Source: Minisyncoccota bacterium
GTDB taxonomy: Bacteria; Patescibacteriota; Minisyncoccia; Phycocordibacterales; PALSA-1337
Assembly: GCA_041671485.1 (NCBI GenBank)
Contig: JBAZBL010000001.1
Coordinates: 23,037-87,036 of the forward strand
Direction of reading: 5' to 3'
Length of the DNA: 64,000 nucleotides
Of this stretch, positions 1 through 64,000 are shown piece by piece. The translations under genes were made by a program, and so were the position numbers. Each line of letters starts with the position of its first letter. Position 1 is the first letter of the stretch. Below the pieces are notes generated by a model, which ran no database searches, was not told the DNA's origin, and saw nothing but the letters and a program-made list of their open reading frames with translations.

Positions 1-113
1 TTTTTATTTCAATAAACTACACATATGCGAAAGACGAAAATAATTTTTATACAGATAATAATTCATCAAAATTTCTTGCGGCCACTAGTGGCTTATGGGG
101 TACAATAAAAGGC

Positions 114-3065
114 TTGTTTAGTTCAACTCCACAAGTATTGTCAGTACGACAAGCAGGGCGAATGGTATTGTATGGTACTAATTTCACTTCGGGAGATAAT
201 GCAGTAAAATTTATAAGTAATGATACAGGGAAAGAATATGAAGTTCTAGAGATACCAAGTAGTGATGGCGTCTCTATAGCATTCAATGTTCCTGTTGATG
301 TTATTCCTGGCACATATACAGTCAAAGCTGGCGCATTCAATAGTGATTGGTCAAATACTCTAACTTTCAATGTTTTGGGAGCTCAAGCGCCAACTCTCTC
401 ATTTACCGCTACTCCATCGGCAGTATTACTTGGTCAGTCTTCAACAATAAGTTGGATATCTTCTGGCGCCTCGTCATGCGCTGGTGAAAGCGAATTGGAT
501 AAATTGCCAACTGAATGGAAAAGTCCAGGACTAACTGGCTCTTTCTCTTTCACTCCTTCTGAAAATGCTTCATTTACACTCACTTGTACCGGACCGGGTG
601 GTAATGTAACAAAGACAGTTAGTATATCAGTCGGGAACTTCGCTGGTCCGATCGTCTCATTAAATGCCACTTCAAAAAATATAACAGAAGGTCAAGGCAC
701 AACTCTTTCATGGAGTACTGCTAGGGTTTCAAGTTGTTATGGTTCAGGAACAGGAGACAGCGCCACACTTTCAAAATGGAATAAAACACAGCCAATCACT
801 GGATCTCTCTATATTACACCTAGTCAAAATTCATCTCTTTCTCTTGTGTGCGCAGGAAATGGTAGTTCAGCAACAGCAACATCAACGATTACCATAAATG
901 TTGTTCAACCACCGCCTGTACCAGAAATCACTGCTTCTTGCACCAGAGTTCCAAATAGTCCAACCAGTACATATGATACAGCAATTAAATATACGGCAAA
1001 TCCGTCTGGTGGAAATGGTACTTATACATATCTTTGGAACGGAACAGATGGTTTATCTGGAAATAGTCAATCAGTTACTTTTAATTATTATAATCCTCTT
1101 GGCCAAAGAACAACGACCAAAACAGCCAATGTAAAAATTTCATCGGGTGACAAAAATATCACTATTCAATGTCCATCAATCATAATTAATGATTCACTTG
1201 GTCGAGCAACTGGTTCTATTCCGCCATACATTGCTAGTATTAGTCCTTCCTCCGGACCAACTGGTACAGTTATTACATTATCAACAGGACCGATAAGTGG
1301 CGCGAGTGGATCATTTGATATAAAACAACATTCTGTTTTCATTAGAAATGGTAATAATACAATATATGCTCAACCTTCTTTGACTAATACTGGATACTGT
1401 ACACCGGGAATAATTGCCACACAATGTAGCACTTTAACATTTACATTACCTCAAATATTATCTGCAATAAACGGTACAGTTTATAGTGTTGGCGTATTTA
1501 CACATGGTGGTGGGTCTTCTTTCGAGAGTAATGCTATCAATTTTACTCTTGGATCTATTCCAACACCAATACCAAACATTACTTCTATTACACCAAATAG
1601 TGGAAATATAAATACAAGTGTAATATTAAAAGGAAGCAATTTTTCTGCCGACACTACAGTCCAAATATCACAAGCGAGTGAGACATATTCAATTAGACCA
1701 ACATATGCTCCAGCTTCATATCCAAACCCTGCCACTCTCACATTCAATTTTTTTCCTACTTCTGGTAAAAGTGGTCCATATGCTGTAAAAGCAAATAATA
1801 AAGGTGTTTTTGGTAATGCAGTATTATTTCAAATGACAGCAAGTACACCAACGCTTCAATTGTCTGCAATACCATCTACTATCAATATAGGATCTGGGCA
1901 ACAGATAGTGGTCAATTGGTCGGCAACAAATGTTTCTTCATGCAAAGGCGATACCAGTAATTTCAATCCTTCACCTATATGGAGAAATCCGGGAAGTTCT
2001 GGATCATTCTCATTTTCTCCTTCCGATTCTACTGTATTGACACTAACATGTGTTGGAGATGGTGGCAGTGTAACAAAGAATGTATCCATAAATGTTATTC
2101 CATTGGCTACAGCTCCGAGTATCGATCCTTTTACTTCATCTTTGTATCCGGGGACTATAACGATAAGAGGTAGAGAATTTGATACAACTGGTCCAAATAG
2201 TGTTAGGTTTGTAAAGATATCAGGATCAGATTTCGAGAGATGGTCCGATGTTACTACTAACAATGCCAATTATCTCTCTGTAACATTCAGTGATCTTCGT
2301 CCCGGCACATATCAAGTGACAGTATCGAACAAAAATGGTATTAGTGCTTCTGCAACTCTTGTAATTGAGGCTACCCCAGAACAAGTTATTACACCGCCAG
2401 TTGTTATACCGACAATACCAGTACCATCACTTTATCTAAGATTATCTCAATTGATAGTCACGTCTACAAGTCAACCAATAACGGTATCGTGGTCTTCTGT
2501 AAATGCAACATCATGTATATTTTCAACTGATAATAAAGGAGATTACTGGTCAGGAATAGTTGGTCAAGTTGAAACCTCTGGTAGTCTAACTGGAACTTCT
2601 GACTCCAATACCTCTTTTACTGTTTCGTGTACAGGTGCTGGAGGTTCTACTACAAGAACTGGTTCTGTCGAAGTTAGGATAACAGATCCAGCTACACCTC
2701 CTACAGTCACACTTACCGCCGACCCTCTTATTGTTCCGCCTAGTGAGAAAGATGGCGAACCTGTGACTATAACTTGGTCATCAACAAATGCGTCGGCCTG
2801 TACACTCAATGCAATAGGTGGAGAAAAAAGCAGCGATGGATGGGGAGGCTATCTTGGTCCAATTGATTTATCAGGTAGTTTTACAGGAAATACGGCATTT
2901 GATACAGCATTTACGGTTACTTGTACTGGAGCTGGTGGTACAGCTTCAAAAACGGTTAGTGTAACTGTTGGTACAGGATCAATGCTACAAAGATTGAATA
3001 TGGCTCAAATACTTCAATCATTAGAATGGAATCCGTTTATATTTATCAGGAATATATTCAAATAA
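114..3065 (+). CDS. Large secreted/cell-surface protein built from tandem Ig-like (IPT/TIG-like) modules and five ~65-aa Cys-containing repeat modules; probably 5'-partial (no in-frame stop back to window start)
   Basis: 983-aa ORF, Ser/Thr/Gly/Asn-rich. Five repeats of a W(S/I)S..(S/A)SC...FT(L/V)(T/S)C.G.GG...K.VS(I/V)-type module. Three or four 'I.SI.P..G..GT.I.L.G..F'-type IPT-like modules. The frame stays open upstream to position 3, so the start is likely outside the window. Confidence 0.6.
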   Translation: MFSSTPQVLSVRQAGRMVLYGTNFTSGDNAVKFISNDTGKEYEVLEIPSSDGVSIAFNVPVDVIPGTYTVKAGAFNSDWSNTLTFNVLGAQAPTLSFTATPSAVLLGQSSTISWISSGASSCAGESELDKLPTEWKSPGLTGSFSFTPSENASFTLTCTGPGGNVTKTVSISVGNFAGPIVSLNATSKNITEGQGTTLSWSTARVSSCYGSGTGDSATLSKWNKTQPITGSLYITPSQNSSLSLVCAGNGSSATATSTITINVVQPPPVPEITASCTRVPNSPTSTYDTAIKYTANPSGGNGTYTYLWNGTDGLSGNSQSVTFNYYNPLGQRTTTKTANVKISSGDKNITIQCPSIIINDSLGRATGSIPPYIASISPSSGPTGTVITLSTGPISGASGSFDIKQHSVFIRNGNNTIYAQPSLTNTGYCTPGIIATQCSTLTFTLPQILSAINGTVYSVGVFTHGGGSSFESNAINFTLGSIPTPIPNITSITPNSGNINTSVILKGSNFSADTTVQISQASETYSIRPTYAPASYPNPATLTFNFFPTSGKSGPYAVKANNKGVFGNAVLFQMTASTPTLQLSAIPSTINIGSGQQIVVNWSATNVSSCKGDTSNFNPSPIWRNPGSSGSFSFSPSDSTVLTLTCVGDGGSVTKNVSINVIPLATAPSIDPFTSSLYPGTITIRGREFDTTGPNSVRFVKISGSDFERWSDVTTNNANYLSVTFSDLRPGTYQVTVSNKNGISASATLVIEATPEQVITPPVVIPTIPVPSLYLRLSQLIVTSTSQPITVSWSSVNATSCIFSTDNKGDYWSGIVGQVETSGSLTGTSDSNTSFTVSCTGAGGSTTRTGSVEVRITDPATPPTVTLTADPLIVPPSEKDGEPVTITWSSTNASACTLNAIGGEKSSDGWGGYLGPIDLSGSFTGNTAFDTAFTVTCTGAGGTASKTVSVTVGTGSMLQRLNMAQILQSLEWNPFIFIRNIFK

Positions 3066-3073
3066 CATCGAGC

Positions 3074-3103
3074 TTGACTCATATAACATATATCTGCTAA
3101 TAT
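3074..3103 (+). promoter_or_regulatory. Putative sigma70-type promoter (TTGACT - 18 nt - TAATAT) upstream of infA operon
   Basis: TTGACT at 3074-3079 and TAATAT at 3098-3103, about 20 nt upstream of the infA start codon. Confidence 0.4.
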
Positions 3104-3121
3104 ACACAAACGCGCAAAGCG

Positions 3122-3343
3122 ATGAATAAAGCGCCCAATCCAAAAGAAATAGTTACCGGCATAATCACGGAAGCATTGCCGGATACTTTGTTTCGAGTAG
3201 AACTCGGAACATCGAAAGAGATAATTCTTGCATATTTAGCAGGAAAGATGAGGATGCATCGTATTCGAGTCTTGGTTGGGGATAAAGTCGAACTTGAGTT
3301 AGATAAGTATGGTGGTAAAGCTCGTATTACAAAAAGAATATAA
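3122..3343 (+). CDS. infA: Translation initiation factor IF-1
   Basis: 73 aa. S1-like fold signature 'LPDTLFRVELGTSKEIILAYLAGKMRMHRIRVLVGDKVELE' matches IF-1. Confidence 0.9.
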   Translation: MNKAPNPKEIVTGIITEALPDTLFRVELGTSKEIILAYLAGKMRMHRIRVLVGDKVELELDKYGGKARITKRI

Positions 3344-3370
3344 GTTAGCAAACAGAAATTTCAATAAAGT

Positions 3371-3487
3371 ATGAAGGTAAAAGCCTCGGTCAAGAAAATA
3401 TGTTCTAAATGCAAAGTCGTCCGCCGTAACGGATATGTTTGTGTAACTTGCAAGGCAAATCCTAGACATAAACAGAGACAAGGATAA
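3371..3487 (+). CDS. rpmJ: 50S ribosomal protein L36 (not in ORF track, 38 aa)
   Basis: Manual translation gives [38 protein letters not shown]. This is the classic L36 C-x2-C...C zinc-ribbon, located between infA and rpsM as in most bacteria. Confidence 0.9.
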
Positions 3488-3495
3488 TAAAATAT

Positions 3496-3876
3496 ATGAG
3501 AATATCAGGTATAACACTTCCAGAAAATAAAAGAATAGAAATTGCTCTCACGGCAATATATGGTATAGGTCGTTCTAGAGCAAAGCATATACTTTTGCTT
3601 ACAAAGATTGATGCTGGTATGAAACCAGGTCAAATATCGGTTGAGCAAGAAAACTCTATCAAAAAGCTCATAGAAAAATTCAAAATTGAAGGTGATCTAA
3701 AGCGTGAAATCGGAGGTAATATCAAAAGACTAAAAGACATCAAATCATATCGAGGACTTCGTCATGCTAGACATTTACCAGTGAGAGGACAGAGAACAAA
3801 GACCAATTCTAGGACAGTGAGGGGCAATGTGAGAAAGACTATGGGTTCAGGGAAGAGAAAAGAAGAAAAGACATAA
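3496..3876 (+). CDS. rpsM: 30S ribosomal protein S13
   Basis: 126 aa. 'RISGITLPENKRIEIALTAIYGIGRSRA' and 'YRGLRHARHLPVRGQRTKTNSRT' are S13 hallmarks. Confidence 0.93.
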   Translation: MRISGITLPENKRIEIALTAIYGIGRSRAKHILLLTKIDAGMKPGQISVEQENSIKKLIEKFKIEGDLKREIGGNIKRLKDIKSYRGLRHARHLPVRGQRTKTNSRTVRGNVRKTMGSGKRKEEKT

Positions 3877-3890
3877 AATAATATATTCAA

Positions 3891-4322
3891 ATGGGTAAAA
3901 AAAGGATTGTAACAACAGGAAATAATGAAAGTGATGGAGGCAAGTCAAAGACTACTTCATCTTCTTCGAAGAAAAAAACCGAATACGGTATTTTGCATGT
4001 ACAATCAACTTATAATAATACAAAAGTGCTTTTGACAGACAAAAGTGGTAATGCACTTATGTGGGGATCGAGCGGAGCATCTGGTTTTCGTGGAGCAAAG
4101 AAGGGTACTCCTTTTGCTGCAGCCAAAGTAGGAGAGACCCTGGGTGCTAAAGCAGTGGATATAGGACTAAAAGAGATTGACGTTATAGTCAAAGGTGTTG
4201 GTTCTGGACGAGAGTCTGCAATAAGGGGGTTTATAGGTAAAGGATTTAATATCAATTCCATAAAAGATGAGACACCTGTACCATTCAATGGACCAAAGCC
4301 AAAGAAGCCAAGACGAGTATAA
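3891..4322 (+). CDS. rpsK: 30S ribosomal protein S11
   Basis: 143 aa. 'GILHVQSTYNNTKVLLTDKSGNALMWGSSGASGFRGAKKGTPFAA' matches S11. Confidence 0.93.
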   Translation: MGKKRIVTTGNNESDGGKSKTTSSSSKKKTEYGILHVQSTYNNTKVLLTDKSGNALMWGSSGASGFRGAKKGTPFAAAKVGETLGAKAVDIGLKEIDVIVKGVGSGRESAIRGFIGKGFNINSIKDETPVPFNGPKPKKPRRV

Positions 4323-4328
4323 AATACC

Positions 4329-4934
4329 ATGCAAATAGGACCAAGATACAAAAAAGCAAGATACCTAGGAGCGCCAGTCTTCCGAAAGACGCAAACGCAA
4401 AAGTTTGCTATGCGATCGCAAAAGAAAACAAAGGTTAGGAGAGGACGTGGTGGCAAAAGCGAATACGGTCAACAATTGTTAGAAAAACAAAAAGCAAGAT
4501 ACAGCTATGGTGTTTCTAGTGGTCAATTCACAAATTATGTAAAGAAAGCTCTCAAGTCAACAGGTGACAATTCTCGCAATCTTCTGAAACTATTGGAAGG
4601 ACGATTAGATAATATAGTATTGCGTGCCAACTTTGCCCTAAGCAGGTTTGCAGCGAGACAAATGGTCTCTCACGGCCATATTATGGTTAATGATAAAATA
4701 GTTACGATCCCTTCATACGAAGTCAAGATTGGTGACAAGATATCTATTCGCGAAGGTAGTAAAAAGAAGGGAATATTCACAGATCTGGATCAAAATCTCA
4801 TCAATTTGCAAACACCAGAGTGGATAAAGGTCGATACAAAGAAGAGAGAAATAGCAATAGCAAGTGAACCATCTGTAGATATGAGTGAATTGCTATTTGA
4901 CGTTCGGTCAGTACTAGAATTCTATACACGCTAG
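4329..4934 (+). CDS. rpsD: 30S ribosomal protein S4
   Basis: 201 aa. N-terminal 'RYKKARYLG' and the S4 RNA-binding domain 'RLDNIVLRANFALSRFAARQMVSHGHIMVND' are present. Confidence 0.93.
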   Translation: MQIGPRYKKARYLGAPVFRKTQTQKFAMRSQKKTKVRRGRGGKSEYGQQLLEKQKARYSYGVSSGQFTNYVKKALKSTGDNSRNLLKLLEGRLDNIVLRANFALSRFAARQMVSHGHIMVNDKIVTIPSYEVKIGDKISIREGSKKKGIFTDLDQNLINLQTPEWIKVDTKKREIAIASEPSVDMSELLFDVRSVLEFYTR

Positions 4935-5011
4935 ACTAAGTCAATTTTTAGTGTATAATTATATGTCCATTTGCATTTTTAATAAAAATCTTAATTTTAA
5001 TAAAATATAAT

Positions 5012-5992
5012 ATGAAATACGACCTTATTTTGCCATCAAAACCAAAAGTAGTTAAAGAAGACGGTATTGTTGGAATCTATGAGATAGATGGCCTATCTCC
5101 TGGATATGGCCATACTCTCGGCAATTCTTTGAGACGGATTATCCTATCATCTCTTCCTGGAGCTGCTATAACCAAAGTCAAAATAAAGGGTGTAGATCAT
5201 GAATTTTCTGTGATAAATGGTGTTAAAGAAGATGTTATAACGATTCTCCTAAATATAAAGAAACTCCGTGTTCGCATAGATACTGATGAACCTCAAAATT
5301 TGCGTATAAAGGTGAAGGGCATTTCATCTATTGATGCCAAGGATATTGAAGCACCTGGCCAAGTAGAGATCCTAAATAAAGACCAGAATATTGCTACTCT
5401 AACAGAAAAGTCTTCTGAACTCGATATAGAGATGACAGCAGAGAAGGGTCTCGGATATGTGCAAAAAGAAATCTTACAGAAAGAGCGAGTTGATATAGGT
5501 TCAATAACACTTGATGCTGCATTCACGCCTATCCGAAAAGCAAATTATGAAGTTGAAAATATGCGTGTTGGTGATAGAACAGACTACAATCGTCTAAGGG
5601 TTATGATAGAAACTGATGGATCGATAACTCCAAGGGAGGCACTGGAAAGGTCTATAGAAATAATGATCAATCAATTGAAGTCAATAATTGGTTTCAGAGA
5701 GGGGGATGAAAAAACAGGAGAAACAGAAAGTGAAAAAGAATTGGCAAAAAGCAAACGTGAATCCAACAAAGCAAAGAATGAGCTTGGGGCGGATCTCTTG
5801 AAGACAAGGATTGACTCTATGGATCTATCATCTAGAACGACAAAAGCATTGGCTGGAGCAAATATACATACTCTAGGAGGCCTTTCGAGGAAGAAGGAGG
5901 CTGACATTATGGATGTCGATGGTTTGGGTGCAAAAGGAATGCAGGAAATCAAAAAACTTTTAGCTCAATATAGTATTACATTGAGACAATAA
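5012..5992 (+). CDS. rpoA: DNA-directed RNA polymerase subunit alpha
   Basis: 326 aa. The NTD '[21 protein letters not shown]'-type motif appears here as '[25 protein letters not shown]'. The CTD carries an HhH ('[15 protein letters not shown]'). The gene follows rpsD as in the alpha operon. Confidence 0.93.
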   Translation: [326 protein letters not shown]

Positions 5993-5996
5993 TAAA

Positions 5997-6347
5997 ATGA
6001 GACATCATAGTAATACAAGGAAATTTGGTAGAGAGAAGAATCAACGCGCGGCTTTATTGCGTTCTCTAGCACGCAACTTGATACGAGATGGACGTATAAA
6101 AACAACATTAGCAAAAGCAAAAGAATTGAGACCGATGGTAGAAAAGATGGTAACAAAGGCAAAGGTTGTTACTGTCGCTTCTAGGAGACTCATATCTTCT
6201 AGATTGAGAGGAGTAGAAGAGACAAAGAAACTTTTTAGCGAATTGGGACCAAAATATATTTCGAGAAAAGGTGGTTATACGAGGATTATCCGTATGCCAA
6301 ATAGAGATAAAGACAATAGCTCTATGGCACTTATCGAATTTGTCTAA
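5997..6347 (+). CDS. rplQ: 50S ribosomal protein L17
   Basis: 116 aa. 'MRHHSNTRKFGREKNQRAALLRSLARNLI' is the L17 N-terminus. Confidence 0.93.
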   Translation: MRHHSNTRKFGREKNQRAALLRSLARNLIRDGRIKTTLAKAKELRPMVEKMVTKAKVVTVASRRLISSRLRGVEETKKLFSELGPKYISRKGGYTRIIRMPNRDKDNSSMALIEFV

Positions 6348-6348
6348 T

Positions 6349-6693
6349 ATGAAATATACAATAGATGCAAATGGGAAAAAGATAGGCAGAGTTGCAAGTG
6401 AAGCAGCTTCAATTTTGATGGGGAAAAACTCTGTAGAATTTGCAAAAAATAAAGTTCCCGATTGTACAGTAGAGATTATCAATGCTTCAAAGGCAGATAT
6501 CAATACAAAGAAAAAGACTGATGATGTCTATATAACATATACGGGTTTTCGAGGAGGTTTGAAAGAACAAACTCTTGGAGAATTGATAGTTAGGAGAGGT
6601 ATGGATGAAGTATTCCGAAGAGCAGTAGAAAATATGTTACCAAAGAATAAGCTTCAAAAGCTGATGATTAAAAATCTATTTGTAAAAGAATAG
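6349..6693 (+). CDS. rplM: 50S ribosomal protein L13 (start placed at internal ATG right after rplQ stop; ORF track start 6271 overlaps rplQ)
   Basis: 'MKYTIDANGKKIGRVASEAASILMGK...GFRGGLKEQTLGELI' is L13-like. The ATG at 6349 directly follows the rplQ TAA. Confidence 0.85.
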   Translation: MKYTIDANGKKIGRVASEAASILMGKNSVEFAKNKVPDCTVEIINASKADINTKKKTDDVYITYTGFRGGLKEQTLGELIVRRGMDEVFRRAVENMLPKNKLQKLMIKNLFVKE

Positions 6694-6703
6694 TATCAAT
6701 AAA

Positions 6704-7114
6704 ATGTCTACAAAGGTAATAGATAATAAATATTATGAGGCAGTAGGACGCAGGAAGACTGCTATTGCAAGAGTACGTCTCTTCTTGAATTCCGCAAATT
6801 CTTTTGTAATAAATGATAAGACTCTAGAAACATATTTTCCAGTTCGTGAAATGCGAATGATTGCAAGTGAAGCATTAAAAAACTCCAAAGTATCTGAAAA
6901 ATTCAAAGTGAGTGTAAAAGTCTATGGAGGAGGTCTTGCTTCTCAAGCAGAGGCTATGAGACATGGTATTGCAAGAGCTCTCATCAAATACGATATTCTT
7001 TTGCGTGGACAAGTAAAGAAACTTGGTTATTTGAAGCGTGATCCTAGAGCCAAAGAACGTAGAAAGTTCGGTCTAAAGAAGGCCCGAAAGTCAGCTCAAT
7101 GGTCAAAGCGTTAG
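6704..7114 (+). CDS. rpsI: 30S ribosomal protein S9
   Basis: 136 aa. 'YYEAVGRRKTAIARVRL' and the C-terminal 'RDPRAKERRKFGLKKARKSAQWSKR' are S9 signatures. Confidence 0.93.
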   Translation: MSTKVIDNKYYEAVGRRKTAIARVRLFLNSANSFVINDKTLETYFPVREMRMIASEALKNSKVSEKFKVSVKVYGGGLASQAEAMRHGIARALIKYDILLRGQVKKLGYLKRDPRAKERRKFGLKKARKSAQWSKR

Positions 7115-7136
7115 AATATTTGTTATACTAGGTTTC

Positions 7137-7700
7137 ATGGAAAATGACTCTATAAATATAGTATCAGATGATAGTTTGGACGATTCGGTCGTAGCAGAAG
7201 AACATACAGGAGAAATGATAAAGAAGCTTCGCGAGAAGCTGAAGATCTGTGAAAAAGAAAAACTTGAATATCTAACAGGTTGGCAACGAGCCAAGGCCGA
7301 TCTTATTAATGCTAGAAAAAGAGATGATGATGATCGTAAAGAATTTATCAGATTTGCAAATGAAGGACTTTTGAATGATATACTGCCTGTTCTAGAGAGT
7401 TGGGACTCTGCAATGAATCACAAAGAATCTTGGGAAAAGGGAGATCCGAGCTGGAGGCAGGGGATGGAGTCTATCATAAATCAATTGAAGGGAGTTCTTT
7501 CTAATAATGGTCTAGCAGAGATAAACCCACTAGGAGAGAAGTTTGACCATTCCAAACATGAATCTGTATCACATAAAATAGTTGATGATGCCAAACTCGA
7601 CCAAATGATTCTTGATGTTGTACAAAAAGGTTATTCTCTGGGTGATAAAATATTGAAGCCTGCAAAGGTGGTAGTAGCTGAATACCGGGCTGTAGTATAG
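7137..7700 (+). CDS. grpE: Nucleotide exchange factor GrpE (3' end overlaps tRNA-Pro by ~15 nt)
   Basis: 187 aa. 'WQRAKADLINARKR' (the GrpE 'AEFENYRKR'-like motif), 'LPVLESWDSAM' and the C-terminal 'PAKVVVAE' are present. The stop TAG at 7698-7700 lies inside the predicted tRNA. Confidence 0.8.
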   Translation: MENDSINIVSDDSLDDSVVAEEHTGEMIKKLREKLKICEKEKLEYLTGWQRAKADLINARKRDDDDRKEFIRFANEGLLNDILPVLESWDSAMNHKESWEKGDPSWRQGMESIINQLKGVLSNNGLAEINPLGEKFDHSKHESVSHKIVDDAKLDQMILDVVQKGYSLGDKILKPAKVVVAEYRAVV

Positions 7701-7756
7701 CGGTAGTATACACCCATGGGGTGGGTGTAGTCCGGGTTCGACTCCCGGCAGCCCGA
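7686..7756 (+). tRNA. tRNA-Pro (anticodon GGG), atypical D/anticodon junction (71 nt, no encoded CCA)
   Basis: Perfect 7-bp acceptor CGGGCTG/CAGCCCG with discriminator A. D arm GTAT/ATAC with loop AGCGGTAGT. T arm CCGGG-TTCGACT-CCCGG. Anticodon hairpin CACCC-[ATGGGGT]-GGGTG gives U33-GGG-G37. The stretch between the D stem and the T stem is 2-3 nt shorter than canonical, so the fold is non-standard. Confidence 0.55.
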
Positions 7757-7773
7757 AGGGATGAAACAAGTCG
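7739..7773 (+). repeat. 35-bp direct repeat copy 1 (tRNA-Pro T-loop/3' end plus 17 nt of 3' flank)
   Basis: CGACTCCCGGCAGCCCGAAGGGATGAAACAAGTCG, identical to 7874-7908. Confidence 0.9.
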
Positions 7774-7873
7774 CTAATGCGACTTGTTTAGGGAGGCGAA
7801 AGGGTTTTCGATGTTTGCGAGGACGAGCTTGTCGAGTCCAAGCAAACCGAAAACCACCTGGCGACGTAGTCGC

Positions 7874-7908
7874 CGACTCCCGGCAGCCCGAAGGGATGAA
7901 ACAAGTCG
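7874..7908 (+). repeat. 35-bp direct repeat copy 2 (displaced partial tRNA-Pro 3' end); a third degenerate fragment GTAGTCCGAC at ~7925-7935
   Basis: Exact 35/35 match to 7739-7773. It is preceded by GTAGTC...GCC, which mimics the tRNA variable-loop/T-stem region with a deletion. Confidence 0.9.
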
Positions 7909-7933
7909 TTTTAACGACTTCCTGGTAGTCCGA

Positions 7934-9502
7934 CTAAAACGAGAAACTAAATGTGCTACCCATTCCAGATCCATCCGACTCTGCCCAAATCTTGCCTTTG
8001 TGACGCTCTATAATGTCTTTGGACATGTATAAACCTATACCCATGCCTTCTGTATATTGAGAACGGGCACGATTGCCACGATAAAATTTACTAAAGAGTA
8101 ATGGTATTTCTTCTTTTGGTACTCCAATACCACTATCCTTGACAGAATAAACAATTGTACCATTGATTGTATTTTTTAGTGATATAACTATAGTACCATT
8201 TTCTTTTGAATAGTGAATTGCATTCTCTAAGAATACCTGAATTACAAATTTTATTCGACTTTCATCACATACTGTATTTACATTTTGATCAAAATTTTTC
8301 TCTATTTGTAGTTTCTTTGCTCCAATTTGATCTTTCAATGAATCCACAATATCTTCAATTAGTGGATTTAGATTAATATTTGTTTTGTGATATTCATATG
8401 ATGCATTGTCAGTCTCTGAAACATTGATAAGTAAATCTGTAAGACCTACAAGCTTTGAATTTGCTTCACGGATATAGTCTATTTGTGTACGGTCTTCTAC
8501 ATTTGAGACTGTTTTATTGAGATTCTCTGCGGCCCATTTGATATGTGTAAGTGGTGTTCTAAATTTGTGTGTAACTGTTGTAATAAATTCGTATTTGAGT
8601 AGATCTTGTTCACGCAATCTACGCCATACGACTATCGCTATACTAACAACAATGATAGATATAATTATCGGTGAAACCCAAATCGGAAAATTCTGATAAT
8701 AGACTTGTGCTAGTCTATTGAAATAATCAAACAATGCTATAACTCCACCAACCAAAGCAATAGCAACGCCATAAAAAAATGCTTGTTTGGCAATAACTTT
8801 TATATCACACAATCCGTATTTCACAGCACCATATATTAAAAATGGTACAGATAGGCCAAGGAATGCCATACCCCAGACAGGGTCTATATGTATATTATAT
8901 ACAAGAAAATTGGCAGTATTTCCTGGAACATAGCCAAAAAACATTGCCAATATAAAATATTTTATTTTATTTCTCCAAAGTGTATCTTCTTTCTTGGCTT
9001 TGAAATATGCAACAATAAGTAAGTACATACAATATGGAAATATCAATACATACATAAATAACATACGAACAAAGTTCAAAACTCCAGGATCATAGTAATT
9101 TGGAAAATACATCTTTGGTATTGATGGGAGCAAGAATGTCTCTGGGAATATAATGAAAAATACAAGCATAGATATGCTAAAAGCATATACTAGAGATATA
9201 CTATATCTACTCTTATATTCTATATTTAGGAATGTTGTGATTCCGTGATAATTGAAAGTAATTATAAAAAAGTTAACTAGGTTGAACATCAATGCAATCT
9301 TAGAAATATTTGGATCGGCAATATTGACGCCTATTACATGGGAAAGGGAAAATATAGCAGCACATAGCATTGTAAGAGCAAGTAGTATAGTAGTCTTTGA
9401 TCTAAAATTATTGAAAAAGAAAAATGAAGCCAAACCAATACCAGCTATTACTGATACAATACTCAAAATATTGTGAATAATTAGATTTATATTTGCATCC
9501 AT
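7934..9502 (-). CDS. Membrane-bound sensor histidine kinase (multi-TM N-terminus, HisKA + HATPase_c)
   Basis: 522 aa. About 8 predicted TM helices. H-box 'THKFRTPLTHIKWAAENL'. ATPase G-boxes 'DSGIGVPKEEIPLLFSKFYRG' and 'GMGIGLYMSKDII'. No cognate response regulator is adjacent. Confidence 0.85.
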   Translation of the reverse strand: MDANINLIIHNILSIVSVIAGIGLASFFFFNNFRSKTTILLALTMLCAAIFSLSHVIGVNIADPNISKIALMFNLVNFFIITFNYHGITTFLNIEYKSRYSISLVYAFSISMLVFFIIFPETFLLPSIPKMYFPNYYDPGVLNFVRMLFMYVLIFPYCMYLLIVAYFKAKKEDTLWRNKIKYFILAMFFGYVPGNTANFLVYNIHIDPVWGMAFLGLSVPFLIYGAVKYGLCDIKVIAKQAFFYGVAIALVGGVIALFDYFNRLAQVYYQNFPIWVSPIIISIIVVSIAIVVWRRLREQDLLKYEFITTVTHKFRTPLTHIKWAAENLNKTVSNVEDRTQIDYIREANSKLVGLTDLLINVSETDNASYEYHKTNINLNPLIEDIVDSLKDQIGAKKLQIEKNFDQNVNTVCDESRIKFVIQVFLENAIHYSKENGTIVISLKNTINGTIVYSVKDSGIGVPKEEIPLLFSKFYRGNRARSQYTEGMGIGLYMSKDIIERHKGKIWAESDGSGMGSTFSFSF

Positions 9503-9684
9503 ATTATAAGAGAAATTATAACACTATTTAAACATTGCAAAAAGGTCAAAATTGTGAGACGATGGTTTTTCAAGATATAAATTATGTTTTTCAAGATGAT
9601 CAAATTCTTCTTTTGGATATTGTCGGCAATAGTTGTTTTGCCATGTGTATTTGTTGCAGGAGAATTGTATCCAAAATGGGTTGA

Positions 9685-11115
9685 ATGGGGAGAAAGTTTT
9701 TAAGCTATAATGCAATTATGAACAATAATGATTCATTGACTCTATATCCAACAATATTTGTTATCTTTGGCATAACTGGTGACTTGGCTTCTAGGAAGCT
9801 TTTGCCAGCATTATTATCTCTCTATTCCAAACGACTTTTGCCTATACGATTTACTGTGATTGGTTTCTCGAGACGATCTTTCAATAAAGAAGAATTTCGT
9901 GATCTTATACGAAATAAGATGAATATTCGTCCTGGTCAATTCAAGGAAGAGGATATCAAACATTTTCTCGACCATATGTCATATGAACAGGGGTATTTCG
10001 ATGATTCTAGAGCATACGAAAGGTTGTCCAAGCGTATTCAGTCTATAGATCATGAATGGGATCAATGTTCAAATAAAATATTTCATCTATCAGTTCCTCC
10101 TTCTTTCTATGCAGGAATATTGACAAATCTTTCTTCTTCGAAGCTAAATCATACATGTAATGACGAAAGTGGTTGGACGAGAATTCTAATAGAAAAACCT
10201 TTTGGTAGTGATATAAAAGAGGCAAAGGCATTGGATAATCTTCTAGGTAAACTGTTCGATGAAAAGCAAATATTCCGTATAGATCATTATCTGGCAAAAG
10301 AAGCTCTACAAAATATATTAGCATTTCGTTTCTCCAACTCTCTATTTGAATCTGTTTGGAATAATCGGTCAATAAGCAGAGTCCATATAAAACTTTTCGA
10401 GAAGATAGGCATAGAAGGGCGTGGTGACCTATATGAATCTTTGGGTGCTTTGAAGGATATGGGACAAAACCATATGTTGGCAATGCTAGCCCTCATCACA
10501 ATGGATAGGCCAAAATCATTTATAGCAGGAAATATAAGAGATGAGCGTGCAAAAGTCCTATCTACACTCTCTACTATATCTCCTCGGAATTTGGAAAGAT
10601 TTGTATCCAGAGGGCAATATGACGGATATCTCGCTGAAAAAGGTGTAGCTTCAAATTCTAGGGTTGAAACATATTTTCGAATAGAAGCTAGGCTAAATAA
10701 TAAAAACTGGAAAGGAGTGCCATTTTATCTAGAAAATGGAAAAGCAATGAGAGAGACAAAAACAGAAATAGATGTGTATTTCAAGGGTAGCAAGAATATA
10801 GAAGAGCAAAATATACTGACATTTCGGATTCAGCCAGAAGAATGTATAAAGATAAGATTCTTCGTCAAGACTCCAGGGTTTGCGTGGGAGAGGGAAGCAA
10901 AGACTCTCAAATTCAAGTATTCTGATATACCATCATTTACTTCACTACCAAATGACTATGAAAGACTCATACACGATGCATTTATAGGCGACCAGACCCT
11001 CTTTGCTTCGACTGACGAAATCATGGCTTCATGGAAATTTGTTACACCTATCATAGAGAATTGGAATAGATTACCGCTCAAAAAATATCCGAAAGGAGCA
11101 ATAGAGGTAGAGTAG
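9685..11115 (+). CDS. zwf: Glucose-6-phosphate 1-dehydrogenase (alternative start at ATG 9718)
   Basis: NADP-binding 'IFGITGDLASRKLLPAL', active site 'RIDHYLAKE' and 'NHMLAMLAL' (the G6PD 'QNHLLQ' region) are present. Confidence 0.88.
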   Translation: MGRKFLSYNAIMNNNDSLTLYPTIFVIFGITGDLASRKLLPALLSLYSKRLLPIRFTVIGFSRRSFNKEEFRDLIRNKMNIRPGQFKEEDIKHFLDHMSYEQGYFDDSRAYERLSKRIQSIDHEWDQCSNKIFHLSVPPSFYAGILTNLSSSKLNHTCNDESGWTRILIEKPFGSDIKEAKALDNLLGKLFDEKQIFRIDHYLAKEALQNILAFRFSNSLFESVWNNRSISRVHIKLFEKIGIEGRGDLYESLGALKDMGQNHMLAMLALITMDRPKSFIAGNIRDERAKVLSTLSTISPRNLERFVSRGQYDGYLAEKGVASNSRVETYFRIEARLNNKNWKGVPFYLENGKAMRETKTEIDVYFKGSKNIEEQNILTFRIQPEECIKIRFFVKTPGFAWEREAKTLKFKYSDIPSFTSLPNDYERLIHDAFIGDQTLFASTDEIMASWKFVTPIIENWNRLPLKKYPKGAIEVE

Positions 11116-11262
11116 ATAGAGCCAAATATATCTTTTAATGTTATTATTTTGTTATTCCTCTGCAGGATGAGAGAGCTCGTGCTGTAATAGGAAATTCGAA
11201 ACATGGAAACCGACGCGTCAAAATCGTTTTTTGTGTTACGAAAAAGGGCAAAGGGAGGTTCC

Positions 11263-11310
11263 GACGGATGATGTGGCTTTCTGTCATTTCATCCGTCTTT
11301 TTATTTATTT
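11263..11310 (+). terminator. Rho-independent terminator-like hairpin (GACGGATGA...TCATCCGTC + TTTTTATTTATTT), ~150 nt downstream of zwf
   Basis: Perfect 9-bp inverted repeat with a 17-nt loop followed by a T-rich tract. The ~150-nt region between zwf and this hairpin (11150-11260) is GC-richer and has no ORF. Confidence 0.5.
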
Positions 11311-11419
11311 TATAGAAGAAATTGTATTGAGACAAGTCTCTGTCTCTGTTGAAAAGATTGATTTTGAGGTGCAGATTAAAATACAGTAAAAATGTTTCAA
11401 TTGTGATATAATTGAGCAA

Positions 11420-12382
11420 ATGATCAATCAACTTGTAAAATATATGCATCCATTTGAAAAAATACTAAGTGTTTCAAAAGAAAATATTGTTCTTGAAATA
11501 AAAGGCTTTTCTGATTTACCATGGGTAGATTTCTTACTTAATCCTCGCCGTTTAAGAGGTAGCGACTTCTTGATGCGATGGTCACAGGGGGTTTGGAGCG
11601 AAAATCGTCTTATTGAAGCGATAAATGAAAGCGGGAAATATTTTGCCGTTCCTTATGGTCCGAGCGGAACTGCCCCAACAGACGATGTACGGGCATTTGA
11701 ACTTTATTTTGAACGTTTAGAGAAAGCAGGTCTTGGTCATATAAAAAGACCAGATTTACTTGTATTCAAGAAAACAAACGAGAAAGCAGTGAGCAAGATT
11801 CTAAAAAATATTGGCGGAATACAAGAATTGCCTTTTACAGAAGAAAGTAAGCTTGATGGATTGCTTAAGATGGCAACGGTGGCAGTAGAATGTGAAAACA
11901 GTCTATGGAAATCAAAGAAAATGCCTGATTATGAAACTCTTCTTACACCACAGAAAAGATTAAACGGTCAGTTTGGATTGAAGAAAACAGCTGTTTTACC
12001 AACTGTAATCATTAAAGAAGAAGACCGAGAACCTCTTAATAAGTGGCAGGAAAATAATAAAGTACTGATTCATGTGTGGCATGTATTTTACGACCAAGCA
12101 TTTGGTATTCCTCTCAAAGAAGTGGAACGGTTGATCAGTAATGGTCTTATTCAGCCGACGATTCAAACATTTCAGGCACCCGGCGGAGCAACGACAAAGA
12201 AAGCCATATACAAAATCTATTACCGTTATGCCTATCCACTTGGTGACGCTATAGAAGAACCTACGCTTATTTCAGATTGTATTGAGGACAAGAATGGACA
12301 CATTTTGCCGTATGTTAAATTCCATGGAGGTAAGTTAAGACTTAACAATGAAGCTATTAAAGTCCTGGATTCAATTTTATGA
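11420..12382 (+). CDS. Putative type II restriction endonuclease (uncharacterised family), translationally coupled to downstream N6-adenine methyltransferase
   Basis: 320-aa ORF with no recognisable family. Its TGA stop overlaps the ATG of the methylase (ATGA). There is a possible PD-(D/E)xK-like 'RPDLLVFKK'. The call rests on genomic context. Confidence 0.4.
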   Translation: MINQLVKYMHPFEKILSVSKENIVLEIKGFSDLPWVDFLLNPRRLRGSDFLMRWSQGVWSENRLIEAINESGKYFAVPYGPSGTAPTDDVRAFELYFERLEKAGLGHIKRPDLLVFKKTNEKAVSKILKNIGGIQELPFTEESKLDGLLKMATVAVECENSLWKSKKMPDYETLLTPQKRLNGQFGLKKTAVLPTVIIKEEDREPLNKWQENNKVLIHVWHVFYDQAFGIPLKEVERLISNGLIQPTIQTFQAPGGATTKKAIYKIYYRYAYPLGDAIEEPTLISDCIEDKNGHILPYVKFHGGKLRLNNEAIKVLDSIL

Positions 12383-13890
12383 AAAGAATTATTCATCAAA
12401 AATTACCATCTCAACACAATGAGAGAGAAAGACTTAGAGATAAGGGACAATTTTGGACTCCGAGCTGGGTTGCTGATGCAATGGTTGCTTATGTGGCCAA
12501 AAATGCCGATCTTGTCTTCGATCCCGGAGTTGGTAAGGGTGTTTTTTATAGCTCGCTCAAAAAGATTAATCCGAAAATTAAATTCTACGGTACGGATATT
12601 GACCCAAATATTATTACTGATGCAAAAGCTGAAGGTATTTTTGATGATAATGCTCATCTCGAGATAAGAGATTTTATCCTCAATACTCCAAAGAAACTAT
12701 TCCGAGGTATTGTCGCAAATCCACCTTATATACGCCATCATCGTCTGTCACAAGAATATAAAGAAAAATTTAAAGCAATAAGTATACGGTCAATGAATGA
12801 CACACTCGATGGTCGCGCTGGTTTGCATATTTATTTCCTTATTCAAGCTCTAAACTTACTCGATAAAGGTGGTAGACTTGCTTTCATTATGCCAGCAGAT
12901 ACATGTGAAGGCATATTTTCAAAAAAGCTTTGGGATTGGATTTCAAAAGATTTCGCCATTGATGGTGTAATAACTTTTGACCATAAAGCTACACCTTTCC
13001 CTGGTGTAGATACTAATGCAGTTATCTTTTTAATCCGCAAAGACAGTCCAATAGAAAAAATAAAGTGGATTAAATGTTTGGAGCCAGAAACTACTCAATT
13101 ATTGAGTCTTATAAACGATGATTTCAAAGACGATAAGTTTTCTGATCTAGTTATCTATGATAGAGATTTAGAAGAAGCAATCTCGACAGGCTTGTCAAGG
13201 GCACCACAGGATAGAAAATTTGAATTCACTTTGGTCGATTTTGCAAAAGTAATGCGTGGTATCGCTACAGGTGCTAACGAATTCTTTTTTCTCACAAAGA
13301 AAAAGGTGAAGGAACTTAAGATTCCCGATAAATTCTTTCTTACAGCAGTTGGTCGGACACGCGATGCTGAGGGGTCTTATATTACAAAAGAAACTCTAGA
13401 AAAATTGGAAAGAAAAGGGAGGCCTACGCTTCTGTTTTTTCCTAATGGGACTGATTGGAAAAATATGCCTGATTCAGTTAAAAATTATATTATAGAGGGT
13501 CAGAAAATGGGATTGTCTAATCGCGCGTTGATTTCAACAAGACAACCTTGGTATAAAATGGAAGTTAGAGAAAAACCAGTATTTTTATTTGCTTATCTTG
13601 GTAGAAGAAATGCGCGGTTTATAAAAAATGAAGCAGGGATTATTCCACTCACTAGTTTCCTTTGTGTATATCCCCATTCAGATAATAAGGAATATATTGA
13701 TAAACTATGGGGAGTTTTACAACATCCAGATACAATCTCAAATTTGCAACTAGTTGGAAAATCTTATGGTTCTGGAGCAATTAAAGTTGAGCCTCGGTCA
13801 TTAGAGAGATTACCTATAAGTTCTAAAATTATTAAGGAATTTGGTCTAAATCCTATTAAGTTGGGATTATCTTTGTTTACACAAACATAG
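12379..13890 (+). CDS. N6-adenine DNA methyltransferase, gamma-class (Eco57I/TaqI-like), type II R-M
   Basis: Motif X 'GQFWTPSWVADAM', motif I 'FDPGVGKGVF', motif IV 'NPPYI' (NPPY), and a C-terminal target-recognition region. Confidence 0.85.
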   Translation: MKRIIHQKLPSQHNERERLRDKGQFWTPSWVADAMVAYVAKNADLVFDPGVGKGVFYSSLKKINPKIKFYGTDIDPNIITDAKAEGIFDDNAHLEIRDFILNTPKKLFRGIVANPPYIRHHRLSQEYKEKFKAISIRSMNDTLDGRAGLHIYFLIQALNLLDKGGRLAFIMPADTCEGIFSKKLWDWISKDFAIDGVITFDHKATPFPGVDTNAVIFLIRKDSPIEKIKWIKCLEPETTQLLSLINDDFKDDKFSDLVIYDRDLEEAISTGLSRAPQDRKFEFTLVDFAKVMRGIATGANEFFFLTKKKVKELKIPDKFFLTAVGRTRDAEGSYITKETLEKLERKGRPTLLFFPNGTDWKNMPDSVKNYIIEGQKMGLSNRALISTRQPWYKMEVREKPVFLFAYLGRRNARFIKNEAGIIPLTSFLCVYPHSDNKEYIDKLWGVLQHPDTISNLQLVGKSYGSGAIKVEPRSLERLPISSKIIKEFGLNPIKLGLSLFTQT

Positions 13891-13910
13891 AGGATTCTAT
13901 TTTAATAAAT

Positions 13911-13939
13911 TTGACAAGACACTAATCTTGGTTTATACT
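13911..13939 (+). promoter_or_regulatory. Putative sigma70 promoter TTGACA-17-TATACT upstream of DEAD-box helicase
   Basis: TTGACA at 13911-13916 and TATACT at 13934-13939. Confidence 0.45.
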
Positions 13940-13946
13940 TGTATTT

Positions 13947-15119
13947 GTGTACCATCCGAAATCACGAATAAGAAGCAGATTTTCTCGTCCTACTAGCAAG
14001 AGAGGTAGAGGTAAAAACGAAAGAATTGATATCCATCGCTTTATAAACAAAGTAACAGTAGCTCTAGAAGTTGCTCTTTTTGTGCCTATCAATAAGTTTG
14101 AGAACTTCCAAATAGATCAAAGATTGAGAGATTCTATCATTACAAAAGGTTATAGTATACCAACGCCCATACAAGATAAAACTATACCGCACATTCTTCT
14201 TGGTAATGATGTAGTAGGTATTGCCAATACTGGCACAGGCAAAACTGCTGCCTTTTTGGTACCTCTCATACACAAGATTTTACAAAATAGGAAAGAGCAG
14301 GTAATGATCATTGTGCCCACTCGCGAACTGAGTATTCAGATTGACACAGAATTGAAACAGTTTGTACGAGGTATGAAAATATTTTCTGTTTGCTGTGTAG
14401 GTGGAGCGCCGATTCGTAGACAGATTGCCGATTTGAGACATCAGAATAATTTTATTATAGGCACACCTGGTAGACTCAAAGATCTGATAGACCGTAAACT
14501 GATACGCCTTTCAGAATTTAATACTATTGTTTTGGATGAGGCCGATAGAATGCTCGATATGGGTTTCATAAATGAAATGCGTGCAATAATGCTAGCCATG
14601 CCGAAAAATCGCCAAACATTGTTTTTCTCCGCAACTATTTCACCAGAAATCGAAAGACTTATCGGTGAATTTCTGAAAAATCCAATACATATTTCTGTCA
14701 AAACTTCCAATACTCCTCAAAATGTTGATCAGGATATCATCCGCGTAAAACATGGTGAAGAAAAAATAGATACTTTATACAATTTGCTCATTCAAAAAGA
14801 ATTGACCAAAGTGCTTATCTTTGGACGAACTAAGCATGGTGTAGAGAGACTTTCTCAATATTTGAAAAAGAGGGGACTAAAAACAGAATCAATTCATGGT
14901 AATAAAAATCATAATAAACGTCAGGAAGCGCTTGGTTTATTCAAGAATAACTCTATACAGATACTTGTCGCTACAGATGTGGCCGCTAGAGGTCTCGACA
15001 TTGCCGATGTGAGCCATGTTATAAACTATGACATTCCAGCCACACACGATGACTATATACACCGCATCGGCCGTACTGGTCGTGCAGGTAAGCTTGGTAA
15101 GGCATTGACGTTTGTCTGA
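13947..15119 (+). CDS. DEAD-box ATP-dependent RNA helicase
   Basis: Q-motif region. Motif I 'ANTGTGKTAAF', motif II 'VLDEADRMLDMGF', 'SAT', and motif VI 'HRIGRTGRAG'. Confidence 0.9.
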   Translation: MYHPKSRIRSRFSRPTSKRGRGKNERIDIHRFINKVTVALEVALFVPINKFENFQIDQRLRDSIITKGYSIPTPIQDKTIPHILLGNDVVGIANTGTGKTAAFLVPLIHKILQNRKEQVMIIVPTRELSIQIDTELKQFVRGMKIFSVCCVGGAPIRRQIADLRHQNNFIIGTPGRLKDLIDRKLIRLSEFNTIVLDEADRMLDMGFINEMRAIMLAMPKNRQTLFFSATISPEIERLIGEFLKNPIHISVKTSNTPQNVDQDIIRVKHGEEKIDTLYNLLIQKELTKVLIFGRTKHGVERLSQYLKKRGLKTESIHGNKNHNKRQEALGLFKNNSIQILVATDVAARGLDIADVSHVINYDIPATHDDYIHRIGRTGRAGKLGKALTFV

Positions 15120-15219
15120 TTCTGTATTTCTCACTGCAATGTATAGAAAAGGAGTTTGTATTAGGGTGTTTACAATTACTTGACAATTAGATATAGATTG
15201 GTTTACAATTGATTTACGC

Positions 15220-16272
15220 ATGATTACAAAACAGAAAATACTAGAAACTGCAAGGATTAAAGGCAAAATATTCAGTAAGGATTTTACTGAAGATTTTAAT
15301 GTTTCTAGACAGTATATTAGTGTTCTCATTTCTAGACTTGTGAAATCCAAAGAACTTTTAAGGATCGGTTCAACAAAAAATGCATTTTATATCTTACCGG
15401 AATATGCAGAAAATCATCCAGAAATTTTACCGACAAAATATTCTAAAAGTTTCAAAAACAATAATTTAGAAGAGCACGATGTTCTTATTGAAGTAGAGGA
15501 AAAGTTTCCACAAATTTCCGGACTCAAAGAACATGTCCGTAATATTTTTACTTTTGCTTTCTCTGAAATGTTCAATAATGCAATTGAACATTCCCAGTCA
15601 AAAAATATTTCTGTTGAGGTTATGGTCGCTGATAATGATTTATTGTTTATCGTGAGCGATTCGGGAATCGGAGTGTTCAGGAGCGTGATGAGAAAGGGAA
15701 AATTGAAATCAGAATTAGAAGCAATCCAAGATTTATTAAAAGGAAAAACTACAACTATGCCAAAATCTCATTCCGGAGAAGGAATCTTCTTTACATCAAA
15801 AGCAGCAGATGTCTTTATTTTAGACAGTTTCGGACACCAAATGACTATGAATAATAAGAATGGAGATGTTTCCGTGAGACAAGTCAAAGAAAAAAGGGGG
15901 ACGAGGGTTGTGTTCAGGATTAACACTAGTTCATCTAAACACCTAAGTGATGTATTTAAAAAATACACAAATCTGAAAGAGGAGAGCGATTACGGATTTG
16001 ATAAGACCGAAATACGAGTTAAACTCTATACGGTTGCTGGTATCCATATTTCCCGTTCCCAAGCGCGCCGAATTCTACATGGACTCGAGAAGTTCAAGAT
16101 CATCCTTTTTGATTTTGACAAAGTACCGATAGTCGGTCAGGCTTTTGCCGATGAAATATATAGAGTCTTTCATAACAAACATCCCAATATTGAAATACAA
16201 GAAGAAAATATGGCCGAGGCTGTAAAGTTTATGATTGATCGTGCAAAAAATGAAGCAAAACGAGCAAGATAG
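15220..16272 (+). CDS. wHTH - GHKL/HATPase_c ATPase - C-terminal STAS-like (DUF4325-like) domain protein
   Basis: N-terminal HTH 'SRQYISVLISRLVKSKELLRIG'. ATPase N-box 'AFSEMFNNAIEHS' and G-box 'VSDSGIGVF'. C-terminal 'IILFDFDKVPIVGQAFADEIYRVF' resembles the STAS-like DUF4325 fold. The domain assignment is made from memory of these families. Confidence 0.55.
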   Translation: MITKQKILETARIKGKIFSKDFTEDFNVSRQYISVLISRLVKSKELLRIGSTKNAFYILPEYAENHPEILPTKYSKSFKNNNLEEHDVLIEVEEKFPQISGLKEHVRNIFTFAFSEMFNNAIEHSQSKNISVEVMVADNDLLFIVSDSGIGVFRSVMRKGKLKSELEAIQDLLKGKTTTMPKSHSGEGIFFTSKAADVFILDSFGHQMTMNNKNGDVSVRQVKEKRGTRVVFRINTSSSKHLSDVFKKYTNLKEESDYGFDKTEIRVKLYTVAGIHISRSQARRILHGLEKFKIILFDFDKVPIVGQAFADEIYRVFHNKHPNIEIQEENMAEAVKFMIDRAKNEAKRAR

Positions 16273-16309
16273 ATTTTACTTTTCCTTATTTTTTAGCTAT
16301 CTTTATGAG

Positions 16310-17308
16310 ATGAGTTTATCCATCGGCATCGTAGGACTCCCAAATGTGGGCAAATCCACGCTTTTTAATGCACTTACAAAGAAGGGTGTGCCTGCGGAGA
16401 ATTATCCGTTCTGCACAATCGATCCTTCTGTTGGCATTGTGCCTGTACCAGATGAGAGAGTTGCAAAGCTTTCAGAGTTTTCAAAATCGGCCAAAACTAT
16501 TCCGGCTGTTGTTGAATTTGTTGACATTGCTGGCCTTGTAAAGGGGGCATCGGAGGGTGAAGGATTGGGCAACAAATTCTTGGCTCATATTCGGGAAACG
16601 GATGCTATAGCTGAAGTTGTTCGAATATTCAAGGATGATAAAATTATTCACGTTGATAAAGAGATAAATCCACTTCGCGATATAGATGTCATAAACCTAG
16701 AATTGGTACTCGCTGATCTAGAAACAGTGACAAAGAGGTTAGCCTCGGTGGAAAAGGATGTCAAAAGCAATAAAAAAGAAGCAATATTGGAGAAGGGAAT
16801 GCTTCAAAAAGTAAAAGTATTATTGGATGAAGGGAAATTGGCAAGTGGTGTAATATTGCATGATGATGAAAAACCACTATTGAAACAATTAAATCTGCTT
16901 TCTGTTAAACCGATTCTATATGTTCTCAATAGTTCTGAAGCTAGTGATAATGATGAAGAAGTCCTGTCAAAAATCTCGGGTTCTTATGTTAAAGTTGATC
17001 CTATATTTGAAAATGGTTTGGGCGATCTTATAAAGAAAAGTTATGAACTATTGGATTTGATAACATATTTTACAACTGGTGAAGATGAGACTCGTGCTTG
17101 GACAATAAAGAGACATTCAACAGCACCTGTAGCTGGTATGGCAATTCACACTGATTTCCGTGACAAATTTATTCGCGCAGAAGTGATAGAGTGGCAAAAA
17201 TTGCTCGAAGCTGGATCATATGCAAAGGCGCGAGAGAAAGGGTGGGTGAGGACGGAGGGGAAAGGGTATGTGGTGAAAGATGGGGATGTGGTGGAGTTCA
17301 AAATCTAA
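16310..17308 (+). CDS. ychF: Ribosome-binding ATPase YchF (Obg-family GTPase); start at internal ATG 16310
   Basis: 'MSLSIGIVGLPNVGKSTLFNALT' is the G1 motif, 'FCTIDP' is the G2/TGS-coupling region, and a C-terminal TGS-like domain 'GKGYVVKDGDVVEFKI' is present. Confidence 0.9.
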   Translation: MSLSIGIVGLPNVGKSTLFNALTKKGVPAENYPFCTIDPSVGIVPVPDERVAKLSEFSKSAKTIPAVVEFVDIAGLVKGASEGEGLGNKFLAHIRETDAIAEVVRIFKDDKIIHVDKEINPLRDIDVINLELVLADLETVTKRLASVEKDVKSNKKEAILEKGMLQKVKVLLDEGKLASGVILHDDEKPLLKQLNLLSVKPILYVLNSSEASDNDEEVLSKISGSYVKVDPIFENGLGDLIKKSYELLDLITYFTTGEDETRAWTIKRHSTAPVAGMAIHTDFRDKFIRAEVIEWQKLLEAGSYAKAREKGWVRTEGKGYVVKDGDVVEFKI

Positions 17309-17453
17309 ATAGAAACAGCCCTTCCTTTCGGTTGGGCTGGGACCTGGGGAGACGCTCTTAACGTATCTAACCAAGCTTATATATAGTGTAGCAGATAACA
17401 TTATTCCTGTCAAGCGCAAGAAAATGTTGGTGTTTTAGACCAAATCATATGTT

Positions 17454-17498
17454 AATCGTATCATTTTGATACAATTATAGGTGTTAAATGATACGATT
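17454..17498. repeat. 13-bp perfect inverted repeat AATCGTATCATTT / AAATGATACGATT with 19-nt spacer
   Basis: Arms at 17454-17466 and 17486-17498. The repeat lies in the ~630-bp non-coding region after ychF. Confidence 0.8.
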
Positions 17499-17532
17499 AT
17501 GCAGTAGTTGCTGGGTAAGAATGGATGGGAAG

Positions 17533-17558
17533 GGGTATGTGGTGAAAGATGGGGATGT
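17533..17558 (+). repeat. Duplicate of the last ~26-35 nt of ychF coding sequence (GGGTATGTGGTGAAAGATGGGGATGT), 270 bp downstream of the original (17264-17289)
   Basis: 26/26 identity, extended with mismatches on both sides. It is followed by the terminator hairpin at 17566-17600. Confidence 0.85.
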
Positions 17559-17565
17559 AATGAAA

Positions 17566-17600
17566 AAGCCAGATGTATTTAATCTTTGTGCATCTGGCTT
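17566..17600 (+). terminator. Hairpin AAGCCAGATG...CATCTGGCTT (10-bp stem, 15-nt loop) after the duplicated ychF 3' fragment
   Basis: Perfect 10-bp inverted repeat. The downstream tract CTCTTAATTATTTTAATT is only moderately T-rich. Confidence 0.45.
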
Positions 17601-17813
17601 CTCTTAATTATTTTAATTATCTTAACCCCACTTCACACCAGTGTTTTGTTGGCTTCAGATAATCACACCACACATACACTATCATCATGACTAGTGATTG
17701 CGGAGACGGTACAAAGAGCGCTACCCGTCAAATACGACACCAATCACAAGCAATTGCTTGTACTCTCGATCATCGTGCCGTTCTGGTAATGAGCCTAACA
17801 TAGTAGATATTTT

Positions 17814-17852
17814 TTGTCAAGCAATTGACAATATTCAAAAACCCTGTATGAT
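17814..17852 (+). promoter_or_regulatory. Putative promoter TTGACA-16-TATGAT overlapping an operator-like palindrome TTGTCAA-GCAA-TTGACAA
   Basis: Palindrome at 17814-17831. The -35 is at 17825-17830 and the -10 at 17847-17852, upstream of the membrane-protein gene at 17942. Confidence 0.4.
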
Positions 17853-17941
17853 TCTTGCTGGAAAGTAGGGGAGGTCGGACGATCTTTCCTTGAAAACTAA
17901 AAACAAATGCGATTTAGTTCGCATAGAATGGAGCAAGCAAT

Positions 17942-18931
17942 ATGAAAAAGAATGAAGTGTTTGGTCAGTTTATCAGGATGTTCATATCCGGATTCATCGG
18001 CACCGCCATCGCAATCTTGTCGAGTAGGCGTTTCGATAGTTGGTGGGCAGGGCTCGTCGGTGTACCCGTAGCACTCCTTCTCTGTGATGTGAAGGAAAGT
18101 GTTCGGGCAACCCAGTTCGCTCTTGCGACAATCAAAAATGCTGTCAGTTCGATTCGTCTTCAGAAAACAGAATCGATCAAGAAATTTCTCACTCCCAGTG
18201 AAAAAACTATATCGGTTTTCAAAGATCTACTTCAGAGTTTCTTCTGTGGACTGACTACATGTACATGGGTCATCTCAACCACTTTCTTTTCAGCTATAAT
18301 TATCAGTCTGTTATGGATCTTTATGTTCCTATACATATTCGGTAGTACCCGTTATGAAGGTGGTTTGGAAACGGTGTTTCCTACCTTAATAATGATAGCT
18401 GCTGGAATTCCTTTGCTCAGTTTTAGCAGGCATATCGAAGGATCCAGTAAGTCGATGAAGATATTTCCAATAAATCACCTATTTAGGAAATTCAAATTCT
18501 TTCGAGTTTGGGACGAACCGTCATCACCAAACAATAGTAATAATCCGACATGTTCCATTCGCGATAGAGATGAGCGACTGTACTCATCTGGAGAAATAGT
18601 CCATGCTTTGAAAGAGACTTTTCTTGGTGGCGTTCCGTCCTGCTTGATACTCTTCCTTGCGTGTTTATTTGGTTTGTTTATATTGCTCATCGATGTCATT
18701 CTTTCTGTGTTATTGAATGTCATCACGAGCAAAAGCGTCTCGGTTGGAGCAGGAGTGATCTTTGGACTTAGTGTCGATTACTTCCTCAGTCCGGTCAATG
18801 CTACAGCTATCTGGTTCATCGGTTGCTGTTTCCTCGGTGCTGTATCTGGATGGATCTTCTGGTGTGTAAGAGAGAAGTTGCTTGACATGCCATTGCCATC
18901 TACGGTATATGCAAATTTGGCAAATACATAG
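17942..18931 (+). CDS. Hypothetical polytopic membrane protein
   Basis: 329 aa with about 8 hydrophobic segments. No recognisable motif. Confidence 0.6.
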   Translation: MKKNEVFGQFIRMFISGFIGTAIAILSSRRFDSWWAGLVGVPVALLLCDVKESVRATQFALATIKNAVSSIRLQKTESIKKFLTPSEKTISVFKDLLQSFFCGLTTCTWVISTTFFSAIIISLLWIFMFLYIFGSTRYEGGLETVFPTLIMIAAGIPLLSFSRHIEGSSKSMKIFPINHLFRKFKFFRVWDEPSSPNNSNNPTCSIRDRDERLYSSGEIVHALKETFLGGVPSCLILFLACLFGLFILLIDVILSVLLNVITSKSVSVGAGVIFGLSVDYFLSPVNATAIWFIGCCFLGAVSGWIFWCVREKLLDMPLPSTVYANLANT

Positions 18932-18948
18932 GATGCAAATCAAAACAT

Positions 18949-19119
18949 ATGCCCTTCTCTTTTCCAAAACGGGTTCGCCATCAAGTGATTGAAGGAAGAG
19001 TTGAGATGCTTACAAATATGGGATATGATGGTAATGGTGCCGTCTTGGCTCTCACGCTATCTGTAGTCGCTCTTCTTTCCGGAATTGCCTACGTGGCATA
19101 TTGTTCAATCGCTTACTAA
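18949..19119 (+). CDS. Small hypothetical membrane peptide (56 aa, not in ORF track)
   Basis: ATG-initiated MPFSFPKRVRHQVIEGRVEMLTNMGYDGNGAVLALTLSVVALLSGIAYVAYCSIAY with a C-terminal TM helix. The call is speculative. Confidence 0.3.
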   Translation: MPFSFPKRVRHQVIEGRVEMLTNMGYDGNGAVLALTLSVVALLSGIAYVAYCSIAY

Positions 19120-19196
19120 ACAGTGTTGAATTATTTCAGGGTCCCTCTGTGGCATACAGTTGGGACCTTTTGTTTTATAAGCAATTTTGATATATC

Positions 19197-22100
19197 ATGA
19201 TACACATGAAAAAGAAGACATACGGAGGTCAGACCTCCGGAGACAAATCAAAAGAATATAGTCCCTCTTTGATTGAAAATAAATGGCAAAGAAAATGGAA
19301 ATCTTCCAAGCTTTTCAAGACAAAAGAAGATACAAAGAAAGATAAATATTATATTCTAGACATGTTCCCATATCCTTCTGGTGAAGGACTTCATGTCGGG
19401 CATCCCAAAGGCTATATAGCGACCGATATAGTATCACGATACAGGAGAATGAGTGGGTACTCGGTTCTGCACCCTATGGGTTTCGATGCTTTCGGACTTC
19501 CTGCAGAGAATTATGCTATCCAGATGAAGACGAACCCAGCTATTGCAGTGTCTCAGAATGTCAAAAGATTCAAGAAGCAACTAGAAATTCTTGGCTTTGA
19601 CTATGATTGGTCTCGAGAAGTGAATACTACAGATCCAAAATACTATAAATGGACGCAATGGATCTTTCTACAACTTTTGAATAAGGGTCTAGCTTATGAA
19701 TCATATGAGCCGATAAACTGGTGTCCTTCTTGCAAAACTGGTTTGGCAAATGAAGATGTCGATGATGGTAGGTGCGAGAGGTGTGGTACTCCTGTAGAGA
19801 AGAAGCCGATGAGACAATGGGTCTTGAAGATCACTGATTATGCAGGAAGGTTGCTTGAGGATTTGGATGTAAAGAATAATGATGATAAACCCTTACTCGA
19901 CTGGCCGGAATCGATCAAAGAGGCTCAAAGGAATTGGATAGGGAGGAGTGAGGGAGCGGAGATAAAATTTCAAATTTCAAATTTCAAAGGTCAAAAATTA
20001 GAAAAGAACATAAAAGTCTTCACCACCCGCCCTGACACCATATTCGGCGTGACTTATTTGGTATTGGCACCAGAGCATAGATTGGTCAAAGAACTTTTGC
20101 CATTGGTTGAAAACAAAAAGGAAGTTGAGGAATATGTTGGTCGTGCCAAGAATGAGACCGAAATAGAGCGCACTGATGCCAAGAAAGAGAAGACCGGCGT
20201 TGAGATGAAGGGTATCAAGGTGATCAACCCCGCAAATAGAGAAGAGATACCTGTTTGGATAGCAGATTATGTTCTTGCCGACTATGGTACAGGCGCCGTC
20301 ATGGCTGTACCCTCACACGATGAGAGAGATTGGGATTTTGCGAAGAAGTTCGACTTACCGATAAAGCAGGTCATTGCACCTTACTTCACAGACAATCCTG
20401 GAAGTAAAGATGCTGTTAGAGATAATAAGAAAACAGTAAAAAGAAAGACTGCATATGCTCTTGTCTTTGACAAAAAAAATGATAAATTTTTATGCTTGAA
20501 TTGGGAAAAATTTGGTTGGCACTCTGGGATCATTGGTGGAGTTGATGATGGTGAAAGTTTCAAAGATGCAGCTTTACGAGAAATAAAAGAAGAAACTGGT
20601 TATAAAAATTTAAATTTGATCAAGAAATTGGGAGGTGAGCAACACAATCATTTCTTTGCTACTCATAAAGATGAAAACCGATATGCAATTGGCCATGGCA
20701 TGCTTTTTGAACTTGTGAATGATGAAAAAGAATTGGTTCTCGAAGAACATAGTTTAAACCATAAACCTGTGTGGATTGATATGGATAAAATGGAAGACTG
20801 GCTCAATTTGTCAGCTTTTAAATATATGTGGAAAGCTTACAAATCTAATTCGGATTGTTTTACTGGATATGGTAGGTTGTTAAATTCTGAGAAATTTGAT
20901 GGGACAGAAAGTAAAGATGTGATGAAAGAGATTACAGATTTTGTCGGTGGTCAGTGGGTCACAAAGTATAAACTCCGAGACTGGGTATTTTCTAGACAAC
21001 GGTATTGGGGCGAGCCGATACCTGTAATACATTGCACAAATTGTTTTGCAAAAGAGAATAAAACAAACGCAATTATTTTGCATGGCTGTCCTTCGAATGT
21101 TGAAAGAGCGATGGATCCTAAAAGACAAACATATGATAAACATTGGATACCATGGACAAAGAAACAATTAGAAATAGCAGGTATTGAGACACTAGTGCCA
21201 TTGATGCCAGAACCATGGCATATGTCATATGAAAAATGGAAGATAGAATTTGATAAATTACCGATAACTGAAAATAGTATTCTAATAGGACATAGTTGTG
21301 GATCTGCTTTTCTGGTTAGATGGTTGGGAGAGACAAAGAAAAAAGTGAGGATGCTTGTCTTGGTTGCACCTTGGAAAATAAATAGTAATAATGATGAATT
21401 TAGAAATAAATTCTATACATACACTATTGACAATGAAATTAAAGACAAAATAAAAAATATCTTTATCTTTACATCAGATGATGAGGAGGATAATGGAAAG
21501 AAAAGTGTCAATATCTTCAGAGAATCTTTGAATGCAAAAGTAATTGAATTAAAAAAACATGGTCATTATATTTACGGTGATATGAAAACAGAAGAATTCC
21601 CTGAATTAATAAATTTGATAAGTTCGTTTTCTTCCAAAGTAGTACCAGTTCCCGAGAAAGACCTACCAATAAAACTACCCAAAGTAAAATCCTATGAACC
21701 CACAGGAACAGGCGAATCGCCACTCGCTAATATAGACAAATGGGTCAATGTAAAGTGTCCAAAGTGCAAAGGTAAAGCCAAAAGAGAGACAAATACAATG
21801 CCACAATGGGCTGGCTCGTCTTGGTATTATTTGCGATATGAAGATCCAAAGAATAAAAAAGCATTCGTTGACACAAAGAAAGACAAATACTGGTCACCAG
21901 TTGACCTCTATGTAGGCGGAGCAGAACATGCCACGCGCCACCTCATATACGCTCGATTCTGGCACAAATTCTTGTACGATATAGGCATAGTCTCAACCAT
22001 CGAACCATTCATCAAACTTCAGAACGTAGGACTCATAATAGGTGAAGATGGAAGGAAGATGTCAAAAAGATTTGGTAATGTTGTCAATCCTGATGAAATT

Positions 22101-22802
22101 GTCGAAATATATGGAGCTGATACACTCCGAATATATGAAATGTTCATGGGTCCATTTGATCAACAGATCGCTTGGAATACGAACAGTATGGTTGGTTCTA
22201 GGAGATTTATCGAAAAAGTTTGGAGACTAAATAATAATCTAAAGACGAATAGAGGATCGACCGTCGCAGGGGCGACAAATGGCGACTTGGCGAAGCCAAC
22301 GAAGGCATTTAGTCGCCCCGAGGAGGGAGATCCGTATTTAATTTTGATTGATAAAACCCTTCACAAAGCAATTAAAAAGGTAACCGAAGACATTCAAGGA
22401 CTAAAATTCAATACTGCATTGAGTACACTTATGATTGCTGTGAATGAAATGGAGTCTTCGGGATCGGTGACTAGAGAACAATTCGAAATATTACTGAAAC
22501 TGCTAGCACCATTTGCTCCTTATGTAACAGAAGAATTGTGGTCTGGACTTGGTAATAAGAAATCGATACATATATCAGAATGGCCAGAGTATGATCCGAG
22601 CCTAATAGTTGATAATGAAGTAAAAATCATTGTTCAAGTGAATGGCAAGGTTCGTGGTTCATTTGACGCTGATCCAGATATAAATGAAGAAGAAATGAAG
22701 AAGAAAGCGCTCAATCTACCTGAAGTGAAAAAGTGGATTGATGGCAATCAAATCAAGAAAGTGATCGTCGTTAAAAGTAAGTTGGTGAGTTTGGTGGTTT
22801 AA
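19197..22802 (+). CDS. leuS: Leucyl-tRNA synthetase with two embedded extra domains (NUDIX hydrolase; alpha/beta serine hydrolase) and one in-frame palindromic element
   Basis: 1201 aa, versus ~800-880 typical. HIGH motif 'PYPSGEGLHVGHPKGY'. KMSKS motif 'KMSKRFGNVV'. 'YKLRDWVFSRQRYWGEPIP'. C-terminal anticodon-binding domain. The NUDIX box is 'GGVDDGESFKDAALREIKEETG'. A GxSxG hydrolase nucleophile 'IGHSCGSAF' lies within the insertion. Confidence 0.9.
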   Translation: MIHMKKKTYGGQTSGDKSKEYSPSLIENKWQRKWKSSKLFKTKEDTKKDKYYILDMFPYPSGEGLHVGHPKGYIATDIVSRYRRMSGYSVLHPMGFDAFGLPAENYAIQMKTNPAIAVSQNVKRFKKQLEILGFDYDWSREVNTTDPKYYKWTQWIFLQLLNKGLAYESYEPINWCPSCKTGLANEDVDDGRCERCGTPVEKKPMRQWVLKITDYAGRLLEDLDVKNNDDKPLLDWPESIKEAQRNWIGRSEGAEIKFQISNFKGQKLEKNIKVFTTRPDTIFGVTYLVLAPEHRLVKELLPLVENKKEVEEYVGRAKNETEIERTDAKKEKTGVEMKGIKVINPANREEIPVWIADYVLADYGTGAVMAVPSHDERDWDFAKKFDLPIKQVIAPYFTDNPGSKDAVRDNKKTVKRKTAYALVFDKKNDKFLCLNWEKFGWHSGIIGGVDDGESFKDAALREIKEETGYKNLNLIKKLGGEQHNHFFATHKDENRYAIGHGMLFELVNDEKELVLEEHSLNHKPVWIDMDKMEDWLNLSAFKYMWKAYKSNSDCFTGYGRLLNSEKFDGTESKDVMKEITDFVGGQWVTKYKLRDWVFSRQRYWGEPIPVIHCTNCFAKENKTNAIILHGCPSNVERAMDPKRQTYDKHWIPWTKKQLEIAGIETLVPLMPEPWHMSYEKWKIEFDKLPITENSILIGHSCGSAFLVRWLGETKKKVRMLVLVAPWKINSNNDEFRNKFYTYTIDNEIKDKIKNIFIFTSDDEEDNGKKSVNIFRESLNAKVIELKKHGHYIYGDMKTEEFPELINLISSFSSKVVPVPEKDLPIKLPKVKSYEPTGTGESPLANIDKWVNVKCPKCKGKAKRETNTMPQWAGSSWYYLRYEDPKNKKAFVDTKKDKYWSPVDLYVGGAEHATRHLIYARFWHKFLYDIGIVSTIEPFIKLQNVGLIIGEDGRKMSKRFGNVVNPDEIVEIYGADTLRIYEMFMGPFDQQIAWNTNSMVGSRRFIEKVWRLNNNLKTNRGSTVAGATNGDLAKPTKAFSRPEEGDPYLILIDKTLHKAIKKVTEDIQGLKFNTALSTLMIAVNEMESSGSVTREQFEILLKLLAPFAPYVTEELWSGLGNKKSIHISEWPEYDPSLIVDNEVKIIVQVNGKVRGSFDADPDINEEEMKKKALNLPEVKKWIDGNQIKKVIVVKSKLVSLVV
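19223..19239. repeat. Palindrome CGGAGGTC-A-GACCTCCG (family also at 49341 and 51121)
   Basis: Perfect 8-bp arms. It lies at codons 9-15 of the leuS ORF. Confidence 0.8.
19965..19985 (+). repeat. Heptanucleotide tandem repeat (AAATTTC)x3 inside leuS
   Basis: AAATTTCAAATTTCAAATTTC. The same heptamer, x4, occurs at the 5' end of the M23 peptidase gene. Confidence 0.85.
22254..22333. mobile_element. GC-rich palindromic miniature element (family A) inserted in-frame in leuS
   Basis: GGATC...CGTCGCAGGGGCGACAAATGGCGACTTGGCGAAGCCAACGAAGGCATTTAGTCGCCCCGAGGAGGG...GATCC. About 93% identical to the infB copy (44490-44576) and the topA copy (40424-40530, reverse complement). It encodes 'STVAGATNGDLAKPTKAFSRPEEGD' within an otherwise AT-rich gene. 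Confidence 0.75.
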
Positions 22803-22924
22803 ATCCCAATGAAATACGCTCTTGAGCCGACACGCAATGCAATGTGATTCTCCTTGACTTATATTGTAGGAGGTGATAAAACTATAGTATTAAATGGGAC
22901 AATATTATTATTAATAAAGCAAAC

Positions 22925-23971
22925 ATGGCAACAGCAAACATTTCATTCAAACCAAAGCAGATCGTAAAGAAACTACTTTCATCTCTACCCGATAGGGCAA
23001 GAGACGTTATCATATTTCGTTTTGGACTAGGTAAAGATACAAAAAGAATGACGCTTGATGCTATAGGAAAGAAGTATGGTATCACTAGAGAAAGAGTACG
23101 CCAGATAGAAAACTATGCAAAGAATACCATACAAAAATCCGAAGAATTCAAACAATCAAAAACAGTTTTTTCTGAAATGGAAGGATTACTTCATTCATTG
23201 GGTGGTATTGTCGTAGAAGAAGATTTCCTAGGCCACGTATCCAAAGACAAGAGTCTACAAAATAATATACATTTCTTGCTAACAGTAGGTGAACCTTTCA
23301 AGAAAATAAAAGAAGATGATGATTTCAAGCATCGCTGGCATGTCAATGAAGAGCTTTCAAAAAATGTAGAGAGTGCCCTGAAGAAACTCTATGCAAGCCT
23401 GTCAATGGATGACCTTTTGCCTGAAGGAGAGATAGTAAATAAGTTTTTGAATCATTTGGAGAACGTATCAGAGCAATACAAGAATCAAGAAGTAGTAAAG
23501 CGTTGGTTATCACTTTCGAAACAAATAGGCAAAAATGCTCTAGGTGATTGGGGCAAGTCCAAGTCTGCAAATATCAAAAGCAAGGGTGTAAGAGACTATG
23601 CATTTCTTGTCATGAAGAAACACGGCTCTCCTATACACTTCCGCGATGTTGCAAAACAGATAACAAAGCTTTTCAATAAAAAGGCACATGTTGCAACTAC
23701 ACACAATGAACTCATAAAAGATAAGAGATTTGTCTTGGTAGGACGTGGCTTGTATGCTCTAGCAGAATGGGGTTATATGCCAGGAGTTGTACGAGACGTA
23801 GTACGAGCACTACTCGAAAAGCATGGGCCACTCACAAAAGAAGACATAATCGCAAGAGTATTGAAAGAGAGATATGTCAAAGAAAATACAGTTATGGTCA
23901 ATCTTCAAGATACCAAACACTTCAAGCGTGATAAAGAAGGTAAATATTCACCTGTTGTATTGTTAGCATAG
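22925..23971 (+). CDS. Hypothetical DNA-binding protein: N-terminal sigma-70 region-4-like HTH, C-terminal Mrr_N-like winged helix
   Basis: 'LPDRARDVIIFRFGL...TLDAIGKKYGITRERVRQIENYA' looks like sigma-70 region 4. The C-terminal 'FVLVGRGLYALAEWGY' is Mrr_N-like. Confidence 0.5.
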   Translation: MATANISFKPKQIVKKLLSSLPDRARDVIIFRFGLGKDTKRMTLDAIGKKYGITRERVRQIENYAKNTIQKSEEFKQSKTVFSEMEGLLHSLGGIVVEEDFLGHVSKDKSLQNNIHFLLTVGEPFKKIKEDDDFKHRWHVNEELSKNVESALKKLYASLSMDDLLPEGEIVNKFLNHLENVSEQYKNQEVVKRWLSLSKQIGKNALGDWGKSKSANIKSKGVRDYAFLVMKKHGSPIHFRDVAKQITKLFNKKAHVATTHNELIKDKRFVLVGRGLYALAEWGYMPGVVRDVVRALLEKHGPLTKEDIIARVLKERYVKENTVMVNLQDTKHFKRDKEGKYSPVVLLA

Positions 23972-23999
23972 TCTTTCTCATTTATGGTAAAATATTGGT

Positions 24000-25274
24000 A
24001 TGACAATCAATGAGGTTATTTCTTTTGTAATAAATAATTTTCGCTCGGAAGCGTGGCCAATAACTATCAATATTCTGATTGTATTATCACCGATTTTCTT
24101 GGCAATAATACTTTTTGTGATTATGTGGGATTTGTGGATGCAATACATTCGAGCCAAGAATTATCTCAAAACAAAAAGAGTTGTACTAGAACTAAAATTA
24201 CCAAAAGAGACATTCAAATCCCCACTTGCTATGGAGACATTTCTGAACTCTTTGCATAATACAGCAGATGGAAGTAAATATGCACAATACTGGAAAGGTG
24301 AGTCAAGACCATGGTATTCACTAGAGTTGGTCTCTATCGAAGGAAATGTAAAATTCTTCATCTGGACAGAAGAGATAAGAAAGTCAAATCTTATTTCAGC
24401 TCTTTATTCTCAATTCCCAGAAATAGAAGTCCACGAAGCAGAAGACTATACAAGAAGTGTTCATTTCGATCCAAAAATCACTAGAATATGGGGTGGAGAA
24501 TTCAAATTCACAATGGCAGATCCGTATCCAATAAAAACATATATTGATTATGGATTGGATAAAGATCCAAAAGAAGAATACAAAGTAGATCCTCTAACAC
24601 CACTTATTGAATTCCTAAGTAGTGTACCTATCAATCAACAGGTGTGGATACAGATAATGATAAGAGCACATAAAGATGAGCAAAGAATACCAGGTAATTT
24701 TTTTAAAACTCATGATGCTTGGAAAGAAAAAGCAATTAAAGAAGTTGATAAATTGTTACTTCGAGATTCAAAAACAAAAGTTGCAGGTACGAAGGATGAA
24801 GCAACCGGTTTTACGAAACTTCCATCTATTTCAAAAGGGGAGCAAGATATTGTAGCGGCATTAGAGAGAAGTATAACAAAACATCCATTTGATGTTGGTA
24901 TCAGAGCTCTCTATATAGCTCCAAAAGACACCTTCAATACACCATTTGGCATAGGAGGAATCGTTGGGAGTATGAAACATTTCTCTTCACCACACTTAAA
25001 TGGCTTAAAGCCAAATAGTAAGTTATGGCATATGAAGCTCGACAATCCATGGCAAGACTTTAGGAATTACAGACGCAATTTATTTAGCAAATTGGCTCTA
25101 ATGGCATATAAAAGACGTTCATATTTCTATGCACCATTTGTTAGTACGCCACTAGTTATGAATTCAGAAGAACTTGCAACTATTTATCATTTCCCAGGAT
25201 CTGTCTCTGCTACACCAGGACTAGAGAGAGTACAGTCAAAGAAAGCTCAAGCGCCGACCAATCTACCTATCTGA
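24000..25274 (+). CDS. Hypothetical protein with N-terminal TM helix
   Basis: 424 aa. One TM segment ('ITINILIVLSPIFLAIILFVIMW'). No recognisable motifs. Confidence 0.5.
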   Translation: MTINEVISFVINNFRSEAWPITINILIVLSPIFLAIILFVIMWDLWMQYIRAKNYLKTKRVVLELKLPKETFKSPLAMETFLNSLHNTADGSKYAQYWKGESRPWYSLELVSIEGNVKFFIWTEEIRKSNLISALYSQFPEIEVHEAEDYTRSVHFDPKITRIWGGEFKFTMADPYPIKTYIDYGLDKDPKEEYKVDPLTPLIEFLSSVPINQQVWIQIMIRAHKDEQRIPGNFFKTHDAWKEKAIKEVDKLLLRDSKTKVAGTKDEATGFTKLPSISKGEQDIVAALERSITKHPFDVGIRALYIAPKDTFNTPFGIGGIVGSMKHFSSPHLNGLKPNSKLWHMKLDNPWQDFRNYRRNLFSKLALMAYKRRSYFYAPFVSTPLVMNSEELATIYHFPGSVSATPGLERVQSKKAQAPTNLPI

Positions 25275-26260
25275 TGAAAATTTTTATTCGTTATTTGAAA
25301 CGCATTGTAAATAAGAAGTATAGGTCTTTTTTTATTGCTTCATCTGCAATTGTCTTTTTATCTGTAGTAATATTGATATTTGTATCTATTGCACCGAGTA
25401 ATTTCCCTGAAAAGAAAATAATCTCTATAGAGAAAAATTTAGGCCTATCACAAGTAGCAGATTTGCTTCTCCACAATAATGTCATAAAACATCCAAATGT
25501 TTACAAAGCTTTTGTAGTTATTTTGGGTGGTAGTAAGAAAGTCATAGCAGGAGACTATCTTTTTGATAGTCCACAATCCGCACTTCGCATAGCATATAGA
25601 ACAATAAAAGGCATACAGGGCTTGAAGAAGATCAAGGTGACTATTCCAGAGGGATTGGCATCTTCAGATATTGGTAGATTATTGACCAAGAATATTCCTG
25701 GTTTTGATGAAAAAAAGTTTCGAAGTCTAGCAAAGAGACAAGAAGGGTATCTATTTCCAGATACATATTTCTTCTATGAAAATGTTGAGCCAGAAAAAAT
25801 CATAGATATGATGCATTCAAATTTCGATAGACAGATAGAAAGTGTCAAAATGCGAATATTAGCTTCTGGCAAATCTCTAGAAGATGTTATCAAGATGGCC
25901 TCTATAGTCGAGGAAGAAGCAGCATCTAGTACAGATCGTAAAATTATTGCTGGTATTCTATGGAAAAGATTAGAAAGTGATATGCCACTACAAATAGATG
26001 CGCCATTTTTCTATATTCTTGGCAAAACTTCTGCACAGCTGACTCGAGATGACTTGGCAATGGATTCACCATACAATCTGTATAAAAATAAAGGTTTACC
26101 AGCTACACCTATAAGTAATCCGGGGCTTGGATCTATACAAGATGTTCTGAATCCTATAAATACAAAATATTGGTTCTATCTAGCAGATTCAAAGGGTATT
26201 ACACATTATGCAGAAGACCATGAAGGGCATTTGGAGAATATAAGAAAGTATTTGCAATAA
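25274..26260 (+). CDS. mltG: Endolytic murein transglycosylase MltG (YceG family)
   Basis: N-terminal TM anchor. A YceG-like domain with the conserved 'GDYLF' and 'LYKNKGLPATPISNPG' region. Confidence 0.8.
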   Translation: MKIFIRYLKRIVNKKYRSFFIASSAIVFLSVVILIFVSIAPSNFPEKKIISIEKNLGLSQVADLLLHNNVIKHPNVYKAFVVILGGSKKVIAGDYLFDSPQSALRIAYRTIKGIQGLKKIKVTIPEGLASSDIGRLLTKNIPGFDEKKFRSLAKRQEGYLFPDTYFFYENVEPEKIIDMMHSNFDRQIESVKMRILASGKSLEDVIKMASIVEEEAASSTDRKIIAGILWKRLESDMPLQIDAPFFYILGKTSAQLTRDDLAMDSPYNLYKNKGLPATPISNPGLGSIQDVLNPINTKYWFYLADSKGITHYAEDHEGHLENIRKYLQ

Positions 26261-26302
26261 TTAACAAATAAGATAGGTTACACAATCAATCTCTTTCAAG
26301 AA

Positions 26303-26336
26303 GAAACCGCCACAACATCGAAGTGTGGCGGTAGTT
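26303..26336. terminator. Bidirectional terminator-like hairpin CCGCCACA...TGTGGCGG between convergent mltG and response regulator
   Basis: Perfect 8-bp stem with a 9-nt loop, flanked by A-rich and T-rich tracts. Confidence 0.5.
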
Positions 26337-26361
26337 TGGTGAAGTTGTTTGTCGGAATCTA

Positions 26362-26727
26362 TTAGATTCCCAGAACCTGAACCAAATCGTTGAAAAGAAA
26401 TGGCTTATGGATTGTATACTGGGCCCCTACCGAGATTGCGGCCGCAACATCCGCTTTGCCAAGGTCTCCAGACATGAGACATATCTTGGCATCGTCCGGC
26501 AGAAGCTCCTTCGCTTCTCTGATCAGCCTGATACCATTCCCATCTGGATTGATGTTGAGGTCGGTAATGAGGACATCGAACTCTGGATCTCCAGACAAGT
26601 ATTCCAGAGTTTCACTTTCAGATCCAAAATCAACGACATGATGACCCAGTCCTCGAAAACGTATTGCCAACGTGAGACGAAGAAGCTCAGTGTCATCAAC
26701 GATTAGTATCTTTAGTAACTTATTCAT
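26362..26727 (-). CDS. Single-domain response regulator (CheY-like receiver)
   Basis: 121 aa. 'ILIVDDTELLR' and the phospho-acceptor region 'DVLITDLNI'. Confidence 0.85.
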   Translation of the reverse strand: MNKLLKILIVDDTELLRLTLAIRFRGLGHHVVDFGSESETLEYLSGDPEFDVLITDLNINPDGNGIRLIREAKELLPDDAKICLMSGDLGKADVAAAISVGAQYTIHKPFLFNDLVQVLGI

Positions 26728-26797
26728 CGTATTTTTCTCTTTCTTTATCCGAATTTATTTCTTTATCTGTTCTAAAAAGTATGATATCATCATTAAT

Positions 26798-28003
26798 ATG
26801 ATTCGTCAAGACAGAAAAAAGGTATTCATCGGCCTATCTGGAGGAGTAGATAGTGCTGTTTCTGCGACACTATTGAAAAGAGCTGGCTATGATATAACTG
26901 GTGTCTTCATCAAAGTCTGGCAACCAGATTGGATAGAGTGCTCTTGGCGAGAAGATAGGCTCGATGCAATGAGGGTTGCAGCACATCTAGATATACCCTT
27001 CATTACACTAGACCTAGAAAAAGAGTATAAACATGAAGTTATAGATTATATGATAGAGGAATACAAAAGAGGCAAAACACCAAATCCAGATGTAATGTGC
27101 AATCGAACAATCAAATTTGGTGCATTTTATGATTGGGCAATGCAAAATGGTGGAGACTTCGTAGCAACGGGGCACTATGCAAGAATCAGATGCCAGAACA
27201 TTGTCGGCGCTGACTTGTACCTGCGCGAAGCCTTTTCGCCTCACCACTACTCGCGGTTCGGCGAGAAAGGTTCGCTTCGGCACGCGTCAGCACCTGACAA
27301 TGTTAAATATTCTCTATCTATGGGAAAAGACTCAAATAAAGACCAATCGTATTTTCTCTGGACATTGAAGCAGGAACAATTGCCACATATTTTATTTCCT
27401 GTTGGCAATATGACAAAGCCGGAGGTTAGGAAGCTGGCAAAAAGGTTTGATTTGCCAAATGCTGACAAAAAAGACAGTCAAGGACTATGCTTTATTGGCA
27501 AGGTTGATGTAAAAGATTTTCTTTCACATTACATTGAGAGAGAAAGTGGTAATGTTCTAAATATGAATGGTGAAATCATAGGTAAACACCCAGGATCATT
27601 ATTTTTCACTATTGGAGAGAGACATGGTTTTAGTTTAGACAAGAAGACACCAAATGATGAGCCAATGTATGTCGTAGACAAAGACATAGAGCAAAATACG
27701 ATTACTGTCGGGGTGCGATTGGCTCGCGAAGTAAATGTGTCCGACTTGATGAACACTTCATCAGAGCAAATTTCAATTGAACAAGTGAATTGGATTCGAG
27801 GGAGTGTTCCAGAAAATTTCAAGGATAAAATATTCACTGCAAGGACTAGATATAGACAAAGACTCGAAAAAATAAGAATCATTTCTGTAACATTTACTGA
27901 AACAATAATAGAATTTATGGAAAAACAAGAGAATTTAGCTAGTGGACAATCACTTGTTATATATGATGGGGATGAATGTTTTGGTGGGGGAGTGATATCT
28001 TGA
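26798..28003 (+). CDS. mnmA: tRNA-specific 2-thiouridylase MnmA (start at internal ATG; contains ~30-aa in-frame GC-rich insertion)
   Basis: PP-loop 'VFIGLSGGVDSAVSA', 'GHYARI' and 'KDQSYFL'. The ORF track start at 26672 encodes an implausible low-complexity leader. Confidence 0.88.
   Translation: MIRQDRKKVFIGLSGGVDSAVSATLLKRAGYDITGVFIKVWQPDWIECSWREDRLDAMRVAAHLDIPFITLDLEKEYKHEVIDYMIEEYKRGKTPNPDVMCNRTIKFGAFYDWAMQNGGDFVATGHYARIRCQNIVGADLYLREAFSPHHYSRFGEKGSLRHASAPDNVKYSLSMGKDSNKDQSYFLWTLKQEQLPHILFPVGNMTKPEVRKLAKRFDLPNADKKDSQGLCFIGKVDVKDFLSHYIERESGNVLNMNGEIIGKHPGSLFFTIGERHGFSLDKKTPNDEPMYVVDKDIEQNTITVGVRLAREVNVSDLMNTSSEQISIEQVNWIRGSVPENFKDKIFTARTRYRQRLEKIRIISVTFTETIIEFMEKQENLASGQSLVIYDGDECFGGGVIS
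27204..27296. repeat. GC-rich palindromic in-frame insertion within mnmA (~90 bp)
   Basis: GGCGCTGAC...GCGCGAAGCCTTTTCGCC...GGCGAGAAAGGTTCGCTTCGGC...GCGTCAGCACC, with approximately reverse-complementary halves. It encodes 'VGADLYLREAFSPHHYSRFGEKGSLRHASAP' between the conserved GHYAR and KDQSYFL motifs. It is far GC-richer than its flanks. Confidence 0.7.
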
Positions 28004-28010
28004 TAAATAC

Positions 28011-28065
28011 GGTTAACGTCAAGGACTAACCTTACTGTTCCCAAGGTTAGTCCTTGACGTTAACC
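28011..28065. repeat. 23-bp perfect inverted repeat (GGTTAACGTCAAGGACTAACCTT - 9 nt - AAGGTTAGTCCTTGACGTTAACC) between mnmA stop and clpB start
   Basis: Seen directly in the sequence. A collapsed relative (TTACGTCAAGGTTAGTTCTTG) occurs at 31193-31215. It could be a terminator or an operator. Confidence 0.8.
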
Positions 28066-28107
28066 GAACTCCTTCCCCAGCTAGAAAATCTGTGTTATTA
28101 TACTTTT

Positions 28108-30858
28108 ATGCCTCCATTAAATAAGCTTACAACCAAAGCCCGTGAAGCTCTAAAAAGAGCCCATGAACTCGCTATTGAACGTGGACAAAACCATGTCAAT
28201 CCAGCACATTTGCTCTGTGCACTTCTTTTGCAAGAAGAAAGTATGGTTACATCTGTCTTAGACAAATTGGATATAGATACAACCATGCTTATTGATGTAG
28301 TTCTGGAACATATAGAAGCACCTGATGGATCCAATGTCCTTTCACCTTCATATCAGATATATATTACTCCAGACTTAGCACAAATTCTCGACAATTCTTT
28401 ACGAGTAACAACAAATATGAAAGAGGAATTTATATCAACCGAACATTTATTCTTGGCAATATTTGAAGTACCCTGTATAGCTCGTGATATTTTGAGTAGA
28501 TTCAAGATAGAGCGCGATCAGATAATAAAGATCATAGAGGAGCTCAAAGCCAATCCGCCATCCAAAGAAAATCAGCCAAAGAAATTTAGAACTCTATACA
28601 AATATGCAAGAAGTCTAACCAGGCTTGCACATGAAAATAAACTCGATCCTGTGATCGGTCGTGATGCAGAGATAATGCGAATAGTACAAATATTATCTCG
28701 AAGAACAAAAAACAATCCTATACTGATAGGTGAAGCTGGGGTAGGAAAGACTGCAATAGCAGAAGGCTTGGCTCTCCGTATGGCACAGGGTGATATTCCA
28801 GAATCTCTGAAAGACAAAGAGCTTGTATCACTAGATTTGGGTTCTCTCATAGCAGGTACAAAATATCGTGGAGAATTCGAAGAAAGACTCAAAAATATAC
28901 TGAAAGAAATAGAGCGTGCAGATGGAAAAATAATTTTATTTATAGATGAAATGCATACACTAGTTGGAGCTGGTGCCGCAGAAGGTTCTATGGATGCTTC
29001 AAATATGCTAAAACCTGCTCTTGCTCGTGGAGAATTGCGTGCTATAGGAGCTACAACACTCAAGGAATATCAGAAACATATAGAGAAGGATCCGGCCCTG
29101 ACTCGCAGATTTCAACCTGTTTTCGTACAAGAACCAAGTATAGAAGATGCAATAGCTATATTGCGTGGAATAAAGGAAAAATATGAACTATATCATGGTG
29201 TTAGGATCACAGACGATGCTATCGTTGCATCTGTCACCCTAGCAAGCCGTTATATCACCGACAGATTCTTGCCTGATAAAGTAGTTGATCTTATAGATGA
29301 AGCAGCATCATCTCTACGTATTTCACTAGAGAATATGCCTCCAGAACTTGAAGAGTCTAGGAGAAAGATCATGCGTCTAGAAATAGAAAAAGAGGCTTTA
29401 AAGAAAGAAAATGATCTACCGGACAAGCAAAGTAATAAAACGACTAAAACAAGGATGTTGAAGATAGAAAAAGAGATTGCTGATATTAGAGAAAGTACTT
29501 CCGAAATCGAATTGAAATGGAAAAATGAAAAATCTGCAATAGGTGATATAAAGAGAATAAAGAAAGAATTGGAGACTTTGCGTATAGAAGCAGAGATGGC
29601 AGAGTCGAGGTCCGATCTATCCAAAGCTGCAGAGATAAGATATGGCAAACTTCCTGCATTAGAAAAGGAATTGGACCAGAAGAATAAACGTCTCAAGAAA
29701 TTGCAATCCTCGAGAAGAATACTAAAAGAAGAAATAAATGCAGAAGATATAGCAGGAGTTGTATCTCGTTGGACTGGTATACCAGTCTCTAGAATGCTAG
29801 AATCCGAAGCATCAAAACTAATGCGTATGGAAAATGAATTGCAGAGGAGAATTGTTGGGCAAAATGATGCAGTATCAAAGATAGCCGATACAATAAGACG
29901 TTCTCGCGCAGGTATAGCAGATCCAAATCGCCCAATTGGCTCATTTATATTCCTAGGTCCTACTGGAGTAGGGAAAACAGAACTTACAAAAGCTCTTGCA
30001 GAATTCTTATTCAATGATGAAAAATCTCTAGTGCGAGTAGATATGTCAGAATTCATGGAGAAACATTCTGTATCAAAGTTGATCGGGGCTCCTCCTGGTT
30101 ATATTGGCCATGATGATGGAGGATCATTCACGGAAACTATAAGACATAGGCCTTACTCGGTAGTTCTCTTTGATGAAATCGAAAAGGCTCATCCAGAAGT
30201 CTTCAATATCTTACTTCAAGTACTAGACAATGGTCGCCTCACAGATGCAAAAGGCCGTATTGTCAATTTTAGAAATACGGTTATCATCATGACTTCGAAT
30301 ATTGGCGCACAATATATTGAAAAAATGGAAAAGATAGGTTTTGCAAAAAATGTGAAAGATGTTGATAGAGACAATTATACTGGAGCAAAAGAAAAAGTTA
30401 TGACATCCCTCAAGGATTATTTTCGACCAGAATTTTTGAATCGCGTAGATGATATTATAATCTTCGATATCTTGTCCCATGAAGCAATAAAAGAAATAGT
30501 TGGTATTCAGGTCAAAGAAGTTGTAAAGAGGCTTGTAGACAAAAATATCGAGCTTATCTTATCTCCAGAAGTTATGGATTATCTTTCCCTAGAAGGATAT
30601 AACCCACAATATGGTGCTAGACCATTGAAAAGACTGATCCAGACCAAGATTTTGACTCCAGTAGCTAGATTGCTCATAAGTAATGAAGTGGGTAAAAACG
30701 GTATCATAAATGTTACAATGCCAATACTACAAAAAGTTTCAAAAGATATTTCTTTAGATTCTACAGAAAAGAAAGAAGTCAATTTCGTATTTGAAGTAAG
30801 CAAGAAGAGGAAAAACAATAGATCGATTGTACTAGGGGAGATGGTACTTCAAAAATAG
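28108..30858 (+). CDS. clpB: ATP-dependent chaperone ClpB (AAA+ disaggregase); start at internal ATG 28108
   Basis: Clp_N repeats. NBD1 Walker A 'GEAGVGKTAIAEGLA'. A long coiled-coil M-domain. NBD2 Walker A 'LGPTGVGKTELTKALA'. A sensor-2 region is present. Confidence 0.9.
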   Translation: MPPLNKLTTKAREALKRAHELAIERGQNHVNPAHLLCALLLQEESMVTSVLDKLDIDTTMLIDVVLEHIEAPDGSNVLSPSYQIYITPDLAQILDNSLRVTTNMKEEFISTEHLFLAIFEVPCIARDILSRFKIERDQIIKIIEELKANPPSKENQPKKFRTLYKYARSLTRLAHENKLDPVIGRDAEIMRIVQILSRRTKNNPILIGEAGVGKTAIAEGLALRMAQGDIPESLKDKELVSLDLGSLIAGTKYRGEFEERLKNILKEIERADGKIILFIDEMHTLVGAGAAEGSMDASNMLKPALARGELRAIGATTLKEYQKHIEKDPALTRRFQPVFVQEPSIEDAIAILRGIKEKYELYHGVRITDDAIVASVTLASRYITDRFLPDKVVDLIDEAASSLRISLENMPPELEESRRKIMRLEIEKEALKKENDLPDKQSNKTTKTRMLKIEKEIADIRESTSEIELKWKNEKSAIGDIKRIKKELETLRIEAEMAESRSDLSKAAEIRYGKLPALEKELDQKNKRLKKLQSSRRILKEEINAEDIAGVVSRWTGIPVSRMLESEASKLMRMENELQRRIVGQNDAVSKIADTIRRSRAGIADPNRPIGSFIFLGPTGVGKTELTKALAEFLFNDEKSLVRVDMSEFMEKHSVSKLIGAPPGYIGHDDGGSFTETIRHRPYSVVLFDEIEKAHPEVFNILLQVLDNGRLTDAKGRIVNFRNTVIIMTSNIGAQYIEKMEKIGFAKNVKDVDRDNYTGAKEKVMTSLKDYFRPEFLNRVDDIIIFDILSHEAIKEIVGIQVKEVVKRLVDKNIELILSPEVMDYLSLEGYNPQYGARPLKRLIQTKILTPVARLLISNEVGKNGIINVTMPILQKVSKDISLDSTEKKEVNFVFEVSKKRKNNRSIVLGEMVLQK

Positions 30859-30918
30859 TATTGACTAAGTAAAGATAAAAATCTACTATATAGTAAGTAC
30901 TTTTATTATAAATTAAAT

Positions 30919-31002
30919 GCGCAGGTGGCAGAGTGGTCAATTGCAGTGGACTGTAAATCCATCGCCCTATGGGCTCCGGGGGTTCAAATCCCTCCCTGCG
31001 CA
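30919..31002 (+). tRNA. tRNA-Tyr (GTA), class II with long variable arm
   Basis: Acceptor GCGCAGG/CCTGCGC with discriminator A. Anticodon arm GTGGA-[CTGTAAA]-TCCAT. Variable hairpin GCCC-TAT-GGGC. T arm GGGGG-TTCAAAT-CCCTC. Confidence 0.9.
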
Positions 31003-31012
31003 CATGAAAAAA

Positions 31013-31032
31013 CCGAGCAAAGCTCGGTTTTT
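31013..31032 (+). terminator. Rho-independent terminator CCGAGC-AAA-GCTCGG-TTTTT immediately after tRNA-Tyr
   Basis: 6-bp GC stem followed by a T5 tract. Confidence 0.7.
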
Positions 31033-31187
31033 GAGTGGACGCAGAGCAAAGCGCTTGAGCGCTTTGCGTGGAGGGATTTGAAAAGGTCGAGCATATTTTC
31101 GAACCTGAGCGAGCGATCAGCGAGTCGAAGGTGAGAAAATGCGAGACCTGTACAGAGTCTGTAAGACTCAAATCCCTCCCTGCGCAC
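31033..31187 (+). mobile_element. tRNA-3'-end-associated miniature element (copy 1), ending in a 20-bp duplicate of the tRNA-Tyr 3' end
   Basis: The direct repeat TCAAATCCCTCCCTGCGCAC occurs at 30984-31003 and 31168-31187. The left arm ACGCAG-[GC hairpin AGCAAAGCGCTTGAGCGCTTTGC]-GTGGAGGGATTTGAA is antisense to the tRNA 3' end. A ~60-nt core GAAAAGGTCGAGCATATTTTCGAACCTGAGCGAGCGATCAGCGAGTCGAAGGTGAGAAAATGCGA is ~97% identical to 43378-43438. Confidence 0.7.
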
Positions 31188-31219
31188 AAAATTTTACGTC
31201 AAGGTTAGTTCTTGCTGTA

Positions 31220-32389
31220 TCATACAATGACTCTTTTCAAATGTGCTGGTATCTTGACCACTATTTCATAGGGAATAGTGTTGCACTTCTGTGCAATTGA
31301 TATTATTGAATTCTGATCAGAGCTATTGTCGCTTATCACCGTGACTGGTGTATTGATCTTAATATCTTTCACATTTGATACATCAATAGAAGTGATATTC
31401 ATACTCACGTGGCCGATGATGGGGCATGGAATATTATTATCTCCAACCAATATTGTTCCAACATTAGATAGTCTCCTATCCACACCTTCGAAATAACCAA
31501 CAGGTATGGTTGCAATTCGCATATCATTCAATGCTTTGAATGTATTGCCATAGCCAACTGTCTCGCCCTTCTTTATTTGTTTTATACTTGTAATGATAGT
31601 CTTCATCTTGAGAACTGGTAATAAATTGATCTTATGTTCAAATAGATCTCCATCTTTGAGACCATAAAGACCTATCCCTAGTCTTGAAACATTGGACTTT
31701 ATTTTATCCGAAAATTTGTTACCATCTGTATTGCTTATATGAAAATATTTTATGTCAGGAAAAGTTTTCTTGAATTTGTCTACAATACTATTCCAAAGAA
31801 TTATTTGCTTCTGTGTAAAAAAAGTGTCTAGATTATCTGCATCAGATAAGTGTGAAGCAATGCCTTCTATCTTAATATTTTTATTATTCTTTATGATCTC
31901 TATTGCTTGATTTACTTCTTCGGGTAATATACCTTGGCGATGCATACCTGTATCTATCTTCAAATGAATAGGGGATTTGATCTTTTTGTATTTGGATAAG
32001 GCATGAAGTACTTCGACACTACTAACAGTAAAAGAGATATTTTTTAGTCTAGAATTGGCAATCGTTTCTGGGTGAGAATAGCCGATGATAAGTAGTGGAG
32101 TCTTTATACCTTTTGCTCTCAATGCAATTGCTTCAAAATACGAATCGACAACGAAAAATGGTATATCTCCGTTCACGAGGTCCGACCTTGCGGAATTCAA
32201 TATTTGAGCTACCTCTAATAGACCATGACCATAGGCATTACTCTTCAATACGGGGGCAATTTGACCATTTGGCACCAATTTACGGAACTCATTGAGATTG
32301 TCCAATAGGCGACTTTTAGAAATCTCAATAGTTATAAGTGGTTCGTAAGGAAAACATGATTTGGACAAGCTTTTGAGCCATTTTTTCAT
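31220..32389 (-). CDS. alr: Alanine racemase
   Basis: PLP-lysine motif 'APVLKSNAYGHG'. 389 aa with a TIM-barrel plus beta C-domain architecture. Confidence 0.88.
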   Translation of the reverse strand: MKKWLKSLSKSCFPYEPLITIEISKSRLLDNLNEFRKLVPNGQIAPVLKSNAYGHGLLEVAQILNSARSDLVNGDIPFFVVDSYFEAIALRAKGIKTPLLIIGYSHPETIANSRLKNISFTVSSVEVLHALSKYKKIKSPIHLKIDTGMHRQGILPEEVNQAIEIIKNNKNIKIEGIASHLSDADNLDTFFTQKQIILWNSIVDKFKKTFPDIKYFHISNTDGNKFSDKIKSNVSRLGIGLYGLKDGDLFEHKINLLPVLKMKTIITSIKQIKKGETVGYGNTFKALNDMRIATIPVGYFEGVDRRLSNVGTILVGDNNIPCPIIGHVSMNITSIDVSNVKDIKINTPVTVISDNSSDQNSIISIAQKCNTIPYEIVVKIPAHLKRVIV

Positions 32390-32554
32390 AATCTATATTG
32401 TACCCCTCATTTATGGCGAAAACCACCTTGACAGATACTTTGCTATATGCTAGACTATCTTCCAGTTAAACCGAGGCTATAATAGCCTCATTTTCGTTCT
32501 TTTACAGTCGCATATTGTCAGTAAACATAGCTTTTTGCGAGTAGCAAGAAGCGT

Positions 32555-32839
32555 GTGCGAATGTTTGAGGACGATGAACGGAGTATTATGATCCAAAAAC
32601 AAAGATTCATTTTGTCTGTCGCCATGTTGATGGCCCTGGTAGCAGCGCTACTAGTGTTCATCAGCTATCCAAAAGAGGTGGCGCCGGTGATGACTCCGGT
32701 CATCACGAACACGGCTCCTGTAGAGGAGATCGTTGAGACCAACAATGTAGTCACCAATTCCGCGAAAGTGGATGGGGTGATAAACAAAACTGGATCAGTC
32801 TCGGTGACTGGAACAGTTCGTGCAGAGTTCGGGAAGTGA
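32555..32839 (+). CDS. Small membrane-anchored hypothetical protein (GC-rich island)
   Basis: 94 aa. One TM ('FILSVAMLMALVAALLVFI') and a Thr/Val-rich tail. Its GC content is distinctly higher than the surrounding genome. Confidence 0.5.
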   Translation: MRMFEDDERSIMIQKQRFILSVAMLMALVAALLVFISYPKEVAPVMTPVITNTAPVEEIVETNNVVTNSAKVDGVINKTGSVSVTGTVRAEFGK

Positions 32840-32898
32840 AGTGCAGTGCAGAAAACAACAGAAACAAACACAACAAACAGAGAAGAAAGACAACGCAG

Positions 32899-33990
32899 AT
32901 GAAAAAAACACAAATCCTATCGGTAATCTTATCAGTCACACTGCTCGCAGTCGGCGCCTTTGCGCAATCACCTCCAGCTTCTAGCGGTGGTGGTTCGAGC
33001 GGAGGCACGGGGACAATCGTGGTTCCGGCAGATAAAATGCCAACCGCGCTTGCCTTCCTCGGTTCCAAGGCGGCACTACGCGCTTTCGCTCGTGAAAGTG
33101 CAAGGAGCGCGAACTTAAACATCAACTCTGCCGGCATGCAGGGTACATGGGGAACTGGTTCCTCATGGGATTCCCCAAAAAGTCAAGAACAAATCCTTTC
33201 GATAATCAATGCGTGGAGGTTCACCTTCACCATGGAGAATCCAGCGGATTCTGTTCAGGCGACGACGGAAATCAAGAACAGCGACTGGGAGACTCTCTTC
33301 AGCGCGGAGTCTTGGCGGACGCCACAGCTTGTGAGTGGAAGTAGTTACCGATTGCCGGAACTTTACTTCCACTTAACACTGGCGGATATCATCCCATTCA
33401 AGGTTGACAGGTCGGTTCAATGGGGTCAAATCAAGTACCTCAATGACGACGGCAGAACGATCACTACCGTTGACCTTGTTGTCCGGAACGGAAAAGTTTA
33501 TTTCCGATCCGATCTCGCAGGTAAGGGAATTCTCGTCCTGCACAATAACGATGGGAGAACATTCCTGTATAACCTCCGGAATGGTGGAGTACAGGTACCA
33601 GTTGCAAGTGTTCAGTACATGGGGAGTTCCTCGTGGATTGAGAATATGCCATGGTTCAACAACCCAAGCACCATCAATCAGCAGGTCTGGAGCTGGAATG
33701 GTGTTGGCCAAAATCCTACATTCGATGTCAACATGGACTCGAGTGCATGGGTATCGTTCAGGACATATTCCAACGAAGGTGCCGAAGCGATTGGTTTCCA
33801 GGTACGACCACAAGGTGGCACGAACTGGACTTTCTATCCGGTTGTCCTACCTGCCAAGTATGTACCAATCCAACTCACCCCAGGCACCTCGTTTATCATT
33901 CCGGTATGGAATCCGGATGAGTTCAAGGAACCGGAGCCGTACATTCCTGAGAATGGGACGCCGGTGGGTTTCTTCGATGGTAAGGGTTAA
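32899..33990 (+). CDS. Secreted hypothetical protein with signal peptide (GC-rich island); start at ATG 32899
   Basis: 'MKKTQILSVILSVTLLAVGAFAQSP' looks like a signal peptide. It is followed by a Gly/Ser linker and a ~330-aa beta-rich domain rich in W and Y. No family was recognised. Confidence 0.6.
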   Translation: MKKTQILSVILSVTLLAVGAFAQSPPASSGGGSSGGTGTIVVPADKMPTALAFLGSKAALRAFARESARSANLNINSAGMQGTWGTGSSWDSPKSQEQILSIINAWRFTFTMENPADSVQATTEIKNSDWETLFSAESWRTPQLVSGSSYRLPELYFHLTLADIIPFKVDRSVQWGQIKYLNDDGRTITTVDLVVRNGKVYFRSDLAGKGILVLHNNDGRTFLYNLRNGGVQVPVASVQYMGSSSWIENMPWFNNPSTINQQVWSWNGVGQNPTFDVNMDSSAWVSFRTYSNEGAEAIGFQVRPQGGTNWTFYPVVLPAKYVPIQLTPGTSFIIPVWNPDEFKEPEPYIPENGTPVGFFDGKG

Positions 33991-34012
33991 CTGACCCCCG
34001 AATCAGTTTCAT

Positions 34013-34051
34013 CCCCGCAAGTTGCGCAAGCAGCTTGCGGGGTATTCTTTT
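34013..34051 (+). terminator. Rho-independent terminator CCCCGCAAG...CTTGCGGGG + TATTCTTTT
   Basis: 9-bp GC-rich stem with a 12-nt loop and a T-rich tail, directly after the island ORF. Confidence 0.75.
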
Positions 34052-34073
34052 ATACGCTATAGTAATGCTTACC

Positions 34074-34229
34074 ATGTCCCAAAATTCACTCATACAACTC
34101 AAGAACAAATCAACTGGCGAAGTGTATTGGACACGCAAGAATAAGAAAACAGTTGAAAAGAAGATAGAACTCAAGAAATATAGTGCCAAGTTGAGAAAGC
34201 ATGTAGTGTTCAAAGAGACTAAGAAATAA
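34074..34229 (+). CDS. rpmG: 50S ribosomal protein L33 (Cys-less form); start at ATG 34074
   Basis: 'LIQLKNKSTGEVYWTRKNKKTVEKKIELKKYSAKLRKHVVFKETKK' matches the L33 pattern (...YTT.KNKRN.PERLELKKY.P..RKH..HKETK) without zinc-binding cysteines. Confidence 0.85.
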   Translation: MSQNSLIQLKNKSTGEVYWTRKNKKTVEKKIELKKYSAKLRKHVVFKETKK

Positions 34230-34260
34230 ACATACAAATATACGGATTAGTTGATTGCTT

Positions 34261-34306
34261 TTATTCGTATTCATTCGTATCATTAGTATTATTCGTATAT
34301 TCGAAT
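34261..34306. repeat. ~10-bp-periodic tandem repeats of ATTCGTAT (4 copies) ending in palindrome TATTCGAATA, upstream of tRNA-Trp
   Basis: ttATTCGTATtcATTCGTATcATTaGTATtATTCGTATattcgaataa. Confidence 0.75.
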
Positions 34307-34314
34307 AATTTTTT

Positions 34315-34385
34315 GGGCGATTAGTTAAGTGGTATAACTACGGTCTCCAAAACCGTTGTCCGAGGTCCGATTCCTCGATCGCCCG
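34315..34385 (+). tRNA. tRNA-Trp (CCA)
   Basis: Acceptor GGGCGAT/ATCGCCC with discriminator G. Anticodon arm ACGGT-[CTCCAAA]-ACCGT. T arm CGAGG-TCCGATT-CCTCG. The rpmG-tRNA-Trp order is conserved in bacteria. Confidence 0.9.
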
Positions 34386-34476
34386 CCTTTGATTAATAGT
34401 CTTCTAGTTTTATTGTATAATTGATAAATATTTGTTAGTATAAGTATATTATTAATCATATTTATAATATATTATT

Positions 34477-34875
34477 ATGAGTGAATTTAATGAAAAAGCA
34501 CCAATAGAGGCAGTAAATCCTGATGTTAAACCAAAACATGAAGCAGATAATAAGATACTAGAATTGTCAGAAGAACAAATGGATATGATTGTTAGAACAA
34601 TTATTGACCGTCTCACAGAAAAAAAGGGGCTTCCAAATCGTCAAAATGTTTCTCCGAGACCACCCATGGTTTCTCCGGAAACTCCTAAAGGTGTACCTAC
34701 TGAAGAAAAAAGACCTGAACTTAGTAAAGACGAAGTGTGGTCTCGTGAAGTAGATAAATTTGTTTTGAGAGCATTAGATAGAGTTATTGATAACGCTGAT
34801 GCTACAAAGCGACTTGATGATAAGCTTAGAGAGGAATATAAAAATACAGCAAAGTATCGAGAAGGTTTGAAATAA
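34477..34875 (+). CDS. Hypothetical protein (charged, coiled-coil-like)
   Basis: 132 aa. No motif recognised. Confidence 0.45.
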   Translation: MSEFNEKAPIEAVNPDVKPKHEADNKILELSEEQMDMIVRTIIDRLTEKKGLPNRQNVSPRPPMVSPETPKGVPTEEKRPELSKDEVWSREVDKFVLRALDRVIDNADATKRLDDKLREEYKNTAKYREGLK

Positions 34876-34976
34876 CAAGTTTCTTCATAATAGTTACTAT
34901 ATAGGTTCTAGATTATATTTGACACAATAGTGATGACTATGTTAATATATATTTATTAAATATTAATATAAAATTC

Positions 34977-35483
34977 ATGCAAATATCCCCAAATAAATGG
35001 ACAGTAATAGCTTCTATTTTGACAGCAGTCATTGTTGTTTCAACTGCATTGAATATTCCAGGTACAAAATCTCCTAGCCTCATATATGACAATCTTGGTA
35101 ATAGTGGTAATACAGTATTCACATTTCTCGATCCAAATATATCTTCTGTAGAAGTCGGTCAAGTTGAAACAATTCGCTGGATATCCGAAGGTTATATTCC
35201 AAGAACAGTCAGTATCAATCTAATTCGTAAAGTATCCAGTATGCCAGAACAGTATGAATTGATTCGTACTATAGCAACTAGTACCATGAATGATGGTGTA
35301 GCTATATGGGTACCGGGAAAAAGTGATGTAGGAGACAATCTTTATATAGAGATAGGGTGTGAACTTTCTCAAAATTCATGTAATGCTGGAGGATCGATCT
35401 CTCCTATAGCAGTTAACGATACTGGTCGTTTTGCTAATACCGCCGCGAGTTATCAAGCTATCGAACAGTTGAATAATAGATAA
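34977..35483 (+). CDS. Hypothetical exported/membrane-anchored protein
   Basis: 168 aa. N-terminal signal-anchor ('WTVIASILTAVIVVSTAL'). Confidence 0.5.
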   Translation: MQISPNKWTVIASILTAVIVVSTALNIPGTKSPSLIYDNLGNSGNTVFTFLDPNISSVEVGQVETIRWISEGYIPRTVSINLIRKVSSMPEQYELIRTIATSTMNDGVAIWVPGKSDVGDNLYIEIGCELSQNSCNAGGSISPIAVNDTGRFANTAASYQAIEQLNNR

Positions 35484-35534
35484 AAAGTGGCACTCAAGAC
35501 TACTAGAGTCTCGAGTGCCGTGAAGATCTTACCA

Positions 35535-35819
35535 CTAATTGTTGTGTACGCTGGCATTTGCCAATGCCAAGCGTTTCGCAATTGTTTCCGGGTGCCAGTC
35601 AAACGCGAGAGTGGCGCCTGTACCTGGAACAATGATTCTCGCCACAAGAGTCCTTGGATCTCCATGTGCTGGTCCAACTTCAAATGCGAGTTGGCCACAA
35701 TGTCTGAATTCCCTGACAATTTCCTCGAGATGAGGATTGAGGTCAGTTACCATCAAACTCATTGTTGGTAACTCAGAGATGAGCGCATCTAACGCTATAA
35801 GATCAGCCTTCGTTATCAT
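35535..35819 (-). CDS. Hypothetical protein in a GC-richer patch
   Basis: 94 aa. It is convergent with the upstream gene and separated from it by a hairpin (GGCACTC...GAGTGCC at ~35490-35525). Confidence 0.4.
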   Translation of the reverse strand: MITKADLIALDALISELPTMSLMVTDLNPHLEEIVREFRHCGQLAFEVGPAHGDPRTLVARIIVPGTGATLAFDWHPETIAKRLALANASVHNN

Positions 35820-35859
35820 ACGTTTTTAGCTTTTGTGCAGTTTACCTACTAGTATAGTA

Positions 35860-36831
35860 TTACATAAGTAATTGTTTGTCAATAGCACACTTTTCTATCA
35901 GATTCTTAGGATCAAACCACTTTATCCTCTCATCTTTCCTCCACCATGTCTTCTGTCTTCTAGCATATTGCCATATCTTCGTAGAAAGTATTTCAATCAA
36001 TTGATCTTTGTCTATTTTTCCTTGTAGGAATTCTGCTAGATAGCGATATTCAAGTCCCAATTCATTCATACGTTCATATGATAAACCATTTTTATGTAAA
36101 TTTTTTGCTTCATCTATCATTCCTATATCAATCCTATCTACAAGACGTTTGTGAATGCGTTTTCTCAATTCTTCTGATGATATATTGACACCAATAAATA
36201 TTGGATCATAATGATCGTGGAGGGATGGCTCATGAGGAAGCATTCGACTGGTTGATTCGTCGACTGGTTGACTGGCACAAACCCGCTGTCCCTCCATCTT
36301 TTCTTGTACTGAAGTCGCTATCTCAATAGCTCTTATCAAACGCCTTTTATTCTTATCATCACCATTTCTCGATCCAGATATCATTTTCTTTGCATAAACA
36401 GGATCTAACCTCTTCAAAATATCAAACAATTCCTCGACTGACTTTTCTCCTAATTCTCTGCGCAAATCTTCATTTGGTGATACATCTGGTATTTCCAGAT
36501 TATCGACTAAAGCAGAAATATAGAAACCTGTACCGCCACATATTATTGGCAATTTACCTCTATTGTGAATATCCAAGATCGCTTGTCTGGCTTTCTCTTT
36601 CCAGTCTACAACAGTGAATCTATCTCTCGGATCAGCAATATCTAAACAATAGTGGGGAATTCCTTGCATTTCTTCTTTTGTAATCTTACCAGTACCGATA
36701 TCAAGTCCTTTATATACTTGCCTAGAATCAGCAGATATCACTTCACCATTCCATTGTTGGGCCAGTTTAACAGCCAAATCACTTTTGCCAGAAGCGGTGG
36801 GACCTAGGATAATTAGGATCTTAAATTTCAT
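35860..36831 (-). CDS. miaA: tRNA dimethylallyltransferase MiaA (contains in-frame GC-rich palindromic insertion)
   Basis: P-loop 'ILGPTASGKSDLAV' and 'ISADSRQVYKGLDIGTGKIT'. An internal ~26-aa GC-rich segment encodes 'RVCASQPVDESTSRMLPHEP'. Confidence 0.88.
   Translation of the reverse strand: MKFKILIILGPTASGKSDLAVKLAQQWNGEVISADSRQVYKGLDIGTGKITKEEMQGIPHYCLDIADPRDRFTVVDWKEKARQAILDIHNRGKLPIICGGTGFYISALVDNLEIPDVSPNEDLRRELGEKSVEELFDILKRLDPVYAKKMISGSRNGDDKNKRRLIRAIEIATSVQEKMEGQRVCASQPVDESTSRMLPHEPSLHDHYDPIFIGVNISSEELRKRIHKRLVDRIDIGMIDEAKNLHKNGLSYERMNELGLEYRYLAEFLQGKIDKDQLIEILSTKIWQYARRQKTWWRKDERIKWFDPKNLIEKCAIDKQLLM
36219..36295. repeat. GC-rich in-frame element in miaA with 7-bp terminal inverted repeats GGAGGGA/TCCCTCC and internal 11-bp tandem duplication CGACTGGTTGA x2
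   Basis: Seen directly in the sequence. It is GC-rich relative to its flanks. Confidence 0.6.
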
Positions 36832-36900
36832 ATATCAAATAAGCTGTATTTGAATCTTTATAATTCATGGTGCGCCGTCTGTGACAATCTTAGATAGCAA

Positions 36901-37170
36901 CTAGATTATAGTGAGTTTCAAACCTAACCCAGAGGTAACTTTTTGGAGAAAAGAAAGGGTAGGATTTGTTCTACCGGATTCAAGACGAGAAAGGGCTGCT
37001 TGAGTAATACCCAATTTTAATGCCAGTTGTTTCTGGGTGAGTTTCTTTTGGATCCGAGCTTCTATAAGTGCATCGTGAATTTTGAATTCCACCTCAAGAC
37101 TATCATAAGCTTTCTTGTTCTCTGGATCACTAAGAAACTCCTCCATGACTTGTTTGTGTGTTTTCATCAT
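36901..37170 (-). CDS. HTH XRE-family antitoxin (HigA-like)
   Basis: 89 aa. C-terminal HTH 'LTQKQLALKLGITQAALSRLESGRTNPTLSFLQKV'. It sits immediately downstream of the toxin gene on the same strand. Confidence 0.75.
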   Translation of the reverse strand: MMKTHKQVMEEFLSDPENKKAYDSLEVEFKIHDALIEARIQKKLTQKQLALKLGITQAALSRLESGRTNPTLSFLQKVTSGLGLKLTII

Positions 37171-37196
37171 AAAACTAATATAGCATATACGGCATA

Positions 37197-37514
37197 TTAT
37201 GCAAATCCAACAACCTCTTTCTGAATTCTCCTGGCATAACTAATATCTTTTAAACTTATTCTCCAAGCTTTCTTGATAAAACCATGAACAATGTATGCTT
37301 TATTATTCTGGAATACGTACAAGATTCTTATTTGATTTTTACCAAGAGTTCTAAGTTCAAATAACCCCTTACCCAGACTTTTAGAATCAGGCATCCCTAA
37401 TAAATATCCGAATTTTTCCAGAGAATTTACTGTCTTTTTTATGCGGGAGGATGTGATCTTGTCTAGACCATTTATAAATTCTCGCACTTTTTCATTCCAA
37501 TAAATTATTTCCAT
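37197..37514 (-). CDS. RelE/HigB-type toxin (Gp49-like, DUF891 family)
   Basis: 'GLFELRTLGKNQIRILYVFQNNKAYIVHGFIKK' matches the Gp49/HigB family pattern. It lies upstream of an XRE antitoxin, the reversed HigBA order. Confidence 0.7.
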   Translation of the reverse strand: MEIIYWNEKVREFINGLDKITSSRIKKTVNSLEKFGYLLGMPDSKSLGKGLFELRTLGKNQIRILYVFQNNKAYIVHGFIKKAWRISLKDISYARRIQKEVVGFA

Positions 37515-37598
37515 ATCCGCATAATACATCACACATAAGAAAATGCAAAAAGATGGCATTGAATGACTGTGTCCACTTTATGGGGTACAGATCAATTG

Positions 37599-37680
37599 TG
37601 CCGGGAGAGAGAATCGAACTCTCATGGATTACTCCGTACGATTTTGAGTCGTATGCGTCTACCAATTCCGCCATCCCGGC
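37599..37680 (-). tRNA. tRNA-Leu (CAA), class II
   Basis: Reverse complement reads GCCGGGATGGCGGAATTGGTAGACGCATACGACTCAAAATCGTACGGAGTAATCCATGAGAGTTCGATTCTCTCTCCCGGCA. Anticodon arm TACGA-[CTCAAAA]-TCGTA, with a long variable arm. Confidence 0.9.
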
Positions 37681-37769
37681 TTGTTATTCAATATTACAAG
37701 AAATACAACTAAAATCAATGATCAAAATTACAAAAAAACTTATAAGAATTTCGCAAATAGAAATATTGA

Positions 37770-38255
37770 TTAAAGGGGTAGGTATTGTCGGCCTGTATCA
37801 AATGCAGTATCCGATATAGCTACCATCCATTGTTTATTCTTGCCATCACTACTTCGCCACCTTTTTTCAAATTTATCTATCTCCAATGTAAATCCTTCAC
37901 CATTCCAAGGATCATTGAGGATAATATTATCTTCATCTATACCAATAACAACAGCATAATGACCTTCTTCATTTGAAGGTTCAATAAAATTTATGATCAC
38001 TGGGTGACCATTATTTATTTGGTCTTTGATAGAGATTATTGATGTATCATTATCAACAAAAGCATATAATCCAGACTTTACTATTACATGAATGATGCCA
38101 CCGTGTTTTGTCCCATCTTTTCCTTGTTTAGAAATCTCTTTCAATTCAAGTTCTGATTTCTTTATACCATAATATTCAAGAACCATACGCAAAGAAGCAG
38201 GACCACATGATGTATTTGAATTTTGACTATAGAATGGTACCTTTATTGTTTTCAT
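37770..38255 (-). CDS. C39-like papain-fold cysteine peptidase
   Basis: 'PFYSQNSNTSCGPASLRMVLEYYG' carries the Gln and catalytic Cys. 'EGHYAVVIG' is the His region and 'NDPW' the Asp/Asn region. Confidence 0.7.
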   Translation of the reverse strand: MKTIKVPFYSQNSNTSCGPASLRMVLEYYGIKKSELELKEISKQGKDGTKHGGIIHVIVKSGLYAFVDNDTSIISIKDQINNGHPVIINFIEPSNEEGHYAVVIGIDEDNIILNDPWNGEGFTLEIDKFEKRWRSSDGKNKQWMVAISDTAFDTGRQYLPL

Positions 38256-38290
38256 AGATTCCTATATTTGCTATAATAACACTTAATACT

Positions 38291-39253
38291 ATGTCCACAC
38301 CATATGTAAACAATGCGATATTCTGGATAGAGATAGAGAAGGTCAGCCCAAATCCATATCAACCGCGACGAGAATTTGACGAGATGGCTTTGAAGAGCTT
38401 GGCAGAATCCATAAGGATGTATGGTGTACTCCAACCCCTAGTTGTGACTAGGAAAGAAGTCGAAAAAGATGATGGTGGACTTTCTGTAGAATATGAACTC
38501 ATTTCAGGTGAAAGGAGACTACGCGCATCGAAACTAGCTGGATTATCACAAGTACCAGCTCTCATAAGGAGCGGGGAAGACGGAGCGAGAGAAAAACTAG
38601 AGATCGCTATCATAGAAAATCTACAAAGAGAAGATCTCAATCCTGTTGAGAGAGCAAGATCTTTCAGTAGACTTATCAAAGAATTTGGCTTGAAGCAAAT
38701 ACAAGTCGCAGACAAAGTAGGCAAGAGCCGTGAATATGTAGCTAACACTTTGCGTATATTGGCTTTGCCAGAAGAAATACTAACTGCTTTGGGAGAAGGA
38801 AAAATATCAGAAGGGCATACAAGACCGCTTCTTATGTTATCGGGAAGACCCGAAGAACAGCTTGTTCTATTCAAGGAAATTTTGATCAAGAAATTATCAG
38901 TGCGTGATGCAGAATCAGCTTCGAGAAGGGTTGCAACAGATAGGGTCAGGAATCGTGACAAATATCTGGACCCAGCAGTACTTGAAATTGAAAAGAAACT
39001 GAACGAAGCTCTAGGTACACGAGTAAAGGTTGATAGGACAAATGAAAATGGTGGTACTGTAAAAATTGACTTCTTTTCTACAGATGATCTTCGCGCATTA
39101 TTGGTCAAACTAGGCGCAGAATTGAATCTAGGTGAAGCAACAAAAGCAGACGCCAAATTGCAAAATAATTCACCAGTTGATGATCGTTCACCAGATGAAA
39201 TACAAAAAGAAGAGAACGAGGATCTTTATTCTCTGAAGAATTTTTCGGTTTAA
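38291..39253 (+). CDS. parB: Chromosome partitioning protein ParB/Spo0J
   Basis: ParB box 'GERRLRASKLAGLSQVPALIR', an HTH 'IQVADKVGKSREYVANTLRIL', and a C-terminal dimerisation region. Confidence 0.88.
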   Translation: MSTPYVNNAIFWIEIEKVSPNPYQPRREFDEMALKSLAESIRMYGVLQPLVVTRKEVEKDDGGLSVEYELISGERRLRASKLAGLSQVPALIRSGEDGAREKLEIAIIENLQREDLNPVERARSFSRLIKEFGLKQIQVADKVGKSREYVANTLRILALPEEILTALGEGKISEGHTRPLLMLSGRPEEQLVLFKEILIKKLSVRDAESASRRVATDRVRNRDKYLDPAVLEIEKKLNEALGTRVKVDRTNENGGTVKIDFFSTDDLRALLVKLGAELNLGEATKADAKLQNNSPVDDRSPDEIQKEENEDLYSLKNFSV

Positions 39254-39259
39254 CCTGTA

Positions 39260-41710
39260 TCAAGGATTAACTTCCTTTATTTTCTTTTTGAATCCACGTT
39301 GTTTCTTTTCTTGTGCCAATAACTCTAATGCACGTTCGAATGTAATATTGTAAATATCATCTGGTGCTTTGACTGAACGGAAGTCGCCATCAAGGACGAC
39401 GTATGGACCAAAACGTCCGATCGAAGCTGTAATTTCTTTATTTGTCTTTGGATCTATACCCAATACTTTTGGCAAACTCAAATATTTGAGAGCATCTGCA
39501 ACCGTAACTTTCATAGGATCAGCGTTCTTTGGAATCGAGGCCATCTTTGGTTTAAAATTAGCAACAATTTTATTGGCATCTTGCTCTTCACTTTTCACTT
39601 TTAACTTTTCCCCGCGCGCCAAGCTTCGCCCGGCGAAGCGGGCGGGACTTTTAATCTTTATTTTCCCCTTAATCCTCTCCCCCAACTGCACATATGGTCC
39701 AAATCTTCCATTCAAAACAAATATTGGCAATCCTGTTGTCGGATCTATACCTATAGGTTCATCTTTCTTGAATTCCATACCGTCTATAGTGAGTGCTCCA
39801 TCACAATCGGGATATTTTGAACATGATATAAATTTGCCGTTCTTTCCTAGTTTTATTTCCATAGAAGGACTGCCACATTTCGGACATTTGAACTTTGAAT
39901 CTGCTAAACCAAGATTGGTCAATTTGTCTATCTTTTCTTTGGACTTCACTTCTTTGTGAAATGGTCCATAAAAGTCAGTAAGAGTCTTCAAATATGTACG
40001 TTCACCATTTGCTATTTCATCGAGTTCATTCTCCATCTCTGCTGTAAAGTCATCACTTATATAAGTAGGGAAGTTCTCCTCTAGGAATGTAGAAACAACT
40101 TCACCTATATCGGTCGGCTTTAGAGAGCGACCCTCCTTTTCTACATAACCTCTATCTTCTATAGTCTTTGAAATAGAAGCGTATGTAGAAGGACGCCCTA
40201 TGCCTCTCTTTTCCAATTCTTTGATCAAACCTGCTTCTGTATATCGAGACGGTGGTTGTGTTTGCTTTTCTTCGGAATCAATATTCAAAAGCTTCAATGA
40301 TTCTCCTTTATCACATTTTGGTAAATTAACTTCATCGCCACTTGAATCTGGATCAGCCTTGAGCCAGCCGTCGAATAAAATACGAGAACCATTTGCTTCG
40401 AAGTTTGGGATGCCACCGGCCGCTTCTCCCTCCTCGGCGCGACTAAATGTCTTCGTTTGCTTCGCAAAGTCGACATTTGTCGCCGCCTCGACGGTCGAAG
40501 CGGCCTCCGACGCCGTTCGCGGAGGGAGAATGTTCTCCACCGATTCCAAAATGTTTGCAATAATCTTTGTTTTCGCCAATCTTGCATCTGCCATTTGAGA
40601 AGCAACCGCTCTTTGCCAAATAAGTTTATAAAGACGCTTTTGTTCATCCGTATGTCCAGCAACAGATTTATTGAAATGACTTGGTCTTATAGCTTCATGT
40701 GCTTCTTGAGCATTTTTGCTCTTTGTAGCATATGTTCTTATATGTAGGTAATTTTTGCCATATTCTTTTTCTACCACTTGGCTTATCTGTGCCAATGCTT
40801 GCTCTCCTAGATTCGTAGAATCTGTCCTCATATATGTGATATATCCAGATTCGTACAATTTCTGGGCAATACTCATTGTCCTAGAAGGAGAAAAACCGAG
40901 TCTTGAACTAGCGGTCTGTTGCAAAGTAGATGTTATAAATGGTGCGCGTGGAGATCTCTTTTGTTCTGATTCTTCTATGTCTATGACTTTCCAATCATTC
41001 TTTTTTGCAGTGTCAATTATGTATTCAGCTTCTTCTTTCTTCTTTGGCTCTACAGAACAAGATAGATGCAATTTACCATCTTTTGTAGTCAACCAATCTC
41101 CAGCAATAGTCCAATATGTCTCTGGCTTGAATGCACGGATCTCTCTTTCTCTCTCCATTATTATACGTAGAGCAGGGGACTGGACTCGGCCAGCAGACAA
41201 GCCATAACGAACTTTTTTCCAGATAAGTCCGGAGAGATCATATCCTACTATCCTGTCTAGAACACGACGAGCTTCTTGTGCTTCTTTTAGATTTTCATCT
41301 ATAGGTCTAGGACTTTTGAGAGCTTCCTCTACAGCTTCTTTTGTAACTTCATGATATGTGATTCTCTTTATCTTCGATGCAGGGATCTTGTCATAACCAT
41401 CAGACAAGCCCTTCTTGGTCAGAAGCTCCTTCAAATGCCAAGCTATGGCTTCACCTTCACGGTCTGGGTCGGTTGCAAGAAGTATTTCATCGGCTTTCTC
41501 TGCTTCAATCCTTATTTCATCTATGATAGTTTGCTTCTTTGCTACGACTTCATAGTGGGGTATAAAACCGCCTTCTATATCTACTGCTTTTTTATTGGAC
41601 TTTGGCAGATCACGCACATGACCAACAGAAGCACGTACGATAAAATCTTTTCCCAAATATTTGGAAATAGTTTTTGCTTTTGAGGGGGACTCGACGATCA
41701 GTAGTTTCAT
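39260..41710 (-). CDS. topA: DNA topoisomerase I (with two in-frame GC-rich palindromic insertions)
   Basis: Toprim N-terminus 'LLIVESPSKAKTISKYLG', the catalytic Tyr region, and C-terminal zinc ribbons 'CPKCGS...CSKYPDC'. Confidence 0.92.
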   Translation of the reverse strand: MKLLIVESPSKAKTISKYLGKDFIVRASVGHVRDLPKSNKKAVDIEGGFIPHYEVVAKKQTIIDEIRIEAEKADEILLATDPDREGEAIAWHLKELLTKKGLSDGYDKIPASKIKRITYHEVTKEAVEEALKSPRPIDENLKEAQEARRVLDRIVGYDLSGLIWKKVRYGLSAGRVQSPALRIIMEREREIRAFKPETYWTIAGDWLTTKDGKLHLSCSVEPKKKEEAEYIIDTAKKNDWKVIDIEESEQKRSPRAPFITSTLQQTASSRLGFSPSRTMSIAQKLYESGYITYMRTDSTNLGEQALAQISQVVEKEYGKNYLHIRTYATKSKNAQEAHEAIRPSHFNKSVAGHTDEQKRLYKLIWQRAVASQMADARLAKTKIIANILESVENILPPRTASEAASTVEAATNVDFAKQTKTFSRAEEGEAAGGIPNFEANGSRILFDGWLKADPDSSGDEVNLPKCDKGESLKLLNIDSEEKQTQPPSRYTEAGLIKELEKRGIGRPSTYASISKTIEDRGYVEKEGRSLKPTDIGEVVSTFLEENFPTYISDDFTAEMENELDEIANGERTYLKTLTDFYGPFHKEVKSKEKIDKLTNLGLADSKFKCPKCGSPSMEIKLGKNGKFISCSKYPDCDGALTIDGMEFKKDEPIGIDPTTGLPIFVLNGRFGPYVQLGERIKGKIKIKSPARFAGRSLARGEKLKVKSEEQDANKIVANFKPKMASIPKNADPMKVTVADALKYLSLPKVLGIDPKTNKEITASIGRFGPYVVLDGDFRSVKAPDDIYNITFERALELLAQEKKQRGFKKKIKEVNP
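39596..39653. repeat. 42-bp GC-rich palindromic element (CTTTTCCCCGCGCGCCAAGCTTCGCCCGGCGAAGCGGGCGGG) flanked by 8-bp direct repeat ACTTTTAA, in-frame in topA
   Basis: The direct repeats sit at 39596-39603 and 39646-39653. The element contains the perfect palindrome GCTTCGCC-C-GGCGAAGC. It encodes 'SPARFAGRSLARGE' between KIK and KVK codons. Confidence 0.7.
40424..40530. mobile_element. GC-rich palindromic miniature element (family A, reverse orientation) with 10-bp perfect TIR TTCTCCCTCC/GGAGGGAGAA, in-frame in topA
   Basis: The reverse complement of the inner ~65 nt (CCGTCGAGGCGGCGACAAATGTCGACTTTGCGAAGCAAACGAAGACATTTAGTCGCGCCGAGGAGGG) matches the leuS and infB copies at ~85-90%. It encodes 'STVEAATNVDFAKQTKTFSRAEEGE', paralleling the leuS peptide. 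Confidence 0.75.
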
Positions 41711-41771
41711 GACTTTTAGTATTGCATGAATGAATTGTCTAAGTCAAAAAAATCTGGTAGATTATGCATAT

Positions 41772-41844
41772 CCGCCCATAGCTCAGCTGGTAGAGCAGAT
41801 CCCTCTTAAGGATAAGGTCGTAGGTTCAAATCCTACTGGGCGGA
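41772..41844 (+). tRNA. tRNA-Lys (CTT)
   Basis: Acceptor CCGCCCA/TGGGCGG with discriminator A. Anticodon arm GATCC-[CTCTTAA]-GGATA. T arm GTAGG-TTCAAAT-CCTAC. Confidence 0.88.
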
Positions 41845-41874
41845 CAGAAATAGATAAAAGATCAAAAATAAAAA

Positions 41875-42246
41875 ATGATAAAAAACAAGAATAAATTTAA
41901 GAAGAGGTTGTATTCATGGACTTTGAATATAATTAGATTAACAGACACATTACCTGATTTATTGTCTGCGGATGTAATAGGTAAACAATTGATGAGAAGC
42001 GGAACAAGCATTATTGCCAATTATGTTGAAGCAAAATCTGCCAGTTCAAGAAAAGATTATATAAACTTTTTCACTCACGCACTAAAATCTGCCAATGAAT
42101 CAAAAGTGTGGTTAACAATGATGAAAGATTTAGAAATTGGAAATAGAGAGCAAACCTGTGTATTATTAAGAGAGTTAGATGAAATATCAAAAATATTGGC
42201 ATCTAGTATCATAACCCTTAAGAATAAAGGTGATAAAAATCTTTGA
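41875..42246 (+). CDS. Four-helix-bundle protein (family often found in rRNA IVS/tRNA loci)
   Basis: 'LMRSGTSIIANYVEAKSASSRKDYINFFTHALKSANESKVWL' fits the four-helix-bundle (PF05635-like) pattern. Family membership is recalled from memory. Confidence 0.6.
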   Translation: MIKNKNKFKKRLYSWTLNIIRLTDTLPDLLSADVIGKQLMRSGTSIIANYVEAKSASSRKDYINFFTHALKSANESKVWLTMMKDLEIGNREQTCVLLRELDEISKILASSIITLKNKGDKNL

Positions 42247-42276
42247 TTTTTGATCTTTTATTTTTGATTTATTTCC

Positions 42277-42361
42277 GCCGGGGTGGCGAAATTGGTAGAC
42301 GCACTTGGCTTAGGACCAAGCGAAGCAATTCATGGAGGTTCGAGTCCTCTCCCCGGCACCA
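42277..42361 (+). tRNA. tRNA-Leu (TAG), class II, CCA encoded
   Basis: Acceptor GCCGGGG/CCCCGGC with discriminator A plus CCA. Anticodon arm CTTGG-[CTTAGGA]-CCAAG. Long variable arm. Confidence 0.9.
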
Positions 42362-42367
42362 AATAAA

Positions 42368-42949
42368 ATGGACACCCTCCACTTCTTCAAAGAGTCAATA
42401 ATAGACTTCAAAAATACTGGTAGTTTCTTGCCGAGTTCGAACAGGCTGGCAAAGCGTTTGAGTCGACCGATAATTGGAAAACCAAAATTGATAATAGTTG
42501 AGCTTGGTGCTGGTACTGGATCGGTAACAAAATACCTTTTGAAAATACTACCAAAAGACTCAATGCTCATATCCCTAGAGATAAATGAATCGCTTATAAA
42601 CAAACTGACAAAGAATATTCATGATCCTAGACTAATGCTGATCAAAGGGGATGCATCGAAACTTGGTACATATTTACAAGAATTGAATATTGGTAAGGTT
42701 GATTATATAGTTTCTGGATTGCCACTAGGCAATTTCTCACGAAAATCTCGCTATGCTATATATTCAGAAATTTGCACAAATCTAAAAGATAACGGTATAT
42801 ACACTCAATTCCAATACCTTCTTGCCAGCTTTGTTGAAATTCGAAGGATCTTCTCTATAACAGATCTTGCTTTTGAATGGCGCAATATGCCTCCAGCATT
42901 CGTATATACTTGTAAATTGCGTCAGCTGAATAATTTTGTACGAGGATAA
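42368..42949 (+). CDS. Class I SAM-dependent methyltransferase (start at ATG 42368; ORF-track start 42332 lies inside tRNA-Leu)
   Basis: Motif I 'IIVELGAGTGSVTKYL'. Motif II/post-I acidic residue 'LEINESL'. 'LIKGDASKL...DYIVSGLPL' is of the rRNA/small-molecule methyltransferase type. Confidence 0.7.
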   Translation: MDTLHFFKESIIDFKNTGSFLPSSNRLAKRLSRPIIGKPKLIIVELGAGTGSVTKYLLKILPKDSMLISLEINESLINKLTKNIHDPRLMLIKGDASKLGTYLQELNIGKVDYIVSGLPLGNFSRKSRYAIYSEICTNLKDNGIYTQFQYLLASFVEIRRIFSITDLAFEWRNMPPAFVYTCKLRQLNNFVRG

Positions 42950-43011
42950 GCAGAAATATGACCAAATACTAGTTTGTCAATACTCTAAACTTACTGTAAT
43001 ATTTGGAAAGT

Positions 43012-43083
43012 GGCCACGTAGACAAGTGGTAAGTCAGCGGTCTGCAAAACCGCTATACGCGAGTTCGATTCTCGCCGTGGCCT
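43012..43083 (+). tRNA. tRNA-Cys (GCA)
   Basis: Acceptor GGCCACG/CGTGGCC with discriminator U, as is universal for Cys. Anticodon arm GCGGT-[CTGCAAA]-ACCGC. T arm GCGAG-TTCGATT-CTCGC. Confidence 0.9.
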
Positions 43084-43220
43084 CTGCGAATTTTGCATAA
43101 GCGTAGCGAATGGCAAAATTCAGCATCCTCTCGAAGTTCGATCCGCCAGCTGGCGGAGAGGGACGAAGCAGGAATTAGTATTAATTTTTGATCTTTGATT
43201 TTTAATTTTTGACTTAATAT

Positions 43221-43304
43221 GCCCGGGTGGCGAAATTGGTATACGCGCAAGACTTAAAATTTTGTAGCCGTAAGGCTGTGTGGGTTCGATTCCCACCCCG
43301 GGCA
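43221..43304 (+). tRNA. tRNA-Leu (TAA), class II
   Basis: Acceptor GCCCGGG/CCCGGGC with discriminator A. Anticodon arm CAAGA-[CTTAAAA]-TTTTG. Variable hairpin TAGCCGTAAGGCTG. T arm TGGGT-TCGATTC-CCACC. Confidence 0.85.
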
Positions 43305-43486
43305 CACTAAAAAATATATAATGATAGACTTATTTGCCCGGGAGCAAGGTGCATTTGCACCTTGCGAGTGAGAATCGAAAAGTCTGAGCATATTTTCGAA
43401 CCTGAGCGAGCGATCAGCGAGTGGAAGGTGAGAAAATGCGAAGACTATACCGTTCCAGTATGGAAAGATTCCCACCCCGGGCACAC
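43305..43486 (+). mobile_element. tRNA-3'-end-associated miniature element (copy 2), ending in a 20-bp duplicate of the tRNA-Leu(TAA) 3' end
   Basis: The direct repeat GATTCCCACCCCGGGCACAC occurs at 43288-43307 and 43467-43486. The left arm TTTGCCCGGG-[GC hairpin AGCAAGGTGCATTTGCACCTTGC]-GAGTGAGAATCGAA is antisense to the tRNA 3' end. The ~60-nt core at 43378-43438 is shared with the tRNA-Tyr copy. Confidence 0.7.
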
Positions 43487-43502
43487 TTGATCTGTACCCC
43501 AT

Positions 43503-43820
43503 TTATATAGCAATCATATCTATCTTCTGCCTATTTTTCTCGCCTTTGTCTATTGCCACATCAAAATAGGGGACTCTCATCATCCTTGCGTGTTCGCATA
43601 CATATGTTCGAAAATCTGTGAGTTGTCTATGTATAAAGTCTAGTGCAGCCGGCTCTTGATCTTGAGGCAAAACAGTAAACATGATGACTGCCCTTGATCC
43701 ACGATTTTTTATTTCTACATCTGTAATCGTGATTAGGGAAGTGCGGTTTGATTCACGCGAAAAAAACTCCGCTGCTAACTCTTTTATAAGTTCTTTGAGT
43801 TTTTGTTCTTTGAAGCTCAT
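43503..43820 (-). CDS. rbfA: Ribosome-binding factor A
   Basis: 105 aa. KH-like RbfA pattern 'RESNRTSLITITDVEIKNRGSRAVIMFTV'. It sits downstream of infB as in the nusA-infB-rbfA operon. Confidence 0.8.
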   Translation of the reverse strand: MSFKEQKLKELIKELAAEFFSRESNRTSLITITDVEIKNRGSRAVIMFTVLPQDQEPAALDFIHRQLTDFRTYVCEHARMMRVPYFDVAIDKGEKNRQKIDMIAI

Positions 43821-43835
43821 GATTATTTTTCACTT

Positions 43836-45437
43836 TTAACCTACCTTTTCCACCGTCTTCACCGCCTCCACTCTATCTCCAACAGCAATTTCAACTTTTG
43901 CTTCTACCATAACACCAAATTCATGTCCCTCTCTAACTTCACCTGTTCTCATCTTCTTTTCTTGAAGTTCTCTTATCTTACCTCGTCCAATCTCTGCATC
44001 TCTTCTAATTATCTTTACTTCATTTCCAGTCAAAATAGTACCCGTTACAACCTTTCCACCAATAACTTGTTTATCTCTTTCTTTTGAAAATATCGCAAGA
44101 ATCTTGGCGAGGCCAATTGATTCCTCTATATATTCTTTTGGCACTTTTGCCAGTAATGAATCACGAACGAATTGAACCAATTCATATATAACTTTGAATG
44201 TTTTGACATTTACAGAATTGTGCTCGATCACAGCAACAACCTTCTTGTCTGGCATTGAATTGAAACCAATTATTGTAATATTTGGATCACCCATGGCAAT
44301 CTTTACATCATTTTCATTTATATCACCAATACCTTCGGAAACAACCTTTATTTGCACCTTATCATGTTTTATCTTTGCCAATTCATGTTTGACACCATCG
44401 AGACTGCCTATAACATCAGCTTTGATGATAATGGGGAATGAAATAATTTCTGTCTCTGTATTCTCTTCAGAATCAATAGCTGACTTGTTGTCGTCGCCCC
44501 CGTCGCAGGCGGCGACAAATGGCGACTTCGCGAAGCGAACGAAGGCATTTCGTCGCGCCGAGGAGGGGGCGACGACTGAAATCTTATTTACCTCCACCAA
44601 CTTCTCTGCCTCTTTCTTTGTATCAACTATAGTAAATGTACTTCCACAAACAGGTATTTCATTCCAGCCACTAACAATTACAGGCATTGAAGCTATCGCT
44701 CTATCAATCTTTTGTCCTTTGAAATCTTCTATAAAACGAATTGGTGTGTAAGATACACCTGCAACAGCAAATGTACCTATTCCAAGTGTTCCATTTTTTA
44801 TCAATAATGTGGCTTGTATTCCTTTTTGTGTATCCATTTCAGATTCTATGACTATACCTTCTGCAGATTTATCTGGATCTGTTTTGAGATCGGCCAATTC
44901 GGAAATCAAAATAACCATATCCAAAAGTTCTGAAATGCCTTCTCCATTCAAGGAAGAAATTGATACATTTGGAATATCACCACCCCAACCTTCAAGATAT
45001 ACCTCATTCTCGCCCAAACTTTGTTTTGTCTTATTTATATCTGCATTTGGTTTGTCTATCTTATTTATAGCAACAACATAGGGGATTTTTGCATTTTTAA
45101 TTTCGTTCAAAGCTTCTATCGTTTGTGGCTTTACACCATCTTCAGCAGAAACAACCAATATTGCTACATCAGCAGCTTTGGCACCTCTCTCACGGATAGT
45201 ACAAAAGGCTTCATGACCTGGTGTATCCAAAAATGTGATTTCATGTTTATTCCCATCACTACTTATATGCTCTACTTCATATGCGCCAACGTGCTGGGTT
45301 ATACCACCAGCTTCGCCTGCAACTATATTTGATTTCCTGATGAAATCGAGCAGAGTAGATTTGCCATGATCTATATGACCCATAACAACGACTATAGGAG
45401 GCCGCTTTATGCAGTTTTTTGTATTCTTATTTGGCAT
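43836..45437 (-). CDS. infB: Translation initiation factor IF-2 (short form; contains in-frame palindromic element)
   Basis: G-domain 'VVVMGHIDHGKSTLLDFIR', 'DTPGHEAF' and 'NKIDK'. The C-terminal beta-barrel domains are present. Confidence 0.92.
   Translation of the reverse strand: MPNKNTKNCIKRPPIVVVMGHIDHGKSTLLDFIRKSNIVAGEAGGITQHVGAYEVEHISSDGNKHEITFLDTPGHEAFCTIRERGAKAADVAILVVSAEDGVKPQTIEALNEIKNAKIPYVVAINKIDKPNADINKTKQSLGENEVYLEGWGGDIPNVSISSLNGEGISELLDMVILISELADLKTDPDKSAEGIVIESEMDTQKGIQATLLIKNGTLGIGTFAVAGVSYTPIRFIEDFKGQKIDRAIASMPVIVSGWNEIPVCGSTFTIVDTKKEAEKLVEVNKISVVAPSSARRNAFVRFAKSPFVAACDGGDDNKSAIDSEENTETEIISFPIIIKADVIGSLDGVKHELAKIKHDKVQIKVVSEGIGDINENDVKIAMGDPNITIIGFNSMPDKKVVAVIEHNSVNVKTFKVIYELVQFVRDSLLAKVPKEYIEESIGLAKILAIFSKERDKQVIGGKVVTGTILTGNEVKIIRRDAEIGRGKIRELQEKKMRTGEVREGHEFGVMVEAKVEIAVGDRVEAVKTVEKVG
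44490..44576. mobile_element. GC-rich palindromic miniature element (family A) with 12-14-bp perfect TIR GTCGTCGCCCCC/GGGGGCGACGAC, 87 bp (29 codons), in-frame in infB
   Basis: Inner sequence CGTCGCAGGCGGCGACAAATGGCGACTTCGCGAAGCGAACGAAGGCATTTCGTCGCGCCGAGGAGGG. It is in the opposite coding orientation to the leuS and topA copies. It encodes 'SSARRNAFVRFAKSPFVAACDGGDD' in IF-2. Confidence 0.8.
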
Positions 45438-45534
45438 TTGCTAAATAATAACACAGACTTTGGCCGTTTGACAAGTCACAATATTCAAAAAGATCTAGAT
45501 TATTGTCAATAATAAGATTATAATCGATAGTAAT

Positions 45535-46647
45535 ATGCAAACAGCCCTTGTAGTACTCGTTGTAATAGCAGTAATTACCAATATCATTCTAGGTATTGCT
45601 CTTTTCAGGCGAAAAAATAAAGGAGAATATAAATATACTAGTAACAATGATGGATTACAACTCATATTGGAACAGGTCAATGAATTATCACGTACAGTTG
45701 ATCGTAAAGTCGGTGACCTTACAAAAACGGTTGATTCAAAAATGCATGACACTGCAAAAAATATGCAGGAATCAGTCCGCAATCAACTTTCAGAATCTTC
45801 AAAACTTATACGAGAAGTAACAGAGGGTATTACCAAGCTAGACGAGACCAATAAACAAGTAATATCATTTGCAGATCAGTTACAAAACCTTCAGGATATC
45901 CTGAAGAATCCGAAGCAAAGAGGAATATTGGGTGAATACTATCTCGAAACTCTGCTAAAAAATGTCATGCCACCAGGAAGTTATGCTATGCAATATGAAT
46001 TGCCGTCAAAAGAAGAAGATGGCAAAAAAGTGATAGCGGATGCAGTTGTATTTGTGAAAGACAAGATAATACCTATTGACTCCAAATTCTCATTGGAAAA
46101 TTACAATCGTCTTGTAGAAGAAAAGAATCCTATAGAAAGAGACAGACTTGAAAAACTATTCAAAAACGATTTGAAGACAAGGATAGATGAAACATCAAAA
46201 TATATACAACCAGAAAACGGAACTATGGACTTTGCTTTTATGTTTATACCTCATGAAGCTATCTACTATGACCTATTGGTCGCAGAAGTTGGGGGCATGA
46301 AGATAAATACACGAGATCTTATCGAATATGCTTTCAAAGATAGGCATGTACTTATCGTATCACCAACTTCATTCCTGGCATTCTTGCAAACTGTACTTCA
46401 AGGATTAAAAGCATTACAGATAGAAGAAACTGCAAAAGATATAGTAAAGAGAGTAGGTGAGCTAGGCAAACATTTGAAATCATTTGAAGATTTCTACGAA
46501 AAGATGGGAGTACATCTCGGCACTGTAGTCAGTCAATACAATAAAGCTGGTCATGAATTCAAGAAAATAGATAAAGATGTTATGAGGATCACTGGAATAA
46601 GTCCAGAACTAGAAGTCCCACTCATAGAAAAGCCAGAAGTTGAATAA
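45535..46647 (+). CDS. rmuC: DNA recombination protein RmuC
   Basis: N-terminal TM helix followed by coiled coil. The RmuC domain shows 'QRGILGEYYLETLL' and 'MFIPHEAIYYDLL'. Confidence 0.8.
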   Translation: MQTALVVLVVIAVITNIILGIALFRRKNKGEYKYTSNNDGLQLILEQVNELSRTVDRKVGDLTKTVDSKMHDTAKNMQESVRNQLSESSKLIREVTEGITKLDETNKQVISFADQLQNLQDILKNPKQRGILGEYYLETLLKNVMPPGSYAMQYELPSKEEDGKKVIADAVVFVKDKIIPIDSKFSLENYNRLVEEKNPIERDRLEKLFKNDLKTRIDETSKYIQPENGTMDFAFMFIPHEAIYYDLLVAEVGGMKINTRDLIEYAFKDRHVLIVSPTSFLAFLQTVLQGLKALQIEETAKDIVKRVGELGKHLKSFEDFYEKMGVHLGTVVSQYNKAGHEFKKIDKDVMRITGISPELEVPLIEKPEVE

Positions 46648-46676
46648 TTCGGCAGTCCATGTATAATATAGCGACT

Positions 46677-46994
46677 ATGGAATTTGCCATTATTAAAACT
46701 GGTGGAAAGCAGTACAATGTCTCAAAAGGGGACGTTATTACTATTGAAAAGCTTGGTGATACCCAAAAAGAGGGTGATTCTGTTATATTTGACAAGGTTT
46801 TACTAGTTGATGATGGCAAAAATACTACAATTGGTACTCCTTACATTCCAAAAGCACAAGTAAAAGGCACAATCGAGAAGATAGGCCGTGCACAAAAGAT
46901 CATAGTAACTCACTACAAACAAAAGAGCCGTTACTGGAAAAGAAACGGCCACAGACAACATTTCTTCAATGTGAAGATTGATTCGATCAAATAA
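46677..46994 (+). CDS. rplU: 50S ribosomal protein L21 (start at internal ATG 46677)
   Basis: 'MEFAIIKTGGKQYNVSKGDVITIEKL' matches the L21 N-terminus (MYAVIKTGGKQYKV). Confidence 0.88.
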   Translation: MEFAIIKTGGKQYNVSKGDVITIEKLGDTQKEGDSVIFDKVLLVDDGKNTTIGTPYIPKAQVKGTIEKIGRAQKIIVTHYKQKSRYWKRNGHRQHFFNVKIDSIK

Positions 46995-47037
46995 TAATTT
47001 GAAAGGAGTCAAATAAATTGGACCCTTTCAAATAGGG

Positions 47038-47213
47038 TTTGGAGGTGCAAATACAGAAACTCAAACCTGCGTAACTCGCTTGCGTCATTCTCTTGTATTT
47101 TCACAAAAGACTCGACCTCTCGGACATGAACGGCCTCGTCTTTTGGAAAATACTAGTCGAATGACTACGCTCGAACAGTACTCGGTTTGAGTTTCTGTAT
47201 TTGCACCTCCAAA
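47038..47213. repeat. 176-bp element with 30-bp perfect terminal inverted repeats (TTTGGAGGTGCAAATACAGAAACTCAAACC ... GGTTTGAGTTTCTGTATTTGCACCTCCAAA); interior is an imperfect palindrome
   Basis: Arms at 47038-47067 and 47184-47213. The interior halves (GCGTCATTC.../...GAATGAC...GC and TTTTCACAAAAGAC/GTCTTTTGGAAAA) are also roughly symmetric. The element is intergenic between rplU and recR. Confidence 0.85.
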
Positions 47214-47226
47214 CTAAACTTTTCTG

Positions 47227-47838
47227 TCAAAATCGATTCTTCAATGCATTTTTTATCGTATCACTATCTGCATATTCAAGTTCTGAACCAGTAGATAGAC
47301 CTCTCCCTAAAATAGATACTTTTGTCTCTTTTGTATCGATGAATTTTGAGATTGCATCTTTGACTATATTTGTTGTATGTTCACCGTCTGGTGTAGCATT
47401 GAGAGATAGGATTATTTCTTTAGGTTTGGATTCGTCCGATATTCTTTCGAGCAATTCTTTTAGCCTAATTCTCTTGTCTGGTTCTTTGTCGAGAATTGGC
47501 ACGATGCCACCAAGAACAAAATATAATCCTCTATATGCACCACTCTTTTCTATAGATTCAAGATCTGTATCTCTAGCAACTATCATCAATGCCGATACAT
47601 CTCTAGAATTGTCATTGCATATATCACATGTAGTTTTCTTGATACCATTCTCTATAAAAAATCGATGGCATTTATTACATTCATGAGCAAGTCTCTTTAT
47701 AGTCTCTATGAGATATGTAAATTCTTTTGCAAAAGATGGTGGCCTACTCAATACATAATTCACAAAACGCCTAGCTTGTCTCGGTCCAATACCAGGGAAA
47801 TGTGCAAATATTTCTTCTAAACGATGCAACGAATCCAT
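47227..47838 (-). CDS. recR: Recombination protein RecR
   Basis: HhH 'FPGIGPRQARRF', C4 zinc finger 'CNKCHRF...CDIC', and a Toprim domain. Confidence 0.9.
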   Translation of the reverse strand: MDSLHRLEEIFAHFPGIGPRQARRFVNYVLSRPPSFAKEFTYLIETIKRLAHECNKCHRFFIENGIKKTTCDICNDNSRDVSALMIVARDTDLESIEKSGAYRGLYFVLGGIVPILDKEPDKRIRLKELLERISDESKPKEIILSLNATPDGEHTTNIVKDAISKFIDTKETKVSILGRGLSTGSELEYADSDTIKNALKNRF

Positions 47839-47869
47839 ATGAGAATAATAGCATACCTATTGGCATGAA

Positions 47870-49261
47870 TCAGTCTTTTGTCTCACTTTTTTCAAAATCC
47901 CCAAATTCTCCTTTGTCCATAGAGAGAAATGTAGTTTTTTTGCTATCAAAATAGAGCTTTGCAATACCAGTAGGACCATTTCTATGTTTTTCGATGAGAA
48001 TATCTGTTTCTTCTTTCTTGCCACCCTGATCCTGATCAATTTCGCGGTGAATGAACATAACAACATCGGCGTCTTGTTCAATAGATCCAGAATCGCGCAG
48101 GTCTGATAGTCTAGGACGGCCACCACGCTGTTCGACAGCACGACTCAATTGTGAAAGTGCCAATACTGGTACTTCGAGTTCACGGGCTAAATTCTTGAGT
48201 GAACGAGAAATCTCTGTTACTTGTTGTACCAAATTGTCATTGTATCTAGCATTGGTAGGTAACATCAATTGCAAATAATCAACAACGATTAGTCCTAGCC
48301 CTTTTTCATTTTTAAGTCTCCTAGCTACAGCTCTCATTTTCAAAATATTATTGCCTGGCTGATCATCTATATATATTGGTGCTTGCGAAAGTCGAGATAT
48401 AGCATCACCAATTGCACGAAAATCATTTTCAACAGATAGATTGTGTCCTGTCCTTATCTTCCAAGAATCAACTTGAGATTCGGCAGAAAGCATACGATCT
48501 ACCAATTGCTGTGAACTCATTTCAAGGGAAAATATTGCAACAGGTACTTTGTGATTGACTGCTGTCTTCCTAGCAATATCGAGTGCTAGGGAAGTCTTAC
48601 CCATAGAAGGTCTTGCTGCAAGAATGATGAGATCTGACTTTTGCAAACCAGACAATTTATTGTCCAGTTCTGGAAAACCTGTTGGCACACCGCGCAATTC
48701 ATCTTTTGTTTTATGGAGATGATCAAGCCTTTCCCATGCTTCGTCCAATGTATCTTTGAGAGCAACGTATTTGTGTGAACCTGTTTTATTTGTTACTGCA
48801 TACAGAGCTTTTTCGGCTTTTTCCAAGACTTCATGTAATTCTGTTTCCTCATCATATCCAAGAATATTTATCTGTTCTCCTGCGTGTAAAAGTTCGCGCA
48901 TAACATGCTTATTTTCTACAATTTCTGCATAGTGATGGGCATTTGCAGATGATGGAACAATATTCACCAACTCTGTGAGATATGTCATACCACCCGCATT
49001 CTCCAATAAATTTTTCTCTTTGAGACGTAAAGATACAGACAGAAGATCTATGGGTATTCCTTTGCCGTGAAGTTCGAAGAGTACTATCCATACAGAGCGA
49101 TTTTGATTGGAATAGAAAGAAGTCTCATGAATAATATCTATGACATCATGCATAACTTCTGGATTCATGAGTATTGATCCAAGAAGAGCTTTCTCCGCAT
49201 CAATACTATGAGGTGGAATTTTGAGGTCTCTGGCTTTTAGAAAAGGGGATACTGTAGACAT
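47870..49261 (-). CDS. dnaB: Replicative DNA helicase DnaB
   Basis: N-terminal DnaB domain 'PHSIDAEKALLGSIL'. Walker A 'ILAARPSMGKTSLALDIA'. The H4 'SQLSR' region is present. Confidence 0.92.
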   Translation of the reverse strand: MSTVSPFLKARDLKIPPHSIDAEKALLGSILMNPEVMHDVIDIIHETSFYSNQNRSVWIVLFELHGKGIPIDLLSVSLRLKEKNLLENAGGMTYLTELVNIVPSSANAHHYAEIVENKHVMRELLHAGEQINILGYDEETELHEVLEKAEKALYAVTNKTGSHKYVALKDTLDEAWERLDHLHKTKDELRGVPTGFPELDNKLSGLQKSDLIILAARPSMGKTSLALDIARKTAVNHKVPVAIFSLEMSSQQLVDRMLSAESQVDSWKIRTGHNLSVENDFRAIGDAISRLSQAPIYIDDQPGNNILKMRAVARRLKNEKGLGLIVVDYLQLMLPTNARYNDNLVQQVTEISRSLKNLARELEVPVLALSQLSRAVEQRGGRPRLSDLRDSGSIEQDADVVMFIHREIDQDQGGKKEETDILIEKHRNGPTGIAKLYFDSKKTTFLSMDKGEFGDFEKSETKD

Positions 49262-49340
49262 GAAAGCTATTATAACAGAAGATCAAATCTTTAATCTCAT
49301 AATAAATCAAAAATGGGGATATGATGTGGATTACATCTAA

Positions 49341-49359
49341 TACGAGGTCCGACCTCGTA
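49341..49359. repeat. Palindrome TACGAGGTC-C-GACCTCGTA (variant of the CGGAGGTC/GACCTCCG family), ~80 nt upstream of dnaB start
   Basis: Perfect 9-bp arms. Confidence 0.8.
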
Positions 49360-49476
49360 GCGCCGAAAGAAAACTTTATCATTTCTTCAGCGGAAATTTA
49401 TCAAAATTTTAGGAGAATTTTATCAGGATTTTATCTCCATTTTATATGATTATCTATTATTAGGTAATAAATAAAT

Positions 49477-49722
49477 ATGTCATTAGATCAAAAAGATTTG
49501 GAACTTATAGAACGCATAATATACAAATGCGGTGATGATATTGCTATTGCAATAGGGCGTAGCTTCGAACATCTAGAAGAACGTATAGATGGTGTCGAAT
49601 CGCGCATGTATTCGAGATTGGCCGATGTCGAAGAGAGGATAGAGGATTCACATCAGAGTTCTGTTGATTGTTTCGACTTGATCCGTGAAGATATACGTGG
49701 ACTCGATCAAGAAGAAGTATAG
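49477..49722 (+). CDS. Hypothetical small acidic protein
   Basis: 81 aa. No recognisable motif. It is Glu/Asp-rich. Confidence 0.4.
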   Translation: MSLDQKDLELIERIIYKCGDDIAIAIGRSFEHLEERIDGVESRMYSRLADVEERIEDSHQSSVDCFDLIREDIRGLDQEEV

Positions 49723-49725
49723 AGA

Positions 49726-51111
49726 TCAATTGCTATGAATTACTGAACCACTATCTGTATCAATAACATTAAAGCCTTTTCCTTCTATTTCTTTACGGAG
49801 TATATCTGCCTTTGACCAATCTTTATCATTGCGTGCTTTTTCTCTTTCTTTTGAAAGAGTCACTATATCTTCTGGAATATTCTCATCTGAAATAATCTTC
49901 AAAGCTGATCCTAAATTCAAGCCAAGTACACGATCAAAATCAAGTATCGTAGACTTCTTGTCTGCATCAGAATGACTAGGATCTTTGACCAATTCCCAAA
50001 TAAGCGCTATTGCTTGTGGAGTATCCAAATCATTACCTATAAAAGCCTCAAAACGGCCCTTATATTGGGATATAATGCTTCCTTGGCCTCCATACCCAGA
50101 AACAGTAATATTTAGACGTATAAGGGCATTTTGGGCCGATTCTAGGGCTTCAAATGAGAAGTTGATAGGTGAACGATAGTGCGCTGTCAAAAGCCAGTAA
50201 CGATATGCCAGAGGAGGAATCCTTTTATCTAATAATGTACCAACTGTAATAGTATTACCCTTTGACTTCGACATTTTGTCTTCATTCATTATCAAAAATT
50301 CATTGTGCATCCAATAATTGGAAAGTTGAGTATCATATGCCGATTCTGATTGAGCAATTTCATTATTGTGGTGTACTGGAATATGATCGATACCACCAGT
50401 ATGAATATCGAAAGGCTGTCCCAAATATTTTCTAGACATTGCCGAACATTCTATATGCCAACCAGGGAAACCTTTTCCCCAAGGACTGTCCCAACCGATA
50501 TTTGCATCGGATTTCCATAAAAGAAAATCTGTAGGATTTCTCTTTTCCGAATCAGACGCTATACGAGCACCTTCTCTAAGTGATTTGACATCGATATTTC
50601 CAAGCTTGCCATAAGTAGGGAATAGGGAAGTATCAAAACATATTCCACTTGATATTTGATATGCAATACCTTTCTTCATCAAAAGATCTATGATTTCTAT
50701 ATCTTCTTTTATATTCTCACTTGCTTTGGGGAATTCATCTGGCAATTTGATATTCAAAGCCTTTAAATCTTCGACAAATATATCAAAAAATTTTATGCCT
50801 ACTTCTTGCATTGCTTCTATAGTCAGTGGTTTATTCTCTCTTTTGAGTGCTTTCGTCATCTTGTCTTCTCCTTCATCAGCATCACTTGAGAGATGACCAA
50901 CGTCAGTAATATTTATGATTTGATGTACTTTGTAATCGAAATATTCAAATGTCCTCCTCAAAGTATCTGCAAAAATATATGAACGCAAATTGCCTATATG
51001 AGCCCTGTCATAAACAGTTGGTCCACAATTGTACATGCCTACTTGTTTGGGCTTAATGGGCTGGAATACTTCTTTTTCCTTTGAAAGGGTATTGTATAAC
51101 TTTATTTCCAT
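49726..51111 (-). CDS. cysS: Cysteinyl-tRNA synthetase
   Basis: HIGH motif 'GPTVYDRAHIGN'. KMSKS motif 'KMSKSKGN'. Zinc-binding Cys residues are present. Confidence 0.92.
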   Translation of the reverse strand: MEIKLYNTLSKEKEVFQPIKPKQVGMYNCGPTVYDRAHIGNLRSYIFADTLRRTFEYFDYKVHQIINITDVGHLSSDADEGEDKMTKALKRENKPLTIEAMQEVGIKFFDIFVEDLKALNIKLPDEFPKASENIKEDIEIIDLLMKKGIAYQISSGICFDTSLFPTYGKLGNIDVKSLREGARIASDSEKRNPTDFLLWKSDANIGWDSPWGKGFPGWHIECSAMSRKYLGQPFDIHTGGIDHIPVHHNNEIAQSESAYDTQLSNYWMHNEFLIMNEDKMSKSKGNTITVGTLLDKRIPPLAYRYWLLTAHYRSPINFSFEALESAQNALIRLNITVSGYGGQGSIISQYKGRFEAFIGNDLDTPQAIALIWELVKDPSHSDADKKSTILDFDRVLGLNLGSALKIISDENIPEDIVTLSKEREKARNDKDWSKADILRKEIEGKGFNVIDTDSGSVIHSN

Positions 51112-51120
51112 ATTTATTCA

Positions 51121-51141
51121 TACGGAGGTCTGACCTCCGTA
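51121..51141. repeat. Palindrome TACGGAGGTC-T-GACCTCCGTA, ~10 nt upstream of the cysS start codon
   Basis: Perfect 10-bp arms. It contains an SD-like GGAGGT and its complement. Confidence 0.8.
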
Positions 51142-51151
51142 TCGCTCGGCA

Positions 51152-52078
51152 TTACTGTAACCATTTCTTCTTCTTGAATGTTATCCAGATACTTGCTGTT
51201 ATTATGACCATAAATACCAATATACCCATCCAACCATAAGAACTTCCGATAAAAGGGACTTTTATGGCAGGAATAGTAAAGAGTGCAGAGATAAATGTGA
51301 GTGGATAAAATATAAAGGCTACAAGTGTAAGGACTTTGATTATCTGATTCTGTTTTGTATTGAGTAGAGAATCATTGGTTTCTCGAAGATCTATGAGCAA
51401 TTCACGACAATTGCCGATCAATTCATGAACTCTATTGAATTGATCTCTTATATCACGGAGATATGGCACGAAGTCTTTTCCGAGTAAATTTGGATTGTCA
51501 TATTCCAAGAATTCATTCCATATATCCCTATGAATACGAGCGGTTTGCCGAAAGTCAATGAGTTCGCGACTTAGATTGGAAAGATTTTTGACCATTTTCA
51601 ATTCGTCTCCACTAAATATCTTTGTTTCCGAACTAGTGAGTGAATCACGAATATTTTCTAGATCTTCGAACATTCCAGAATATATCTTTTTCATCATAAA
51701 ATAAAAAAGATTTGCCGCATTTTCGATCTTTTCATCTTTGTCGAGAATAGAATTGGCTTCGAAAATCTTTGCAAAATATTCCAATTGTTCGATGGTATCA
51801 TTCCTAGCAGTGATCATGAAATTCTTGCCAATGACAAAATCTATTTCTCTATCGACAACTGTATATGAATTACCATCTCTCTCTCTTATTGGCAAAGTCA
51901 ACACAATCAAAATGTATTCTTCATAAAAGTCTATCTTAGCTAGAGATGAAGAACTCTTCAATTCTTCGCCTACCAATGGGTGTAAACCGTACCGTCGGAC
52001 GAGTCCCCCTATTTCAGTATCACTAGGAGACTCGAGATCAATCCATACAATACCACGATATGTGTGAGTTGTAGTCAT
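51152..52078 (-). CDS. corA: CorA-family divalent cation transporter (non-canonical GMN motif)
   Basis: N-terminal CorA-like cytoplasmic domain ('GIVWIDLESPSDTEIGGLVRRYGLHPL'). Two C-terminal TM helices with 'YGWMG' in place of YGMN. Confidence 0.7.
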   Translation of the reverse strand: MTTTHTYRGIVWIDLESPSDTEIGGLVRRYGLHPLVGEELKSSSSLAKIDFYEEYILIVLTLPIRERDGNSYTVVDREIDFVIGKNFMITARNDTIEQLEYFAKIFEANSILDKDEKIENAANLFYFMMKKIYSGMFEDLENIRDSLTSSETKIFSGDELKMVKNLSNLSRELIDFRQTARIHRDIWNEFLEYDNPNLLGKDFVPYLRDIRDQFNRVHELIGNCRELLIDLRETNDSLLNTKQNQIIKVLTLVAFIFYPLTFISALFTIPAIKVPFIGSSYGWMGILVFMVIITASIWITFKKKKWLQ

Positions 52079-52112
52079 TTGTATTTTATATTAGTTATGC
52101 AATAATTATATC

Positions 52113-53318
52113 GTGAATCAGCAAAACAAGACAACTGTTAGATTTTTGGTCTCAATAGCGATTGTGATCACTTTTATTTTGGGTCTATACATTGGCCGAA
52201 GCCAAATGCCTATAAGGTTTGCAAATTCAAATCTAACCGATCTTACAAAAGTTGAACAGGATCAGTTTTCATCATTCTGGAAAGCTTGGAGATTACTCGA
52301 TGAAAAATATGTTACTGCCGCTAGTACTACTATACAAGACAAGATATGGGGGTCTATCGGTGGTTTGGCTGGATCATATAAAGATCCATACACTGTTTTC
52401 TTTCCACCAGTTGAAGACAAAATGTTCAAAGAAGATATATCTGGTGATTTCGAAGGAGTGGGTATGGAGATAGGTATAAAGAATAAACAATTGCAAGTTG
52501 TATCTCCACTAAAGGGAAGTCCTGCTGACAATGCAGGAGTAAAGTCTGGTGACTTTATATTGAAGATTGATGACAAATCAACCGTGGATATGGCAGTTGA
52601 CCAGGCTGTAAAGCTCATTCGTGGTCCAAAGGGCAGTGTAGTAAAAATAACTTTCCTACCTCAAGGCGCTTCGAAGACTGTTGATAGATCTATCACTCGT
52701 GACAAGATAAGCATACCAACGATAGAAACATCAACAAAAGGGAATGGTATATTTGTAATCCGTTTATTTAGCTTTACTGCACAGTCGCCAGACCTATTCC
52801 GTAATGCTCTAAGGGAATTTGTACTTTCTGGTAAAGAAAAACTTATTCTCGATCTTCGTGGCAATCCAGGTGGCTATTTAGACGCTGCATGGGATATGGC
52901 TTCATGGTTCCTTCCAGCAGGGAAGATAGTTGTAAACGAAGACTTTGGCAACAAAGAATCTCCAAAAATTTATCGCAGTAAAGGATATGATATATTCAAT
53001 AACAATCTAAAAATGCTAATACTAGTAGATGGTGGATCTGCATCAGCATCAGAAATATTGGCTGGAGCTCTGGCCGAGAATAGTAAAGCCAAGCTCGTTG
53101 GTACAAAGACTTTTGGCAAGGGTTCGGTCCAAGAATTGGTACCTATCACTTCAGATACATCTCTAAAGATTACAATTGCTCGTTGGCTTACGCCCAATGG
53201 TCACAATCTATCTCAAAGCGGTTTGGATCCAGACTATCCTGTAGAGATAACAGAAGAAAATACAAAAAATGGCAGAGACCCAGTGATGGAGAAGGCAGTT
53301 GAGTTGCTGTCAAAATAG
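52113..53318 (+). CDS. ctpA: Carboxy-terminal processing protease (S41 family, PDZ domain)
   Basis: PDZ 'SPLKGSPADNAGVKSGDFILKID'. S41 catalytic region 'LRGNPGGYLDAA' and 'VDGGSASASEI'. Confidence 0.88.
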   Translation: MNQQNKTTVRFLVSIAIVITFILGLYIGRSQMPIRFANSNLTDLTKVEQDQFSSFWKAWRLLDEKYVTAASTTIQDKIWGSIGGLAGSYKDPYTVFFPPVEDKMFKEDISGDFEGVGMEIGIKNKQLQVVSPLKGSPADNAGVKSGDFILKIDDKSTVDMAVDQAVKLIRGPKGSVVKITFLPQGASKTVDRSITRDKISIPTIETSTKGNGIFVIRLFSFTAQSPDLFRNALREFVLSGKEKLILDLRGNPGGYLDAAWDMASWFLPAGKIVVNEDFGNKESPKIYRSKGYDIFNNNLKMLILVDGGSASASEILAGALAENSKAKLVGTKTFGKGSVQELVPITSDTSLKITIARWLTPNGHNLSQSGLDPDYPVEITEENTKNGRDPVMEKAVELLSK

Positions 53319-53339
53319 ATTGATGGTAGATTGGAAGAT

Positions 53340-53780
53340 ATGAAAATCATTTTACTCAAAGATGTTCCGAAGCTTGGTCATCGTCTCGATATCAAAGACG
53401 TTAGTTCTGGCTATGCCACAAATCTCCTCATACCAAAAGGAATGGCTGTATCTGCTACAAAAGAAATGATAAGAAAAACAGAAATAGAAAAGGCTATGAT
53501 AGAAGGGGAGAAGAGGGTACAACAAGATCTATTGGTCAAAAATATCCAAGACTTGGAAGGTATCACTATCACCATGAAGAGTAAGGCCAATGAAAAAGGC
53601 CACCTTTTTGCAGGACTTCATAAAGAAGCTATAGCAGAAGAATTGGCAAAACAAACAAAACTAACTATAGATCCAACATTTATTCAGCTAGAACACCCTA
53701 TCAAAGAAATTGGTGAGCACAATATAGAGGTCAAGGGAATAAAAAAATCAGTCAAGTTCAAACTAGTGATTGAGACCTAA
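53340..53780 (+). CDS. rplI: 50S ribosomal protein L9 (start at ATG 53340)
   Basis: 'MKIILLKDVPKLGHRLDIKDVSSGYATNLLIPKGMA' matches the L9 N-domain. Confidence 0.88.
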   Translation: MKIILLKDVPKLGHRLDIKDVSSGYATNLLIPKGMAVSATKEMIRKTEIEKAMIEGEKRVQQDLLVKNIQDLEGITITMKSKANEKGHLFAGLHKEAIAEELAKQTKLTIDPTFIQLEHPIKEIGEHNIEVKGIKKSVKFKLVIET

Positions 53781-53786
53781 ATATAA

Positions 53787-54059
53787 TTAGACGATACTTA
53801 CTAGTTTCTTTCTATCAATATCGTTATTGAAAGAGATTTTTCTTTTTGTAGCAAATTGGACAGTTCCATCCTTCAAAGCAAAAAGGGTATAGTCTTTACC
53901 CATACCTACATTCCTGCCTGGCAAGACTGTAGTACCACGCTGGCGGACGATTATTTGTCCAGTATTGGCATTTTGGCCATGGTTAATCTTGATACCAAGG
54001 AATTTTGGATTTGAATCGCGACCATTTTTGGTTGATCCTTCTGCTTTACGATGGGCCAT
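53787..54059 (-). CDS. rpmA: 50S ribosomal protein L27
   Basis: '[61 protein letters not shown]' is canonical L27. It is not adjacent to rplU here. Confidence 0.92.
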
Positions 54060-54298
54060 AAAATTAAATCAAAGATTAAAGATAAAAAATCAAAAATTAG
54101 TATAAAAATAGCTTAACATGGGACTATTCTTTATGCAAGTCTCTAAATATGGCTCAAAATAAGGGTATTTATGGTGTTTTATATGGCTTTGTTGAGCCAT
54201 ATTCTGACAGTATGGACTTGACTTTATGCCTTTGAGGTGCTAAGCTATATGCAAATGAGTAAAGTGGGCACCATGCTTACGAAGCTCGTTTTTTATTT

Positions 54299-54766
54299 AT
54301 GATTGAACTTACAACAGGTGTAATCTTCCTAATGTCATCCCTATACGGCTCTCAACATGCAGATATGCAAGTTGCAAATATTGCAAATGCACAGATGCAG
54401 GACGAAGAAAAAGTAGAGAAGGTGGCAATTGTGAAGATTGTTGATCCAAAAGACATCGAAGCATATATCCGCAAAGAATTTTCTGATAAGCCAATCCTAA
54501 TTGAAATTGCATGGTGCGAATCACGCTTCAGGCAATTCAATGAAAATGGAACAGTAATTCGTGGTGAAAAAAATAGCAAAGATGTCGGTGTGATGCAGAT
54601 CAATGAAAGATTCCATGCCGAAGATGCAGTCGAACTAGGATATAACATATATTCAACACAGGGTAATACAGCATTTGGTAAATATCTTTATGAGAAGTAT
54701 GGAACAGATCCATGGAGCGCGTCCAAGAAGTGTTGGAGTCAGTCGGGTGATCTCGCGAAGAAGTAA
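54299..54766 (+). CDS. Small lysozyme-like / lytic transglycosylase (SLT-like) domain protein
   Basis: N-terminal hydrophobic segment. Catalytic-Glu context 'IAWCESRFRQ' and 'GVMQIN' fit the family-1 lytic transglycosylase pattern. Confidence 0.6.
   Translation: MIELTTGVIFLMSSLYGSQHADMQVANIANAQMQDEEKVEKVAIVKIVDPKDIEAYIRKEFSDKPILIEIAWCESRFRQFNENGTVIRGEKNSKDVGVMQINERFHAEDAVELGYNIYSTQGNTAFGKYLYEKYGTDPWSASKKCWSQSGDLAKK
54639..54766 (+). repeat. 128-bp direct repeat, copy 1 (3' end of SLT-like gene)
   Basis: 126/128 identical to 57332-57459. Similarity continues ~45 bp further downstream into terminator-like hairpins (GGCTCC..GGAGTCTTTTGTT). Confidence 0.9.
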
Positions 54767-54922
54767 AATTATTATTCAAGAACAAAACAAGAGGCTCCCC
54801 AACAGGGGAGTCTTTTGTTATACAGTACCGCGCTTTACACACCATGTCGCACAATAGAAACTTGCAAGTCACATTGTCGCACAACTGTGGATAACTCTTT
54901 TGATCGTGTTTTATCCTGAAAT

Positions 54923-55324
54923 CTACTTGTCGATGATACATCGATATTTAGCAGTCACAGCTTGTCCAGGAGAAAGGTAAGGATACAATTTACTGTCAGT
55001 CAATTTCTGTAAGCTTACTGGAGAACAAATAGGATCAGCGGGACCCGATAACGAAATTGAGGAACCGGTACTATCTCCCTTACAATAACCGACTGATTCT
55101 CCAGTAGGAGTAAAATAATATGTAGTAGCCTTGGCGACATCTGCTAATTTCATTAACTTTCTCTCTATTTTACAAATACCCAGCTCCTTCTCGGTCTCAT
55201 CAAAATACTTACCTGATTGGACGGTCACATTCTCAACTTGGTTCAGATAAAAGAATAGAGCGAGTCCACACAAAATTATAATCACAAGCACTACTAGAAA
55301 GGAGATTAAGATTTTCTTTTTCAT
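54923..55324 (-). CDS. Hypothetical membrane-anchored protein (inside repeat-flanked cassette)
   Basis: 133 aa. N-terminal TM ('ILISFLVVLVIIILCGLALFFYL') and several Cys residues. Confidence 0.5.
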   Translation of the reverse strand: MKKKILISFLVVLVIIILCGLALFFYLNQVENVTVQSGKYFDETEKELGICKIERKLMKLADVAKATTYYFTPTGESVGYCKGDSTGSSISLSGPADPICSPVSLQKLTDSKLYPYLSPGQAVTAKYRCIIDK

Positions 55325-55351
55325 AGATTAAGCATACCACATTTAGCCAAC

Positions 55352-55986
55352 TTGTGGTATAATATTCCACATATGAAAAACTCACAAAAAGGTTTTATAA
55401 ATATTATTATTGCTATAGTAGTTGTCGTCGCGATCGCTGGATATGTTGCTTGGGATAACAATCTGATCCCCAAAAATATTCTTTCTAATAACAGCGAGAA
55501 ACAGGAAAATGTGGAAATAAATACAAGACTCTTCCGATCGGTCAATCATACAAAAACATCCAATATGGAATTGAAATAACTCCACCTGCGAATTGGGCAG
55601 TAGACGAAAGTAAAAAAGATGGCCAGGTAGTTGGTTTTATTGAGAGATCGCAAGATATTTTATCAATCATATCGGTAACAGCCATTTCTGATCCTGATAT
55701 TACACCGTCTTTCTTTGATCAATACATTGATAACGGGATTCAGCAAGCTCGTGCTACACAAGGAGTTACTTTTATTGGTAGCAGTAAACTCGAATCCAGC
55801 AACCTCCCTACGTACTTGATCGAGTTAAAAATGAATGTAGGGAACAAGCTTATGCACGCTTTACAATTGAGTCTTTTAGCTAAGTCGGGACAAGTGTTCA
55901 TTATTACTGGGATGAGTGAGGATACTCAATGGATAAATCGTAAAGACTTGATCAGAGATTCACTAATGAGTTTCCATTTGCTGTAA
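55352..55986 (+). pseudogene. Frameshifted gene for a TM-anchored exported protein (N-terminal part 55352-55579 in one frame, C-terminal ~140 codons continue in the -1 frame to 55986 without any start codon)
   Basis: Frame A gives 'MWYNIPHMKNSQKGFINIIIAIVVVVAIAGYVAW...'. The frame ending at 55986 is open from 55492 and reads '...KNIQYGIEITPPANWAVDESKKDGQVVGFIE...'. The frames probably join near the A5 run at 55552-55556. Confidence 0.5.
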
Positions 55987-56130
55987 TTTAGAGGTGTCTA
56001 GTATTACCATTACCGAAATGCTCATGTCTATGTTATCAACACATTTGCTATTAACTTTTAATCTGAATTGTCTATACTAGTAGAGTCATCAGAAAACGCT
56101 GGCCTGTACGGCGTTTTTCTTTGTATATAA

Positions 56131-57174
56131 CTATGCTCTTTTCCACTCCTCTATATCAGGATGAAAATCAACTTGATACTCTGGGATTCCTAGAGAGATT
56201 CCATATTCTTTAGCTTCGTTGTACTGGTCTTTACTTTTCCTGTCTATGAGAAATACCTTGTTTTTGAAAATAATATAGTGATGTGATTCACTCTTGAAAT
56301 CTGCATACCAATTATATTTACTATCGAGGGCTTTGGATATTTCCTCTGCCACCTCTTTTGATTCTTTTACTGGGATTATGACTGAGTGCATTGTCCATTG
56401 AGATACCCATGGAGTTTTATGCTCATCAGTGACTTTTTCAATTTCTGTTGAGATAATTTCGATTTTCTTAAGTATATCCTTATTTTCCAGAGACTCATCA
56501 ATAATTACTCCCTTAAATGGTTGTTTTCGGAGCAATTTCTTTAGGTCACTTTCTACTAGGACTCTTTGTGTGTCAGTATTTGATATCATAGATTGGAGTG
56601 GCTTAGTCGAATTCTTGGGATTAGACTTGTCCTCAATAGAAAAACCGATATACTCCACGTGCTTTTTCTTCCGGTCACGCACCCACTTGATAGCAGGGAG
56701 GAGATCAGCGTCAGAACTTACGACAATAGCTATATCATATACATTCTCAACTGCCCCTACGATGAGATCTGTGGCGAGCATGACATCAATACCTTTTTCT
56801 CTTTTTCGCTCGTATGTTATTTCGGTGATACCAGCTTTTTTGAGTTTCTGATATTCTTTCATGCGATCATCTACAGTTATAGTTTCAGTGCGGGTTTTCA
56901 ATTTGCTTGTGCGTAATATCCAGCCATACTTCTTGAGTTCGGCAAAAAACCTCGTCTGTCGTGCCATTGAATATTTTGATTTGAGATTTCCTTCTTGTTC
57001 CCGGACTGTACCGATGTAGTAGCGCTTGTGACCAGATGAGATAGTTTTGCCGTTCGCAAGAAGTGCGGTGAATGCTTCAAAATCAAAACCGAGTTCTGAT
57101 ACCCCGATCTTCTTCAGGGCTATATGGTGGAGATTCCCTCCGTCTATAAAAATGGCAGCTCGGTTCTTATTCAT
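56131..57174 (-). CDS. NYN-domain (LabA-like PIN) protein with uncharacterised C-terminal extension
   Basis: 'AAIFIDGGNL' and 'DIAIVVSSDADLLPAIKWVRD' are NYN/LabA acidic motifs. The ~150-aa C-terminal region has no recognised domain. Confidence 0.65.
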   Translation of the reverse strand: MNKNRAAIFIDGGNLHHIALKKIGVSELGFDFEAFTALLANGKTISSGHKRYYIGTVREQEGNLKSKYSMARQTRFFAELKKYGWILRTSKLKTRTETITVDDRMKEYQKLKKAGITEITYERKREKGIDVMLATDLIVGAVENVYDIAIVVSSDADLLPAIKWVRDRKKKHVEYIGFSIEDKSNPKNSTKPLQSMISNTDTQRVLVESDLKKLLRKQPFKGVIIDESLENKDILKKIEIISTEIEKVTDEHKTPWVSQWTMHSVIIPVKESKEVAEEISKALDSKYNWYADFKSESHHYIIFKNKVFLIDRKSKDQYNEAKEYGISLGIPEYQVDFHPDIEEWKRA

Positions 57175-57331
57175 GGATATATTGACTGAATCATATCAAA
57201 AAAACGGCTAATAACAAAACTCGCACACACATTGCTGTGGCGCGAGTGACTTGTACTTATAGCATTACAAATAACGTTGCAGAAGTCAAGGGATTACATG
57301 AGGATACAGAAAAGGGAAGTGTCAGTATTTT

Positions 57332-57459
57332 GATATAACATATATTCAACACAGGGTAATACAGCATTTGGTAAATATCTTTATGAGAAGTATGGAACAG
57401 ATCCATGGAGCGCGTCCAAGAAGTGTTGGAATCAGGCGGGTGATCTCGCGAAGAAGTAA
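57332..57459 (+). repeat. 128-bp direct repeat, copy 2 (orphan 3' fragment of the SLT-like gene; preceded by in-frame stop)
   Basis: It matches 54639-54766 with 2 mismatches. It has no upstream coding continuation. Confidence 0.9.
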
Positions 57460-57630
57460 TCTAAACTAATTGCACTAATAGCAATTTCAAAAAACACAAA
57501 AGGCTCCACGAAATGGAGTCTTTTGTGTTGGAAAAAATGAATACTTTGTTAAAGTTTCTGCCAAAAATACTTCCAACACATTTTTTCATCGTTGGGAACT
57601 TCACAGAAATTTTTTGTTTGATACAATTAC

Positions 57631-58245
57631 GTGATGATGAAGCAAGAAATCATTCAACAACTCCACAGAAACTTTGATGATTACGTCCAGAAGACTGACG
57701 GTGGAGTTGAATTTTGGTTTGCCCGTGATTTGCAGGTGTTGCTTGGATATGACGAGTGGCGTAATTTCCTTAAGGTTGTTGAGAAGGCCAAAATTGCGTG
57801 TAAAAAAAGTGGTTTAGTCATTGAGGATCAATTTGTTGATGTCAACAAGATGATCGTTGCCGGTAAAGGAGCGGAGCGCGAAATTGATGACATTTCACTA
57901 ACCCGTTACGCCTGTTATCTCATTGCACAAAATGGTGACCCTAACAAAGAACCTATCGCTTTTGCTATGGCCTATTTCGCGATACAGACGCGCAAACAGG
58001 AACTGATCGAAAAAAGATTGAACGAACTGGAAAGATTAACTCTTCGTGAAAAACTTTCTGGTTCAGAGAAACTATTGTCCGGAATCATGTACGAACGGGG
58101 TGTTGATAGTGCTGGTTTCGCACGCATTAGAAGCAAGGGGGATCAGGCTCTATTTGGTGGTAGAACAACTTTAGATATGAAAAATAAACTAAATAAATTA
58201 GTCATACGTTTACCTTCAGTCTATCGATATGAACTACAAAGGTAA
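57631..58245 (+). CDS. dinD: DNA damage-inducible protein D (DinD family), C-terminally shorter than E. coli DinD
   Basis: 'EFWFARDLQVLLGYDEWRNFLKV' and 'LTRYACYLIAQNGDPNKEPIAFAMAYFAIQTRKQEL' align with the E. coli DinD motifs (EFWSARELAPLLDYRDWRNFQKV; LSRYACYLVVQNGDPAKP...YFAIQTRRQEL). Confidence 0.75.
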   Translation: MMMKQEIIQQLHRNFDDYVQKTDGGVEFWFARDLQVLLGYDEWRNFLKVVEKAKIACKKSGLVIEDQFVDVNKMIVAGKGAEREIDDISLTRYACYLIAQNGDPNKEPIAFAMAYFAIQTRKQELIEKRLNELERLTLREKLSGSEKLLSGIMYERGVDSAGFARIRSKGDQALFGGRTTLDMKNKLNKLVIRLPSVYRYELQR

Positions 58246-58456
58246 GAGTCCACAAGTTGGCGGCCCTCTTGTTCATACCTATTACTCCAAAGATGAATTC
58301 ATAAAGAAATGTGCAGAGTGGGGAATAGATATTATTGAATATTCAAACTGTGGTTTCTGTCAGAAAACTATTTATGGTTCGTGTACATTCAGAGATGGAA
58401 AACTTTGTTGTTATAGTTGTGAGTTGAAAACAGAACATAAAAAAGTTCAGGGATAA
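58229..58456 (+). CDS. Small Cys-rich (zinc-ribbon-like) hypothetical protein
   Basis: 75 aa with 'CGFC...CTFRDGKLCCYSC'. It overlaps the dinD end in another frame. Confidence 0.4.
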   Translation: MNYKGKSPQVGGPLVHTYYSKDEFIKKCAEWGIDIIEYSNCGFCQKTIYGSCTFRDGKLCCYSCELKTEHKKVQG

Positions 58457-58563
58457 TAATTACCGGAACATTCTGTGCTAGAGGGGATAGTGGTGATGCG
58501 CCAGCCTTGGCCAGATTTATCCTCTACATACCATGTCGCACAATATATGTTGGGTACACTATA

Positions 58564-58911
58564 TCATCTAACTATGGGGAGGAGGGGTGAAGTGGTCGAC
58601 ATCTTTGGTACTTGATCTCTTGTAATAGCTGGACCGCCATCCTTCATCCTATCTATCGTAGTGAAGAATGGATCCCATATATATGGCAAGAAGAATTTGT
58701 CCCAAAGATATGTTGCAGGTCTCTTCAGATAGTCATTCCAGCCAACTACAACCAATTCTTTGGCATAGATGAGGTTATCATGGACTACAGGAGAAGCTAC
58801 AATGTTCCTTAGATTGAAACCAAAGTATCCTAGAATGATGAGAATAGCGACAATAAATATGACTGTTCTCAATAGCCCTCCCCTTCTGTAATAAATTTTT
58901 TTTGAATTCAT
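58564..58911 (-). CDS. Hypothetical membrane-anchored protein
   Basis: 115 aa. One TM helix ('TVIFIVAILIILGYFGF'). Confidence 0.45.
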   Translation of the reverse strand: MNSKKIYYRRGGLLRTVIFIVAILIILGYFGFNLRNIVASPVVHDNLIYAKELVVVGWNDYLKRPATYLWDKFFLPYIWDPFFTTIDRMKDGGPAITRDQVPKMSTTSPLLPIVR

Positions 58912-58963
58912 TTGTGAGACTTAAATGATTAATCAATATAATTATCTTATTAATAGCAAAAAA

Positions 58964-60274
58964 TTACAAATAGGAAAGTGGATTGAGATATGCTTTGAAA
59001 TCAGCGAGTGGTATAAGTGCACCTGCACAATTCCTGCTTTGCCCAGCAGTAAGCTTCTGGATCTCTACACCCTCTGTAGCATATACACCAAAGTGTAGAT
59101 GTGGCCCTGTAGTGTATCCTGTATTACCTGTGTAACCAACGATTTGTCCTACTGAAACATCCTGACCTTTTTGTACTGATTGAAGTGATAAATGAGCATA
59201 TAGTGTTGATAAACCATTTACATGTTTGATCATGACCCATTTACCATATGAATAACATCCTCTCACCAAATCTGTATTGCCGACACCTATGACAGTACCT
59301 GATAGAGATGCCTTTATAGGTGTTCCTATAGATGCCCTGAAGTCTATACCATTATGCCCCTTCCCTCCATAAACTTGTGGATTTGCTGTAGCAAAAGATG
59401 TATTGCCGAAATATTGAGTAATAAATACTTTATCGAGTGGCCAAGACAATACACCAGATCCGGTGCTAGGTAATTTTGAAGCATCAACTGCCAGTTTCAA
59501 TTGTGATTCATAAGCTAGTACTTCCCTTTCGAATGCTTCTTTTTGGGCCAACTTTTCAGACATCATCTTTTTGTATTGGGATTCTGATTGTTTTGTTTCC
59601 TTGAGAAGAGTATTTTTCTCTGATTGAGTATCTATTACAACTTGCCTCTGGTCTTTGAGTTGCTTATTCAACCTTATCAATTCATCTTTTGCTTTCTCTG
59701 TCGCTTTTTTATTTGCTTCAAGATTGGATTTCACTAGACGTAGATTCTCGATGCGCTTCAAAAGGCTTCCTTGTATTGAACTTAATTCATCCATAGAATT
59801 CCATGCAGAAAGTAATGAATTGCTACTTAATAAAACCTCTATTAGCGATTGATCTTCTGTTCTCTGTATAAGTGCCAATGAATGAGATATTATCCTTTTA
59901 TCATCTATTATAGTATCTTCTTTATTTATAATTTCCGAAGACAATCCTTGTATTTCATCATTCTTTACCCCTATCTTATTCTCTGTGAGCTGGATATCAG
60001 CCTTCAATTTCTTCTCTGTAAGATCAAGTGATTTGACTGTTGCAGATAATGTATTCACTTCTTTACCTAGATCCTCAATCTCTTTTTGATATCCTAGAAT
60101 CTCTTTCTCAAGATTTTGTATATCTGTATTCCTCTGATCTATTTTTTCCTGCAATTGAGAAGCTGTTTGCGCATTGGAATTTGGTATAGTAAATATGAGT
60201 AAACAAAATAGTGCAAAGAATAAAAATAATACTCCGACATTTGAAATTTGAAATTTGAAATTTGAAATTCTCAC
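58964..60274 (-). CDS. M23 family metallopeptidase with N-terminal coiled coil (EnvC-like); GTG start coupled to gltX stop
   Basis: M23 zinc motifs 'GHNGIDF' (HxxxD) and 'GNTGYTTGPHLHF' (HxH), a long coiled-coil region, and a signal peptide. Confidence 0.88.
   Translation of the reverse strand: MRISNFKFQISNVGVLFLFFALFCLLIFTIPNSNAQTASQLQEKIDQRNTDIQNLEKEILGYQKEIEDLGKEVNTLSATVKSLDLTEKKLKADIQLTENKIGVKNDEIQGLSSEIINKEDTIIDDKRIISHSLALIQRTEDQSLIEVLLSSNSLLSAWNSMDELSSIQGSLLKRIENLRLVKSNLEANKKATEKAKDELIRLNKQLKDQRQVVIDTQSEKNTLLKETKQSESQYKKMMSEKLAQKEAFEREVLAYESQLKLAVDASKLPSTGSGVLSWPLDKVFITQYFGNTSFATANPQVYGGKGHNGIDFRASIGTPIKASLSGTVIGVGNTDLVRGCYSYGKWVMIKHVNGLSTLYAHLSLQSVQKGQDVSVGQIVGYTGNTGYTTGPHLHFGVYATEGVEIQKLTAGQSRNCAGALIPLADFKAYLNPLSYL
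60239..60266. repeat. Heptanucleotide tandem repeat (ATTTGAA)x4 (coding strand AAATTTC x4) at codons 3-12 of the M23 peptidase gene
   Basis: Plus strand ATTTGAAATTTGAAATTTGAAATTTGAA. The repeat unit is not a multiple of 3. Confidence 0.85.
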
Positions 60275-61608
60275 ATCAGTTTACTTATTGCCAGATCTAT
60301 TCTGACCAGTGATTCGTCTTTACCAAGAATATATGCAGAGCTAAATGGATCTGGTGACTTCTCTTGGCCCGTAAGAGCAAATCTAAATGGCCATAAGACG
60401 TCACCTTTGCCATTCCCTTCTGCATATGGCCAGATTGCACTCTTCACTACTTCACTGGTGAAATTATCTTTGGCAATTGTATCTAATAATTTCTTTATCT
60501 CTTTCAAATGATTTGAAGCTATTTCTTTATTTGGATTCTTTTTCCACAAAAGAGAGTCAGCAGTATATTCTCCTAGGTCTTGAATAAAATTCATCTCACT
60601 TCCCTTCTCAAAAATTTTTGCTATATCACCGAAAGAATGTATTTTCTCACGAATGATATGTAATGCTCTGCCAAATAATTCTGGCTTATTGGAGAGCCAT
60701 TTAGGGACAAATTTAGAGCAATGATCTATAAAATCTTCATTGCTCAACTTTGACATATATTGTTTATTGAACCAGTCCAATTTTTCTCTATTGAATACTG
60801 CTCCGGCTTTTTGTACCTTTTCAATATTGAATTTCTCAATCATTTGATCGATACTCAATATCTCTTCATCATTTCCTGGATTCCAGCCGAGTAAGACTAG
60901 AAAATTGAGCAGTGCATCCCTCAAATATCCTTGTTCTTTATAATATTCTACAGAAACTATTTCTCCATGCTTTCTCTTGGATATCTTTTCTCTATTCTCG
61001 GAAAGTATGAGTGGAATATGTGCATATCGAGGTAGTGACACTTCATTTATCGCTTCCCATATGAGTATTTGTCTCGGAGTATTGGATAGATGCTCTTCAC
61101 CACGTATCACATGAGTTATGCCTGAAGTGATATCATCAACGACGTTCGATAGATGGAAAATAGGTTCATCGAGACTTTTGGCAATAACAAAATCACCTAG
61201 TTCTGTAGTATTGAACTTGACTTGACCTTTTATGATATCATCTACCGTAACATCTTTATTTGGATTCTTGAATCTTATAACTTCATTCCTATCTCCTTCT
61301 TTTTTTATTTCTTCTTTGGAAATATATGCTTTTCCAGATGATATGAGTTTTTCTATGTATTTCCTATGAATTGGGAAATTGTCAGATTGTTTGTATGTCA
61401 GATCGAAACCTATACCAAGCCATTTGAATGCATCGGTAATTCCTGTAATATATTCTTCTTTATTCCTCTCTATATCTGTATCTTCTATCCTCAATATGAT
61501 TTGCCCGCCATTTTGCTTTGCAAAAAGATAATTGAACAATGCCGAACGAGCTCCTCCTACATGGAGAAAGCCAGTTGGTGATGGTGCAAAACGGGTAATG
61601 ACTTTCAT
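60271..61608 (-). CDS. gltX: Glutamyl-tRNA synthetase
   Basis: HIGH motif 'PSPTGFLHVGGARSALFNYLFA'. KMSKS-like motif 'KISKRKHG'. Confidence 0.92.
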   Translation of the reverse strand: MKVITRFAPSPTGFLHVGGARSALFNYLFAKQNGGQIILRIEDTDIERNKEEYITGITDAFKWLGIGFDLTYKQSDNFPIHRKYIEKLISSGKAYISKEEIKKEGDRNEVIRFKNPNKDVTVDDIIKGQVKFNTTELGDFVIAKSLDEPIFHLSNVVDDITSGITHVIRGEEHLSNTPRQILIWEAINEVSLPRYAHIPLILSENREKISKRKHGEIVSVEYYKEQGYLRDALLNFLVLLGWNPGNDEEILSIDQMIEKFNIEKVQKAGAVFNREKLDWFNKQYMSKLSNEDFIDHCSKFVPKWLSNKPELFGRALHIIREKIHSFGDIAKIFEKGSEMNFIQDLGEYTADSLLWKKNPNKEIASNHLKEIKKLLDTIAKDNFTSEVVKSAIWPYAEGNGKGDVLWPFRFALTGQEKSPDPFSSAYILGKDESLVRIDLAISKLM

Positions 61609-61843
61609 ATGGGTATTATAGCAAGAAAGTATATGAATTTCTTTATGCTAGAGTTATCAACAACAAGTAAATTTGACTATATATATCCAATTTGTTAGTC
61701 TTTAATTAGAAGTATGCAATAATAACTTACGAGGTGCTCCGATGTTCCCTCAGAATATCTGGGGCTTGAGTTGGAGAACACCACCTTGTGAGACGCTACT
61801 TCTAACAAAGAACCCCTTTCCACTTCGGTCAGGGATTTTTTGT

Positions 61844-62509
61844 TTATATTATAATCGATTTTCCATTGAACAATTCCCTCCCCTTTCCAATAATATTTTT
61901 CTTCAGAATTTTGAAACATTCCTCACCTAGTTTTCCTTTTTCAAGATATCGTGCCAAAGCTCCTGCAATCCAGTCGGCAATTTGAATATTCACTACCGCA
62001 GTTGAATCAACCATTTCAATTTGTAAAACTACACCCTTTGGCAAGGATGGTAACAGACGAGCTTTTAGGACTTCCTTGAATTCTGTCTCGGACATACCAC
62101 TCAATCTTCTACGGTCGCAGAAAACACGAAACTCTTTATCAGTTGTCGGTAAATATGATGTTAGTATTTCGCCGACTATATTTGTATATAAAAGTCCGCT
62201 CTGTAATTTATTTTTATGATGATACTCTGCTGGAATATTTCTATGAAGTAAATAGGCAAAATGTATTCGAACATCTAGTTTTGAAATCTCTCTCAAAGTC
62301 TTTAGGCGTAAGGCATCAGAAAATCCGGTACTTGCCCATTTAATCTCACTCAGATCACGCATCTTTCTAGGAAAATGGCCACGAAGCCATGCTCGAAATC
62401 CCTTTGCTGTTCGCCGAACATTGCCAACAGTAAATGAAGCAACAATAAAATAGTTTTTATTACTGTACTTGGAAAATTGTCCACTTTCATCAAGAAAAAT
62501 ATATGGCAT
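61844..62509 (-). CDS. DUF3800-family protein
   Basis: N-terminal 'YIFLDESG' and C-terminal 'IQIADWIAGAL' match the DUF3800 signature motifs. Family membership is recalled from memory. Confidence 0.6.
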   Translation of the reverse strand: MPYIFLDESGQFSKYSNKNYFIVASFTVGNVRRTAKGFRAWLRGHFPRKMRDLSEIKWASTGFSDALRLKTLREISKLDVRIHFAYLLHRNIPAEYHHKNKLQSGLLYTNIVGEILTSYLPTTDKEFRVFCDRRRLSGMSETEFKEVLKARLLPSLPKGVVLQIEMVDSTAVVNIQIADWIAGALARYLEKGKLGEECFKILKKNIIGKGRELFNGKSIII

Positions 62510-62587
62510 GTAGCAAATATGCTAACGTAAATTAGAATCTCCAGCAACTTAAAAGAGAATAGAAAACATGTTATAATATCTCAGTAT

Positions 62588-63205
62588 ATGGAAGTCTCAT
62601 TTAATGATCTACCAGTTGGACCATATTCAGAAGAAATGTGGCGAAAACAATGGCATGGCGTTACAAAGCCTCGCGGTGTTGCCGAAGGTAGACTTTCAGT
62701 AGTTGAACTTCACAATGAGCATGTCCTCTGTGTCACCTGCTTAAAAGATAAGTGTGGCCCTGATCAAGGTGGAACATCATGGAGTTCTTGTTTTGATAAG
62801 TCTTACGAAGAGGCAACGGTTGAATATAAGGTGAGGATTAGCAGTGACTTTGACTATAAGCGAGGCGGTAAACTTCCGGGATTTTGTGGTGGTTCAAGCC
62901 CTATGGGAGGAAGGAATACGACTGATGGATTTTCCGCACGAGTAATGTGGAGAGAGTTGGGTATGATGACTCAGTATGTATATTATTTGGAAAAAGATAC
63001 GACGAAACAATGGGGACAAGATTTTATCTGGACTAAAGCAGAAAACAAACAAGTTCCGATCACTTCTCACATGTGGAAAATGTGGGACACCTTAAAGACA
63101 CATCATGAAGATAGGGTGTATTTGACACATAGGGTATGGCATACAATAAAAACTTATATCAAAATGAATACTCCAGACAAAGAAGATAGTAAACTTATTT
63201 CTTGA
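62588..63205 (+). CDS. Hypothetical protein, possibly beta-jelly-roll (polysaccharide-lyase/lectin-like) fold
   Basis: 205 aa, W/Y/G-rich ('KLPGFCGGSSPMGG', 'YVYYLEK'). The family assignment is uncertain. Confidence 0.35.
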   Translation: MEVSFNDLPVGPYSEEMWRKQWHGVTKPRGVAEGRLSVVELHNEHVLCVTCLKDKCGPDQGGTSWSSCFDKSYEEATVEYKVRISSDFDYKRGGKLPGFCGGSSPMGGRNTTDGFSARVMWRELGMMTQYVYYLEKDTTKQWGQDFIWTKAENKQVPITSHMWKMWDTLKTHHEDRVYLTHRVWHTIKTYIKMNTPDKEDSKLIS

Positions 63206-63448
63206 TTCGATGGAGATGAAGTCGCCAATCTAACATTACGCTTTAGAAATGATAAATCATTTGGTATAGATGCATTCAAATTTGCAGTATTTTTTGGCAG
63301 GAATGATGAAACATGGGCACCAGAAAAAGACGAAAAGATTTACTTCAAAGATTTCAAATTTTCTTTCTAAAAGATATCTAGTAACCTTTCTCACAATCAA
63401 AAAACCAGTATAAAACTGGTTTTTTGATTCACATAATGTGAGAGTATA

Positions 63449-63949
63449 CTATCCCTTGACCTCCGAATCTGCAGACGTAGTTGCGCGGAATATCTTCATG
63501 ATGACGCTGCCATTTTTGTCTTTGACAGTCGTATCTTTTGTAATGTCAAATAATCCATTACCATCGTCCTTATACATAACTGCATAGTATGTAGCACCAT
63601 CCAAGGTTGGTTCTGTAAGAGTAACTTTGCCTGGATTGATACCTACTGCAAATATAGTCTTACCAATAACCTTGCCCGGCTTACCTGCATCATCCTTTTG
63701 TACAACTACCCATGAAGGATTCTCTGCTTGTACAGATGATATATATACTACATCACCTGGGAATTGATCACTCATTATTATACGGTTTACAGGTTGAGTT
63801 GGTATTTCTGTATTTGGTGTTTCTGTAGTAACTGGAGCTTCGGTCTTTTTGCCACCAAAGACGAATATACCAATAATGATAAGTGCAATAATAACTATCA
63901 CAGTAACTACCCATTGCCATGTCTTCACACCATTTGTTTCTGGTTGCAT
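63449..63949 (-). CDS. Hypothetical membrane-anchored exported protein
   Basis: 166 aa. N-terminal TM ('WQWVVTVIVIIALIIIGIFVF') and a Thr/Pro linker. Confidence 0.5.
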   Translation of the reverse strand: MQPETNGVKTWQWVVTVIVIIALIIIGIFVFGGKKTEAPVTTETPNTEIPTQPVNRIIMSDQFPGDVVYISSVQAENPSWVVVQKDDAGKPGKVIGKTIFAVGINPGKVTLTEPTLDGATYYAVMYKDDGNGLFDITKDTTVKDKNGSVIMKIFRATTSADSEVKG

Positions 63950-64000
63950 TTTATTAAAATTATTTATAATTAACTGATAATTCGACTTTGTTTATTTTGC

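Follow-up and report, generated by a model that had tools for sequence, protein, structure and literature searches.

A probable composite, recombinase-less and IMEX-like island with a captured chromosomal flank at a candidate dif site of Patescibacteria

We analysed a stretch of 64,000 nucleotides from a Minisyncoccota bacterium (GCA_041671485.1, contig JBAZBL010000001.1, positions 23,037-87,036 of the forward strand), hereafter the window, whose host chromosome was taken to be that of a member of the Paceibacteria (Patescibacteria/CPR). Uncultivated and with very small genomes, these bacteria have mobile elements and chromosome-maintenance sites of which little has been described. The locus begins with an intact SLT-like (lytic transglycosylase-like) gene on the plus strand (54299-54766), which has a weak match to profile PF01464 (E 7e-4) and stands in the conserved gene order L9-L27-SLT. 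There is no exact-protein record of its 155-aa product, because gene callers chose a start giving 144 aa, and the relatives were reached via cluster members. The gene is followed on the same strand by its native terminator hairpin, t1 (54781-54819, with a terminator-like stem at 54795-54810), and by a spacer, sp1 (54820-54836), both orthologous to those of the relatives L003/L009 and L004. On the right lies the convergent operon mem115-M23 peptidase-GluRS (58564-61608, minus strand), in which mem115 is a 115-aa membrane gene. A 28-bp site (58533-58560) is located between the SLT gene and this operon, and its synteny with the operon is kept in about 30 distinct genomes. An Rfam search of the locus at E <= 1 returned nothing at the site, i.e., no known RNA there.

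Two blocks of DNA separate t1 and its spacer from the operon. The first, cassette X (54857-57331), comprises a 133-aa membrane protein (mem133, 54923-55324, minus strand), a PsbP-like exported-protein pseudogene (55352-55986, plus strand, frameshifted into 55352-55579 and 55492-55986) and a gene for a NYN-domain protein with a leader hairpin (NYN347, 56131-57174, minus strand), the same contents that had been noted in an earlier, sequence-only reading of the locus. NYN347 matches PF01936 with an E of 8e-14 and 52.8 bits (curated cutoff 24.2), its AF2 model (a predicted structure) matches 2qip and the NYN domain of MARF1, and the alignment shows no variation at its acidic residues D11, D130, D136, D155 and D157. 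By profile and predicted fold, it belongs to the NYN/LabA-like nuclease family PF01936, and nuclease activity is predicted; a fold search with its C-terminal domain gave no informative match. The second block, on the plus strand, opens with an orphan fragment of the SLT 3' end (b', 57332-57459), followed by a hairpin (t2, 57491-57530, stem 57504-57518), a DinD/Bro-N gene (DinD', 57631-58245) and a small Cys-rich, zinc-ribbon-like gene truncated at the N terminus (zn75, 58229-58456). DinD' matches PF02498 and NF008573, the latter with 254.8 bits (cutoff 242) over profile positions 1-191 of 288 only; about 90 C-terminal residues are missing, and for want of a full-length match to this equivalog profile we class the gene as truncated. 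PADLOC assigned NYN347 to HEC-09, DinD' to PDC-S13 and a nearby DUF3800 to PDC-M04A. From these assignments the cargo (the NYN nuclease and the DinD/Bro-N fragment) looks defence-like, as had been suspected from its gene content, and largely degenerate.

The last 128 nt of the SLT gene (b, 54639-54766) and b' form a direct repeat in which 126 of the 128 positions are identical (98%), with mismatches at 54738/57431 and 54743/57436 and a sharp left edge. Past the stop codon of SLT, on the right, the two copies have only a related hairpin in common (t1 vs t2). The duplication and the second hairpin had both been described before, with the advice to check the assembly, and an artefact is now ruled out. 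Three independent datasets contain the repeat. In a contig from another sample (L001, MEGAHIT, k=141), which is 99.7% identical over 15.5 kb, both copies occur in the same order; this k exceeds the longest exact part of the repeat (99 nt), so the contig independently supports the existence of two copies. In a third dataset, the Logan k=31 unitigs L002 and L010 end at 57361 and start at 57401, respectively, exactly where a 99-nt exact repeat predicts the breaks, as expected from a true two-copy repeat.

The sequence-only reading had taken this repeat for the footprint of an element that integrated into the SLT gene at its 3' end while restoring its frame, and had proposed that related genomes be searched for an empty site. 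Empty sites, in which SLT is directly followed by mem115, were found in L003, L009 and L004-L006. Relative to the closest relatives, L003 and L009 (about 89% nucleotide identity, with 95% identical SLT), the window has an insertion of 3.69 kb (54857-58545) bounded by a 24-nt repeat, D2 (54833-54856 and 58522-58545). The alignment with L003 consists of two blocks (1-1308 with window 53522-54856, and 1288-4408 with window 58525-61628), whose 21-bp overlap is repeat D2. Homology to L003/L009 ends after ...ACCATGTCGCACAATA (54856) and restarts at the same 16-mer (58530), which places the junctions between genes, in a conserved site that lies about 70 nt downstream of the stop codon of SLT. In these two relatives the SLT 3' end, t1 and the spacer form one uninterrupted stretch, the orthologue of window 54639-54856. 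The proposed integration into the SLT gene is thus contradicted twice: the empty site maps to the downstream 24-nt repeat, t1 and sp1 being native, and the cassettes of L040 and L041/L046 abut the site with the same island end and without any duplication of SLT. Judged from these alignments, the 128-bp repeat does not mark the island boundary and is not the attachment site. DinD', which had been placed immediately outside the acquired DNA, lies inside the insertion relative to the nearest empty-site genomes. That the island DNA was horizontally acquired holds.

The 28-mer reads ATGTCGCACAA-TATATG-TTGGGTACACT, i.e., two 11-bp arms around an AT-rich centre of 6 bp, the layout of Xer/dif sites. 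The window has one intact and one hybrid copy of it. The right junction (58522-58560, plus strand), which includes the right copy of D2, contains the intact 28-mer with a conserved ACATACC in front of it, and reaches to 3 nt before the stop codon of mem115. The left junction (54833-54856, plus strand), i.e., the left copy of D2, is the hybrid: it reads ATGTCGCACAA-TA followed by GAAACTTGCAAGTCA, such that the arm (54844-54854) and the TA of the centre give way to the island. The same hybrid left junction (...CACAATA/GAAACTT...) and intact right junction are found in L040 and L041/L046. The left end of the island (GAAACTTGCAAGTCACATTGTCGCACAACTGTGGATAAC, 54857-54895, plus strand) is conserved, with homologues in L040, L009 and L041/L046, and contains a second, degenerate copy of the arm (ATTGTCGCACAA) and the only perfect DnaA-box 9-mer of the window. 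Read from left to right, the two repeat pairs alternate: b, hybrid site, b', intact site.

The site is also occupied in other genomes. L040 has a 3.4-kb island with a NYN gene, whose end is identical to that of the window over 40 nt; the SLT of this host is only about 58% identical, which suggests that exchange crosses quite different hosts. Islands of more than 9 kb (L041/L046, with a related left end), 1.7 kb (L042) and 3.4 kb (L031) are present at the site elsewhere, and L015, L035 and L036 have short scars there. None of the other occupied loci carries an SLT fragment. The island left end is 96% identical in an island at a second locus of L009, where a cassette is 87% identical to the first 544 bp of X; there is no recognisable copy of the site next to this cassette, which counts against the explanation that we favour below. 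The NYN module and its leader are common to the window and L056, up to window 57290. L056 and L057, the closest relatives of NYN347, were considered as sources of the native right end of X and rejected, since their contexts are unrelated and have no site. As the sequence-only reading had stated, no integrase was found: there is no recombinase among the ORFs of the window island (Pfam, NCBIfam and PADLOC), none among 10 proteins of the islands of L040, L041, L042 and L031 (Pfam), and no homologue of XerD (phmmer) among 789 ORFs of at least 100 aa from 441 kb of fetched loci.

The general pattern of the site is ATGTCGCACAA-TATAT(G/C)-TTnnnnnnnnn, with a nearly invariant inner dyad (AA-N6-TT), and the right arm is in some cases a degenerate inverted copy of the left one (e.g., L023 and L038). 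In collection scans, each of 11 CPR species genomes (none of them closed) had one exact copy per assembly, and 31 metagenome stretches had one per contig; in both sets the copy was always just 3' of mem115/M23. Genomes selected by SLT protein similarity alone (L003/L009, L004, L007, L060 and L063) all have ATGTCGCACAA-TATAT(G/C)-TT; conservation starts exactly at the predicted arm in L060, and the core of the site is exact even where SLT is only about 50% identical. We compared the site variants to E. coli dif and B. subtilis dif (sequences taken from PMC3025954) and found 16-20 identities in 28 positions, ungapped and in one register for nearly all variants. In a shuffle test, the highest values gave p about 0.0005 (L011, 20/28) and p < 0.0005 (L016, 20/28), and many variants gave only 0.01-0.1. 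The invariant arm aligns better with the XerD side of classical dif than with its XerC side, opposite to what most IMEXs show, and this counts against the explanation favoured below. In L011 and L013 the site has separate canonical terminators on its flanks, so it is not the terminator of the operon. The 28-mer resembles dif in these respects and is a candidate dif site of Patescibacteria.

At the site, gene orientations converge and a long run of minus-strand genes starts. The maximum of the cumulative GC skew (terminus-type) is at 35.6 kb, i.e., 23 kb from the site and not at it, and the skew at third codon positions is about zero from 35.6 to 58.5 kb, where replication and transcription effects are inseparable near the site. 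No Xer or FtsK gene occurs within the 64-kb window. ParB and DnaB, which are often origin-proximal, are encoded 10-20 kb away. An origin, as these two genes and the DnaA box of the island end might suggest, was considered and rejected: the window has no parS, DnaA-box cluster, dnaA or dnaN, and its DnaA boxes number 22 vs 22.3 expected.

The second block of the insertion has affinities of its own. Fragment b' is 98.4% identical to b and only 90.6% to L003; both differences between b and b' are unique to b', and no donor lineage with the b'-specific residues WNQAG was found among SLT homologues. Hairpin t2 is an SLT-type terminator of a different allele: in local alignment it is closest to the native SLT terminators found in L041/L046 (36/40) and L063 (33/38), and not to t1. 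Homologues of zn75 are native between SLT and the site elsewhere, i.e., zn97 of L031, which adjoins the site (53% identical), and zn118 of L063 (57% identical, 71% nucleotide identity over 215 nt), and the native interval of L063 is collinear with b'-t2-...-zn75-site. The stretch of b', t2, DinD', zn75, spacer and site arm is best explained as a second, apparently divergent allele of the interval from the SLT 3' end to the site.

On balance, the insertion at 54857-58545 is probably a composite and decaying island, recombinase-less and IMEX-like, at a candidate dif site and with a captured chromosomal flank. A circular form of the island with a look-alike site would have recombined with the chromosomal site, using a recombinase in trans, most plausibly from the Xer system of the host, as IMEX elements do. 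The chromosomal flank would have been joined to the NYN cassette X by an illegitimate join at 57331/57332 and would have travelled with it, much as in specialised transduction, giving the present order of short allele, X and long allele. Since b' is 98% identical to b and t2 is unrelated to t1, such a capture requires allelic diversity within the population or gene conversion. We are more reserved, and place slightly less than even weight, on the broader proposition that the 28-mer, ATGTCGCACAA-TATATS-TTN9, is the dif of a large clade of Paceibacteria and that a family of small NYN cassettes with the 40-nt end spreads among very divergent CPR hosts by hijacking the host Xer.

The 128-bp repeat could still have been the point of entry, although we regard this as unlikely. 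An element of 2.6-2.7 kb (t1, spacer, hybrid site, X and one 128-bp copy) would have entered the SLT 3' end by recombination within the 128 bp or, in a Campbell-type variant, as a 2.69-kb circle through this homology; SLT would have been regenerated and its old 3' end, b', displaced together with the native t2-DinD'-zn75-site. This accounts for the 98% identity of the repeat and for the two derived substitutions being in b'; furthermore, a deletion through the repeat would leave SLT-t2-DinD'-zn75-site, collinear with the native intervals of L063 and L031, and the divergence of zn75 (53-57%) is like that of SLT (50-52%), which fits vertical inheritance of the long allele. However, the nearest relatives (about 89% nucleotide identity) carry the t1-type allele, diverging from window t1-sp1 (about 80%) as vertical descent predicts, and the long-allele empty arrangement is found only in distant lineages. 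The junction of X and b' has no counterpart of an att core, and the lack of an integrase and the cassettes of other genomes that have no SLT duplication also speak against entry at the repeat. Even so, the inserted DNA would include an arm of the site joined to the end of the island and thus derive from a chromosome with X at the site, which would stay the primary attachment point.

Somewhat less likely again is that the 28-mer is not dif and is instead the attB of integrase-encoding elements, or a conserved regulatory sequence of the host that provides an anchor of homology; in that case the window island would be a derivative, either decayed or a satellite, that was moved by RecA or by a dedicated integrase in trans. 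The absence of Xer from the window and the 441 kb of loci and the GC-skew maximum off the site fit this, and the identical 20-24 nt are enough for a RecA-dependent Campbell insertion, a point that also weighs against the explanation that we favour. The scan of a viral collection gave 0 matches for the island end and one for the site, a site-like 28-mer between terS and terL of a 25-kb tailed-phage contig; yet this match is within chance expectation for the pattern, and no integrase was found in 20.4 kb of this contig or in the roughly eight occupied loci. A mere attB would leave unexplained a base-perfect intergenic 16-23-mer across genomes that are about 50% identical in proteins, whereas the layout, the dyad and the dif identities in one register point to an Xer-type site, and, given the separate terminators of L011 and L013, the site is not the terminator of the operon. 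Tandem duplication in situ of the interval from the SLT end to the site, followed by divergence and separate insertions of X and DinD, formally matches the order of sites and repeats as one duplicated unit but is very improbable, because one duplication and uniform divergence cannot yield near-identity of b and b' (98%) beside t1/t2 and spacers that in essence do not align outside the hairpin; a chimera of two strains in the assembly, just as improbable, is excluded by the k=141 contig of another sample and the unitig breakpoints.

Integrative islands and prophages that target gene 3' ends carry a replacement 3' end. The window resembles such cases in having a direct repeat of a gene 3' end, of which one copy belongs to the intact gene and the other is an orphan fragment, and differs from them in the lack of an integrase, in the empty site at the downstream 28-mer and in the native terminator contiguous with the intact gene. 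In specialised transduction (lambda gal/bio) and in homology-facilitated illegitimate recombination, flanking chromosomal DNA joins an element and travels along; the illegitimate join of the attachment-site flank and the partial duplication on re-insertion would be similar here, although no phage or packaging is seen. The element-side site of known IMEXs retains one arm together with part of the centre, and its other arm is divergent (PMC5357621). The window island is like them in having no recombinase of its own, in its insertion at a single conserved dif-like chromosomal site (PMC5357621), in pairing one hybrid junction of this kind with an intact site, and in the re-use of the site by different islands. 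Unlike them, it is found in Patescibacteria, its conserved arm is nearer the XerD side and the role of Xer is one that we infer; the cassettes are small (1.7 to >9 kb), with a conserved 40-nt end and a NYN nuclease gene, and are not phages or T4SS islands, and the window copy also carries the captured flank. The pdif/dif modules of Acinetobacter are small adaptive cassettes bounded by XerC/D sites (PMC12907356, PMC11705084). They share with the islands studied here the adaptive or defence-type cargo, Xer-like borders, varied contexts and hosts and the lack of a recombinase of their own, but are mostly plasmid-borne, with complete sites in alternating orientation, in contrast to one chromosomal site with a hybrid and an intact copy in direct orientation.

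A literature search for Xer/dif, IMEX or NYN islands in Patescibacteria found nothing relevant. On the broader proposition above, the Candidate Phyla Radiation would have its first IMEX system, and cassettes that occasionally drag chromosomal flanks along would shuffle the terminus-proximal region. If the explanation that we favour is true, the site would be a hotspot for the exchange of defence-type cassettes. The candidate dif, recognisable by sequence alone, would then offer a landmark of the terminus in fragmented MAGs and a concrete substrate for CPR Xer recombinases. More generally, a long direct repeat of a gene 3' end can have come along with an insertion and not be its attachment site.

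A minor observation concerns the left edge of b, which reads AACATATATT, the reverse complement of the site core. As a pseudo-site it was rejected, its register being unfit for an Xer-type crossover; the probability of such a match by chance is about 0.01.

The best reading of this locus is a composite island that lacks an integrase and occupies a conserved dif-like site (dif being the chromosome-dimer resolution site), with the 128-bp repeat as a captured piece of chromosomal flank. The host is a Paceibacteria-type member of Patescibacteria; its source MAG includes the NCBI proteins MFA6404551-MFA6404555, and the lineage was sampled in ERZ27249449 and SRR6484324. The 3' end of its intact SLT (lysozyme-like) gene (54299-54766; 155 aa) is found twice, as the sequence-only reading had proposed: a repeat search returned a 128-nt direct repeat with two mismatches (b, 54639-54766; b', 57332-57459), whose left edge is sharp and whose identity ends on the right at the TAA stop codon. 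Beyond this codon, the copies share only a related hairpin (t1, stem 54795-54810; t2, stem 57504-57518). The genes that this reading placed between the copies are all present: a 133-aa membrane protein (mem133; 54923-55324, minus strand), a frameshift-broken PsbP-like exported-protein gene (55352-55579 and 55492-55986), and a 347-aa NYN protein (NYN347; 56131-57174, minus strand). Further along lie a DinD/Bro-N gene covering only profile positions 1-191 of 288 (DinD', 57631-58245), a gene for a 75-aa Cys-rich protein (zn75; 58229-58456) and, 3' of the latter, the convergent mem115-M23-GluRS operon, where mem115 encodes a 115-aa membrane protein. We also checked whether the arrangement is an assembly artefact, a concern raised earlier, and it is not: L001, a contig that MEGAHIT assembled at k=141 from a different sample (L numbers denote the relatives' loci and contigs that we compared with the window), is 99.7% identical over 15.5 kb and has both copies in unchanged order. 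In a third dataset, of Logan k=31 unitigs, one unitig ends at 57361 and another starts at 57401, as a 99-nt exact repeat predicts.

The limits of the insertion were set by comparison with empty sites. The nearest SLT orthologue (P0001, 95% identical) is on L003, and L009 is a second contig of the same lineage; both have the order L27-SLT-mem115-M23-GluRS, with ~70 nt from the SLT stop codon to a conserved motif. The alignment of L003 with the window falls into two blocks (1-1308 to 53522-54856; 1288-4408 to 58525-61628), and the 21 nt common to both correspond to a 24-nt repeat, D2 (54833-54856 and 58522-58545). Because the blocks meet at D2, the insertion relative to the nearest empty site is 3.69 kb long, with DinD' and zn75 inside it. 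The SLT 3' end, its terminator t1 and the spacer have orthologous counterparts in L003 and are native. The same empty arrangement is found in L004-L006, where SLT is 65% identical. Related genomes thus do contain the empty site that the element's integration implied, but they map its boundary to D2 and not to the 128-bp repeat, and the truncated dinD, formerly placed immediately outside the element, is part of the insertion.

The island was inserted at a conserved site. D2 belongs to an element with 100% identity over 37 nt in L004-L007, genomes otherwise ~65% identical to the window, and the site itself is a 28-mer (58533-58560). In exact-pattern scans, 11 CPR species assemblies had one copy each, as did 31 metagenome stretches; wherever the context could be interpreted, the copy is immediately 3' of the mem115/M23/GluRS operon, as a rule 59-145 nt past SLT. 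Since these scans required an exact left arm, we also checked lineages picked by protein similarity alone, and all of them (L003/L009, L004, L007, L060, L063) have ATGTCGCACAA-TATAT(G/C)-TT; in L060, conservation begins exactly at ATG. Outside the bases fixed by the pattern, hardly any variation is seen in the central TATAT(C/G) or in the first TT of the right arm, and the outer 9 nt of this arm vary, giving an 11-6-11 layout with an inner AA-N6-TT dyad. The hybrid form of the site reads ATGTCGCACAATAGAAACTTGCAAGTCA. The site marks the start of a minus-strand gene run that extends for at least 10-15 kb. Site and terminator are distinct, because separate canonical terminators flank the site in L011 and L013, and an Rfam search returned no match at the site. 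Short partial arm copies occur 57 bp, 85 bp and about 30 bp upstream of the intact site in L015, L035 and L036, respectively; they are probably scars that past insertions or deletions left at this hotspot.

What the repeat represents is suggested by the surroundings of the orphan fragment. Instead of t1, hairpin t2 matches the terminators native to SLT in L041/L046 (36/40) and L063 (33/38). In L031 and the Taylorbacteria L063/L065, homologues of zn75 reside natively between SLT and the site, and the L063 interval is collinear with the stretch from b' and t2 to zn75 and the site (SLT end 74.7%, terminator 87%, zn gene 71%, site 96%). Just ahead of the right-hand site, ~45 nt are similar to the spacer native to L041 and L029. 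From these observations, we conclude that the locus consists of two tandem alleles of the whole interval from the SLT 3' end to the site, separated by a cassette, X (54857-57331), with mem133, the PsbP-like gene and NYN347. The short allele (54639-54856) is orthologous to the interval of the nearest relatives; the long one (57332-58560) is decayed, with DinD' devoid of its C-terminus and zn75 of ~50 N-terminal residues. A simple duplication in situ does not fit the 98.4% identity of b' to b when t1 and t2 are unrelated outside the hairpin. The identity of b' to L003 is only 90.6%, and both differences from b are unique to b'. The near-identity of the repeat copies next to unrelated t1 and t2 fits two alleles that co-existed in one population, or later gene conversion. 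The copies of the two repeats alternate along the two-allele arrangement (b, hybrid site, b', intact site): a deletion across the site repeats would leave an empty site of the L003 type, and one across the 128-bp repeat would leave the long-allele arrangement and a 2,693-bp circle. Under either decomposition, the moved DNA comprises X and chromosomal flank, and the join at 57331/57332 is illegitimate, which is why we call the process flank capture. The 128-bp repeat is specific to this lineage and no feature of the element family, because none of the other occupied loci has an SLT fragment. The earlier observation is upheld, and its interpretation in part: an element without integrase at a site empty in relatives stands, but the repeat is best seen as a piece of captured flank, and the insertion took place at the downstream site.

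The island belongs to a cassette family, and the SLT-to-site gap is enlarged in several genomes: to 3.4 kb in L040 (PKD/PG-binding surface protein, NYN216), more than 9 kb in L041/L046 (NYN211, methyltransferase, GNAT and others), 1.7 kb in L042 (methyltransferase, Cys-rich protein) and 3.4 kb in L031 (YkuD/S11 peptidase, PL14, zn97). The left junction is identical in the window, L040 and L041/L046 (...ATGTCGCACAATA/GAAACTT..., the slash marking the junction), and over the 40 nt that follow (54857-54896) the window and L040 share 100% identity, although their SLT proteins are 58% identical. In the empty-site relative L009, a second locus, flanked by GluRS and DUF7282, contains a cassette with the island end and the 5' region of the PsbP-like gene as in the window, a mem133 homologue that is 88% identical, and NYN207, 89% identical to NYN216 of L040. 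In L043 (oriented 3358-4450), from a compositionally different genome and outside the usual synteny, a copy of the site arm is separated by 277 bp from a 271-aa NYN gene; this arm copy sits in a 9-bp inverted repeat, with an ABC transporter on its other side.

Much of the island is pseudogenised. NYN347 has the NYN/LabA fold (the AF2 model, pLDDT 76.5, matches 2qip and the MARF1 NYN domain), and its acidic residues are invariant in the alignment. NYN proteins of ~220 aa abound in Patescibacteria, in contrast to the 347-aa form, which is rare and found in other contexts. PADLOC gives candidate families for NYN347 (HEC-09), DinD' (PDC-S13) and a nearby DUF3800 (PDC-M04A). The leader of the long-form NYN gene contains a conserved hairpin followed by a T-run (window ~57200-57245, minus strand; L056 ~720-770; L057 ~745-790), with compensatory base changes across these divergent loci, three sequences in all; it may act as an attenuator or as a target through which the nuclease regulates itself.

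We infer, with little better than even confidence, that this is the dif site and that the cassettes are moved by Xer. When compared with the dif sequences of Escherichia coli (GGTGCGCATAATGTATATTATGTTAAAT) and Bacillus subtilis (ACTTCCTAGAATATATATTATGTAAACT) (PMC3025954), nearly every site variant gives its best ungapped match in one register, with scores of 16-20/28 (20/28 in L011, p about 0.0005, and in L016, p < 0.0005). The elements GGI, TLCphi and EludIMEX-1, which use the host Xer system (IMEXs), keep one arm and part of the centre, replace the other arm and regenerate an intact site, without an integrase (PMC5357621). The window island is similar: one arm and part of the centre are conserved, the other arm is swapped, the intact site is restored, and no integrase was found. 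The absence of an integrase noted from the sequence agrees with our searches: there is no recombinase among the island proteins scanned, and phmmer with E. coli XerD as the query had no match among 789 ORFs from 441 kb. The 64-kb window has no Xer or FtsK genes, and the searchable literature returned no description of dif or IMEXs in Patescibacteria. The cumulative GC-skew maximum of the window is at 35.6 kb, 23 kb from the site, and third-codon-position skew between them is ~0. ParB (38291-39253), TopA, RmuC, RecR and DnaB are encoded in this interval. ParB and DnaB raised the idea of an origin, which we rejected, as the window has no parS, DnaA-box enrichment or dnaA. Its sole perfect DnaA-box 9-mer, TTATCCACA (54886-54894, minus strand), is inside the conserved island end and is kept in L040, L041, L042 and L009; overall DnaA-box frequency is at chance level. 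Five nt in from the left edge of the 128-bp repeat, SLT reads AACATATATT (54644-54653 and 57337-57346), which is the site core AATATATGTT in reverse complement; its register is unfit for an Xer-type crossover, and the match may be due to chance (rough p 0.01). A 25-kb tailed-phage contig (IMGVR_UViG_3300025018_001617; L045/L055/L058/L059) has a more palindromic site-like 28-mer, ATGTCGCACAA-TACCTA-TTGTACGGCGT (L058 7889-7903), between terS and terL, and no integrase in the 20.4 kb read; this version could be a phage attP or a chance match.

The interval between GluRS and DUF7282 (window 61609-63448; L009 8552-11334) is a second variable hotspot. It is empty in L004 and L012, and in L009 holds an inverted NYN cassette of the window's family. 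In the window, it includes a DUF3800-V RNA (RF02964, 82.6 bits; 61708-61803, plus strand) adjoining a DUF3800 gene (61844-62509; PADLOC PDC-M04A) and a PL14 lyase. A copy of the RNA with a remnant of the gene (83% over 325 nt) is found in the Taylorbacteria L063 (~4690-5000), inside the SLT-to-site interval. Elsewhere in the window, the leucyl-tRNA synthetase ORF (19197-22802; 1,201 aa) has an unusual architecture, with embedded Pfam matches to NUDIX (residues 416-532) and Ser_hydrolase (residues 646-805). Further defence or mobile-type genes, at 11420-13890 and 37197-38255, encode an AccI-like restriction enzyme with an Eco57I-like methylase, a HigB/Gp49-like toxin and a C39 peptidase.
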